Part shown: piece by piece, positions 1-64,000 of the stretch
Layout of the letters: every line of letters starts with the position of its first letter
How positions within the stretch are numbered: position 1 is the first letter of the stretch
Origin: Euprymna scolopes
Taxonomy: Eukaryota
Strand: one strand, 5' to 3'
NCBI GenBank assembly: GCA_053919585.1
Contig: CM132799.1
DNA length: 64,000 nucleotides
Notes under the pieces: generated by a model
What the model saw: only the letters and a program-made list of their open reading frames with translations
What the model was told of the DNA's origin: nothing
Databases searched by the model: none
Position numbers and translations under genes: made by a program

Positions 1-1840
1 TGTCAGGCGTAAGTAGTTTTCTAGCACGGTAGAGGGAGCCAACCTTCCTTGCAGCAGCCTTGGCAATGCTCTCAATGTATATATTCCAGTTCATATTCCC
101 TGTAAACGTTAGGCCGAGGAGTTTAAAAGAAGTACTTTCAGGCAATGTGTTCTTGGCCATTGCTATTGGTGGTAGAGAAGGTTTCTTGTAGTTATTGAAG
201 GAAACAAGCTTAGTCTTAGCAGCATTGAATGAGACCAACCATTTTTGTCCCCATTCCACTACGGATTGGAGGTCATCCTCTAGTGTTTCTGCCATTTTCT
301 TGGATATGTGTTCATTTGTTTTCCCCTCATATCTGTTATAGAGAGTGGTGTCATCGGCAAATATACCCATCTCCGAAACAATATTATCAGGGAGGTCGTT
401 TATGAATATCAGGAACAATAGAGGTCCAAGGATAGACCCCTGAGGCACTCCCGCATTTATGTCATATTGTTTGGATGACGTCCGTCGAGGACAACTTTGA
501 TTTTTCTATTACTTAATAAGGATTTAATTACGTTATGAATTCTTCCAGTGATTCCATACGATCTAATTTTCCTTAGAAGACCATCGTGCCATACCCTGTC
601 AAAAGCCTTAGATATATCAAGGGCCACCGCTCTACCCTCCCCTGTTTTATCCAATGAACGGTATATACGTTCAGAAACTACAGTTAAGATATCTGCTGTT
701 GAACGGGCTTGCCTGAATCCATATTGTTTGTCAGTCAGGAGTTTAGCAGCTGTTAGGTGCTGGACTAGGACTTGATTAACTAAGGACTCAAATATTTTGG
801 CGAAAAGCGGGAGGAGGCTAATGGGGCGATAATTTAGTGGGTCAGTTCTTTCACCAGAATTCTTGAAGACTGGTACCACAGAGGCGGTTTTCCAGCAGTC
901 GGGAAAACAAGATTCGTTAAGGCATTTATTGTAAAGTTTGGACAGAACTGGAGCAACCTAGGCAGAGCATTTTTTTAATAGCACAGCCGGGATGAGATCT
1001 GGTCCACATGCTTTAGAGGTGTCTAGGTTTTTTATAATAGCATGTACCTTAGAAGGGGTGATTTTCAAATCGTCAAGTGTGGCGTCTGTTCGCAGAGGAA
1101 AATCAGGGAGTGAGTGGTGTACCGAGTTCAGTGTGGAGTTTGAGGCAAACCGACTGGCAAGCAGATTGGCCTTGTCAGTTGCCGTGCAAGCAACCTCATG
1201 ATTGTTTGTTAGTGGGGGAATAATTGACTGTCCATTATAAATTACGCTGTTGTAGATTTTCCAAAAATCCCGGGTTCCTAATTTCTGTGCTTCGATGCGC
1301 TTTCTGGTGGTTTCAGAGTAATCTGACTTAGCTGTGTCTATCACTCTCTTACAATTATTTCTAGCTTCTATAAACTTCTGTTTATTTGAGCTGGACTTAT
1401 GTCGGTTGAATCTGCTGCCTTTGACAAATGGCAGCTGCACAAGCAGAAGTAAACCATTGGGGGGAGTGGGGCTTGATATAGTATTTCCGTGCGGGAACAT
1501 GTGCTTCAATAGCAGTTTTGAACCATTCAGTTGTCTCATTTGCACACTGTTCCGCTGGAAGAGTAAGGATATTTTGCCATGGGGCATCTCTGATGAGCTC
1601 CCTGATGGCTTCCCAATCAGCCTTTTTGTAATACCTCGTTGTTTTGAGTAGTGGGTCTTCAGTTTTTCTTAAAGATATTAAATCCACTGTTATGAGGGCA
1701 ATAGAGGGCAAATATAAACGCAATGGTGTGAGCAAGTGCAATCCGAAAGCACATATAGGGCAATTTAGGGTCTTCTCTGGAGATGTCATAGGCACATATT
1801 CCATGCCCATGGGAATCTTGGGGGACAGATTTGGATGTTA
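1..1840 (-). mobile_element. CR1-clade LINE (subfamily A), decayed ORF2 (partial endonuclease plus reverse transcriptase), runs off the window edge
   Basis: Minus-strand RT motifs NYRPISLLP, QYGFRQARST, ALDISKAFDRVWH, GVPQGSILGP and FADD (~350-361) are split over several frameshifted ORFs (457-879, 958-1587, 1397-1810). Part of the APE region is deleted relative to the 40916-44231 copy. Confidence 0.92.
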
Positions 1841-2742
1841 AATAGAATTAATATTAAGAAAAATTCAAAATAAGGGCGTATTATTTACTTATATATGTGC
1901 TATAGAAGCTAAAGAGAGTCCAACATGTGCAATCAGATATTGGTCCTCTTCGTTTTAGATTTGAAACCGACGGTAGCGATGTTCCACGGTTTTCTGTNNN
2001 NNNNNNNNNNNNNNNNNNNNNNNNNNNNNNNNNNNNNNNNNNNNNNNNNNNNNNNNNNNNNNNNNNNNNNNNNNNNNNNNNNNNNNNNNNNNNNNNNNNN
2101 NNNNNNNNNNNNNNNNNNNNNNNNNNNNNNNNNNNNNNNNNNNNNNNNNNNNNNNNNNNNNNNNNNNNNNNNNNNNNNNNNNNNNNNNNNNNNNNNNNNT
2201 ATATGTGTGCGTGTGTGTGCACAAATGAAACATCTTGATGCCCTGATGTGGAAAAGTTCGGAGTTCCTCAGATATGATAACTGAAGCGTAAAAAGTAGAG
2301 TTAATGGCGGCGCATAAGTGTTTTCATGCAGTTGATTTGAGAATGACTCTTCAAGACAATGAGGACATTAGCGTACACGGCAACAACATGTTTTCTTTGT
2401 TGATCCGAGAAAGACAATATTATCTGAGGTTATTTTTGAGACATGAATAACACCCGTTAGCTTCATTCTTTTTCTTTTTCACGGATGATTGTGCAGAGAC
2501 ATCCACGATGCTTTTAGATGTAGCGTATACGCACTGAAGCGTGATATATATGTAATGTATTTGTAATAGAGGACATAACTATGTTATGGACTGAGGAATG
2601 ATTATTTACTGAGACGCTCAATCAACCGTTCAGAGCAGTTAAGACAATAGTTGGAAATGGAGAAATAGGTAAGAATTAGTTCTGGTAATAGAATAAATGA
2701 GTCAGCCTATACGGCATCGTAATTTATTATTTGATCTCTCCC

Positions 2743-2749
2743 TATATAC

Positions 2750-2815
<66 letters not shown>
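2743..2815. repeat. (TA)n microsatellite
   Basis: Direct reading. Confidence 0.95.
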
Positions 2816-3119
2816 TTGTTTTTTTGTGTATTGATATTCATATTAAAACCCCTTTTTCCTATTTATTTAAAATGAAAATACAACTTTGTTATATATGGGT
2901 CGTGGAATTGCATTCATCTACAAAAGGTATAGCTAATTTGCATATTCCTTTAAACATTCATTTATATTTATTCCCTATTAGTGTTTTTTTTTTCGGTTTT
3001 CTCATGGGATGATCATCTTTAGTTAACAATTACGTGTAATTATATTCATGCAGATATTCTACATGATTTATACTTGCGTAATATTTGCGTAAAAAGATGA
3101 AAGAAAACACAAACCTCTT

Positions 3120-3606
3120 TCTATATATATAGTTATGTATGCATATGTATATGTGTTTAAAATTTTGTCTACCAAACTCCTCTGTCAGTTTCTTAGCCTA
3201 CAGACATGAAACTTAATATATAGGATATTCGAACCCATGCGAAACTTTATATTTTGTTTTTAGCAAGGGAAAATCGATGCAAAAGGATGAAAATGGAAAA
3301 AAAATGGATTTGCTAGGTGAAGATCAAACGATGGCGTAACGTAATAGCTATTGGTTCATGTTCCAGTTTTTAGTCTTGCAGCAAACATGTCTTCTCAGGG
3401 ATTAACGTCAAAAGATAAAGTAAACCATAAGCTAAACGTTTTAGTTTCAATTCTCGGCGGTGGCGCACGAGTCACTTTTTTTTTTACTTTTTAACTCATT
3501 ACTATATATTGGGCCCAATATAATATAATAATAAATACAAAATTTGCATAAATCAAAATATCATATTTAAGCGTATTTTACGACCGGGCTATGCCAGGTA
3601 TTCTGC

Positions 3607-3609
<3 letters not shown>
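3120..3609 (+). mobile_element. Degenerate non-autonomous Helitron
   Basis: Starts TCTATATATATA. Ends with a GC hairpin (ACCGGGCTATGCCAGGT) followed by CTAC (variant of CTAG) and then T. Same architecture as 45245-47571 and 57298-57733. Confidence 0.6.
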
Positions 3610-3648
<39 letters not shown>

Positions 3649-3651
<3 letters not shown>

Positions 3652-3980
3652 AAGAGAGTCAACACTGATCAAGGCTTGAGGGCCACTCGAGAATAAGAGT
3701 CACTGAATGTAAGGTTGTACTGTAATAATCGTTAATGATATAGATTGGGTGAATTTGGTTTATTTAAGATGGCGGCTTAACTAGAACTTGTTTACATTGA
3801 ACTTGAACGCTATCATATTGTAATCGACCGGGAAACAGGCAAGTGGAACAGTGTTCCACGGACGGGCAGTTCTAAGAAATAAACTTTGCTCATGGAATCT
3901 GCGTTTAGATTTAGGCACAGATAGAGCGTGGGAGAAATTGTTGATAGTGGCTGTAGCTAGTTGAGTGTTTTTTGTGAAAG
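3649..3980 (-). mobile_element. CR1-clade LINE 3' fragment (subfamily B)
   Basis: Clearly similar to the 3' end of the 40916-44231 element (shared CTTTGYTCATGGAATCT and GGCACAGATARAGYGTGG motifs); abuts a (TG)n tract. Confidence 0.8.
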
Positions 3981-6183
3981 CTTATGCATAGATATATGTT
4001 TATTTATACAAACATTGTGAGGTTCATATATGCATGCATGTTTCCGTAGCGATCTTTTTGCAGCGATCCCACATTGTCAGGCTACAGAAAAAATATCATT
4101 CTACGGACTCAGTTAAAGAACATTTATATATATATATATAAAAAAGGTTTTATCGAGAGAGAAAAAGAGGGACAAGGAAACTACTATAATTGGAAGAGAG
4201 TAGAGGTAAGAAAGAGTGAAAACGTGTAGAGACGGAGAGGCCAGCAGTAAGTCGCTCAGTCCATCGCTAGAACAAGTGTTTAGGATTGGTATATCAAGTT
4301 ACCCTTTTATTATTGGCTGGTTATAGGAATCTCTAGCTTCAAGTCGCTTTTTGGCCTCGATCCACTTTTATGTTTAAAGAAACGTGTATATATATGTATA
4401 TAATTAAACGTAAATATGAATATATCTACATATACCCTCCCACGTCTTTGCACGCCCACACATATACACGCATACCTCTGTGCTAAGATATACAACATTC
4501 ATATACGTCATCCAGTCTATAGAGTCTGTGTGCGTTCGCATTACCAAGAGTCAATTTGTTTTATTTGATTTCTTAATATTATATTAAACCTTACAGCTAA
4601 TATGATTTATAAGAAGCTATCGTTCCCTCCAACTGCGTAGCAATACATATTCACAACATAGATGCGTGCAAACAAGTATCTACATATGCAAACACCTATG
4701 TATGTAACAAATAAATCTAATGCATACATATATACAGAGATATCATTTATGTTTCTGTTTTATCAAATAAATTTTTTTGTTAGTATTTAGTATGTTTCTT
4801 ATATTTGTTATTCTTTATATTCATGCTGTGTTTAAATTGTTTTTTTTTCTTGTTTTGTTGTTTTTATTCTATAGGGGTGAACTTGTAAATTAGGGATCGA
4901 TGTTTTACTTCGCTATTAAAATCTTGTAACTGTTTTGATAAGGTGTTTATATATAGACTACGTGTGTCAGGTATCGCATATGAGGATCATATATATTTCA
5001 ATCCAAGCTAATTCGCTATATTTTGTTATTAGGTATACTGAATCTATATCATTGGTATTAGTATTATTATATATCATTGATGCCGTTACGTAATCTGTTG
5101 TTATTATACCAGGCAAGAAGGAGTGGTTTCCTTTCCATTACCCAATAACACAGTTAATCAACCGAGGACTACATCACTCTATATAAAAGCATATATCAAC
5201 GGATACACACTCGAGAGTCAAAACAATGAAAAGATTGTGCTGTTGTCCTAGCCTTACTAATAACTAAGTTTTACAATTTTATCTGTGGGTTAATTTAATT
5301 TACGATCTACGTCGTACTGATCATACATTGTATTTCTGATCTCACCTTTTTTATATAAGGGTATGAGAGGAGGGAGGAGTTGAGAATTTGAAAACATTGC
5401 TACTGGATGGATTATATTTGGTATAATTATAGTTAGTTTAATGTATATCCTTTAAAATGCTTACAAAAAATTGTCTATTCTAATTTGATGATTAATATTT
5501 TTTTACGATCCTTAAAACGAACATTTCAATTTTTTTCATTGAGTCATAAAAACAAGGTTAGTCTTCCTTAGCAGTTTCTATTCATCTATAGGGATGCTGA
5601 TTAATTTCCAGTAATGCACGATGAATGAAGTGTCCTCATAATATTTAATGTAATGCCTTAAAAGTGTGTGTCGATAGAGCCTATTTTAAAATATCATACT
5701 TGTGCTCCCTATGTAATATTTTTAATATTTGGATTTTCCACCGTATATATTTTAGTTTGGTATACCACCGAATATATAAGATATTAATTTATTAGTAGGT
5801 ATTTATTCGGTCTTTGGGAATCACAGGTTGCTATTATCATTAGTATCTCTGGTTAAATTATTACTCTTCAATAATTTGTTATTGTTTTTTATGATAAGTT
5901 CAATGTTGCATATAGCTTAATTTTAGGGTATTACCGTTAAAGATTCCATGTAAAGCTTTACCTGCTGGGATGTGTTTACTTATAAAGTGTAGAAACGTGT
6001 TACCTAGTTTTATTTTATGCATTAGTTTGAAGAGGAGAGTAAGCCAGATTATCTTCCTACCTCGATTACAGGATCTTTTTTTTTTAATTAATATTGCTAT
6101 TTACATATTTAATCTCAACGTCTTTGTAATCACTATTCCTAAGTACATTGTTAGATATATTTTTTATCGATTGAACTTTATTA

Positions 6184-6560
6184 ATAATACTTATCCCCTA
6201 AATTTTAAACAGTTGTCTACCTTAAGTTTTGAAACTGAAAAATATTTGTAAGCATGGTTGTAATTATAGGAAATAAAATAAAGCGTAGCAGTTTGCTATA
6301 TACTCTTTAGTTTCGTATTCTCTCAATTAGGAAGTGTTTTGACAAGCAAAATTTGTCTAATTAAATATAAGCATCTTAATGATAATACTTTTAAAAATAT
6401 CCTCTAAATTTTTAACAGTTTTCTCCCTGTAGTTTTGAAACTAAAATCCGGAAGCACAGCTATAATTATAGAAGATGAAACACGTAATGTTAAATATTAA
6501 TACATCCTTGTCAAACTAAAAATACTTCAGTATTCTCTCTTATAACATCTTAATTATATC
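6184..6560. repeat. Degenerate ~200-bp tandem duplication
   Basis: ATAATACTT...TAAATTTT.AACAGTT...AGTTTTGAAACT...TAATTATAG recurs at ~6184 and ~6382. Confidence 0.6.
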
Positions 6561-7413
6561 TCGAATCAATAAGTTTATTTTTAGCTCTTAAACATTTCCA
6601 TTCATTCTCACCTGATTTCATCCTTTAAAGCATAAAAAAATTTGGTGTTGTTTGGTTTGTTCCGAGGAAAATATTAAGTGTCTCTGATTAGTTGTTTGGT
6701 GTTCGTACGCCATTCATATATATATACATATAAAAAAGGAATTACAGTTAAGTTTATTTATCAAAATAATCCAAGATGGCAAAACTAAAGTATATTATAA
6801 ATATTCAAGGGTTAATATTTATAAACTAATCTCACCCAGATGAAAAAGACCGATAAAACCAAATAGGAAATGGAGCTTATAATAAGAAATAGAGTTTATA
6901 ATAAAATTAAATATGTTTTTAACTCTTTATCAAAGTGTTTTTAACATGTTNNNNNNNNNNNNNNNNNNNNNNNNNNNNNNNNNNNNNNNNNNNNNNNNNN
7001 NNNNNNNNNNNNNNNNNNNNNNNNNNNNNNNNNNNNNNNNNNNNNNNNNNNNNNNNNNNNNNNNNNNNNNNNNNNNNNNNNNNNNNNNNNNNNNNNNNNN
7101 NNNNNNNNNNNNNNGATGAAAAAAATCAAATAAAGTGCTCGATCATGGATGTGAGAGCTGAAGATACAAATATTTATTTCAAAACTATATATACGTATTT
7201 CAAAGGTGTACCAGTGGTTTCATAGCGTTAAATTAACCATAAGAGGCTGAATGTACTCAACCCAAATTCATCAGAGACTTTGAAAAGGCGAAACAACGCA
7301 AAGTAAACAAACAGAAAAAAACCCGTTTAACGGGCGTTTTAACTCGGAGTTCCTGATTTTAAAATAGACCTTAGTAACCGACGCTAAAAGACCTTAGTAA
7401 CCGACGCTAATAG

Positions 7414-7415
<2 letters not shown>

Positions 7416-7487
<72 letters not shown>
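7416..7487. repeat. Compound (CT)n(AT)n microsatellite
   Basis: Direct reading. Confidence 0.95.
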
Positions 7488-7489
<2 letters not shown>

Positions 7490-7630
7490 GGAAAAGAAAG
7501 AATTTTCTGTTTGCTATGTTTGTTTTGGGCCCATTAAGGAAAATTTGCGTATATCAATAATGTATTCAATTGTAAGAAAGCATCTCAAGCATAAATTAAA
7601 ACAGTAAAAAATAATTTCACTCAAATGAAT

Positions 7631-8096
7631 CCGAGGGTCTAGCAAATTGCATTTTTATGATGACTCAACTTATGCATAACCTGAAAGTTTGATCTCTCAC
7701 GGAATGAAACTCTAGGAAAACAACCCCTGTCATAGAAATGCGTTAGAATCAGAGATGCGTCATTGAATTTCTCCATTTAGAAAAAATTGAACCGATGGAC
7801 ATTCAAAACCGCCTGATGAATGTTTATGAAGCCGATGCAGTTGATGTCAGCATAGTAAGGAGACGGGTTCGTCGATTTTAGAGTGGCGACAGAGATGTGA
7901 GTGACCAATTGCATTTTGCACGAACATACACAGGCATCACCCCATCACTGGCAAAGTGCATTAACAATGACGGTGACTATGCAGAAGAATAAATAAAACA
8001 GCATAAAAGGTCGCTTGTTTACATGATATCCTTCTCGTCTGCATAATTTTTAGTTAAAAAAAAATAAGATGCATTGATTTTGGAATAAACCTTGTA
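7631..8096 (+). mobile_element. Internally deleted mariner transposon remnant
   Basis: Translates as QRCVIEFLHLEKIEPMDIQNRLMNVYEADAVDVSIVRRRVRRF*SGDRDVSD (mariner HTH), joined directly to the C-terminal KCINNDGDYAEE*. Ends in a TIR-like ...AAACCTTGTA. Confidence 0.8.
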
Positions 8097-8210
8097 ACAT
8101 CTATCCTACTGTCATTATACTTACCTTTCAGGCATTCCCTTCACTATTTTGATACTGTTGTTACTATAAAATTACTGCAGAAATTTGTCTTTATAACCAG
8201 GTTTCAGGAT

Positions 8211-11200
8211 AATTATCAGCATCACCTACACCACCAAAACTATCAGCATCATCTACACAACCAAAATTATCAGCATCACCTACACCACCAACATAACCAG
8301 CATCATCTACACTACGAAAACTATCAGCATCATCTACACTACCAACACTATCAGCATCACCTACACAACCAACACTATCAGCATCATCTACACTACCAAC
8401 ACTATCAGCATCATCTACACCACCACAATTATCAGCATCACCTACACCATCAAAACTATCAGCATCACCTACATTATCAAAACTATCAGCATCATCTACA
8501 CTACCAAAACTATCATCATAAGCTACACCACCAAAACTATCAGCATCATCTACACTACCAAAACTATCATCATCACCTACACTACCAAAACTATCAGCAT
8601 CACCTACACCACCAAAACTATCAGCATAATCTACACTACAAAAACTATCATCATCACCTAAACTACCAAAACTATCAGCATCACCTACACCACCAAAACT
8701 ATCAGCATCATCTACACTATCAGAATTATCAGCATCACCTACACCACCAAAGCTATCAGCATCACCTACACCACCAAAATTATCAGCATCACCTACACCA
8801 TCAAAATTATGAGCATCACCTTTACTATCAAAACGATCAGCATCACCTACACCACCAAAATTATCAGCATCACCTACACTATCAAAACTATCAGCATCAC
8901 CTATACTACCAAAACTATCAGCATCACCTACACCACCAAAACTATCAGCATCATCTACACTACCAAAACTATCAGCATCACCTACACCACCAAAACTATT
9001 AGCATCACCTACACCACCAAAACGATCAGCATCACCTACACCACCAAAACTATCAGCATAACCTACACTATCAAAACTATCAGCATCACCTACACTATCA
9101 AAACTATCAGTATCACCTACACCACCAAAAATATAACATCATCTACACTACCAAAACTATCAGCATCACCTACACCACCAAAACTATTAGCATCACCTAC
9201 ACTACCAAAACGATCAGCATCACCTACACCACCAAAATTATCAGCATCACCTACACTATCATAAATATCAGCATCACCTACACTACCAAAACTATCAGTA
9301 TAACCAACACCACCAAAAATATCAGCATCATCTACACTATCAAAACTATCAGCATCACCTACACCACCAAAACTATTAGCATCACCTACACCACCAAAAC
9401 TATCAGCATAACCTACACCACCAAAACTATCACAATCACCTACACAACCAAAATTATCAGCATCACCTACACCACCAAAACTATCAGCATCACCTACACT
9501 ACCAAAACTATCAGCATCACCTACACAACCAAAATTATCAGCATCACCTACACCATCAAAACTATCAGCATGTTCTTCACTACAAAACTATCAGCATAAC
9601 CTACACTACCAAAACTATCAGCATCACCTACACTATCAAAACTATCAGCATCACCTACACCACAAAAACTATCAGAATCACCTACACTACCAAAACTATC
9701 AGCATAACCTACACCACCTAAACTATAATCACCTACACCACCAAAACTATCAGCATCAACTACACCACCAAAACTATCATCATAACCTACACCACCAACA
9801 CTATCAGACTCACCTACACCACCAAAACTATCAGCATCACCTACACTACCAAAACTATCAGCATCACCTACACCACCAAAACTATCAGCATAACCCTCAC
9901 CACCAAAACTATCAGCATCACCTACACCACCAAAATTATCAGCATCACCTACACCATAAAACTATCAGCATCACCTTCACTACACATCTATCATCATCAC
10001 CTACACCCCCAAAACTATCAGCATCACCTACACTACCAAAACTATCAGCATCACCGACACTACCAAAACTATCAGCATCACCTACACTACCAAAACTATC
10101 AGCATCACCTACACTACCAAAACTATCAGCATCACCTACACTACCAAAATTATCAGCATCACCTACACCACCAAAACTATCAGCATCACCTACACTATCA
10201 AAACTATCGGCATGACCTACACCACAAAAACTATCAGCATCACCTACACTACCAAACCTATCAGCATCACCTACACTACCAAAATTATCAGCATCACCTA
10301 CACTACCAAAACAATCAGCATCACCTATACTACAAAAACTATCAGCATCACCTACACTACCAAAACTATCAGCATCACCTACACTACCAAAACGATCAGA
10401 ATCACCTACACCACCAAAACTATCAGCATCACCTACACTACCAAAACTATCAGCATCACCTACACTACCAAAACTATCAGCATCACCTACACTACCAAAA
10501 TTATCAGAATTACCTACACCACAAAAACTATCAGCATCACCTTCACTATCAAAACCATCAGCATCACCTACACCACCAAAGCTATCAGCATCACCTACAC
10601 TACCAAAACTATCAGCATCACCTACAAAACCAAAACTATAAGCATGACCTACAAAACCAAAACTATCAGCATCACCTACACTACCAAAATTATCAGCATC
10701 ACCTACACTACCAAAACTATCAGCATCACCTACACTACCAAAACTATCAGCATCACCTACACTACCAAAACTATCAGCATAACCTACACTACCAAAACTA
10801 TCAGCATCACCAACACTACCAAAACTATCAGCATCACCTACACCACCAAAACTATCAGACTTAACCTACACCACCAAAACTATCAGCATCACATACACCA
10901 CCAAAATTATCAGCATAACCTACACAATCAAAACTATCAGCATCACCTTCACTACAAAACTATCAGCATGACCTACACCACCAAAACTATCAGCATCACC
11001 TACACCACCAAAACTATCAGCATCACCTACACTACCAAAATTATCAGCATCACCTACACTACCAAAACAATCAGCATCACCTACACTACCAAAACTATCA
11101 GCATCACCTACACTACCAAAACTATCAGCATCACCTACACTACCAAAACGATCAGCATCACCTACACCACCAAAACTATCAGCATCACCTACACTACCAA

Positions 11201-14200
11201 AACTATCAGCATCACCTACACTACCAAAACTATCAGCATGACCTACACTACCAAAATGATCAGAATCACCTACACCACAAAAACTATCAGCATCACCTTC
11301 ACTATCAAAACCATCAGCATCACCTACACCACCAAAGCTATCAGCATCACCTACACTACCAAAACTATCAGCATAACCTACAAAACCAAAACTATCAGCA
11401 TCACCTACACTATCAAAACTATCAGCATCACCTACACCACCAAAACTATCAGCATCACCTACACTACAAAAACTATCAGCATCACCTTCACTATCAAAAT
11501 TATCAGCATCACCTACACTACCAAAACTATCAGCATAACCTACACCACAAAAACTATCAGCATCACCTACACTACCAAAACTATCAGCATAACCTACACC
11601 ACAAAAACTATCAGCATCACCTACACTACCAAAACTATCAGCATCACCTACACCACCAAAACTATCAGCATCACCTACACTACAAAAACTATCAGCATCA
11701 CCTTCACTACCAAAACTATCAGCATCACCTACACTACCAAAACGATCAGCATCACCTACACCACCAAAACTATCAGCATCACCTACACTACCAAAACTAT
11801 CAGCATCACCTACACTACCAAAACTATCAGCATCACCTACACTACCAAAATTATCAGAATCACCTACAACACAAACACTATCAGCATCACCTTCACTATC
11901 AAAACCATCAGCATCACCTACACAACCAAAGCTATCAGCATCACCTAAACTACCAAAACTATCAGCATCACCTACAAAACCAAAACTATCAGCATCACCT
12001 ACACTATCAAAACTATCAGCATCACATACACTACCAAAACTATCAGCATCACCGACACTACCAAAACTATCAGCATCACCTACACTACCAAAACTATCAG
12101 CATCACCTACACTACCAAAACTATCAGCATCACCTACACTACCAAAATTATCAGCATCACCTACACCACCAAAACTATCAGCATCACCTACACTATCAAA
12201 ACTATCAGCATGACCTACACCACAAAAACTATCAGCATCACCTACACTACCAAAACTATCAGCATCACCTACACTACCAAAATTATCAGCATCACCTACA
12301 CTACCAAAACAATCAGCATCACCTATACTACCAAAACTATCAGCATCACCTACACTACCAAAACTATCAGCATCACCTACACTACCAAAACGATCAGCAT
12401 CACCTACACCACCAAAACTATCAGCATCACCTACACTACCAAAACTATCAGCATCACCTACACTACCAAAACTATCAGCATCACCTACACTACCAAAATT
12501 ATCAGAATCACCTACACGACAAAAACTATCAGAATCACCTTCACTATCAAAACCATCAGCATCACTAACACCACCAAAGCTATCAGTATCACCTACACTA
12601 CCAAAACTATCAGCATCACCTACAAAACCAAAACTATCAGCATCACCTACAAAACCAAAACTATCAGCATCACCTACACTACCAAAATTATCAGCATCAC
12701 CTACACTACCAAAACTATCAGCATCACCTACACTACCAAAACTATCAGCATCACCTACATTACCAAAACTATCAGCATAACTTACACTACCAAAACTATC
12801 AGCATCACCTACACTACCAAAACTATCAGCATCACCTACACCACCAAAACTATCAGCATCACCTACACCACCAAAATTATCAGCATCACATACACCACCA
12901 AAATTATCAGCATAACCTACACAATCAAAACTATCAGCATCACCTTCACTACAAAACTATCAGCATGACCTACATCACCAAAACTATCAGCATCACCTAC
13001 ACCACCAAAACTATCAGCATCACCTACACCACCAAAACTATCAGCATCACCTACACTACCAAAGCTATCAGCATCACCTACACTACCAAAACTATCAGCA
13101 TCACCTACACCACCAAAACTATCAGCATCACCTACACTACCAAAACTATCTACATCACCGACACTACCAAAACTATCAGCATCACCTACACTACCAAAAC
13201 TATCAGCATCACCTACACTACCAAAACTATCAGCATAACCTACACTACCAAAATTATCAGCATCACCTACACCACCAAAACTATCAGCATCACCTTCATT
13301 ATCAAAACTATCAGCATGACCTACACCACAAAAACTATCAGCATCACCTACACTACCAAACCTATCAGCATCACCTACACTACAAAATTATCAGCATCAC
13401 CTACACTACCAAAACTATCAGCATCACCTACACTACCAAAACTATCAGCATCACCTACACTACCAAAACTATCAGCATCACCTACACTACCAAAACGATC
13501 AGCATCACCTACACCACCAAAACTATCAGCATCACCTACACTACCAAAACTATCAGCATAACCTACACCACCAAAACTATCAGCATCACCTACACCACCG
13601 AAACTATCAGCATCACATACACCACCAAAATTATCAGCATAACCTACACAATCAAAACTATCAGCATCACCTACACCACCAAAACTATCAGCATCACCTA
13701 CACCACTAAAACTAACAGCATCTACTACACCACAAAGACTATCGGCATAACCTACACTACCAAAACTATCAGCATCACCTACACCACCAACCCTATCAGC
13801 ATCACCGACACTACCAAAACTATCAGCATCACCTACACTACCAAAACTATCAGCATCACATGCACTACCAAAAATATGAGCATCACCTACACTACCAAAA
13901 CTATCAGCGTAACCTACACTACCAAAACTATCAGCATCAGCTACACTACCAAAACTATCAGCATCACCTACACCACCAAAACTATCAGCATCACCTACAC
14001 TACCAAAACTATCAGCACCACCTACACTACCAAAAATATCAGCATCACCTACACTACAAAAATAATCAGCATCACCTACACCACCAAAACTATCAGCATC
14101 ACCTTCACTATCAAAACTATCAGCATCACCTACACCACCAAAACTATCAGCATCACCTACACTACCAAAACTCTCAGCATCACCTACACAACCAAAACTC

Positions 14201-17200
14201 TCAGCATCACCTACACTACCAAAACTCTCAGCATCACCTACACTACACAAACCATCAGCATCACCTACACTTCCAAAACTATCATTATCACCTACACAAC
14301 CAAAACTATCAGCATCACCTACACTACCAAAACTATCAGCATCACCTACACCACCAAAACTATCAGCATCATCTACACTACCAAAATTATCAGCATCACC
14401 TACACCACCAAAACTATCAGCATCATATTCATTATCAAAACTATCAGCATCACCTACATTACAAAAACAATCAGCATCACCTACACCATCAAAACTATCA
14501 GCATAACCTTCACTATCAAAACTATCAGCATCATCTACACCACCAAAACTATCAGAATCACGTACACTACAAAAACTATCAGCATCACCTACACCACAAA
14601 AACTATCAGCATCATCTACACCATCAAAACTATCAGCCTCACCTTCACTATCAAACTATCAGCATCATCTACACTACAAAAACTATCACCATCACCTATA
14701 CCACTAAAACTATCAGCATCACCAACACCACCAAAAGTATCAGCATCACGTACACCACCAAAACTATCAGCATCACCTACACTACCAACACAATCAGCAT
14801 CATCTACACCGTCAAATTATCCGCATCACTTACACCACCAAAACTATCAGCATCACCTTCACTATAAAAACTATCAGCATCACCTACACTACCAAAACTA
14901 TCAGCATCACCTACACTATCAAAACTATCAGCATCACCTACACTACAAAACCTATCAGCATCACCTACACCACCAAAACTATCAGCATCACCTACACCAC
15001 CAAAACTATCAGCATCACCTACACTATCAAAACTATAAGCATCAACTACACCAGCAAAATTATCAGCATCACCTACACCACCAAAACTATCAGTATCACC
15101 TACACTACCACCAAAATGAGCATCATCTACACCTCCAAAATTATCAGCATCACCTACACTATCAAAACTATCAGCATCACCTACAACACCAAAACTATCA
15201 GCATCACCTACACCACCAAAACTATCAGCATCACCTACACCATCAAAACTATCAGCATCACCTTCACTATCAAAACTATCAGAATCACCTACACCACCAA
15301 AACTATCAGCATCATCTACACTACCAAAATTATCAACATCACCTACACCACCAAAACTATCTGCATCACCTTCACTATCACAACTATCAGCATAACCTAC
15401 ACCACCTAAACTAGCAGCATCACCTACACTATCAAAACTATCAGCATCACCTACACCACCAAAACAATCAGCATCACCTACACTATCAAAACTATCAGCA
15501 TCACCTACACCACCAAAACTATCAGCATCACCTACACTACCAAAACTATCAGCATCACCTTCACTATCAAAACTATCAGCATCACCTAGACTACCAAAAC
15601 TATCAGCATAACCTACACCACAAAAACTATCAGCATCACCTACACTACCAAAACTATCAGCATCCCCTACACCACCAGAACTATCAGAAATAACCTACAC
15701 CAACAAAACTATCAGCATCAACTACACCATCAAAACAATCAGCATCATCTACACAACCAAAACTATCAGCACCAACTTCACTATCAAAACTATCAGCATC
15801 ACCTACACTATCAAAACTATCAGCATCACCTAAACCACAAAAACTATCAGCATCACCTACACCACCAAAACTATCAGCATCAACTACACTACTAAAACTA
15901 TCAGCATCACTTACACAACCAAAACTATCAGAATCACCTACACTATCAAAACTATCAACATCACTTACACCACCTAAACTAGCAGCATCACCTACACCAT
16001 CAAAACTATCATCATTACCTACACCACCAAAACTATCAGCATCACCTACACTATCAAAACTATCAGCATCACCTACACCACCAAAACTATCAGCATCACC
16101 TACACCACCAAAACTATCACCATCACCTACACCACCAAAACTATCACCATCACCTTCACTAACAAAATTATCAGCATCACCTACCCCACCAAAATTATCA
16201 GCATCACCTACACCACCGAAATGATCAGCATCACCTACACCACCAAAATTATCAGCATCACCTACACTACCAAAACTATCAGCATCACCTACACTACCAA
16301 AACTATCAGCATCACCTACACTACCAAAACTATCAGCATCACCAACACCACAAAAAATATCAGCATCACCTACACCAGCAAAACTATCAGCATCACCTAC
16401 ACCACATAAAATTATCAGCATCAACTACACAATCAAAACTATCAGCATAATCTACACTACAAACCTATCAGCATCACCTACACCACCAAAAGGATCAGCA
16501 TCACCTACACCACCAAAACAATCAGCATCACCTACACTACCAAAACTATCAGCATCACCTACACTACCAAAACTATCAGCATCACCTAGACTACCAAAAC
16601 TATCAGCATCACCTACACCACCAAAACTATCAGCATCACCTACACTACCAAATCTATCAGCATCACCTACACTACCAAACAATCAGCATCACCTACACCA
16701 AGAAAACTATCAGCATCACCTACACAACCAAAACTATCAGCATCACCGACACCACCTAAATTATCAGCATCACCTACACCATCAAAACTATCAGCATCAC
16801 CTTCACTACAAAACTATCAGCATCACCTACACCACCAAAACTATCAGCATCACCTACACCACCAAAACTATCAGCATCTACTACACCACAAAGACTATCA
16901 GCATCACCTACACTACCGAAACTATCAGCATCACCTACACCACCAAACCTATCAGCATCACCTACACTACCAAAATTATCAGCATCACCTACACTACCAA
17001 AACTATCAGCATAACCTGCACTACCAAAACTATGAGCATCACCTACACTACCAAAACTATCAGCGTCACCTACACTACCAAAACTATCAGCATCACCTAC
17101 ACTACCAAAACTATCAGCATCACCTACACCACATAAACTATTAGCATCACCTACACTACCAAAACTATCAGCATCACCTACACTACCAAAAATATCAGCA

Positions 17201-20200
17201 TCACCTACACTACCAAAATAATCAGCATCACCTACACCACCAAAACTATCAGCATCACCTTCACTATCAAAACTATGAGCATCACCTACACCACCAAAAC
17301 TATGAGCATCACCTACACTACCAAAACTATCAGCATCACCTACACCACCAAAACTATCAGCATCACCTACACTAATAAAACTCTCAGACTCACCTACACT
17401 ACCAAAACTATCAGCATCACCTACACTACCAAAACTATCAGTATCACCTACACTACACAAACCATCAGCATAACCTACACTACCAAAACTATCATTATCA
17501 CCTACACAACCAAAACTATCAGCATCACCTACACTACCAAAACTATCAGCATCACCTACACCACCAAAACTATCAGCATCATCTACACTACCAAAATTAT
17601 CAGCATCACCTACACAACCAAAACTATCAGCATCATATTCACTATCAAAACTATCAGCATCACCTACATTACAAAACTATCAGCATCACCTACACCATCA
17701 AAACTATCAGCATCGCCTTCACTATCAAAACTATCAGCATCCTCTACACCACCAAAACTATCAGAATCACCTACACTACAAAAACTATCAGCATCACCTA
17801 CACCACCAAAACTATCAGCATCACCTACACTATCAAAACTATCAGCATCACCTACACCACCAAAACTATCAGCATCACCTACACTACCAAATCTATCAGA
17901 CTCACCTTCACTATCAAAACTTTCAGCATCACCTACACTACCAAAACTATCAGCATAACCTACACCACAAAAACTATCAGCATCACCTACACTACCAAAA
18001 CTATCAGCATCACCTACACCACCAAAACTATCAGAAATAACCTACACCAACAAAACTATCAGCATCAACTACACCATCAAAACAATCAGCATCATCTACA
18101 CAACCAAAACTATCAGCACCACCTTCACTATCAAAACTATCAGCATCACCTACACTATCAAAACTATCAGCATCACCTACACCACCAAAACTATCAGCAT
18201 CACCTACACCACCAAAACTATCAGCATAAACAACACTACCACACTTATCAGCATCACTTACACCACCAAAACTATCAGCATCACCTACACTATCAAAACT
18301 ATCAACATCACTTACACCACCTAAACTATCAGCATCACCTACACCATCAAAACTATCATCATTACCTACACCACCAAAACTATCAGCATCACCTACACCA
18401 TCAAAACTATCAGCATCACCTAGACCACCAAAACTATCAGCATCACCTACACCACCAAAACTATCACCATCACCTACACCACCAAAACTATCAGCATCAC
18501 CTTCACTAACAAAATTATCAGCATCACCTACCCCACCAAAATTATCAGCATCACCTACACCACCGAAATTATCAGCATCACCTACACCATCAAAATTATC
18601 AGCATCACCTACACTACCAAAACTATCAGCATCACCTACACTACCAAAACTATCAGCATCACCTTCACTACCAAAACTATCAGCATCACCTACACCACCA
18701 ACACTATCAGCATCACCTATACCACCAAAACTATCAGCATCACCTACACCACCAAAATTATCAGCATCAACTACACAATCAAAACTATCAGCATCACCTT
18801 CACTACAAAACTATCAGCATCACCTACACCACCAAAACTATCAGCATCACCTACACCACCAAAACTATCAGCATCACCTACACTACAAAAACTATCAGCA
18901 TCACCTACACTACCAAAACTATCAGCATCACCTACACTACCAAAACTATCAGCATCACCTACACCACCAAAACTATCAGCATCACCTACACTACCAAATC
19001 TATCAGCATCACCTACACTACCAAAACAATCAGCATCACCTACACCAAGAAAACTATCAGCATCACCTACACCACCAAAACTATCAGCATCACCAACACC
19101 ACCAAAATTATCAGCATCACCTACACCACCAAAACTATCAGCATCACCTACACCACCAAAACTATCAGAATCTACTACACCACAAAGACTATCAGCATCA
19201 CCTACACTACCAAAACTATCAGCATCACCTACACCACCAAACCTATCAGCATCACCTACACTACCAAAACTATTAGCATCACCTACACTACCAAAACTAT
19301 CAGCATCACCTGCACTACCAAAACTATGAGCATCACCTACACTACCAAAACTATCAGCGTCACCTACACTACCAAAACTATCAGCATCACCTACACTACC
19401 AAAACTATCAGTATCACCTTCACCACCAAAACTATTAGCATCACCTACACTACCAAAACTATCAGCATCACCTACACTACCAAAACTATCAGCATCACCT
19501 ACACTACCAAAACTATCAGCATCACCTTCACCACCAAAACTATTAGCATCACCTACACTACCAAAACTATCAGCATCACCTACACTACCAAAAATATCAG
19601 CATCAGCTACACTACCAAAATAATCAGCATCACCTACACCACCAAAACTATCAGCATCACCTTCACTATCAAAACTATGAGCATCACCAACACCACCAAA
19701 ACTATCAGCATCACCTACACTACCAAAACTATCAGCATCACCTACACCACTAAAACTATCAGCATCACCTACACTAATAAAACTCTCAGCATCACCTACA
19801 CTACCAAAACTATCAGCATCACCTACACTACCAAAATTATCAGCATCACCTACACCACCAAAACTATCAGCATCATATTCACTATCAAAACTATCAGCAT
19901 CACCTACATTACCACAACTATCAGCATCACCTACACCATCAAAACTATCATTATAACCTACACAAACAAAACTATCAGCATCACCTACACTACCAAAACT
20001 ATCAGCATCACCTACACCACCAAACTATCAGCATCATCTACACTACCAAAATTATCAGCATCACCTACACCACCAAAACTATCAGCATCATATTCACTAT
20101 CAAAACTATCAGCATCACCTACATTTCCACAACTATCAGCATCACCTACACCACCAAAACTATCAGCATCACCTTCACTATCAAAACTATCAGCATCATC

Positions 20201-23200
20201 TACACCACCAAAACTATCAGAATCACCTACACTACAAAAACTATCAGCATCACCTACACCACCAAAACTATCAGAATCATCTACACCATCAAAACTATCA
20301 GCATCACCTTAACTATCAAAACTATCAGCATCACCTACACCACCAAAACTATCAGCATCACCTAAACTATCAAAACTATCAGCATCACCTACACCAACAA
20401 AACTATCAGCATCACCTACACTATCAAAACTATCAGCATCACCTACACCACCAAAACTATCAGCATCACCTACACTACAAAAACTATCAGCATCACCTTC
20501 ACTATAAAAACTATCAGCATCACCTACACTACCAAAACTATCAGCATAACCTACACCACAAAAACTATCAGCATCACCTACACTACCAAAACTATCAGCA
20601 TCACCTACACCACCAAAACTATCAGAAATAACCTACACCACCAAAACTATCAGCATCAACTACACCATCAAAACAATCAGCATCCTCTACACAACCAAAC
20701 CTATCAGCACCACCTTCACTATCAAAACTATCAGCATCACCTACACTATCAAAACTATCAGCATCACCTACACCACCAAAACTATCAGCATCACCTACAC
20801 CACCAAAACTATCAGCATTTACTACACCACTAAAATTATCAGCATCACTTACACCACCAAAACTATCAGCATCACCTACACTATCAAAACTATCAACATC
20901 ACTTACACCACCTAAACTATCAGCATCACCTACACCATCAAAACTATCATCATTACCTACACCACCAAAACTATCAGCATCACCTACACCATAAAAACTA
21001 TCAGCATCACCTACACCCTCAAAACTATCAGCATCACCTACACCACCAAAACTATCAGCATCACCTACACCACCAAAACTATCAGCATCACCTTCACTAA
21101 CAATATTTATCAGCATCACCTTCCCAACCAAAATTATCAGCATCACCTACACCACCGAAATTATCAGCATCACCTACACCACCAAAATTATCAGCATCAC
21201 CTACACTACCAAAACTATCAGAATCACCTACACTACCAAAACTATCAGCATCACCTACACTACCAAAACTATCAGCATCACCTACACCACCAAAACTATC
21301 CGCATCACCTACACCACCAAAACTATCAGCATCACCTACACCACTAAAATTATCAGCATCACCTACACAATCAAAACTATCAGCATCACCGTTACTACAA
21401 AACTATCAGCATCACCTACACCACCAAAACTATCAGCATCACCTACACTACCAAAACTATCAGCATCACCTACACCACCAAAACTATCAGCATCACCTAC
21501 ACCACCAAAACTATCAGCATCACCTACACTACCAAAACTATCAGCATCACCTACACTACCAAAACTATCAGCATCACCTATACCACCAAAACTATCAGCA
21601 TCACCTACACTACCAAATCTATCAGCATCACCTACACTACCAAAACTATCAGCATCACCTACACCAAGAAAACTATCAGCATCACCTACACCACCAAAAC
21701 TATCAGCATCACCAACACCACCAAAATTATCAGCATCACCTACACCATCAAAACTATCAGCATCACCTTCACTACAAAACTATCAGCATCACCTACACCA
21801 CCAAAACTATCAGCATCAACTACACCACTAAAACTATCAGCATCTACTACACCACAAAGTCTATCAGCATCACCTACACTACCAAAACTATAAGTACCAC
21901 CTACACCACCAAACCTATCAGAATCACCTACGCTACCAAAACTATCAGCATCACCTACACTACCAAAACTATCAGCATCACCTGCACTACCAAAACTATG
22001 AGCATCACCTACACTACCAAAACTATCAGCGTCACTTACACTACCAAAACTATCAGCATCACCTACACTACCAAAACTATCAGCATAACCTACACCACCA
22101 AAACTATTAGCATCACCTACACTACCAAAACTATCAGCATCACCTACACTACCAAAAATATCAGCATCACTTACACTACCAAAATAATCAGCATCACCTA
22201 CACCACCAAAACTATCAGCATCACCTTCACTATCAAAACTATGAGCATCACCTACACCACCAAAACTATCAGCATCACCTACACTACCAAAACTATCAGC
22301 ATCACCTACACCACCAAAACTATCAGCATCACCACCACTAATAAAACTCTCAGCATCATCTACACTACCAAAACTATCAGCATCACCTACACTACCAAAA
22401 CTATCAGCATCACCTACACTACACAAACCATCAGCATCACCTACACTACCAAAACTATCATTATCACCTATACAACCAAAACTATCAGCATCACCTACAC
22501 TACCAAAACTATCAGCATCACCTACACCACCAAAACTATCAGCATCATCTACACTACCAAAATTATCAGCATCACCTACACCACCAAAACTATCAGCATC
22601 ATATTCACTATCAAAACTATCAGCATCACCTACATTACCAAAACTATCAGCATCACCTACACCATCAAAACTATCAGCATCACCTTCACTCTCAAAACTA
22701 TCAGCATCATCTACACCACCAAAACTATCAGAATCACCTACACTACAAAAACTATCAGCATCACCTACACCACCAAAACTATCAGCATCATCTACACCAT
22801 CAAAACTATCAGCATCACCTTCACTATCAAAACTATCAGCATCACCTACACCACCAAAACTATCAGCATCACCTACACTACCAAAACTATCAGCATCACC
22901 TTCACTATCAAAACTATCAGCATCACCTACACTACCAAAACTATCAGCATCACCAACACCACCAAAATTATCAGCATCACCTACACCATCAAAACTATCA
23001 GCATCACCAACACCACCAAAATTATCAGCATCACCTACACCATCAAAACTATCAGCATCACCTTCACTACAAAACTATCAGCATCACCTACACCACCAAA
23101 ACTATCAGCATCAACTACACCACTAAAACTATCAGCATCTACTACACCACAAAGTCTATCAGCATCACCTACACTACCAAAACTATAAGTACCACCTACA

Positions 23201-26200
23201 CCACCAAACCTATCAGAATCACCTACGCTACCAAAACTATCAGCATCACCTACACTACCAAAACTATCAGCATCACCTGCACTACCAAAACTATGAGCAT
23301 CACCTACACTACCAAAACTATCAGCGTCACTTACACTACCAAAACTATCAGCATCACCTACACTACCAAAACTATCAGCATAACCTACACCACCAAAACT
23401 ATTAGCATCACCTACACTACCAAAACTATCAGCATCACCTACACTACCAAAAATATCAGCATCACTTACACTACCAAAATAATCAGCATCACCTACACCA
23501 CCAAAACTATCAGCATCACCTTCACTATCAAAACTATGAGCATCACCTACACCACCAAAACTATCAGCATCACCTACACTACCAAAACTATCAGCATCAC
23601 CTACACCACCAAAACTATCAGCATCACCACCACTAATAAAACTCTCAGCATCATCTACACTACCAAAACTATCAGCATCACCTACACTACCAAAACTATC
23701 AGCATCACCTACACTACACAAACCATCAGCATCACCTACACTACCAAAACTATCATTATCACCTATACAACCAAAACTATCAGCATCACCTACACTACCA
23801 AAACTATCAGCATCACCTACACCACCAAAACTATCAGCATCATCTACACTACCAAAATTATCAGCATCACCTACACCACCAAAACTATCAGCATCATATT
23901 CACTATCAAAACTATCAGCATCACCTACATTACCAAAACTATCAGCATCACCAACACCATCAAAACTATCAGCATCACCTTCACTCTCAAAACTATCAGC
24001 ATCATCTACACCACCAAAACTATCAGAATCACCTACACTACAAAAACTATCAGCATCACCTACACCACCAAAACTATCAGCATCATCTACACCATCAAAA
24101 CTATCAGCATCACCTTCACTATCAAAACTATCAGCATCACCTACACCACCAAAACTATCAGCATCACCTACACTACCAAAACTATCAGCATCACCTTCAC
24201 TATCAAAACTATCAGCATCACCTACACTACCAAAACTATCAGCATAACCTACACCACAACAACTATCAGCATCACCTACACTACCAAAACTATCAGCATC
24301 ACCTACACCACCAAAACTATCAGAAATAACCTACACCACCAAAACTATCAGAATCAACTACACCATCAAAAAAATCAGCATCATCTACACAACCAAACCT
24401 ATCAGCACAACCTTCACTATCAAAACTATCAGCATCACCTACACTATCAAAACTATCAGCATCACCTACACCACCAAAACTATCAGCATCACCTACACCA
24501 CCAAAACTATCAGCATCAACTACACTACTAAAATTATCAGAATCACTTACACCACCAAAACTATCAGCATCACCTACACGATCAACACTATCAACGTCAC
24601 TTACACAACCTAAACTATCAGCATCACCTACACCATCAAAACTATCATCATTACCTACACCACCAAAACTATCAGCATCACCTACACCATCAAAACTATC
24701 AGCATCACCTACACCACCAAAACTATCAGCATCACCTACACCACCAAAACTATCAGCATCACCTACACCACCAAAACTATCAGCATCACCTTCACTAACA
24801 AAATTATCAGCATCACCTACCCCACCAAAATTATCAGCAACACCTACACCACCGAAATTATCAGCATCACCTACACCACCAAAATTATCAGCATCACCTA
24901 CACTACCAAAACTATCAGCATCACCTACACTACCAAAACTATCAGCATCACCTACACTACCAAAACTATCAGCATCACCTACACCACCAAAACTATCAGC
25001 ATCACCTACACCACCAAAACTATCAGCATCCCCTACACCACCAAAATTATCAGCATCACCTACACAATCAAAACTATCAGCATCACCTTCACTACAAAAC
25101 TATCAGCATCACCTACACCACCAAAACTATCAGCATCACCTACACCACCAAAAATATCAGCATCACCTACACCACCAAAACTATCAGCATCACCTACACT
25201 ACCAAAACTATCAGCATCACCTACACTACCAAAACTGTCAGCATCACCTACACTACCAAAACTATCAGCATCACCTACACCACCAAAACTATCAGCATCA
25301 CCTACACTACCAAATCTATCAGCATCACCTACACTACCAAAACTATCAGCATCACCTACACCAAGAAAACTATCAGCATCAAATACACCACCAAAACTAT
25401 CAGCATCACCAACACCACCAAAATTATCAGCATCATCTACACCATCAAAACTATCAGCATCACCTTCACTACAAAACTATCAGCATCACCTACACCACCA
25501 AAACTATCAGCATCAACTACACCACTAAAACTATCAGCATCTACTACACCACAAAGACTATCAGCATCACCTACACTACCAAAACTATCAGCATCACCTA
25601 CACCACCAAACCTATCAGCATCACCTACACTACCAAAACTATCAGCATCACCTACACTACCAAAACTATCAGCATCACCTACACTACCAAAACTATTAGC
25701 ATCACCTACACTACCAAAACTATCAGCATCACCTACACTACCAAAACTATCAGCATCACCTACACCACCAAAACTATTAGCATCACCTACACTACCAAAA
25801 CTATCAGCATCACCTACACTACTAAAAATATCAGCATCACCTACACTACCAAAATAATCAGCATCACCTACACCACCAAAACTATCAGCATCACCTTCAC
25901 TATCACAACTATCAGCATCACCTAGACCACCAAAACTATCAGCATTACCCACACTACCAAAACTATCAGCATCACCTACACCACCAAAACTATCAGCATC
26001 ACCTACACTACCAAAACTCTCAGCATCACCTACACTACCAAAACTATCAGCATCACCTACACTACCAAAACTATCAGCATCACCTACACTACACAAACCA
26101 TCAGCATCACCTACACCACCAAAACTATTAGCATCATCTACACTACCAAAATTATCAGCATCACCTACACCACCAAAACTATCAGCATCATATTCACTAT

Positions 26201-29200
26201 CAAAACTATCAGCATCACCTACATTACCAAACTATCAGCATCACCTACACCATCAAAACTATAAGCATCACCTTCACTATCAAAACAATCAGCATCATCT
26301 ACACCACCAAAACTATCAGAATCACCTACACTACAAAAACTATCAGCATCACCTACACCACCAAAACTATCAGCATCATCTACACCATCACAACTATCAG
26401 CATCACCATCACTATCAAAACTATCAGCATCATCTACACTACAAAAACTATCACCATCACCTATACCACTAAAACTATCAGCATCACCTACACCACCAAC
26501 AGTATCAGCATCACGTACACCACCAAAACTATCAGCATACGCCTACACTACCAACGCAATCAGCATCATCTACACCGTCAAATTATCAGCATCACTTACA
26601 CCACCAAAACTATCAGCATCACCTTCACTAAAAAAACTATCAGCATCACCTACACTACCTAAACTATCAGCATAACCTACACTATCAAAACAATCAGCAT
26701 CACCTACACTACCAAAACTATCAGCATCACCTACACCACCAAAACTATCAGCATCACCTACACCACCAAAACTATCAGCATCACCTACACTATCAAAACT
26801 ATCAGCATCACCTTCACCAGCAAAATTATCAGCATCACCTACACCACCAAAACTATCAGTATCACCTACACTACCACCAAAATGAGCATCATCTACACCT
26901 CCAAAACTATCAGTATCACCTACATTATCAAAACTATCAGCATCACCTACAACACCAAAACTATCAGCATCACCTACACCACCAAAACTATCAGCATCAC
27001 CTACACCATCAAAACTATCAGCATCACCTTCACTATCAAAACTATCAGCATCACCTACACCACCAAAATTATCAGCATCATCTACACTACCAAAATTATC
27101 AACATCACCTACACCACCTTAACTATCAGCATCACCTTCACTATCAAAACTATCAGCATCACCTACACCACCAAAACTATCAGCATCACCTACACTATCA
27201 AAACTATCAGCATCACCTACACCACCAAAACTATCAGCATTACCTACACTATCAAAACTATCAGCATCACCTACACCTTAAAACTATCAGTATCACCTAC
27301 ACTACCAAAACTATCAGCATCACCTTCACTATCAAAACTATCAGCATCACCTACACTACCAAAACTATCAGCATCACCTACACCACAAAAACTATCAGCA
27401 TCACCTACACTACCAAAACTATCAGCATCACCTACACCACCAAAACTATCAGAAATAACCTACACCAACAAAACTATCAGCATCAACTACACCATCAAAA
27501 CAATCAGCATCATCTACACAACCAAAACTATCAGCACCACCTTCACTATCAAAACTATCAGCATCACCTACACTATCAAAACTATCAGCATCACCTACAC
27601 CACCAAAACTATCAGCATCACCTACACCACCAAAACTATCAGCATCAACTACACAACTAAAATTATCAGCATCACTTACACCACCAAAACTATCAGCATC
27701 AGCTACACTATCAAAACTATCAACATCACTTACACCACCTAAACTATCAGCATCACCTACACCATCAAAACTATCATAATTACCTACACCACCAAAACTA
27801 TCAGCATCACCTACACCATCAAAACTATAAGCATCACCTAAATAACCAAAATTATAAGCATCACCTACACCACCAAAACTATCAGCATCACCTACACCAC
27901 AAAAACTATCAGCATCACCTTCACTAACAAAATTATCAGCATCACCTACCCCACCAAAACTATCAGCATCACCTACACCACCGAAATTATCAGCATCACC
28001 TACACCACCAAAATTATCAGCATCACCTTCACCACCAAAAATATCAGCATCACCTGCACCACCAATATTATCAGTATCACCTTCACCACCAAAATTATCA
28101 GCATCACCTGCACCACCAAAATTATCAGTATCACATACCCCACCAAAACTATCAGCATAACTTACACCACCAAAAATATCAGCATATCCTACACTACCAA
28201 AATTATCATCATCACCTACACCACCAAAAATATCAGCATCATCTACACTACAAAAACTATCATCATCACCTACACTACCAAAATTATCAGCATCACCTAC
28301 ACCATAAAAACTATCAGCATCACCTTCACTATCAAAACTATCAGCATCACCTACACTACCAAAACTATCAGCATCACCTACACTATCAATACTATCAGCA
28401 TCACCTACACTACCAAAACTATCAGCATCACCTACACTACCAAAATTATCAGCATCACCTACACTACCAAACCTATGAGCATCACCTACACTACCAAAGC
28501 TATCAGCATCACCTACACTACCAAAACTATCAGCATCACCTACGCCACCAAAGCTATCAGCATCACCTACACCACCAAAACTATCAGCATCACCTACACC
28601 ACCAAAAATATCAGCATCACCTACACTACCAAAACTATCAGCATCACCTACACTACCAAAACTATCAGCATCACCTACACTACACAAACCCTCAGCATCA
28701 CCTACACTACAAAAACTATCATTATCACCTACACAACCAAAACTATCAGCATCACCTACACTACCAAAACTATCAGCATCACCTACACCACCAAAACTAT
28801 CAGCATCATCTACACTTCCAAAATTATCAGCATCACCTACACCCCCAAAACTATCAGCATCATATTCACTACCAAAACTATCAGCATCACCTACATTACC
28901 AAAACTATCAGCATCACCTACACCATCAAAACTATCAGCATCACCTTCACTATCAAAACTATCAGCATCATCTACACCACCAAAACTATCAGAATCACCT
29001 ACACTACAAAAACTATCAGCATCACCTACACCACCAAAACTATCAGCATCATCTACACCATCAAAACTATCAGCATCACCTTCACTATCAAAACTATCAG
29101 CATCATCTTCACTACAAAAACTATCACCATCAACTATACCACTAAAACTATCAGCATCACCTACACCACCAAAAGTATTCATCACGTGCACCACCAAAAC

Positions 29201-31300
29201 TATCAGCATCACCTACACTACGAACACAATCAGCATCATCTACACCGTCAAATTATCAGCATCACTTACACCAATAAAACTATCAGCATCACCTTCACTA
29301 TAAAAACTATCAGCATCACCTACACTACCAAAACTATCAGCATAACCTACACTATCAAAACTATCAGCATCACCTACACTACCAAAACTATCAGCATCAC
29401 CTACACCACCAAAACTATCAGCATCACCTACACCACCAAAACTATCAGCATCACCTACACTATCAAAACTAAAAGCATCACCTACACCAGCAAAATTATC
29501 AGCATCACCTACACCACCAAAACTATCAGTATCACCTACACTACCACCAAAATGAGCATCATCTACACCTCCAAAACTATCAGCATCACCTACACTATCA
29601 AAACTATCACCATCACTTACAACACCAAAACTATCAGCATCACCTACACCACCAAAACTATCAGCATCACCTACACCATCAAAACTATCAGCATCACCTT
29701 CACAATCAAAACTATCAGCATCACCTACACCACCAAAATTATCAGCATCATCTACACTACCAAAATTATCAACATCACCTACACCACCAAAACTATCAGC
29801 ATCACCTTCACTATCAAAACTATCAGCATCACCTACACCACCAAAACTATCACCATCACCTACACTATCAAAACTATCAGCATCACCTACACCACCAAAA
29901 CTATCAGCATCACCTACACTATCAAAACTATCAGCATCACCTACACTACCAAAACTCTCAGCATCACCTACACTACCAAAACTATCAGCATCACCTTCAC
30001 TATCAAAACTATCAGCATCACCTACACTACCAAAACTATCAGCATAACCTACACCACAAATACTATCAGCATCACCTACACTACCAAAACTATCAGCATC
30101 ACCTACACCACCAAAACTATCAGAAATAACGTACACCACCAAAACTATCAGCATCAACTACACAATCAAACAATCAGCATCATCTACACAACCAAAACTA
30201 TCAGCATCACCTTCACTATCAAAACTATCAGCATCACCTACACTATCAAAACTATCAGCATCACCTATACCACCAAAACTATCAGCATCACCTACACCAC
30301 CAAAACTATCAGCATCAACTACACCACTAAAATTATCAGCATCACTTACAGCACCAAAACTATCAGCATCACCTACACTATCAAAACTATCAACATCATC
30401 TACACCACCTAAACTATCAGCATCACCTACACCATCAAAACTATCATCATTACCTACACCACCAAAACTATCAGCATCACCTACACCATCAAAACTATCA
30501 GCATCACCTACACCACCAAAACTATTAGCATCACCTACACCACCAAAGCTATCAGCATCACCTACACCACCAAAACTATCAGCATCACCTTCACTAACAA
30601 AATTATCAGCATCACCTACCCCACCAAAATTATCAGCATCACCTACACCACCAAAATTATCAGCATCACCTACACCACCAAAATTATCAGCACGACCTTC
30701 ACCACCAAAATTATCAGCATCACCTGCACCACCAATATTATCAGTATCACCTACACCACCAAAATTATCAGCATCACCTGCACCACCAAAATTATCAGCA
30801 TCACCTACACCACCAAAACTATCAGCATCACCTACACCACCAAAAATATCAGCATCACCTACACTACCAAAATTATCATCATCACCTACACCACCAAAAC
30901 TATCAGCATCATCTACACTACAAAAACTATCATCATCACCTACACTACCAAAATTATCAGCATCACCTACACCATAAAAACTATCAGCATCACCTACACT
31001 ATCAAAGCTATCAGCATCACCTACACTACCAAAACTATCAGCATCACCTACACTATCAATACTATCAGCATCACCTACACTACCAAAACTATCAGCATCA
31101 CCTACACCACCAAAATTATCAGCATCACCTACACTACCAAAACTATGAGCATCACCTACACTACCAAAGCTATCAGCATCACCTACACTACCAAAACTAT
31201 CAGCATCACCTACGCCACCAAAGCTATCAGCATCACCTACACCACCAAAACTATCAGCATCACCTACGCCACTTAAGCTTTCAGCATCACATACACCACT
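8211..31300. repeat. ~23-kb tandem array of a 27-bp minisatellite/satellite (roughly 850 units) with higher-order repeats
   Basis: Consensus ACCAAAACTATCAGCATCACCTACACY. It reads as the 9-aa repeats TKTISITYT, HHQNYQHHL, PPKLSASPT (+) and GVGDADSFG (-), with recurrent 26/28-bp variants and scattered stops. Confidence 0.99.
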
Positions 31301-31735
31301 ATCGCTCACAGACCCACTTGCCCTTTGTTCAAATGAACAGCTCTTGAAGACAAATTTGACAAATTTCTGGAACTAATTTTACCCGTGACTTGAAATGAAA
31401 GACTTACATCATATCCATTACCAAAACCACTAGAAAAATGGTTGGATCATTTTATCGTTCCAGAAAATATGTCACTCTCGACGCAACTTTCTACCTTTAC
31501 AAGAGTCAAGTACATCCAAAGATAGAATTTTATCACATGTGTGTTGGAGCTCTTAAAATATTCTTTCCTGCCTTGACAGAGTACAAAAACGTCTTCAAAA
31601 TTTAGTGGACGAAGACCATTTCGCCTCCCTACTTCTTTTTTTCTCAAAGAAGAGACGTTGTAACTCTGTCTTTGTTATTTAATCGATATTTTTATGGCGG
31701 TGCTCGACTGAGCTTCAATCTATGTTCCCTCCATG
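31295..31735 (+). mobile_element. Decayed 5'-truncated CR1-clade LINE fragment (related to subfamily B) fused to the satellite end
   Basis: Translates (with lesions) as HHYRSQTHLPFVQMN...FDKFLELIFTRDLK*KTYIISITKTTRKMVGSFYRSRKYVTLDATFYLYKSQVHPKIEF. This is colinear with LGLTLTSDLKWNTYIKSVAKVAGKMVGSFYRYRRYLTADVILYLYKSQVRPMMEY of ORF 41274-41609. Confidence 0.88.
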
Positions 31736-32406
31736 CTAAATGTGTCTGCTTCTGGGACGACTATAACATGTTCGTCTTCATATCTAATGTAAATAAATTT
31801 CTATTGAGCCCTCTTAAATAATGTAAGCTCTACCCTTATAACTGAGCATATAATTACACAATCTATTCAACCCTTAACGCTTATCCTAGATTAGCTCTAG
31901 GGCTTGATAAGTGGTAACTTCCTCTCAAGTAAAAAAGAACAAAAAACACCTTATTTTAGCAGTTCCAACCTGACTGATGGTTATTAGGTAGAATTACAAT
32001 AAGTGAGTGTTTAGCTCTTGTTTTGTGGCCTCACATAAGTAGAAATTAGTGTCTGTCTTCTCATCATAAAAGCCTGATGGAGATTTATGGCCACTTTTTT
32101 GTCTCTTTCGCGTTTTTAACAATTAATATTGAGACATTTTATAACAAGACTTTTTTTTCTGGTGCAACTGTAATAAGTATTCGGTTATTTTCCTATTGAA
32201 ACTGTATTGAAACTGTACAGGCAGGGGAAAAACCGAGATCATTTTATTAATATAGAGAATAAAAAGAAAAAATGTAGGTGAAATATATTGTAAGATACAT
32301 TTGGTCAACATAACTAATTTAAATGTTTTTAGATAAAATTGTATTGTACCTCTACATTTTTAAAAGATAATTATATTATAATATTAACATACAACATGTC
32401 AACTCT

Positions 32407-32906
32407 CAATATTTTGTGTGGTTACCATCATTATACAAAACTGTTTTTACTCTCCTGGGCATGGAGTTTACTAGAGTTTCACATGTAGCCACTGGAATGC
32501 CCTTCCACTCTTCAATTACGATGTCGCTGAGCTGGCGGATATTTGAGACTTTATGCACCTCCACCTTCTGCTTGAGGATGCCCAAAAAAATGTTCTATTG
32601 GGTTCAAGTCTGGGGATATGCTTGGCCAGTCCATTACCTTTACCCTCAGCCTCTTTAGTAAAGCAGTGGTTATCTTGGATGTGTGTTTTGGATCATTGCT
32701 ATACTAGAACACTGCACTGTGACTAAGTTTCTGGAGGGATGGGGATCATGCTCTGCTGCAGTATTTAACAGTACATGTTGGAGTTCATGTTTCCCTCAAT
32801 GAAATGTAACTCTCCAATACTTGCAGCACTCATGCAACCCCAGACCATTACATTCTCACCACTATGCTTGACTGTAGATATGACACACTTATCTTTGTAC
32901 TCCTCA
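32407..32906 (-). mobile_element. Tc1-family (DD34E) transposase C-terminal fragment, pseudogenised
   Basis: Minus strand reads EEYKDKCVISTVKHSGENVMVWGCMSAASIGELHFIEGNMNS...NDPKHTSK...MDWPSISPDLNPIE...LVNSMPRRVKTVLYNDGNHTKY*, with stops and frameshifts. Confidence 0.93.
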
Positions 32907-33874
32907 AATTAATCCACCTTTTAGTGATTATATACAAAATAATATCCCTAATAAATTTCATAAAATAATAGATAAAAATTAAACCCCGACTAATAAATTA
33001 AGCAAAATAATAAATAAAAACACAGTTAAGCTTTGATTCCCAACTTCAACAAAATATCTAAGATTATAATAAGCTCAAACAACAAAAAAATTAATAAAAT
33101 AAGGAATAACATAGGAACTGAAACAAATGAATTAAATATGGAAAAGAGGGGAAAACTGTAGAATCCATATTGAATATCCACTGAAATGTAATTGCTTGAT
33201 ATCGGATATTGTCCACAAATGCGGAGTCAAAACGGATTATAGTAAAAGAATATACCTTGAGACAACCGTTGTCAACATAAGGACAGGTTCTGAAACTATG
33301 TAGCATCAATTAACATAACACGAGTAGAGAATTATGATAATAATAAAAATAAGGATAAGCTGAGAATAAATGTGTAAAATTAAAAAAATAAACACAACTG
33401 CTGTAAGGGATTTGGTTAAAGAACTAAATAAAATTAACATTGAATATAAATTGAAATGGTCGATAGTAGGTACAGCTAGTAAATAAAAACTAATGTTGTT
33501 ATCTATGTACACTTGAATCACACCACATAGTGACATCTAATGAAGAAATTATGAATTAAAAATTAGAAGTGATACAAAGCTGTCTTCGCAGAAATAATTT
33601 TTTATTATCACGCCTAAGACCTGACTAATAAATAATAAAATAATAAATAATATATAATAGAGGGGGTACGTGTTGTAGAAAAATGTTAATATAAAGTAGC
33701 AGTAATTTAAGAAGGTATGTTAAATAAATTAATAGAATGCTACTCTAGCAAGTAGAAACTTAACAAATAATAATCATAAAAACAGGAAGTAAAATTATAT
33801 ATAAATTCACTAAAAGATGTTGTGAATTAATGAATACCGAGACATCTTAATAAATTGGAAAAACTGGAAAATTC

Positions 33875-33875
<1 letters not shown>

Positions 33876-33946
<71 letters not shown>
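33876..33946. repeat. (TA)n(TG)n microsatellite
   Basis: Direct reading. Confidence 0.95.
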
Positions 33947-33949
<3 letters not shown>

Positions 33950-34055
33950 AATGCGATGCTCGCTCTTTGTTTATAAACAAGCAGTTAGAGCACTGTAAAA
34001 GTGGTGGACAAATGTTTGTTTAAATAGACATTTGGCGAGATAATTTACGGGTGCC

Positions 34056-34195
34056 GCTCCCGTGGGTCGATCAGTAGAACTGCTGACTGTCTAAGCGATG
34101 GTTCTAGGTTCAATCCTCGACTTGGGAGAGGTGCTAGTCTAGCGGCAATGATGAGTTGTGATACAACAAAACAGGACTGTATGTCGATAACTACT
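34056..34195 (+). mobile_element. tRNA-derived SINE-like element
   Basis: Degenerate A box (TGGGTCGATCAG), B box GGTTCAATCC at 34107-34116, CTCCC/GGGAG acceptor-like stem, then a short body and a (TA)/(TG) tail. Confidence 0.55.
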
Positions 34196-34200
34196 AATAT

Positions 34201-34232
<32 letters not shown>

Positions 34233-35219
34233 AGTGTGTGTGTGTGTGTGCAAGTAAATGAATATATGAATGCATGTATGAGATGCATAATTTCAAGGAA
34301 AAAAGAAATCAGTAATTAAGGAAAAAGATTGAAAAAAATAAACCATTAACAAAATATAATAAAAAAAAATTTAAATACAAAACCTAATTGGAACATTGAG
34401 TATAAAAATAGATAATTATTTTCAAATTAAAAATAGTACGGCAAAGGAAAACTGAATATAATTAATGATACAGGGTGAACCCCCCCCCCAAAAAAAAAAC
34501 AAAAAACAAAAGAGGCCATCTAGAACATATGCTGTAGAACGGAGGGGAAAAAAGGCCAAAGACCCTCGTGTTTTGATGTGATGTTTTGAATATAATAAAC
34601 TGGTTATTACCAAAGTTTCATTTTATTCGGGCAAAACAATAAGAAACGGGCTTAATTATAGCTGGGGCCCGTTTTTTATGGGTCACGCTGCATAAGGTAG
34701 CCAATTGCGTAAACAGGATTTGGTCGCACTTCAGTTAAAAAAAACTCGCAAAAAAAAAATTAGAAAATAGAAAAAAATAGAAACAAATAAATAAGATGTA
34801 GATAGATGAAAATGTAGAAATTATTACAATAATTATTGACGCAAGTTTTGAAGAATAATGGAATATCAATTATGGTATAGTAAGAGAAGAAGAAATCACA
34901 TAGTAATAAATTTCAACTTTAACCGATTTTAACACATTAAATTAGACTACATAGCTGTATGTAACGATTTAACTGAAGAATTACCTAAAAAGATCCAAAG
35001 TAAGGATTAAATTTACACATAAACAAATACAACAACAAAGGATTAATATATTATTACAGTAACTAATGCGAAGAAATTATGATAGAAAATTAAAACTGAA
35101 TTAATGTGCTAATCACGAGTAGCTCCTAATAATAAGTTGCTTCTCTAAAATGAGCTGCAGCAGAAGCATATATGCACATATGTAATCAATTATGTTTGTG
35201 AAAATACATAATATATATA

Positions 35220-36773
35220 CAGTGCGTTACTTGCTTTATTGCAGATCACATTTTCCTTGATAACTTTTTTATTACTAAACGTAATTAACTGAAATTTTGT
35301 ACAGTTATAGAAAACACATTGATAAGTTAGTCCATAAAATTTTATCCAAATATTCTTACTAGTTCAAAAGTTATAACAATTTTTGAAAAATATGAAATTT
35401 TTACTGTTTCTCGCTTTATTGCAACGTATTGAAAATACAGTTTAAAGGTAATAAAAGTATGAATTTATTTGTTAATTTAATAACAGATATATAAGCATAT
35501 AGAAATCAAATACAACCTACAAAGCGTGACATTTTAACGAAAAACGAATTATTTATCAACATAATTTCCCTTCCTTGCAATCACCTTAAACAATCTATTA
35601 TCAACAGATGAGGTTAGTTTTTTTATTTGAGAAGGTGTTATGGTCCTAGACACTTCAAGAATTTTATTCCAAAGGGCATCTTTTTATGTGAATTGCCGTC
35701 CTCCTTCATAAACCCCTCTTTTCAGAATTGACCAAAAGTTCTCTATTGGGTTCAGGTCAGGAGAACAAGGCGGCCAGGTCATGAGAGTTTCGTCTTTGAT
35801 CCACAGAGACTCAAGGTAGGATTTGGTAGCTTTTGCAGCGTTAGATGGAGCGTTATCGTGCATAAAAGTAAGGCGTCTACGACGAAGAAGTGGAAGGTCG
35901 TCCAGCCAAGGTGACAAATGCTCCTCCAAAAACTGGATGTATGTTTGGCTGGTAAGTTTAACGCCGTCAGGTACTCTGAAGGGTCCTAAGAGTTCATATC
36001 CAACGATTCCAGCCCAAAACATAACTCCTCCCCCTCCTTGTTGACGCCTGATACGATATGGCATAGGATCTCCCTTAGGACTCCAAACTTTAGCCCATCC
36101 ATCTGGACCATCCAGCATGGCTTTCGATTCATCCGTGAATAAAACTTGTTGAAAGTCTGTTTTCATGTATTTTTGTGCCCAAGCTATGCGTTTTTTTCAT
36201 GTTGGTTTGGTTCAAAGGGGGTTTTGAAATGGGTTTTACGTTTCTTGCAATTTCGTTTAAAATACTAAATCTTGTTTTTCTTGATATTGCAGCAACGCCA
36301 GCTTTTATAAAAATAGACCTGCTGGTGTCATTTGGGTCCTTATTGACTTCTTTGCTTATTTTTCGCATGTCACGAGGAGAAATGACCTTTCTTTTGCCCT
36401 TATCCTTACGTGGTGAAATCTTTGGCTTCTCCACAAAGGATGCCACAGTTCTATTATCTCTACCAAGTTCTTCTGATAACTGGAGAATTGCAAGACCCTC
36501 TGCAAGACCTGCGGTTATCCTGTTCTTCTCTGGTGCAGTCAATCGTCCATTTTTAGGCATTTTTAGAACTCCTGCAATAAAGCGAGAAACAGTAAAAATT
36601 TCATCTTTTTCGAAAATTGGTATCACTTTTGAACTAGTAAGAATATTTGGATAAAATTTTATAGACTAACCTGTCAAAGTGTGTTCAATGGCTGTACAAA
36701 ATTTGAATTAATTATGTTTAGTATTAAGAAAGTTATTAAATAAAATATGATCTGCAATAAAGCAAGTAACGCA

Positions 36774-36776
<3 letters not shown>
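35220..36776 (-). mobile_element. Full-length Tc1-like DD37E (TRT-type) transposon with long IR/DR termini
   Basis: TIR CAGTGCGTTACTTGCTTTATTGCAGATCA at both ends, flanked by TA. Imperfect inverted repeats extend ~200 bp (35220-35423 and 36572-36776) and contain the internal direct repeat GCTTTATTGCA. Confidence 0.96.
35549..36560 (-). pseudogene. DD37E transposase with one frameshift (~36190) and one premature stop (35684-35686)
   Basis: MPKNGRLTAPEK...FTDESKAMLDGPDGW...RRQQGGGGVMFWAGI...MHDNAPS...WPPCSPDLNPIENFW...GNYVDK*. I count 37 residues between the second D and the E. Confidence 0.93.

Positions 36777-36848
<72 letters not shown>
36777..36848. repeat. (TA)n microsatellite flanking the transposon
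   Basis: Direct reading. Confidence 0.95.
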
Positions 36849-36852
<4 letters not shown>

Positions 36853-36874
36853 TTTACTATAATAATTATTAAAT

Positions 36875-37020
36875 ACCTATGGACACTACTGTTTCATCCT
36901 TTCGGGAATCATTAGTGCAGGGTGTCACAATTAACACCAGTTGATAGATTCGAACCCAGCGACAGAAGCCATCCTTAGCTTCATTAGAAAGGACCTAATC
37001 CGTTAACCGCAAGAAATGCT
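36875..37020 (-). mobile_element. tRNA-like head followed by a degenerate type I hammerhead-like motif (SINE/retrozyme-like)
   Basis: Minus strand: GCGGTTAACGGATTAGG (D-arm/A-box-like), GGGTTCGAATC (B box, 36947-36957), then CCTGCA-CTAATGA-TTCCCGAAAGGAT-GAAACAGTAGTGTC-CATAGG. Confidence 0.5.
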
Positions 37021-37026
37021 GTTGAA

Positions 37027-37637
37027 TTTTTTTTTTTATTAGATTTTCACCGCAAACAAGGCACATGCCCACTTTAGTATAGGGGGCTACTATCAGGGGC
37101 AACAACTACTGGGACACTATGTAGGGATTTGAGCAGCAAGAAGTCAGTTCACGTTACACTTGAACTTCTGCATGTCAGTACAGTTGGGGAAGCAGGGACC
37201 TGGAATGGAATTCCAGAGTCTAGCGGTTCTGGGGAAGAAACTACTGGAATAAAAGGTTCTCTTGCATCTAGGGATATCTACTGTGAAGGGGTGGGATTTA
37301 GCTGCTTGTCGGGTTTGTCGGGGGTATTTACATCGTGGGGGCACAAGTGTCTGCAGTTCGTCAGAGCATTCACCATTAAAATACTTGTAGAATAGGCAGA
37401 GGGATACAACGTTTCGTCGATGGGACAGAGGCTGAAGCTTAGATGCCAGTTCAGGGCCTATCAGATTGGCGACTCTCTTTTGAACCTTGTCTAGGAGCGA
37501 GAGACTAGCAGCAGATGCACCAGCCCAAATGTGACAGCAATACTCCATACATGGGCGAATGGTGGCCTTATAGAGGTACAGGATACTTTCAGGTGTCAGT
37601 AGTTTTCTAGCATGGTAGAGAGAACCTACTTTCTTAA
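37027..37637 (-). mobile_element. CR1-clade LINE 3' fragment (subfamily A)
   Basis: ORF 37144-37548 reads MEYCCHIWAG...LQPLSHRRNVVSLCLFYKYFNG...SSFFPRTARLWNS. The T-run on + corresponds to an A-rich tail. Confidence 0.92.
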
Positions 37638-37874
37638 CATTTCTTAATATTTATTTTTTAAATGCTTTTTAACGTCTGTCAGAGCGATCTAATCATTATA
37701 TGATGACCTGCGCATCAGAGCTAAATTGACCGATTAATTCAACTGAAAGTGCTCAATGATAAGAAACGAGTTTTCAAACGTATTTATATATGTATATGTT
37801 AAACATATTTAATAATTAAAAGCATAAATCAATAATAAGTAAATAGAACTTATATATAATTAGAAATATTATTA

Positions 37875-38164
37875 AAAGACTCAACAACATCGCTTGCTTA
37901 TCCCTTTCTCCCTGCCAGACAACTTGGAAATGAAAGTAAAACTAAATGAACAGCCTCTTCCAAAATAATACTACTGATGACGACCACGTAATCAAAAGCC
38001 CTCAAGAAAGAGAAATAGCCGAGACAAGACCACCCGGTGCCACAATATACAATTTACCAGCTGAGACCAAAAGAGTTGCTCGTCAAGCAGAGTTAAAAAA
38101 AAAAAGAGAAAACTCCTTCATATTTAATCAGACATGCTTGGATAACAAATTGCTGCCTAAACAC
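37875..38164 (+). mobile_element. Penelope-like element 5' remnant with degenerate hammerhead motif
   Basis: CTGATGA-CGACCACGTAATC-AAAAGCCCTC at 37974-38003, followed by LPAETKRVARQAE...IFNQTCLDNKLLPKH, which resembles the FNxxCLxxxLLPKY N-terminal motif of Penelope-like ORFs (recalled, not searched). Confidence 0.5.
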
Positions 38165-38198
38165 GCGCGAGCGCGCGCGCGCGCGCGTGTGTGTGTGT
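38162..38198. repeat. Alternating purine-pyrimidine tract (CG)n(TG)n
   Basis: CACGCGCGAGCGCGCGCGCGCGCGCGTGTGTGTGTGT. Confidence 0.9.
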
Positions 38199-38825
38199 AA
38201 ATAAATGTATTGATGCCTTTCATGAATTTTCTATGGGGATAATGACTAAACTTCTCTACTACTAAAACGTTTTTTTTTTTTGCCTATCGCATCACAAAAA
38301 AGTTTTTTTTTTTTAATGTTTCAGGTGCATAGGAATAAAATTCCTAGCTATATGTGCATGTAAGTGCGTGTGTGAAAATGAGCCTAGGTATATGTGTATG
38401 TAAGTCCGTGTGTGAAAATGTGCCTAGGTATATGTGTGTATGCGGTATGTGTGTTTTTAAAACTTTGTCCAAGTGTCTACATGGAATAATCCAGGGTTGT
38501 CTAAACAAAGGCTGAATTGCTAAACATGGGGATTTGTTTTGAGCTGAAGACATCGGGTCATAAATTTCTTGTTCAGAGAGAAATTCAAGACAGGCATTTG
38601 TCAAAATTCTTGAAACTCACCACCACCATCACCACCACTACTACCTCTACTACTACGAGTACTGATATTACTACTACTACTTCTAGTACTAGGGCGTATA
38701 ATAAAGAAAATACGAAAAATAAGAAATTTGTATTAGAAAGACAAGAAAAGGAAAATAGGGATGCAATGTAGGGAAGGGAAAGATGAAAGCATTTTTACAA
38801 GAACGATATCTAAGAATTAAGTCAC

Positions 38826-38943
38826 AGAAGAAGAAGAAGAAGAAGAAGAAGAAGAAGAACAACAACAACAACAACAACAAGAGCAAGAGCAAGAACATGT
38901 GTTGGAAAGAAGAAGAAGAAGAAGAAGAAGAAGAAGAAGAAGA
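38826..38943. repeat. Compound (AAG)n/(AAC)n trinucleotide repeats
   Basis: Direct reading. Confidence 0.95.
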
Positions 38944-39492
38944 TATTAGGTTAACCTTCGGTAGCCTTTTAACTCTTGTTTCCCTTATTTTGGCCTTTGG
39001 TTCTCACATTCCATAAGCAATGTTTCTAACAAAAAAAGAATAATTGCTGTTTTCTGGGTTGGATTCTATCCTTATAGCACTTGAAGTAGTATTTACAGCT
39101 TCTTACATCAAATGGTTTCATGCCTTGTTTGGAGCGATTTCCATAACAAAGAAAGAAGAGGAAAAAGGTGAAAGAAGTCAAATAAAAGCAGGAGAAAATT
39201 AGAAAACTAATATATGAATATAAGGAGAGAAAACTAAAGAAATAAGAATAAAACTGAAAGAGAAAAAAAAACATCAGAAGACGTTGAAATAATTCCAAGA
39301 CGAAGAATAAAAACAATTCGAAAAGTGTTTAAAAAAAAATGGTGGAAAAAAAGAAAGTACGTGAAGAAGAGCAAAGAGCATAAAGAATAAAAGTTGTGTA
39401 TGAATTAAGGGAGGGCATAAGAAGATGAAAAAAAAAATAACAAAATGGAAGAATCTGAAGAAAGGACAAAGGAAAAGAGAACGAAAAGCACG

Positions 39493-39549
39493 AAGAAGAA
39501 GAAGAAGAAGAAGAAGAAGAAGAAGAAGAAGAAGAAGAAGAAGAAGAAA
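39493..39549. repeat. (AAG)n microsatellite
   Basis: Direct reading. Confidence 0.95.
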
Positions 39550-40239
39550 TAAAAGAAAATATAAGAAATGGACAACAGAAACAAAGAATGGTGTCTAAAC
39601 GTTAGATGCGAAGTGATTAAATTTATTAATCCTACCTTTCCTATATCCATGCAGATTTGGTTGAGTGCTTCAGACCAAGAGGGATAAACAATATTAGTTT
39701 TATAGTCTACATATAAATCCAATTCGTATAAGTATCATAACTTTATGCTTACAGAATTACTTGAACAGATTGACTACCCTGTCTGGTCTTCGTTATTATA
39801 TAAGCGTCTGAGCTTAGCCATGTCGCCTCCGAAATGGACAATGGTTTCATATTTCTTGGTAGCAATAAACTTTTTAAAAGTGAGGAACAAAGATAGTCCG
39901 CCAGATGCAATTGTTTATCAGGTATGGTTGGCGAAGGACGACCTGAAGATCAGCTAGAATCCAGAATATAAAAACAGATTTGTTAATTACATAGTTATTT
40001 TAACCATTGCAATTTCAATATTTTCATTAATCAATTTGTTTTCATGGATATCGCTCCAGACAAGGCATGAAGCCACTTAATGTAAAGAGCTAACAGAAAC
40101 GAAAGATAATTATTACAAAAACACGGAATACTTTTTGACATTAGTCTTGAAAAAAAAAAACTAGACTATAGGTAATTGTTTTCGATGTGCAAATGGGACC
40201 AACAGCTATTTGGATGGCATAGCTATTAAGGTTGTCCGG

Positions 40240-40883
40240 AAAGTCTGTTACTTTGGTGATCTCATTGCAGCACAGGACTGAGCAGGTGCTAGTCTGATTG
40301 CAATAATTAGGAATAGATGGAGTAAGTTCAGGGAACTTTTGCCATTATTAATCAACAGTGTCACCAAGGAAAAGTCTATCAGACATGTGTACATAGTGTG
40401 ATGTATGAAAGTGAAACTTGACCAATGGCGGTTTGAAGGTGTGCATTGCATGGAGGAAAATATAAGGATTATACAATGGATGTCTAACAAAGACAGGTTT
40501 AGATCTGATGACGGACGGGGAATANNNNNNNNNNNNNNNNNNNNNNNNNNNNNNNNNNNNNNNNNNNNNNNNNNNNNNNNNNNNNNNNNNNNNNNNNNNN
40601 NNNNNNNNNNNNNNNNNNNNNNNNNNNNNNNNNNNNNNNNNNNNNNNNNNNNNNNNNNNNNNNTAGTCATCTTTAATGAATGGATTATATAGCTCATAGG
40701 TTAGTAGCTGTAGAACAGTAGAGATTGCAAGTTCATAAAGGACGATTAATGAAAACGTGGAAGGAAGTGATAAGAATGGGCTCCAGAGGAACAGAGATGA
40801 ATACAGAAGTTAGAAGACAATTTATTTCAGAAATCATTTTTTAAGCCGTCAAACGTATGCCAGCATGTAAAATAGACGTTAAA

Positions 40884-40915
<32 letters not shown>
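40240..40915 (+). mobile_element. RTE-clade LINE 3' remnant with (ATG)n tail, spanning an assembly gap
   Basis: Translates as CYFGDLIAAQD*AGASLIAIIRNRWSKFRELLPLL...YESET. The 3' end is GCCAGCATGTAAAATAGACGTTAAA(ATG)n, an RTE-style short-repeat tail. Confidence 0.7.
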
Positions 40916-40918
<3 letters not shown>

Positions 40919-43900
40919 TTTTTACAAGGTGGTCACCACTTATCAAGGCCCAGAAGCCACTCGGGGATAAGGGTTATTGCGTGTACAGTACGTTAGTGTT
41001 GAGATTTGATAAAGTGTCTTACTTAAGGGGATAGTTCATCAGGAATTTGTTTATGTTGGACTTGAAGACATCCAGGTTGTAGTCAGGTGGGAAAAAAGCA
41101 AACAGAACAGAGTTTCAAAGGCGCGCACTTCTAAGACAGAAGCTTTGTTCATGGAATCTACATTTTGGTTTTGGCACAGATAAAGAGTGGAGAAAATTTT
41201 TGACAGTGGTTTCAGCTAGACGGGTGTTTTTCATGAAAGATTGGCGAGGGGGGACCAGGGATTGGAGCTCAGATTAGCACTTGCCATGGAAGTAACGATA
41301 AAAGGAAGACAGACTCGCAATGTCTCTCCTGTGTGAGAGAGGTTGCAGGGAAGAGAAAAGGGCATCCCCCACTAAGCCACAAAGCCTATTTTGTACTCTG
41401 TCAAGGCAGGATAGGCTGTTTTTAGCAGCTCCTACCCAGATGTGGCAGCAGTACTCCATCATTGGACGTACTTGGCTTTTATATAGATAAAGAATTACAT
41501 CAGCAGTGAGATATCTTCTGTAGCGGTAGAAGGATCCTACCATTTTTCCAGCGACCTTGGCAACAGACTTGATATATGTGTTCCATTTCAGGTCAGAAGT
41601 TAAGGTCAAGCCAAGAAGCTTATCAAAACATGGTGGTTCCCCTAGCGAGAGTCATCCATTTCAATTGATGGCAGATGTGGATCAGAGTGTGGATGATGTA
41701 AAGATAGGAGCTTAGTTTTAGATTAATTAAAAGTAACCAGCCATCTCTTCCCCCACTGTTACCATAGATGCTCGTGTCATCAGCATAGATGTTAATGAAT
41801 AATTTAAGTATGTGTTTTGGGAAATCATTCATGTAGATCAGGAAGAGAGTTGGGCCCAGGATGGACCCCTGAGGAACTCCAGCATTAATACTGAGGGCCT
41901 CTGATTTCTGCCCATCAACCACTACTCTTATGAGCCTATCAGAGAGAAATGATTTAATTATTGAGAAAACATTTCCAGTTATACCATAGCTGGAAATCTC
42001 TTAAAGTAGGCCCTTATGCCATACCTTATCGAAGGCTTTTGATATGTCAAGAGCAATTTCTCTAGAGAGAAAGCCTTTGTCAAGAGATATTACCATTAGC
42101 ACATCTGCTGTAGACATGGCAGGACGGAAACCATATTGCATGTCACTAAGAAGGTTATTTCTGCTGAGGTGGTTGACTACTTCTCTATTTAATATGGATT
42201 CCAGCACCTTACTCATGACACACAGAAGACTTATTCATCTGTACTGAGAGGGGGACGACTTATCACCTGAATTCTTAAATACAGGGCATACTGATGAGAT
42301 TTTCCAAGGTGTTGGGAACCACTTCTCCTTAATAACGCTTAAATAGTTTTCTAAGTATGGGGTCAAGTTCTGGTTGAATGTCGTCAGGGCCAGTTGCTTT
42401 ACTGGATCAAGGTTCTTGATTAGCTTGGCGACCTCATGCACAGATGTTTGTATGTTGCATAATGTGTTGTCTGTTATAGGGGGAAATACGAGGAGTTGAT
42501 GGCCTTCTTCGCATAGGGTAGAATTAGTTGCAAAGTTCTTGGCAAATAGTTTGGTCTTGTCTGATGCTGACGAGATTACTTCAGGTCTATTGATGATGGT
42601 TGGGATAGAATACACGCTTCTGTTCAGGATCCTGCACAGCTACTTTGAATTTAACGGACTGAGCATATAGCTCTCTTGCATTTTTTATTACTCTTTTACA
42701 GTGGTTGCTGGCAATTGTGAAAGCAGCTTTAGTCTCAGTACATCTATTACGTTGGTAGCTATGGAAAAACTGATTTCTGTGCACGATGGCAGCAGCACAT
42801 TCTGGGGAGAACCATGGCAGCTGTTAGGTTTTGTTGGAATTTTTTGGATGGTATGAATCGGTCTATACCTACAATTAACCATTCGGTCGAGTCTGATACT
42901 ATGGAGGACACATCCTTTTTAAAGGTGAAATGAAAGGGTAGATCAGATATAAATGTATGGAAGCTATCTCAGTCAGCTATAGAGTATTGATATACAGTAC
43001 AGTGGAGAGGTCGTTTTTATCTTAACTGATACAACTGAGTGGTCAGAAGATCCCAGAGGAGACAGAACAGAACATGAACATAGCTCAAGGGAAGTTGTGA
43101 GAAAAAGGTCTAGAAGGCTAGCGTACTGACCAGAAGTATCAGGCACATGGGTGGGTTCGTGAACAATCTGAGTGAGGTCATAAGCAATAGCGAAATCATG
43201 ACAGAACCTCCCCTCATCATCTGTCTTGTTAGAGTGGGTCAGCCATTCCACATTGTGGGCATTGAAGTCACCACAAATGTGGATGTTAGCCGTGGAGGCG
43301 ATAGAGGGCAAATATAAATGCAGTGGTGTAAGCAAGTGCAACCCGGAAGCACATACAAGGTAAATTAGGGTCTTCACTGGAGATATCCCTACCACACAGA
43401 AAGCCATCTTTAATGTAGGCACATATTCCATGCCTATGGCGATCTTGGGGGTCAGATTTAGATGTTAAGTTAGAATATCCTTTAATTATAAACTCGTCTA
43501 GAGAAGTGGTCGGCCCTATGCCAGTTTCGCTTAGGAAGAATATGTCCGGTTTCGTGTCATGTAATTGGGTTTCAACCTCTGGAACGTTGGAACATAGACG
43601 CCTGATGTTGGAGAAGGAGACATGGTAGTAGGGGTCTACATTGGAGGATGGGATTCTAGGTTTATTCGTGATTTTTTTCTGGAGATATTTCATGTTGAGG
43701 ATTTGGGATTGTTGGAACAGGTCGACAGACTTGGTTAGAGCAGGACAGAGAGGGAAAGCAAGAGAGAAAAAGACAGGATTTTTTTGTAGCTCATGATAAG
43801 GTAACGCTGTAACAATTACCCACTAGTATGGCATCGAGAGGCCCCACCAGAAACTACTGCATGGTCCAGAATCAATTCACCAGATGGCAATACAGTAGCC

Positions 43901-44231
43901 CCAGTACTTTGCACCTGCTGATAGGACAGCCTCCTTAGTGGTTAATCCAAGGTTCGGGTCCCTGATTATCAGACGGATAACGTCAGCCCAGATGACACGT
44001 TTACGTCCAGCACCCTTACTAGTGACATGGCTACAAGGTTAACATAGAAACAGAAGATTTCCGACATCTCAGGCTACTGTTCACGAAGTACTGCCGTCCT
44101 GAAAAGCAGCTTTTTCTTCACCCTTTGTCAGAAAAATCACTCATTGGAAATGAGGGCTGAGGGACAAATAAGAAGAAGCCAGAGTAACGAGAGCTGCCGA
44201 TAACGCATCCACAATGCGTTGTCTACTCTCC
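40916..44231 (-). mobile_element. Near full-length CR1-clade LINE (subfamily B): ~540-bp 5' leader plus one disrupted APE-RT ORF
   Basis: APE motifs FSNIRRL, FFLSETG, ICGDFNAHN, LLDLFLT, LGSSDH. RT motifs QYGFRP, ALDISKAFDKVWH, GVPQGSILGPTLFLIYMND, YADD. C-terminal LQPLSHRRD. A-tail at ~40916-40923. Many frameshifts. Confidence 0.95.
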
Positions 44232-44421
44232 ATTAAAAAATGGGTTTGAACGACTTCTTAATAATTACTTATTATAAGTCCGTAGCTGTAATTCAAAATT
44301 AAAGATATTTGAAGATAAATTCCCCTCCCATGTTTACCAATGAAGTGAAAATAGAATACATTACTGTAATTTCTGTGTAAGGTATTAAACTTTCGTCTTA
44401 TACAAGAGACACCTCCAACAA

Positions 44422-44847
44422 AAGAATTATAATAAGGACAATTTAGCACCAAAATAATTTTTTTTAATACCGCTGCGGAGTTATCCCGTGTTGACATATT
44501 CATTAAACTTATTTCTTATTCAAAAGACACCCCCAACGCATTTGGAGGCTTTTCGTTCATTGACTCTTGCTTTTCAAGTTTCGGTGTTTATGCAGACTGG
44601 GTGGGAAAGGGTCGCGGTAGGAGAGATTATTTTGTTTATACTTATACAGAAAAAGTAAAGTAGTAATCCTAAAATATTTTTTTCTTTCGGGGTGGGGGTA
44701 TTCTAGATAATTTTGCATTTAACGGCTGACTGAAATAAAATATAATAGATAAAATTAAGTCAAATAAAGAAATTATAAGGACAATTTAGAACCAAAAAGT
44801 TTTTTTAAATACCGCTGCGGAGTTATCGCGTGTTGACATATTCATTA
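44422..44847. repeat. ~340-bp-period repeat truncated by the assembly gap
   Basis: AAGGACAATTTAG...AATACCGCTGCGGAGTTATCSCGTGTTGACATATTCATTA occurs at ~44433-44506 and ~44777-44847. Confidence 0.75.
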
Positions 44848-45025
44848 NNNNNNNNNNNNNNNNNNNNNNNNNNNNNNNNNNNNNNNNNNNNNNNNNNNNN
44901 NNNNNNNNNNNNNNNNNNNNNNNNNNNNNNNNNNNNNNNNNNNNNNNNNNNNNNNNNNNNNNNNNNNNNNNNNNNNNNNNNNNNNNNNNNTTTCTTTTGC
45001 ACATAATGATGATGACGATGATGAC

Positions 45026-45203
45026 TAGGGCTGTGACAACAGAAGATTCTTTTCATTCTTTTGACTCTCGAGTATATATCCAACACAGTGAGACACACTT
45101 AATCAACTGTGAACTACATCCGTCTATATAAAAACATATAAGATATTAAAGGATATATACTTAAGAGTAAAAACAATGAAAAAAAAATGTTGTCACAGCC
45201 CTA
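45026..45203. mobile_element. 178-bp hAT-type MITE
   Basis: Perfect 16-bp TIRs TAGGGCTGTGACAACA/TGTTGTCACAGCCCTA and an 8-bp TSD ATGATGAC (45018-45025, 45204-45211). Confidence 0.93.
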
Positions 45204-45648
45204 ATGATGACTTAGCATAGAACAGGTTTTCTTTTTATAAAGGACTAGCGGGGGGTACCCGGCGTTGCCCGGGTGTTTAGAGGTGTGTGTGTGTGTGTGT
45301 GTGTGTGTTCGGGTGGAGTGTTAATCAAAACATAAGAATAAGCGAAGTAAATATTTTAAAACTTTAAAAAATCGAAAAAAAAACACAAAAAAATAACGTA
45401 AGGCAAACGAACGATGTTAAATGTAAAAATCGGAAAAACAAAAAAAGAAAATGCGAAAAAGAACGTTAAGACTACTTTTAAAAATCTGAAAAATAAAAAC
45501 CAAAGAAAAAACACGTGAAAAATGGCTTAAATAACCCCGGGGGTACCCGGCGTTGCCCGGGTGTTTCGAGGTGTGTGTGCTCGGACGTTAATCAAAGCAT
45601 AAGAATACGCGAAGTAAATATATCGAAAAAAAAAAACTAACGTAATGT

Positions 45649-46995
45649 TAGGCACCGCCAAAAATAGCTGCAAAATCAAGTTGTTGTTGTTTTTTAAAAC
45701 GAAATTACATTTATTAAAATCCATTATTTCTGAGTAACTTTTTTTTCCAGAAAGATAAAACCCTGAATTTTATCATATAGAAAACAGAATAATGTAAAAC
45801 TTTTTCTACTATTTTTAATTAAATTTTAAATGTTAAATTTTCCCAAAAAGTTAACAATTGACATTTTTTGTCTTGCACAAAAAACGTACATAAATATTTA
45901 AAAAAAAAAAAAAAGGTTTTTGAAATAATTAATTTATTTATTTATTGTCTAACTAAGATTTAGGATGATTTTCTAAGAGAATATGCAAAAATATTATAAT
46001 ATAAGTACCTGGATTTCAAATAATTTCACTTATTCATATATGTAACCGGTTATTTCGCGTCGATCTAGAGTCTAGATCGACACTGTTTACGTTTGCGTTT
46101 GATAAGAAGCAAACTATGGAAGACCAAACAGGCCAAAAAAACTTATTTTTCAGTGACGAAAATTTCAATGTATTATTAAGCTGAGGCTGGCCAGTACCAG
46201 ATGGGTGACCATTTGTATGAGTTTGGTTTTTAATGTGTATGTGTGTGGGGGCCAGGCTCCCCAAAATGGGGGGGCAATTTAAAGCAGAATAAAAAAAAAT
46301 TATTTCAGCGCGTTTGGTCCACTGTAGTCGAACGGCGGCAAACCTTTTCAAACGGGATCGAAAAAAATGATGCTATTTTTAACACAAAGGGCACAATATT
46401 TATCGAATTTTTTTTTTTTTTTGGTATCGATTCTTCAAAGCATGCCCTGTTTAATAATGGTCATGCATTATTCGGCTCGCTAAAAAAAAATTGTTAATTT
46501 ATTTATCAAAGATTTTAAAATGGCTTTTTTCGTATAAATATTAACTTTTTTTTTTTTGTTTTGCTTAACTTAAATTAATTATTTTACTTAACATATTCAC
46601 CGAATTCACACTTCAAAACTCAAAAGCGGGATAATTAAACACAATCGAAGTTCTGATATTCGGACGTCAAAATAAGGTATGCAAACAATTTTTTTTTAAT
46701 CTATAATTCTGTCCCTTACAACAACACAATATGTTGTGTTCAGTTTCAGATGATTATTTTAAGAATATTTGTTTCCACTTCAAAACAAGGGGGGTTGTAA
46801 GCAAAAATATATATATATATATATAAATATCGTTTATGAAAAATAAGTACACCGTTATAAAGTTCATTCTTCTCTTAATAATCGCTAAAAATTTCGTATT
46901 GATCGGATAATTACCTGGTTTTTGGTAGATTTTTAAAAAGACGGTCCGTCAAAAAGTACTGACCTGCCCCCCCCCCCCAGTTTTGGCGGTGCCTA
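45649..46995. mobile_element. Non-autonomous TIR DNA transposon (1.35 kb) nested in the Helitron
   Basis: 15-bp perfect TIR TAGGCACCGCCAAAA/TTTTGGCGGTGCCTA, flanked by the direct repeat GTAATGT (45642-45648, 46996-47002). Confidence 0.9.
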
Positions 46996-47170
46996 GTAAT
47001 GTAAACGAGCGACGGGACAAACAAAAAAAGAAAACGCCAAACAGAAAAACGAATGTTAAAACTTCGTTAAAAAATCTGAAAAATAAAAATTAAAAAAAAA
47101 AAACACTGGCTTAAATAACCCTATTTCAATATTAAACCTTTAAAATAAAAATCGAAAAAAGAAGACATCC

Positions 47171-47240
47171 CACACCACGATTCGAACCCAAAACCTTTAA
47201 ACAATGAGGCCGCGCTCTAAGCAACTGAGCTAAGATGACG
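47171..47240 (-). pseudogene. tRNA-like sequence inside the Helitron
   Basis: Minus strand: TAGCTCAGTTGCTTAGAGC (A box/D arm) ... GGGTTCGAATC (B box). Anticodon and acceptor stems pair poorly. Confidence 0.65.
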
Positions 47241-48739
47241 TCGACGAAAGTAGGTCGTTTTTTTTTTAATCTTTAAACTAAATCAGGTTCCGATGTCATT
47301 TGCGCGTGTGTAGAACTGAACTCGTCATGAGAGGACGGTTTTTGCTTACCCCCTTTCCCCTGTAGAAAACTGCGGATTTTAGGGTGAAGGAATTAACGTT
47401 TTCGACCAATTTTTCCACATTTGTCGGGCGACGGGTGGAAGTTTAAAATCATACTGATCTGGCGAAAATCCGTGATCCGTGTCGAAAGTTTTTGTGAGAA
47501 ATACAAACACACTTACATACAAACACACATACATACATACAAACACACATTTTCGCTTTTATATATATAGACGATGACGATGGTGATGATAGTAATGGTG
47601 ACTTACAGTTCAAAATATGTTGTTTATTTACATCATGATGATGATAATGATAAGAAATTACCATTGAATAGATTTTATTTTTACCCATGATGATGATGAT
47701 GATGATGATGATGATAATGACTTGTCATTGAATAGATTTTTTTAGACCCGATAATGATGCTTCTTTCGGAATCTTCCTTTTAACTGTGTTCTCAATTTCA
47801 CCTGTAAAAATTTTTAGCATGTTATTCGTTTCTGTTTGTTTTTTGTGTATATAACCTATTTTAATATTTGTTCTTATTTTATTTTGCTAACTGGTATTTT
47901 TTGGTTTCTATTTTTGTGTTGTACTCAATTAATATTGACAACAGGAAATATAAATTACTTCTAGCATCGAATGTTGGTCAAACGTAACTAAAGATGTTTA
48001 GGAACTCATCCTTATTATGATTTGCACAGACTATCTAGAAATTGCTGGGTAAATTGCTGGGTAACTACCATTGAGGATGAAAATTACAGGATCCATGTAA
48101 CGTGCTGGAACGGGTTATTGGATTTGCACAATCAATAATTTGGATGTGCATTCCATCATCATCATCATTAGTATCTATCACTCTCGTTTCTGNNNNNNNN
48201 NNNNNNNNNNNNNNNNNNNNNNNNNNNNNNNNNNNNNNNNNNNNNNNNNNNNNNNNNNNNNNNNNNNNNNNNNNNNNNNNNNNNNNNNNNNNNNNNNNNN
48301 NNNNNNNNNNNNNNNNNNNNNTTTAAAGTTGTTTCCATTTTACCGTATATTTTTCTAAGAATGTTAAAATGTTTAATTCTTAACAGCAACTGTTTCGTAG
48401 CGCAGAATCATGCATGTTATTATTTTGACGGCAAATTTAACTACGATAAGAATTTTATTGCAACTCACATCGCAGTATAACCTTAATATTCATCAACTTG
48501 ATGTAAGAAATGTCCTGATAGATTGTGAAATTTTATATACCCCTCCACAGGGAGTCAAAAATATATAAAAAGCTTAATAAAACACTGTATATATTTAAAA
48601 AAAAAATAAAACACTGTGTATATATTAAAACAAAGCGGAAGAAACTGGAATTAAATACTTCATACTTATTTAATCAAACAGCAATTCAAACAATATCCAG
48701 TGGGTCCTTGTTTGTACACTCAAACTGTAAGCAATGAAT

Positions 48740-49593
48740 TACTGATTTTACTCTTATGGTTCGATGACATTTTGATTGCATCAAATTTTGATGAAATGTT
48801 AACAGATATTAAGATTGGATTAAATAAAAAATTTTAAATGGCTGATCTCAGTCGGATATCAAGTTTTTTGGGCATACAATATACTTATGAAACATGAATA
48901 AGTGAGATGAATCAATCGAGGTACATTAAAAAATCCAATTAGTTTGAAATGTGTACTTTCAAGCAACACGCTATTCCGATTGAAAATGATATAAATAAAT
49001 ATATGTACCCGGAATCTGAAATAACTGACGATAAACTATCTCGAGAGATCATAGGGAGCCATATATTAAATAGGGGCCACAAGGCCCGATGTATGTTATA
49101 CAGTACCACAACAATCAGAAAAATGTTTAGGACCGTCAAGTAGGAATTCAATTAGAGCTAAACAAGTCCTTCGTTATCTAAAAAGGACAAAGGAACAATA
49201 TTTAGCATTTAGGAAAATCACAAATCCCCCCAAAATTAAAGAGGTTTTCAGATTCAGATTGGGGAGATGACGGAGATCAAATAAGTATAACTAAATACAA
49301 CCAGCCATATTTATAAAAGTAATCATAAACACCGTTTTAAAATCAGAATTAACAAAATAACCCGGAGTAGTTAATTGCGATGACCAAGCAAGCATACTTT
49401 GGCACCAAACCCAGAAATTCATCGAATATCTAAACATATAGATATTAAATATCACTTCATAAGGAATGAAATAAACAATGAATCTTTTATTGTAAGCTAC
49501 ATAGAACCAGAGCGAATTATAGCCGCTATATTTACAAAACTAGCGACAAAAATAAAAATAAAACGTTTTGTTCCTAAACTTATTGTAGTTTGA
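48740..49593 (+). mobile_element. Ty1/copia RT-RNase H remnant
   Basis: Fragments in order: WFDDILIAS, MADLSRISSFLGIQ, NQSRYI, REIIGS, AKQVLRYLKRT, GFSDSDWG, CDDQASI, HRISKHIDIKYHFIR. No LTRs seen. Confidence 0.9.
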
Positions 49594-50062
49594 ATTTAAA
49601 TAATTTCTTTTTCAGAAATTGGGGAAAAAAGTGAATAATATCGTCCTAAAACGGCATCCATTTTTTTTTTATCAACATGTTTTTATTAACTAACTAAATA
49701 TGGAAACAATGGTAAAATGTTTACTTAAGAGTAATTACTTTTCTAGAAAGTACTTTTTTTTCTTTTTTTGCAAATACATATTATATGTCTATAAATATTT
49801 TTTATTGAACAAAATTAAAATTACAATGGCTGCCTTTTTTACATGCTCACCTTTCTAAGGTAAAAATAAGATAAAATTAATTTCCTTCCACTTTTAGTTT
49901 TTATGGCCACACACTTTCTTTGACATTTGAACAAAATTAAAACTAAATGATTTCCCTGTTATTTTTACTTTATTTTACACATTTATTTATATTTTTTTTA
50001 TTATTGTTATTGTTTTCGATAAGAAAGAACCGACATATAAAATCAATACATTTTTATTACGT

Positions 50063-50942
50063 TTTCACCCTAAACAACGCACATTGTCACTTTGGTGTAG
50101 GGGGCTACTATCAGTGACATGAGCTACTGGGATACTATGATGTCGGTTCACGTTACACATGAACTTCTGCATGGCAGTAAAGTTGGGGAAGCAAGGACCC
50201 GGAAAGGAATTCCAAAGTCTAGGGATTCTGTGGAAGAAACTACTGGAGTAGAAAGCTCTCTTACATCTAGGGATCTCTACTGTGTATGGGTGGGATTTAG
50301 CTGCTTGTCGGGTTTGTCGAGGATATTTACGTCGTGGGGGCACAAGTGCTTGCAGTTCATCAGAATATTCACCATTAAACTACTTGTACAACAGGCAGAA
50401 GGATGCAACATTTAGTCGGTGGGACAGAGGCTGAAGCTTAGATGACAGTTCAGGACCTATCAGGTTGGAGACTCTCTTTTGGACCTTGTCTAGGAGTGAG
50501 AGACTAGGAGCAGATGCACCAGCCCAAATATGACAACAATACTCCATACATGGGCGAATGATGGCCCTAGGGAGGTACAGAATACTTTCGGGCGTTAGTA
50601 GCTTTCTAGCATGGTAGAGGGAGCCTGCCTTCCTCGCAGCAGTCCTGGCAATGCTCTCAATGTAATTGTCCAACTCATGTTTCCTGTGAACGTTAGGCCG
50701 AGGAGTTTAAAAGAAGTACTTTCAGTTAATGAATCTTTGGGCATTGCTGATGGTGGTAGAGAAGGTTTCTTGAAATTATCGAAGGAAACAAGTTTAGTCT
50801 TGACAGCATTGAATGTGACCATCCATTTTTCCCCCATTCCACTACAGATTGGAGGTCATCCTCTAGTGTTTCTGTCATTTCCCTAGATATGTATTCATTT
50901 ATTTTCCTGTCGTGCCTGTTATAGAGTGTGGTGGCATCAGCA
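50063..50942 (-). mobile_element. CR1-clade LINE 3' fragment (subfamily A)
   Basis: ORFs 50065-50343, 50380-50673 and 50595-50837 match 37144-37548 and positions 1-360 of the window. Confidence 0.93.
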
Positions 50943-51105
50943 GGTTCTTTGATATGACGAATGCATTCAAAATGAATGTTTCTGTTTAAAACTTAATTGC
51001 AGCATGATACTTGACTTTTTAATTTTAAACTTAAATTTAATTATTATCACCGCACAAGCAGTAAGGACAGGCACATAAAATCAACAGCAGGTTCTTTGAT
51101 ATGAC
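50935..51105. repeat. ~147-bp repeat module also present at ~54320-54490
   Basis: CTTTGATATGAC...AAATGAATGTTTC...CATGATAC.TGACTTT...ATAAAATCAACAG.AGGTTCT occurs at both sites. Confidence 0.65.
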
Positions 51106-51299
51106 AAGAGCTGGAATTTTTTATGAACTCCAGACTTGAAATTTAATGAATTATGCTAATTTCTGTAATTTTATGAATCCAGCAGAATTGAGTGCCTGGA
51201 CGGCGTTTACGAATGTAGTAAAATTCTTCTATGGAAAAATAAAGGCACATAACTACAAAGAGTTCCAGCTTTTAATTTTTCTATGGTTAGGACTAGCAA

Positions 51300-52200
51300 T
51301 TTCATGCAAACATATTTGAAAAACTCGGTATCTTTCTCAAAAGCCTTTAGAAACTGTTTCCTGATGCCAAGCTTTATATGGAGGGGAGGAAATAAAATTC
51401 ATTGTGTATAGGTCAATCATTTTTATCCAGTGCTATGTTCTTGCTCTGCTACCCCACATACACAAGAAGCAAGGAAATATTGTGTAGCCCAATTGTAGCC
51501 CTAGGAGAGACCCAATCAGTTTTAAATCAATACATATGATCCATTATTGCCCTCTTTGTGAAATATTTTCATTTTTTTCCCCCGGTTGTTGAATGGCTTA
51601 GAAGACTAATCCATATAAGTTGCCGTTGGGAAGATGTACACATTTTTACTTCTTTTTAAACTGTGTATAAAAAGGAGCCAATCTTGAGAATAATACTGTT
51701 CGACACCAAGCTGCCACATGAAACGGGCTACGTCGTTGCAATATACTATGTCGTTTTCCTGAGTGAAATATGGCAAATATTCAATATGGCGTTTTCTGTG
51801 GTTAGCAGATTTTATCTTGAGTCTTGAAGCTAAAAGTTCAGCAGATTCTTTGGAAAGGTTTCCCCTTGAGAAAAAAAAAGTTGTGATAATGAAAAACAAG
51901 GAAAACCGACATGTGAATCAGTGGCTTCACTACTGTCAATGAGTAAAATACAGGATTGGTCTTCTTCCGCACCAGGCAATTCCAATTAGGGCAAGCCATT
52001 AAACACTGGAACAGGAATTTCATTGCAGTGTAGAATTGGCCCAATTGCAGACTTGGAGTTTGGATAAACCAACGGATTCCTGTTCTTCCTATTGATTCAC
52101 TTTGTTTTCATTGCAATAAAATAGCAGACATTGAAATAGTTTTGCGGTTCATACCAGACCATTGGAATACCAAATCAGAGGGGCGATTCTAGGCATTTTG
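51300..52200 (-). mobile_element. Decayed DNA transposase, probably Chapaev3-like (CMC)
   Basis: Fragments FGIPMVWYEPQNYFNVCYF, LSKESAELLASRLK, FTQENDIVYCNDV, PPLHIKLGIRKQFLKA. The family assignment is from recalled motifs. Confidence 0.6.
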
Positions 52201-53129
52201 CATTTCCCAAATGAAACATCAGTAAGGATGTCATGGGATAATTATATCTGTTTTTTATAGACTTAAATGAACGGTGGATATCTCAAAAAGTCTGTTACCG
52301 AAATATTTACCAGATCGGATATAATGTGTAATCGATGAAATCTATAAAAATTTCAATTTTGCTATTTTAGGAACACATACAGAAAATTCATATAATAATC
52401 TATTCAGAATGAAATACCTATTGTGTAAGACGTAAGCTATTACTGTTTAACTTACANNNNNNNNNNNNNNNNNNNNNNNNNNNNNNNNNNNNNNNNNNNN
52501 NNNNNNNNNNNNNNNNNNNNNNNNNNNNNNNNNNNNNNNNNNNNNNNNNNNNNNNNNNNNNNNNNNNNNNNNNNNNNNNNNNNNNNNNGAAACAGTGTTT
52601 CATGGTAAACAACTGATGATCCCTTGAAAAATAAATTATTGGTATTATAGTAAATTCGAGAGCGAGTTGATGCAGTGATTGCAGGTGATTAAATGACTTA
52701 CTGACTAGATGGTTTTCTAACGAATGATAAAAATATTTTTTTTGTATAGTTTTAAAGGTTAAAAACTTCCAAGACTATATATATATATATATATTAGACT
52801 TTTTTTCGCTTAAGAAATAATTGACAGATAAACTGTGGAATCTGCCTAATGATTATTCTGGGTTGAGGACCTTTGGAGTTTTTTGTACTTATTACTTTGG
52901 GGCTTTTATTCAAAGAATTTTCTTTTTAGTGTTTTACTTTTTGGTGTTTTTTCCAGACGTTATTGATTTGAAAATTGAACTTTAGCTTGCAGAGTTTTGA
53001 ACATTTTTAGACCTGTGCAATCAATATGACCGTTCTTATTTTTATTAAAATCACAGAAGACAGAAATTGCCAATTTCTAATGACAAAACTGAAAATAATA
53101 TTTCTGTAGACTTCTTACTCAGAAAGTGT

Positions 53130-53580
53130 TTTGAACTAACTTCTTTCTAATTATTTGTTCCCGAGTTAATTTTATTTCATGTAACAAATTAATAACTCAT
53201 CAATAAGATACCTTATCGTAAACTTTTTATTAATTAATTATCAATTAATTGATTGAACTGCGTGAAACCAATTAAAATGCCACCTGTAAAATACCTTTTG
53301 TGTCACTCCTACTTAATTTAACTTCATGTAACAAATAGTAAGATACCTCATCATCTCACCTCTAATTAGTTTAACTGAATGTAACCAATGAATATCCCAC
53401 CAGTAAAATACTGAATCGTATCACACTTACTTAATGAATGTAGCAAATTAATAATCTAATATTAAGATACCACATCGTGTCACCCCTAATTAATTTAACT
53501 TAATTTAACTGATTGATTAAACCGATGAACATCTCAACAGAAAAATACCGCACTACATATTCCCTTGATTGATTTAAACT
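53130..53580. repeat. Highly degenerate AT-rich tandem repeat (~60-65 bp period)
   Basis: Recurring TAATT.AACT...TGTAAC.AA...TAA.ATACC..ATCGT motifs. Confidence 0.5.
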
Positions 53581-54049
53581 ACATTAGCACACCAGTATAT
53601 AAATAATTTAAATGGCTTCTTGTTAGTAATTATTTTGTCTTTGATTAAATTTATCGCAAACCCATAAATATTTTTTATAAAAATAAATAATTTTATAAAC
53701 TAGCTATTCCTAGAAATAGTTTGTAAAAAGTGTTCGATTGTATTAACAGACCATTTACATACTTCATATTTTAAATGAAACTGAATAAATTAACGTTATT
53801 ATGAAATACTGTATTTCGTTAAAAAACATTGTATATATTCGAGGCACCAAAGTGATTAAGATGGTCACATTATATTTTGTGGGTCATAAATTTTAATATT
53901 TAGGGATGTACAACCGAAAATATGCCATAACGCGAAAAGAAAGAAAAACGTTCAAATTTAAAATTAATGCTGTATTTCTTGTTTTGTGTCCTTGGACTTG
54001 TATCCCACATGTATTTTTATATTAATTTTCTCAATCAGGCAGCTCTTCG

Positions 54050-54490
54050 TCTTTGTGTGTGTGTATGTGTGCGTGTGTGTGTATACCTGTGTTAGTTTGT
54101 TTCCTATGAACTCAAAAACGGCTGGGCTAGTTTTTATGAAATTTCACACGAAGGTACTTTTGTGCCTGTCATGGCTCATAGATAGGCTTTGTATGAGAAT
54201 GTCTTCAATTAGTATTGATAATTGATAATCCAAAAAGTCCAATAAAAGAAGGAGCAGGCCATTTCAACCAAAGTTAACACCTTACACAGCCTGACATCAC
54301 AAGTCCATTAAGGCCAAGCATATAAAATCAATAATATATTCTTTGATATGACAGGGGCGCGTTCGAAATGAATGTTTCGCTTTAGTGTAGAGTTGAATCA
54401 TGATACATGACTTTCGCATTTTTAACTTTAATTCGAGCTATTATAAATATATATAAAAGATAATTTTATAAAATCAACAGTAGGTTCTCT
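54050..54490 (+). mobile_element. Probable non-autonomous Helitron-like fragment
   Basis: (TG)-rich tract followed by GTTTGTTTCCTATGAACTCAAAAACGGCTGGGCTAGTTTTTATGAAATTTCAC, the style of motif seen near 5' ends of such elements. Termini not seen. Confidence 0.35.
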
Positions 54491-55470
54491 ACAGTGCAAT
54501 ATAGACGACAAAGTCTTGTGGACTAAGTCACTGCGGCGAGGCATGTGAAGCTTTCTCCCAATGCACCGCGATGGGTCCACAACAAGAGCAGGCAATCGAG
54601 CGATTTGATTGGAAAATAGGTGATTTCATCGATTTTAATGACAATAAAAATATGGGAGTCTTAAACTTTCGTTGTTCAGTTATTTATCATTCAATCCCGA
54701 GCAACNNNNNNNNNNNNNNNNNNNNNNNNNNNNNNNNNNNNNNNNNNNNNNNNNNNNNNNNNNNNNNNNNNNNNNNNNNNNNNNNNNNNNNNNNNNNNNN
54801 NNNNNNNNNNNNNNNNNNNNNNNNNNNNNNNNNNNNNNNNNNNNNNNNNNNNNNNNNNNNNNNNNNNNNNNNNNNNNNNNNNNNNNNNNNNNNNNNNNTG
54901 ACTTATTTATACGCTAACAGATTGGGAATAGACAGACAATACGCACTTTTGAATAACAAACAGCCTAAGAATAGACCACACGTTTCTTCTCCGCTTCACT
55001 CTGCATACAAAAAAAAAAAAGAATCTAAAAAAACTCCTCAGACATAAACAGCTTTAATAGGTAACATAAAAAAGGTAAAAACGAAGAGACATATTTTATA
55101 TTTTTGGTAAGTAAATTATTTTTGGGTTTGGCTTGTGCACCTATTTTCAAATGTATAATCAAAAATAAATTACGTATGGAGGGAAGTTATGAAACAATAT
55201 ATAACTGATAAATAATCATTGTATAAAAGTTGACAAAAGATTATGACAATAATCATAAAAATGACATCTAAGTTTGTTTATATAATTTTAATAAACTGAA
55301 AATCAATCCATATAATAATAATGCGCTAAGCCAACGTTTCTACTAGACGTTAATTTCTTACATCTATTCGTTTTAAAGATAAGATCGCTCAGTCGTGGAT
55401 ATAAGACGTTCAGTAACTAATGTCGCTGACCAACTTTCATAGGAGTAGAGCAACGAAACTTGGTACAGTT

Positions 55471-55865
55471 TTCAATCTTTCCCTACGTCGGAACCACCTA
55501 GAATTACACATTTTTCTCATCGTGTAATGTAGCTATGAAAATCGTTTGTGTAGAACACCCAAAGTTTGTCTTCTAACCATGACGTTACTTCGAAAATCAA
55601 GGCTGCAGCATCTGGAAAGCTCTTTCATTTCAAAACCAACTTTATGTCTGGAAAGAGAATAAAGTGAGATAGTGCAAGGTCAAGAAAGTACGAGGATTGG
55701 GAAGGATTTCATGCTTCTGTTTTGGTGGAATGTGCGTTATGGATCAAAGTGTTGTTTCGCAAGAGGGAGATAACTTTGCTGAATTTGCTGTGTCTCTTTA
55801 TTTCCTCAAATATATAGCATAATAGGCTGTTGTAATTGTGGTACTCTTTGCTAGAAAATCCATGG
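55471..55865 (-). mobile_element. Mariner transposase C-terminal remnant
   Basis: Reads MDFLAKSTTITTAYYA...PYFLDLALSHFILFPDIKLVLK*KSFPD...R*EKCVILGGSDVGKD*, a degenerate form of YSPDLAPSDF and WEKCV..GG.YVEK. Confidence 0.8.
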
Positions 55866-57297
55866 CTGTTTTTTTTTTATATATATGCCTGCACTATTGT
55901 CACCTAATATGCAAACGAGACACTTCTGCTTGGATATAAAAAGCCTGATTTTTCAGAAATTGTGTCGATATTTGGAGTTGGATGTTGGAGTAGCAAGTTG
56001 GATGTTGGAGTGCGTCGTGTTCTAGAGTTGGGTTTTGAGAGTAGAGTGTGGAATTTTGGAGTTGAGTTTTGACAGCAGAACGTCGACATTTGGAGTAACA
56101 AGATTTGACAACATATGTCGAGATTTAGAGTAGCGAGTTTTTGTCGAATTTAACCACACTAACTTTACAAAACCTCACTGGACGTTGTGTCAAACAATTT
56201 GTCAAGGCAGCTAAGTAAACATAGAGTGTTCTGTAATATTATTTGTGTACAAGAATAGGCTTGAAATTTTCCCTTACTATATTTCTCAGGACTGGAATCT
56301 TCGCGCTGTTACAAAAGATGGCAGAGGTTTTAATGTCAATTGTATTGATTTTCATATTGGAGCTGCATTTTTTACTTGTGATTTGGTTTTGGCTGTAAGA
56401 TCTTAGCGCCGTTGGTTATCCAGATTTTGTAGTGTAGATCCTCGCTTGGAAAAGATATAGATGATGTCAGTAATGTTGTATTAGAGGGTTACGTTTTGAT
56501 GTCTACATCAAAGGTCAACCACTTTATAGCGTTTGTGTATTCAAGAGATACTGCGTGTGTGGTCTTTGTCTTCGTGACTATCTGCCAACTTGTGCATATT
56601 GAATAGTTCTTTATCTACCCTGTTCTCAAAGAGAGGATAAGAGGTATACGTTATTCATGTTGGGTGTTTTGTCTTTGGTTAGTTGAACGCTCTCTTTTGG
56701 GGGTTTTACTTATCATGTTTGTTCGTACTAAATTGCGTCACCACGAGGGCAGAGTTAGATACAAGGTCGCTTTTACTGTGGAGAAAATCTATCCCCCTCC
56801 CTAAAATTAAGGGAACTTTGGATTAGAACAAAAACTTAAATAATGTCTTAGTTTAATAGGATATAAAAACTGAAATGTAGTATCAAAAGAGATACTTCAC
56901 TTTGCTCCAAACCAAAAGGTTAAGCATATGTCTAGTTGTTTTTTTTTAAATTAGAAGTGGGTATTTCGTACCAGTATAATTAAAAGAATCGTTTTGAATG
57001 AGCCAGAATCATTTTCATAGGTTAAAATGTGTTTGAAATCGTGATGTTTTTTTATTATTATTTCGGGAGCAGAGTATTAATTCAAGTATCTCTCTTTCTT
57101 ACTTGATATAGAAAAGATAAAATGAAAATGAAAAAAGTTAAATGAATAGAAAAGAAAGAGGATAGTTTATACAAGGAAGTATTCGTTTACATTTGTTTGC
57201 ATTACATCTCTATTTTCACATAACCTTACATCAAGTCTTACTCAACGAAAATACTAGCAGCAACCTATTCTGACCTTTTTCATATTATACATTTAAC

Positions 57298-57733
57298 CTA
57301 CCGGGGGTACCTGGCGTTGCCCAGGCGGGGAGCGACAGAGGCCTTAAATAAATAGCAGCAAAAAATTTATTAGCTGCAGTAGCCAGGCTCGAACTTGTAA
57401 TACTAAGAGGAAAAGGGGGTGAAAAAAAAGCAACCAGTTTAATCGTCTCGCCCATGTCACTTGTGACGTCACAGGTCTTCAAAATAACATCTTTTATACG
57501 TACATCGAGATTGCAGGGTGTGAATGACTTTGCAAAAATGTCGACACAAAAACCTTGGAAAAAATGGCCCAGTTGATGGTCAAAGACTTAATGTTTTTGT
57601 CCAAGTTTTGGATATTTGTCATTTGAGACACGGATCTTCTTAATGATATTTATTTTTTTAGTGTTCGTTGTGTGTGTTGAAATTTTTGAGAGACATACAA
57701 ACACACACACATTTTTCCTTTTATATATATAGA
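57298..57733 (-). mobile_element. Short non-autonomous Helitron related to 45245-47571
   Basis: A|TCTATATATATAAAAG 5' end. 3' hairpin CCTGGGCAACGCCAGG, and the terminal CTAG is mutated. Confidence 0.75.
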
Positions 57734-57749
57734 TTATGCATTAATTTAA

Positions 57750-57815
57750 GGAGAGTAGACAGTGCACCATGCGTTTAATTTCGGCAGCCTCATAACTCTC
57801 ACTTCATTTATTTGG
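57750..57815 (+). mobile_element. Isolated copy related to the 5' terminus of the subfamily-B LINE
   Basis: GGAGAGTAGACA..GCA..ATGCGTT..TCGGCAGC.TC.T.ACTCT..CTTC matches the reverse complement of 44172-44231. Confidence 0.6.
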
Positions 57816-58149
57816 CTTTAATCCTGACAAAGGGGGGGGCGAACTTCTGGTTTCTTGGTCGGAATGTATCATCCAATACTGATCGTTGATCTTGAAGTAG
57901 TTTAAAAAAAAGTTTTAGCTCTTTGCATCAGGTTGCTTCATACCTTGTCTAGAGCGATTTTCGGTAAAAAGAAAAGCAAAAAATATTTATCTCTTGGATG
58001 CAGTCTGTGATGACCTCAACATCGTTCTATGTCAATTATTTAGCATAAAATGGTTGTAGTTATTAATCATATCAACGCTTCACAAATCTATATCTTCCAG
58101 CCAGTATTTCCTCTATTAAGGCAAGACAAGAAGTTGTAAGCAGATTGGA

Positions 58150-58805
58150 AGGTTCAGAGAAACCTGTGATCAAAAGTTTGGGAGAGTTCAACGCATGTTA
58201 AAGTATTAAGCTCAGCATTGAAAAACACCTGCTGACTACATGTAGTCTACCAACCTGAACAGCCTGTACATCTTTACTGGTATTCCTCCTTCAGATGTGA
58301 GATGGGAAGTTGCTAGCTGGCTAGAGACCACAAAAGCTATCAGTGATGTATGCATCGCCTGAATCAATGGTCCAATGGCTGAAGAATCTACTTCAGCCAT
58401 GTATAACCCTAACAACATCTCAGGAAGAGATCAGTCTACAGCTGTGGATCAGACGACAGTGGTGCACCAGACAGCAAGAGTATGCCCTCCTCCTCCTACT
58501 GACATGGAAATCTCTTCTTCTGAAGCTCTCCCTCAATATTCAGAAACACTCTGGCTCGAGTGGAATGCACTCAACCACATGAGAACAGGAATGGGGCGAT
58601 CAAAAGCTGCTATGAAGAGATGGGGCTACAAAAGTGACTCAACCATCTGCAAATGTGAACTATGGGATAGAATACTGCCTTGTCTATTTTCTAATGCCCA
58701 ACTCATGCAGGTTGAAATATGTTGCAGGAATGCAAAGGACTGTGTAAAAAAATGTGAGAAACTGTTGTACGACTAATTGCTTCAAAGATACACACAAAAG
58801 AAGAA
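58150..58805 (+). mobile_element. Non-LTR retrotransposon 3' remnant (Ingi/Vingi-like)
   Basis: TGIPPSDVR and WNALNHMRTGMGRSKAAMKRWGYKSDSTICKC (LNRLRTG.GR...KWG...C.C motif), with an AAG-type tail. Confidence 0.65.
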
Positions 58806-59499
58806 TCCAAACATTAGATATCGAGTTGGTAGATTCACTAATACATAATTAGGTTAGTTGTGAATAACAGGAAATTGAAACAATTGAGAGCTTAGCCGAG
58901 TTTGACTTGATTATCCTAGGTTGAAAATTGCTTATGCTGTAGGAATATACTAGAAATGGATATGTTTCTACAAGACCAAAGAGAAAGGGTGATAGAATTG
59001 TAAGTCCATTAAGAGTTGGAATGTGAAAATGACATTGGCTGGCAAGAATAATTAATTAGTCATTGCTGTCTGTCTATTTTCACATTTCCCTGCCCTTCCA
59101 CCTCACACTGGTCAGTGATTTTGAACGAAGATTACATTGAATAACTGACCATTGTCTTCCATCAGTTTTTAGTTGAGTTAGTCTTTATGGAAGTCTAAAT
59201 AAAATGCTTTGATTGCAGGATAGCCATCCGTCTGTCTGTATCACATAGAAGAAGAGCTATTTCCATAAAACCATAGAAGCACATATGAAGAAGACAGCAA
59301 GCAACCAAGTTACGGATAAGAATTTGTGAAATTTAATGTTCCCGTAATGATGACAAGATCGAAAATGGAACACATGAATTGCATCAGTATTGGAAGTGTT
59401 TGTAGACAAAAACATATCTTGATGCTGACTTCTTTTAGATTACATTGTAGAGTTCTAATCGAAATGATTATTTCTTCTAAACTCGAATTTTTAAAAACT

Positions 59500-59720
59500 C
59501 ACTTAGTCTCTTGATAGAATTATCTTTCACTATCCAATTCTGTTGATTACCCTGGCTTCTGAATCTGTTGCAGGCCTTCAGCGTTGCCTTAAAGCCATCT
59601 TTGTATCTCTTGTGCTGACCTCCTCGGAAATGCCTCTCGGCAAGTTCACGGTAGGTCAGTGTCTTCGCTATAGTTATGTCAACAATGTCAACTACATTGC
59701 TTGCCCAGCACAAAATTATC
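59500..59720 (-). mobile_element. RTE-clade LINE remnant
   Basis: KTLTYRELAERHFRGGQHKRYKDGFKATLKAC resembles the RTE motif YGEL..G.R.RGGQKKRYKD.LK..LK. Confidence 0.6.
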
Positions 59721-60200
59721 ACACCTAATTATTTTGGTGTTATTCATATGTATTTTCTAATGTGTCATAACTTTTGTGTTATTGTCTGTTTGTCATGGGC
59801 GAGGTGTGAAGATCTTTTTATGTGATGCATAAAATTGTTCTTTGAACATAGTTTTAGACAACAACAGCAATTTAAATTTACCCGCCTCTCCTAAAGGGTA
59901 AAGTTAGGCACAAGGTCGGATTTCAATGTAATGAAAATTCAGTTCTTCAAACAGGGTTAGTCTTGAGTGGAACAAATTGACTCAATTTAGGAATTCTCCT
60001 GCACAAGGTATGAACAGAGTAGACTAAGTGTAGCATTGGAACAGATAGTACACTTTGTTTTTCGCCAATTTAAATGTTAACTTTATTGTTGCATGTAGTA
60101 CAAATATTTAAGTAAATAAACATTATTCTCTGTATCCAATGATAAGAAAATACTCAAGACTGTGAATGGGATGTTGGATACCATACTTCCCCTATTTATA

Positions 60201-60937
60201 CACAGACTTGGCAGAAACGAATAGACACCCATAGAAACAGTTTATTTCAATAAACATATAATTTATAAAACAAAATAAAAAAAAGTAAATGGTCACAAAT
60301 TTAAAAACTAATACTGTGTTGGGATTCCCTTTGTTGTTTTTAATGCTAGGGCCCTTTTAGGCATGGAATTAGTCAGTTGACGAATATCATTTTCAGGAAT
60401 TTCTTGCCATGTTTGATGCAATAATGCTAAAAGTTCAGACTAAGAAGATAGCTTCCTTTTCTTTTTGTAAACGTTCCGGTCTAATATGCTCCAAAAGTTT
60501 TCAATTTTCTTCATATACGGGGACTGACTTGGCCATGGAAGTTTATTAATCCCTTGCTAATTGCATGTTGCAATAACTATAAGTATGACAGCTTTGAGGG
60601 CGATGTCAGCAGTAGAAGGGGTATTGTAAGATTTCCTGCTAATTTGCATTGACTGAGACCACCTTCATATAGATCCACGATTTGTCCGCGGAGAAATTCT
60701 GAAAGGTGTGATGCTCCTTTGGTCCGTAGTATGCTTCAATGTTATTAGATGCAATTTTAATGAGATAATATAAGTTATTTCAGCACTATTTTTATCTGTT
60801 TTATATAAATAGGCATATATATTTTATTGTTTTATATAAATAGGCATATATATTTTATTGTTTTATATAAATAGGCATATATTAATCTTAGGAAATAATA
60901 TTTATCTTAGTATCTATTCTTTTCTACAATGTCTGTG
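60201..60937 (-). mobile_element. Internally deleted Tc1-like transposon
   Basis: Imperfect TIRs (CACAGACTTGGCAGAAACGAATAGACAC versus CACAGACATTGTAGAAAAGAATAGATAC) with TA flanks. N-terminal LSEFLRGQIVDLYEGGLSQ is joined to C-terminal LPWPSQSPYMKKIENFWSILDR...NSMPKRALAL...TQY*. A ~30-bp unit is repeated three times at ~60798-60882. Confidence 0.9.
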
Positions 60938-61332
60938 TATATGAGTGTACTAACAGCAAAAGAACGTCCATCTTGTGCCTCCTCAAAATAAGGATGGTAA
61001 ATTTTTAATTGGCTGAGAATATAAACGTTAAAAAACGGGTCACTGAATGTCATGTGACTATAATGACTGGAAGACTGCACTTTCTAAAACTGAGCCAAAC
61101 TCTATCTCATCTCGAAGGAGTGTTGCAAATGGATTCTTGGGGAGTATGACAGCTTTGAGGGCAAAAGCGTCTATCTTATGATAACCAACATCTTTTAGTT
61201 GGGAGCAATGTGTAGTATCTCTTCATCTTATCTGCTTGAAATCAGTGAGGATATCTCTTTCAAAACATGCTATTTTTATTTTTCCTATTCATGATTTCCC
61301 CTTTTGAGATCAATAATTATAAATAATAGATA

Positions 61333-61367
<35 letters not shown>

Positions 61368-61374
61368 ATTTATT

Positions 61375-61864
61375 TCCTTTCCCACCAAAGCAAATTAGGC
61401 ACAAGGCCGTTTTTAATGAAGGGTAAAAACCAGCTCCCCTAAAAGTAGGCATAAAGGGGGCACTCTGGTTATCAAAAATAATAACTGTCCCAGTATAGAC
61501 AGTTTCCCCTCCATTGATTGGTACAAATTATCTTAAGTGCAGCATCTGCAGAACAGATACTACACTTTGAGGTATTTATTTGCTCCCCTACTGAGCAAAT
61601 TAGACACAAGGCCGATTTTTAAAGTGAGGAGTGAAGGGGAAATGGGGACCAACTCCCCAAGGAGTAGGGGAGCTGGATAGTGACAATTGGTATGAAGGTT
61701 TGTCCCTACATTGACCAAAGTCTTATATGTGGGGTTGCCCCCACATATGGTCTTTGCTTGCAGCATCTGCCGGAACAGATACTACACTTTGATCCCGGCC
61801 CGAAGGCCAAGAAGTATTTATTTGCTTCCCCACTGAAAAAATTAGGCACAAGGCCGTTTTTTAA

Positions 61865-61931
<67 letters not shown>

Positions 61932-63520
61932 CGGAGGGAAAAGGGGACCAGCTCCCGATGAGTGGAAAATGGGAGCTGGATAGTGACAATTGGTATGAAG
62001 GGTTGCCCCTACATTGACCAGGTATTTCTTTGCTCCCCCACCGAGCAAATTAGGCACAAGGCCGATTTTTAATGTGAGAAGTGAAGGGGAAATGGGGACC
62101 AACACCCCGGGAAGTAGGGGAGCTGGATAGTGACAATTGGTATGAGGGGTTGCCCCTACATTGACCAAGGTCTTATATGTGGGAGCAATCCCACATATGG
62201 TCTTTGCTTGCAGTATCTGCTGGAACAGATACTATTGCTCCCCCACCGAGCAAATTAGGCACAAGGCCGATTTTTAATGTGAGGAGTGAAGGGAGGAGGA
62301 AGGGAAAAAGGGGACCAGCTCCCGAGAGGTGGGAAATGGGAGCTGGTTAAAGGTCAGGCATGTGGGGTTGCCCCCACATCTGGTCTTTGCTAGTCATAGC
62401 TAGTCATAGCTTGCAATATCTGCCGGAACAGATGGTATTTATTTGCTCCCCCACTGAGCAAATTAGGCACAAGGCCGTTTTTAATGTGAGGTAAAAACCA
62501 GCTCCCCTAAAAGTAGGCAAAAAGGGGGCACTCTGGTTACCAAAAATAATAATTTTCCCAGTATAGAGGGTTTCCCCTCCATTGACTGGCACAAATTATC
62601 TTAAGTGCAGTATCTGCCGGATCAGATACTACACTTTGATCCTGGCCCGAAGGCCAAGAAGTATTTATTTGCTTCCCCAGTGAGCAAATTAGGCACACGG
62701 CCGTTTTTTAATGTGGAGAAAGAGGGAGGGAGGGCGGAGGGAAAAGAGAACCAGCTCCCAATGGGTGGGAAATGGGAGCTGGATAGTGACAATTGGTATG
62801 AAGGGTTGCCCCTACATTGACCAAGGTCTGATATGAGGGGTTACCCCCACATATATGGTCTTTGCTTGCAGTATCTGCCGGAACAGATGGTATTTATTTG
62901 CTCCCCCACCGAGCAAATTAGGCACAAGGCCGATTTTTAATGTGAGGACTGAAGGGGAAATGGGGAACAACTCCCCGGGGAGTAGGGGAGCTGGATAGTG
63001 ACAATTGGTATGAAGGGTTACCCCTACATTGACCAAGGTCTTATATGTGGGGTCGCCCCCACATATGGTCTTTGCTTGCAGTATCTGCCGGAACAGATGG
63101 TATTTATTTGCTCCCCCACCGAGCAAATTAGGCACAAGGCCGATTTTTAATGTGAGGAGTGAAGGGGAAATGGGGACCAACTCCCCGGGGAGTAAGGGAG
63201 CTGGATAGTGACAATTGGTATGAAGGGTTGCCCCTACATTGACCAAGGTCTTATATGTGGGGTCGCCCCCTCATATGGTCTTTGCTTGCAGTATCTGCCG
63301 GAACAGATGGTATTTATTTGCTCCCCCACCGAGCAAATTAGGCACAAGGCCGATTTTTAATGTGAGGACTGAAGGGAGGGGGAAGGGGAAAAGGGGACCA
63401 GCTCCCGAGAGGTGGGAAATGGGAGCTGGTTAAAGGTCAGGCATGTGGGGTTGCCCCCACATCTGGTCTTTGCTAGTCATAGCTTGCAGTATCTGCCGGA
63501 ACAGATACTACACTTTGAGA
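61375..63520. repeat. Modular, hairpin-rich ~210-bp tandem repeat (10 core copies) with alternating cassette types
   Basis: Core GAGCAAATTAGGCACAAGGCCG(A)TTTTTAATGTGAG at ~61390, 61593, 61835, 62043, 62248, 62456, 62682, 62911, 63121 and 63331. The last three are exactly 210 bp apart. Confidence 0.95.
61869..61925. repeat. (GA)n microsatellite expanded within one repeat unit
   Basis: Direct reading; absent from the homologous unit at ~62715. Confidence 0.95.
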
Positions 63521-64000
63521 TATTAAATCTTTTATTCATGTTAAAAAAATACAGTAAAAATCAACGATGAAGAAAAAACTTAGGCACATGGCCAACTCAA
63601 AAGGGGGGATTTTGGGGGTCGTTGGTCATCCTTGTCACTCCAGAACTGAACAAAGTCAAAAGTTTCTCCCAGCTTGTATCTTCTTTCACCATAATACCGC
63701 ATTCACCCTTTCATATTGGGGGACGTCCTACTTAACTCCCAATTTTTGAAACATTTTTTATTGACGTGTAAAAACAAAAAAGATAACAATAAAATGGTAC
63801 AATAATTCATTTGTGTCGAGGGCGGGGGAAGAAAAAACAAAAGGTGATTAGTAGGACCCTCCCAACCCCGTCTAGTTGATAGACTGCCCGTTCCACTGGG
63901 TTTGAAAAAGGAACCTCGCTTCTGCGGGTCAGTCTCTAGGTGGGGATGCCCTCTAGATGGGGGTGAATGGAGAAAAGAAATGTTTGTGGGTAAGGGATGG

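What the first reader, a model, noticed from the sequence alone, without database searches (positions are those of the whole stretch)
31200..31735. The 23-kb satellite appears to have arisen from, or at the truncation point of, a CR1 LINE reverse-transcriptase gene
Seen: the last units grade with no spacer into LINE coding sequence (...ACTTAAGCTTTCAGCATCACATACACCAC|TATCGCTCACAGACCCACTTGCCCTTTGTTCAAATG = HHYRSQTHLPFVQM). The related LINE in this window (41660-41722, minus) reads TCTAAAACTAAGCTCCTATCTTTACATCAT-CCACACTCTGATCCACATCTGCCATCAATTGAAATG (SKTKLLSLHH-PHSDPHLPSIEM) at the colinear position. The unit ACCAAAACTATCAGCATCACCTACACCAC shares AAAACTA and ATC..TACA.CA with that KTKLLSLHH segment. 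No LINE sequence is visible left of the array. Inference: a ~27-bp piece at the 5' truncation junction was tandemised (slippage or template jumps during integration) and then amplified about 850-fold. That would be a satellite birth site with the parent still attached.
Basis: partly seen in the sequence, partly recalled or inferred. Interest (0 to 1): 0.8.

Follow-up and report, generated by a model that had tools for sequence, protein, structure and literature searches.

The report
Satellite array abutting a dead LINE
A 23-kb block of about 856 copies of a 27-base repeat in a mollusc genome ends exactly at the broken 5' end of an old, dead LINE element and was probably, though not provably, seeded from that junction, which is a known way for satellite DNA to arise.

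Summary
A 27-bp tandem array (8214-31299, about 856 units) runs without spacer into a decayed, 5'-truncated LINE tail (about 31300-31925, + strand). That tail is colinear with a near full-length copy at about 40925-43700 (-). There is no LINE sequence to the left of the array. A contig from an independent DNA run bridges the junction.

A related species has the same LINE copy (96% identical) and the same satellite, but only about 100 units against about 2,100 unit-equivalents here.

The array is not a gene. Frameshifting unit variants recur through it, a polyA RNA run gave no reads on it, and its best frame has no protein homologue.

Derivation of the unit from the LINE is plausible but not proven. 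The last unit matches the colinear LINE segment 18/31 ungapped, the best of 5,660 positions in that copy. The array consensus matches 16/31 at the same register. A relative's protein aligns in one frame into the last unit. However, composition-matched shuffles give only p = 0.02-0.06, and gapped tests are not significant. LINE identity fades towards background (37-44%) between about 31330 and 31270.

I put about 0.6 on seeding at the LINE junction. This is a new member of a known kind. Earlier notes of this scan report cleaner LINE-born satellites elsewhere in this genome; I did not check them.

The parts
8214..31272 (+). Body of the 27-bp tandem array. The consensus is TATCAGCATCACCTACAC[T/C]ACCAAAAC, with about 855 units in 314 distinct variants. 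It grew by irregular block duplications of about 1.3-9 kb.
   Evidence: TRF. Segmentation and per-position variation. Recurring 26- and 28-mer variants. Exact-unit lag peaks at 48, 87, 99 and 349 units.
31273..31299 (+). Terminal, divergent unit, and the candidate relic of the parent segment. It reads LSFQHHIHH in the LINE frame. It differs from the array consensus at 5 of 31 compared bases, and its net match to LINE41 rises from 16 to 18.
   Evidence: 18/31 ungapped matches to LINE41 at the colinear register, the single best of 5,660 positions. Ties for the most LINE-like of 855 units. tblastn with P0206 starts at 31273 in frame +2. Ranks in the top 4-7 of 847 units in the substitution control.
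31300..31330 (+). Transition zone. It is weakly LINE-like (the HLPFVQM motif against family HLPSIEM / SLPPIAM). The first 18 bases also resemble a decayed unit.
   Evidence: 48-55% identity to LINE41 and L005 against a 37-44% noise floor. Protein alignments.
31331..31925 (+). Unambiguous 5'-truncated, decayed LINE tail: the end of the RT domain, the C-terminal domain and the 3' end. It carries multiple stops and frameshifts.
   Evidence: 70-76% DNA identity to LINE41 and L005. Shared 3' end motif GATAAGTGGT.AC followed by an A-run. Very high summed depth of family copies in DNA runs.
8100..8213 (+). Left flank of the array. It is neither LINE nor array sequence.
   Evidence: blastn and tblastx against LINE copies give noise only. 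Unit similarity score is 9 against a background of 8.3.
40925..43700 (-). LINE41, a near full-length but frameshifted APE+RT LINE of the same family, used as the reference. Its colinear segment (codons KTKLLSLHHP...) lies at 41655-41722.
   Evidence: ORFs, sequence, 3' end followed by (TCA)11. The relative P0003 carries Exo_endo_phos plus RVT_1.

Best explanation
The break lies within the last 35 or so codons of its reverse-transcriptase domain. A 27-bp stretch at that 5' junction then duplicated in tandem. This stretch lies wholly or partly inside the LINE, covering the codons after the KTKL motif, which include a low-complexity run of His (CAY) codons. The most likely cause is replication slippage or unequal exchange.

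A drifted copy of that unit was later amplified by repeated unequal exchange and block duplication to about 856 units (23 kb). Most of this growth happened after the split from a close relative that carries only about 100 units.

The array is non-coding, shows no polyA transcripts, and has no evident function.

Shown: the anatomy, the junction, the lack of coding capacity, and presence in the sister species. Inferred: descent of the unit from the LINE, and the order of events.
For: Geometry:
- The array ends where LINE homology begins. There is no array to the right of the LINE (score 5 against a background of 8.3) and no LINE to its left.
- For the unit to contain no LINE sequence, a duplication breakpoint would have to fall within the few bases between the LINE's true end and the first recognisable LINE base. 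About 27 other positions give a unit that contains LINE sequence.

Sequence:
- The terminal unit matches LINE41 18/31 at the colinear register, the unique best of 5,660 positions. The consensus matches 16/31 (p_pos = 0.0025).
- All nine family members sit in the upper tail at this register.
- Among the 55 units that are as far from the array consensus as the terminal unit (26/31), the mean LINE match is 14.0 and the maximum is 18, the terminal unit's value.
- P0206 aligns in a single frame starting at 31273.
- Ordinary units placed in the LINE frame add about 10 BLOSUM62 points against LINE41 and P0007, through the HH codons.
- Identity to LINE41 and L005 in the terminal unit (48-55%) equals that of the adjoining LINE stretch at 31300-31330.

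Distribution:
- Array depth in X1 is about 2.5 times what this array alone predicts. Organism B has about 100 units, plus the orthologous LINE and junction contigs.
- Array words were found only in organisms A and B.

Precedents: satellites derived from LINE ORF2 and from CR1 are listed in PMC9659126.
Against: - Composition-preserving shuffles of the query give only p = 0.056 (consensus) and p = 0.024 (terminal unit). The actual array phase ranks 2nd of 27 rotations, not 1st.
- With gapped Smith-Waterman, the best unit hit in LINE41 lies elsewhere. It scores 16, which 13% of simulated (first-order Markov) sequences and 2 of 11 control segments also reach. The colinear window ranks only in the top 2-60%, depending on the copy.
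- Optimised alignments of ordinary units against non-homologous upstream LINE sequence already reach 37-44% identity.
- Two incompatible alignments both look significant: one places AAG on the Lys codon, the other reads the frame as LSF. At least one must be chance.
- With L005, the closest relative, the colinear position is not the best hit.
- No LINE copy closer than about 76% to the flank copy could be obtained.
- No target-site duplication was found.
Confidence: 0.6

Rival explanations
1. The LINE is only a neighbour. The 27-bp seed lay entirely in non-LINE DNA just upstream of the LINE's 5' end and expanded there. Any resemblance between unit and LINE comes from shared C/A-rich low complexity.
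For: Gapped similarity tests are not significant. Composition-matched shuffles give p = 0.02-0.06. The noise floor of optimised alignments is 37-44%, against 48-55% for the terminal unit.
Against: The duplication's right breakpoint would have to coincide within a few bases with the LINE's 5' end. The terminal unit's best ungapped LINE41 match falls at the colinear register. An in-frame protein alignment reaches 31273.
Confidence: 0.22
2. The array, or a short proto-array, is older than this LINE copy. The LINE integrated exactly at its right edge, and its 5' end was joined through microhomology with the CAY-rich unit, giving a seamless-looking junction.
For: LINE 5' ends are commonly joined at microhomologies (general knowledge of target-primed reverse transcription). 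The family has CAT/CAC His codons at exactly this place.
Against: There is no array-like remnant to the right of the LINE 3' end. An insertion within a few bases of the array edge is improbable unless the array was then tiny. The LINE copy appears much older (about 24-26% from its nearest relatives) than unit-to-unit divergence in the array (about 12%). Matches to the LINE are spread over 31 bases rather than confined to a few junction bases.
Confidence: 0.12
3. The array is a giant repetitive coding exon on the minus strand. One minus frame reads (F-G-G/S-V-G-D-A-D-S)n, the period is 9 codons, and indels are very rare.
For: One minus frame is open within each unit. Open stretches reach 587 aa. 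The indel rate is very low.
Against: Real 26- and 28-bp unit variants recur and shift the frame, so each of the three minus frames holds 1,062-1,436 stops. In that frame the third codon positions vary least and variation tracks base identity, with C variable and A stable. PolyA run X16 gave zero reads on the array, the junction and the unique flank. No homologue at E <= 0.001 was found among the 8,000 best-matching candidates scored from the 5.8-billion-protein set.
Confidence: 0.02
4. The junction is an assembly artefact: a mis-join or an inflated repeat.
For: Long arrays are hard to assemble. The assembly and the read contigs differ at three T/A positions near the junction.
Against: An X1 contig at single-copy depth bridges 31274 with at least 37 bases on each side. 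X6 (another species) has contigs covering about 31294-31347 and 31355-31633. Array depth in X1 is even higher than the assembled length predicts.
Confidence: 0.01

Closest known systems
Satellites derived from LINE coding sequence (PROsat of Phodopus from L1 ORF2; Pvc20 of harbour seal from L1 ORF2), as tabulated in PMC9659126
   Same: A tandem array whose unit is proposed to descend from a short piece of a LINE ORF2 / RT region. Non-coding and restricted to one lineage.
   Different: In this case the unit is very short (27 bp) and its homology to the LINE is statistically marginal. The proposed parent copy is still attached at one end, and the other end of the array is not LINE.
Chicken HinfI (SCR1) repeat derived from CR1 3' UTR plus partial ORF2 (PMC9659126 table)
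   Same: A satellite linked to a CR1-type LINE.
   Different: The chicken unit spans the 3' UTR and part of ORF2 and is clearly homologous to CR1. This unit comes from the end of the RT domain and is only weakly similar. The CR1 clade was not verified for this LINE.
Earlier notes of this scan on the same genome: satellite born inside one dead LINE (s1-279859), and arrays from a Gypsy integrase (s1-279866) and a zinc-finger exon (s1-268937)
   Same: Same genome and the same proposed route: in-place amplification of a short coding fragment with the parent still attached.
   Different: Those notes describe parent sequence on both sides or clear in-frame homology. In this window the parent is on one side only and the homology is marginal. 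I did not check those notes.

Membership tests
TE-derived satellite DNA | Long head-to-tail array of one unit | tested here: met
   855.7 copies of a 27-bp unit with 88% matches. 770 units lie within 3 mismatches against 0 expected.
TE-derived satellite DNA | Unit homologous to a segment of the element beyond chance | tested here: inconclusive
   Ungapped colinear matches of 16-18/31, with positional p = 0.0002-0.0025 against LINE41. Shuffle p = 0.024-0.056. Gapped tests are not significant.
TE-derived satellite DNA | Array contiguous and colinear with the parent element copy | tested here: met
   No spacer. The LINE frame runs open from 31273 to 31344. The junction is bridged by an independent contig.
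TE-derived satellite DNA | Satellite confined to one or a few loci that carry the parent, not an older dispersed family | tested here: inconclusive
   Summed array depth in X1 is about 2.5 times this array, and junction depth is about 2.6-4 times single copy. There are no other copies in the window. Loci could not be mapped genome-wide.
CR1-clade LINE | ORF2 with an APE endonuclease and an RT domain | tested here: met
   The relative P0003 has Exo_endo_phos, Exo_endo_phos_2 and RVT_1. LINE41 has ORFs that tblastx matches to the other LINE copies in the window.
CR1-clade LINE | RT phylogeny places it inside CR1 rather than L2, Rex1, Jockey or another clade | not tested
   No reference set was available in the tools. 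Sources give no telling names for the relatives.
CR1-clade LINE | 3' end without poly(A), ending in short repeats | tested here: inconclusive
   Both copies end in GATAAGTGGT.AC... followed by an A-run. LINE41 is then followed by (TCA)11.
Protein-coding tandem-repeat exon | Continuous ORF, transcripts, and homologues | tested here: not met
   Recurring frameshift variants and stops. Zero polyA reads. No protein homologue.

The most novel reading that the evidence does not exclude
The first tandem copies were made by the LINE's own reverse transcriptase during integration. Repeated template jumps or slippage over the last 27 nt copied would make retrotransposition itself seed the satellite at the 5' junction.
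Probability: 0.05. Interest if true: 0.6.

Novelty: new member of a known kind. Interest (0 to 1): 0.3.

Why it matters
If the derivation holds, this locus keeps both a satellite and the single dead LINE copy it grew from. It also comes with a sister species holding about 20-fold fewer units. That would give a small natural series for dating and measuring satellite expansion.

The route itself, from a transposable-element fragment to a satellite, is well documented. Earlier notes of this scan report cleaner examples in the same genome. The value here is therefore as one more, less clean, example.

Tried and rejected
- Gapped Smith-Waterman of the unit against LINE41 and seven other family members. 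The best hit lies elsewhere in LINE41 (codons SSASDKTKL). It scores 16, which 13% of simulated (first-order Markov) sequences reach.
- Protein search with the flank's 68-aa stop-free piece: no candidates.
- Metagenome scan for a two-unit pattern: 0 hits.
- Laying reads at 80% likeness to recover closer LINE copies across 31262-31352. The family is very abundant from 31353 rightwards, but this copy is too diverged further left, so only 2-3 contigs cover that stretch.
- TSD search between the left flank and the region after the LINE 3' end: only a chance 7-mer.
- Search for array remnants to the right of the LINE: none.
- Coding-exon reading of the minus strand: rejected.
- A regular higher-order repeat: not found, only irregular block duplications.
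- I built no LINE consensus. I compared individual copies instead.

Full report
**What is there**

TRF finds one array at 8214-31296 with period 27, 855.7 copies, 88% matches and essentially no indels. My segmentation gives 856 units. The consensus is TATCAGCATCACCTACAC[T/C]ACCAAAAC. There are 314 distinct unit variants, and the two commonest make up 29% of units. The array lies entirely on one strand. No unit copy with up to 7 mismatches exists elsewhere in the 64-kb window.

Unit-length variants of 26 and 28 bp recur every 1.3-3.7 kb. Exact-unit matches peak at lags of 48, 87, 99, 232, 320 and 349 units within particular sub-regions. The array therefore grew by irregular block duplications, not by a regular higher-order repeat.

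**The flanks**

The array runs without spacer into sequence that is 70% identical to the window's LINE copy at 41248-41595 (-). That sequence is 74-76% identical over 340-370 bp to LINE41 and to a public contig, L005. Relatives' ORF2 C-terminal proteins hit it by tblastn at E = 1e-17 to 1e-27.

The tail shares the family's 3' end (GATAAGTGGT.AC followed by an A-run) and ends near 31925, not 31735. The copy is decayed, with several stops and frameshifts.

The family encodes an APE endonuclease plus RVT_1. The truncation point, at the KTKL motif, lies inside the RVT_1 match (P0003 residues 527-770, KTKL at 734).

Left of the array (7115-8213) there is no LINE homology. Right of the LINE 3' end there is no array-like remnant (score 5 against a background of 8.3 +/- 2.0). 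No TSD was found. The wider window is rich in transposable elements: further LINE copies and a Tc1/mariner remnant.

**Independent read evidence**

- In DNA run X1, single-copy depth is about 14. One contig at depth 13.3 bridges the junction, with at least 37 bases on each side of 31274.
- Summed array depth in X1 is about 2.5 times what 856 units predict. That corresponds to about 2,100 unit-equivalents, so this is not a dispersed high-copy satellite.
- From 31353 rightwards, the LINE family piles up to summed depths of 1e4-1e5.
- Organism B (X6, single-copy depth about 3.4) has the orthologous LINE: a contig at 31355-31633 with 11 differences and 4 gaps. It also has two short contigs covering about 31294-31347. 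Array depth there corresponds to only about 100 units.
- Array words were detected only in organisms A and B.
- PolyA RNA run X16 gave no reads on the array, the junction or the unique flank.
- X1 and X6 contigs read A where the assembly has T at 31274, 31302 and 31326.

**Not a gene**

One minus frame is open within each unit, reading (FGGVGDADS)n. The recurring 26- and 28-mers shift that frame, so each of the three minus frames holds 1,062-1,436 stops. Per-position variation follows base identity, with C variable and A stable, rather than codon position. A 587-aa piece of this frame has no homologue at E <= 0.001 among the 8,000 best-matching candidates scored from the 5.8-billion-protein set.

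**Does the unit descend from the LINE? Evidence for**

- MAFFT places the last unit's ACTTAAGCTT on the family's ACTAAGCTT, the Thr-Lys-Leu codons.
- In an ungapped 31-base comparison, the terminal unit (31269-31299) matches LINE41 at 18/31 exactly at the colinear register. This is the single best of 5,660 positions on both strands. The array consensus gives 16/31 at the same register, a score that 0.25% of positions reach or exceed.
- Across nine family members, positional p-values at this register all lie in the upper tail. They are 0.0002-0.25 for the terminal unit and 0.0025-0.38 for the consensus.
- The terminal unit ties for the most LINE-like of 855 units. Among the 55 units equally far from the consensus, the mean LINE match is 14.0 and the maximum is 18, the terminal unit's value.
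- tblastn with P0206 aligns in one frame from 31273, pairing LSFQHH... with LLSFNRH....
- I replaced the terminal unit in turn with each of 847 in-register units. The real terminal unit ranks in the top 4-7 for three relatives. Ordinary units already add about 10 BLOSUM62 points against LINE41 and P0007, through the His-His codons that the family carries at this position.

**Evidence against**

- Composition-preserving shuffles of the query give only p = 0.024 (terminal unit) and p = 0.056 (consensus). The real array phase ranks second of 27 rotations.
- Gapped Smith-Waterman puts the unit's best LINE41 hit elsewhere. It scores 16, which 13% of simulated (first-order Markov) sequences and 2 of 11 control segments reach. 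The colinear window ranks between the top 2% and the top 64%, depending on the copy.
- In optimised global alignments, identity to LINE41 and L005 is 63-74% at 31331-31395 and 48-55% at 31300-31330. It is also 48-55% in the terminal unit. Ordinary units aligned to non-homologous upstream LINE sequence already reach 37-44%. LINE homology therefore fades, and no sharp 5' end can be placed.
- Two incompatible alignments both look good: AAG placed on the Lys codon, and the LSF frame. This shows how easily this CAY-rich region produces apparent matches.

**Weighing the evidence**

Geometry favours a seed that includes LINE sequence. For the unit to contain none, a duplication breakpoint would have to fall in the few bases between the LINE's real 5' end and the first recognisable LINE base. 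About 27 other positions give a unit that is partly or wholly LINE. The alternative, a LINE landing exactly at the edge of an older array, needs its own coincidence and leaves no array on the far side.

Combining geometry with the marginal similarity, I put about 0.6 on 'seeded at, and at least partly from, the LINE's 5' end after its insertion'. I put about 0.22 on a purely non-LINE seed next to the LINE, and about 0.12 on a pre-existing array. Coding exon and assembly artefact are close to excluded.

Nothing indicates that the tandem copies arose during integration. Slippage or unequal exchange in a low-complexity His-codon run is sufficient to explain them.

**Comparison with what is known**

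Satellites derived from LINE ORF2 (PROsat, Pvc20) and from CR1 (the chicken HinfI repeat) are on record (PMC9659126). Earlier notes of this scan describe cleaner LINE-, Gypsy- and zinc-finger-born arrays in the same genome; I did not check them. If the derivation holds, this is a further and weaker member of a known kind. Its one additional feature is a sister species with about 20-fold fewer units.

Noticed in passing
window 40880-40925 (-): LINE41 ends in GATAAGTGGTGACC..GTAAAAAAAAA and is followed directly by (TCA)11. This could be a tail repeat or the target site; it is unresolved.
   Followed up: partly
window 32354-32990: An extremely abundant repeat of unknown type. Summed depth in X1 is 3-9e4 against 14 for single copy. 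It is also abundant in organism B and is represented in polyA RNA reads.
   Followed up: no
window 35687-36665 (-): Remnant of a Tc1/mariner-type transposase: DDE_3 (E = 4.9e-14) and a weak HTH_38 match.
   Followed up: partly
window 31274, 31302, 31326: The assembly has T where contigs of another DNA run of the species and of the sister species read A. In the LINE frame, two of these changes turn TTA and TAT into TAA.
   Followed up: partly
window 1-1850 (-), 3760-4016, 37147-37650 (-), 50302-50834 (-): Further LINE copies and fragments, including a second subfamily (LVSFNNYKKPSLPPIAM at the colinear segment).
   Followed up: partly
window 62774-63376: A 210-bp tandem repeat with 2.9 copies at 96% identity.
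   Followed up: no
L005:2930-3020 and window 41655-41722: LINE41 and the public contig L005 differ by a 1-nt indel in the His-codon stretch that follows the KTKL motif. In L005 this splits the ORF into two overlapping gene calls.
   Followed up: partly
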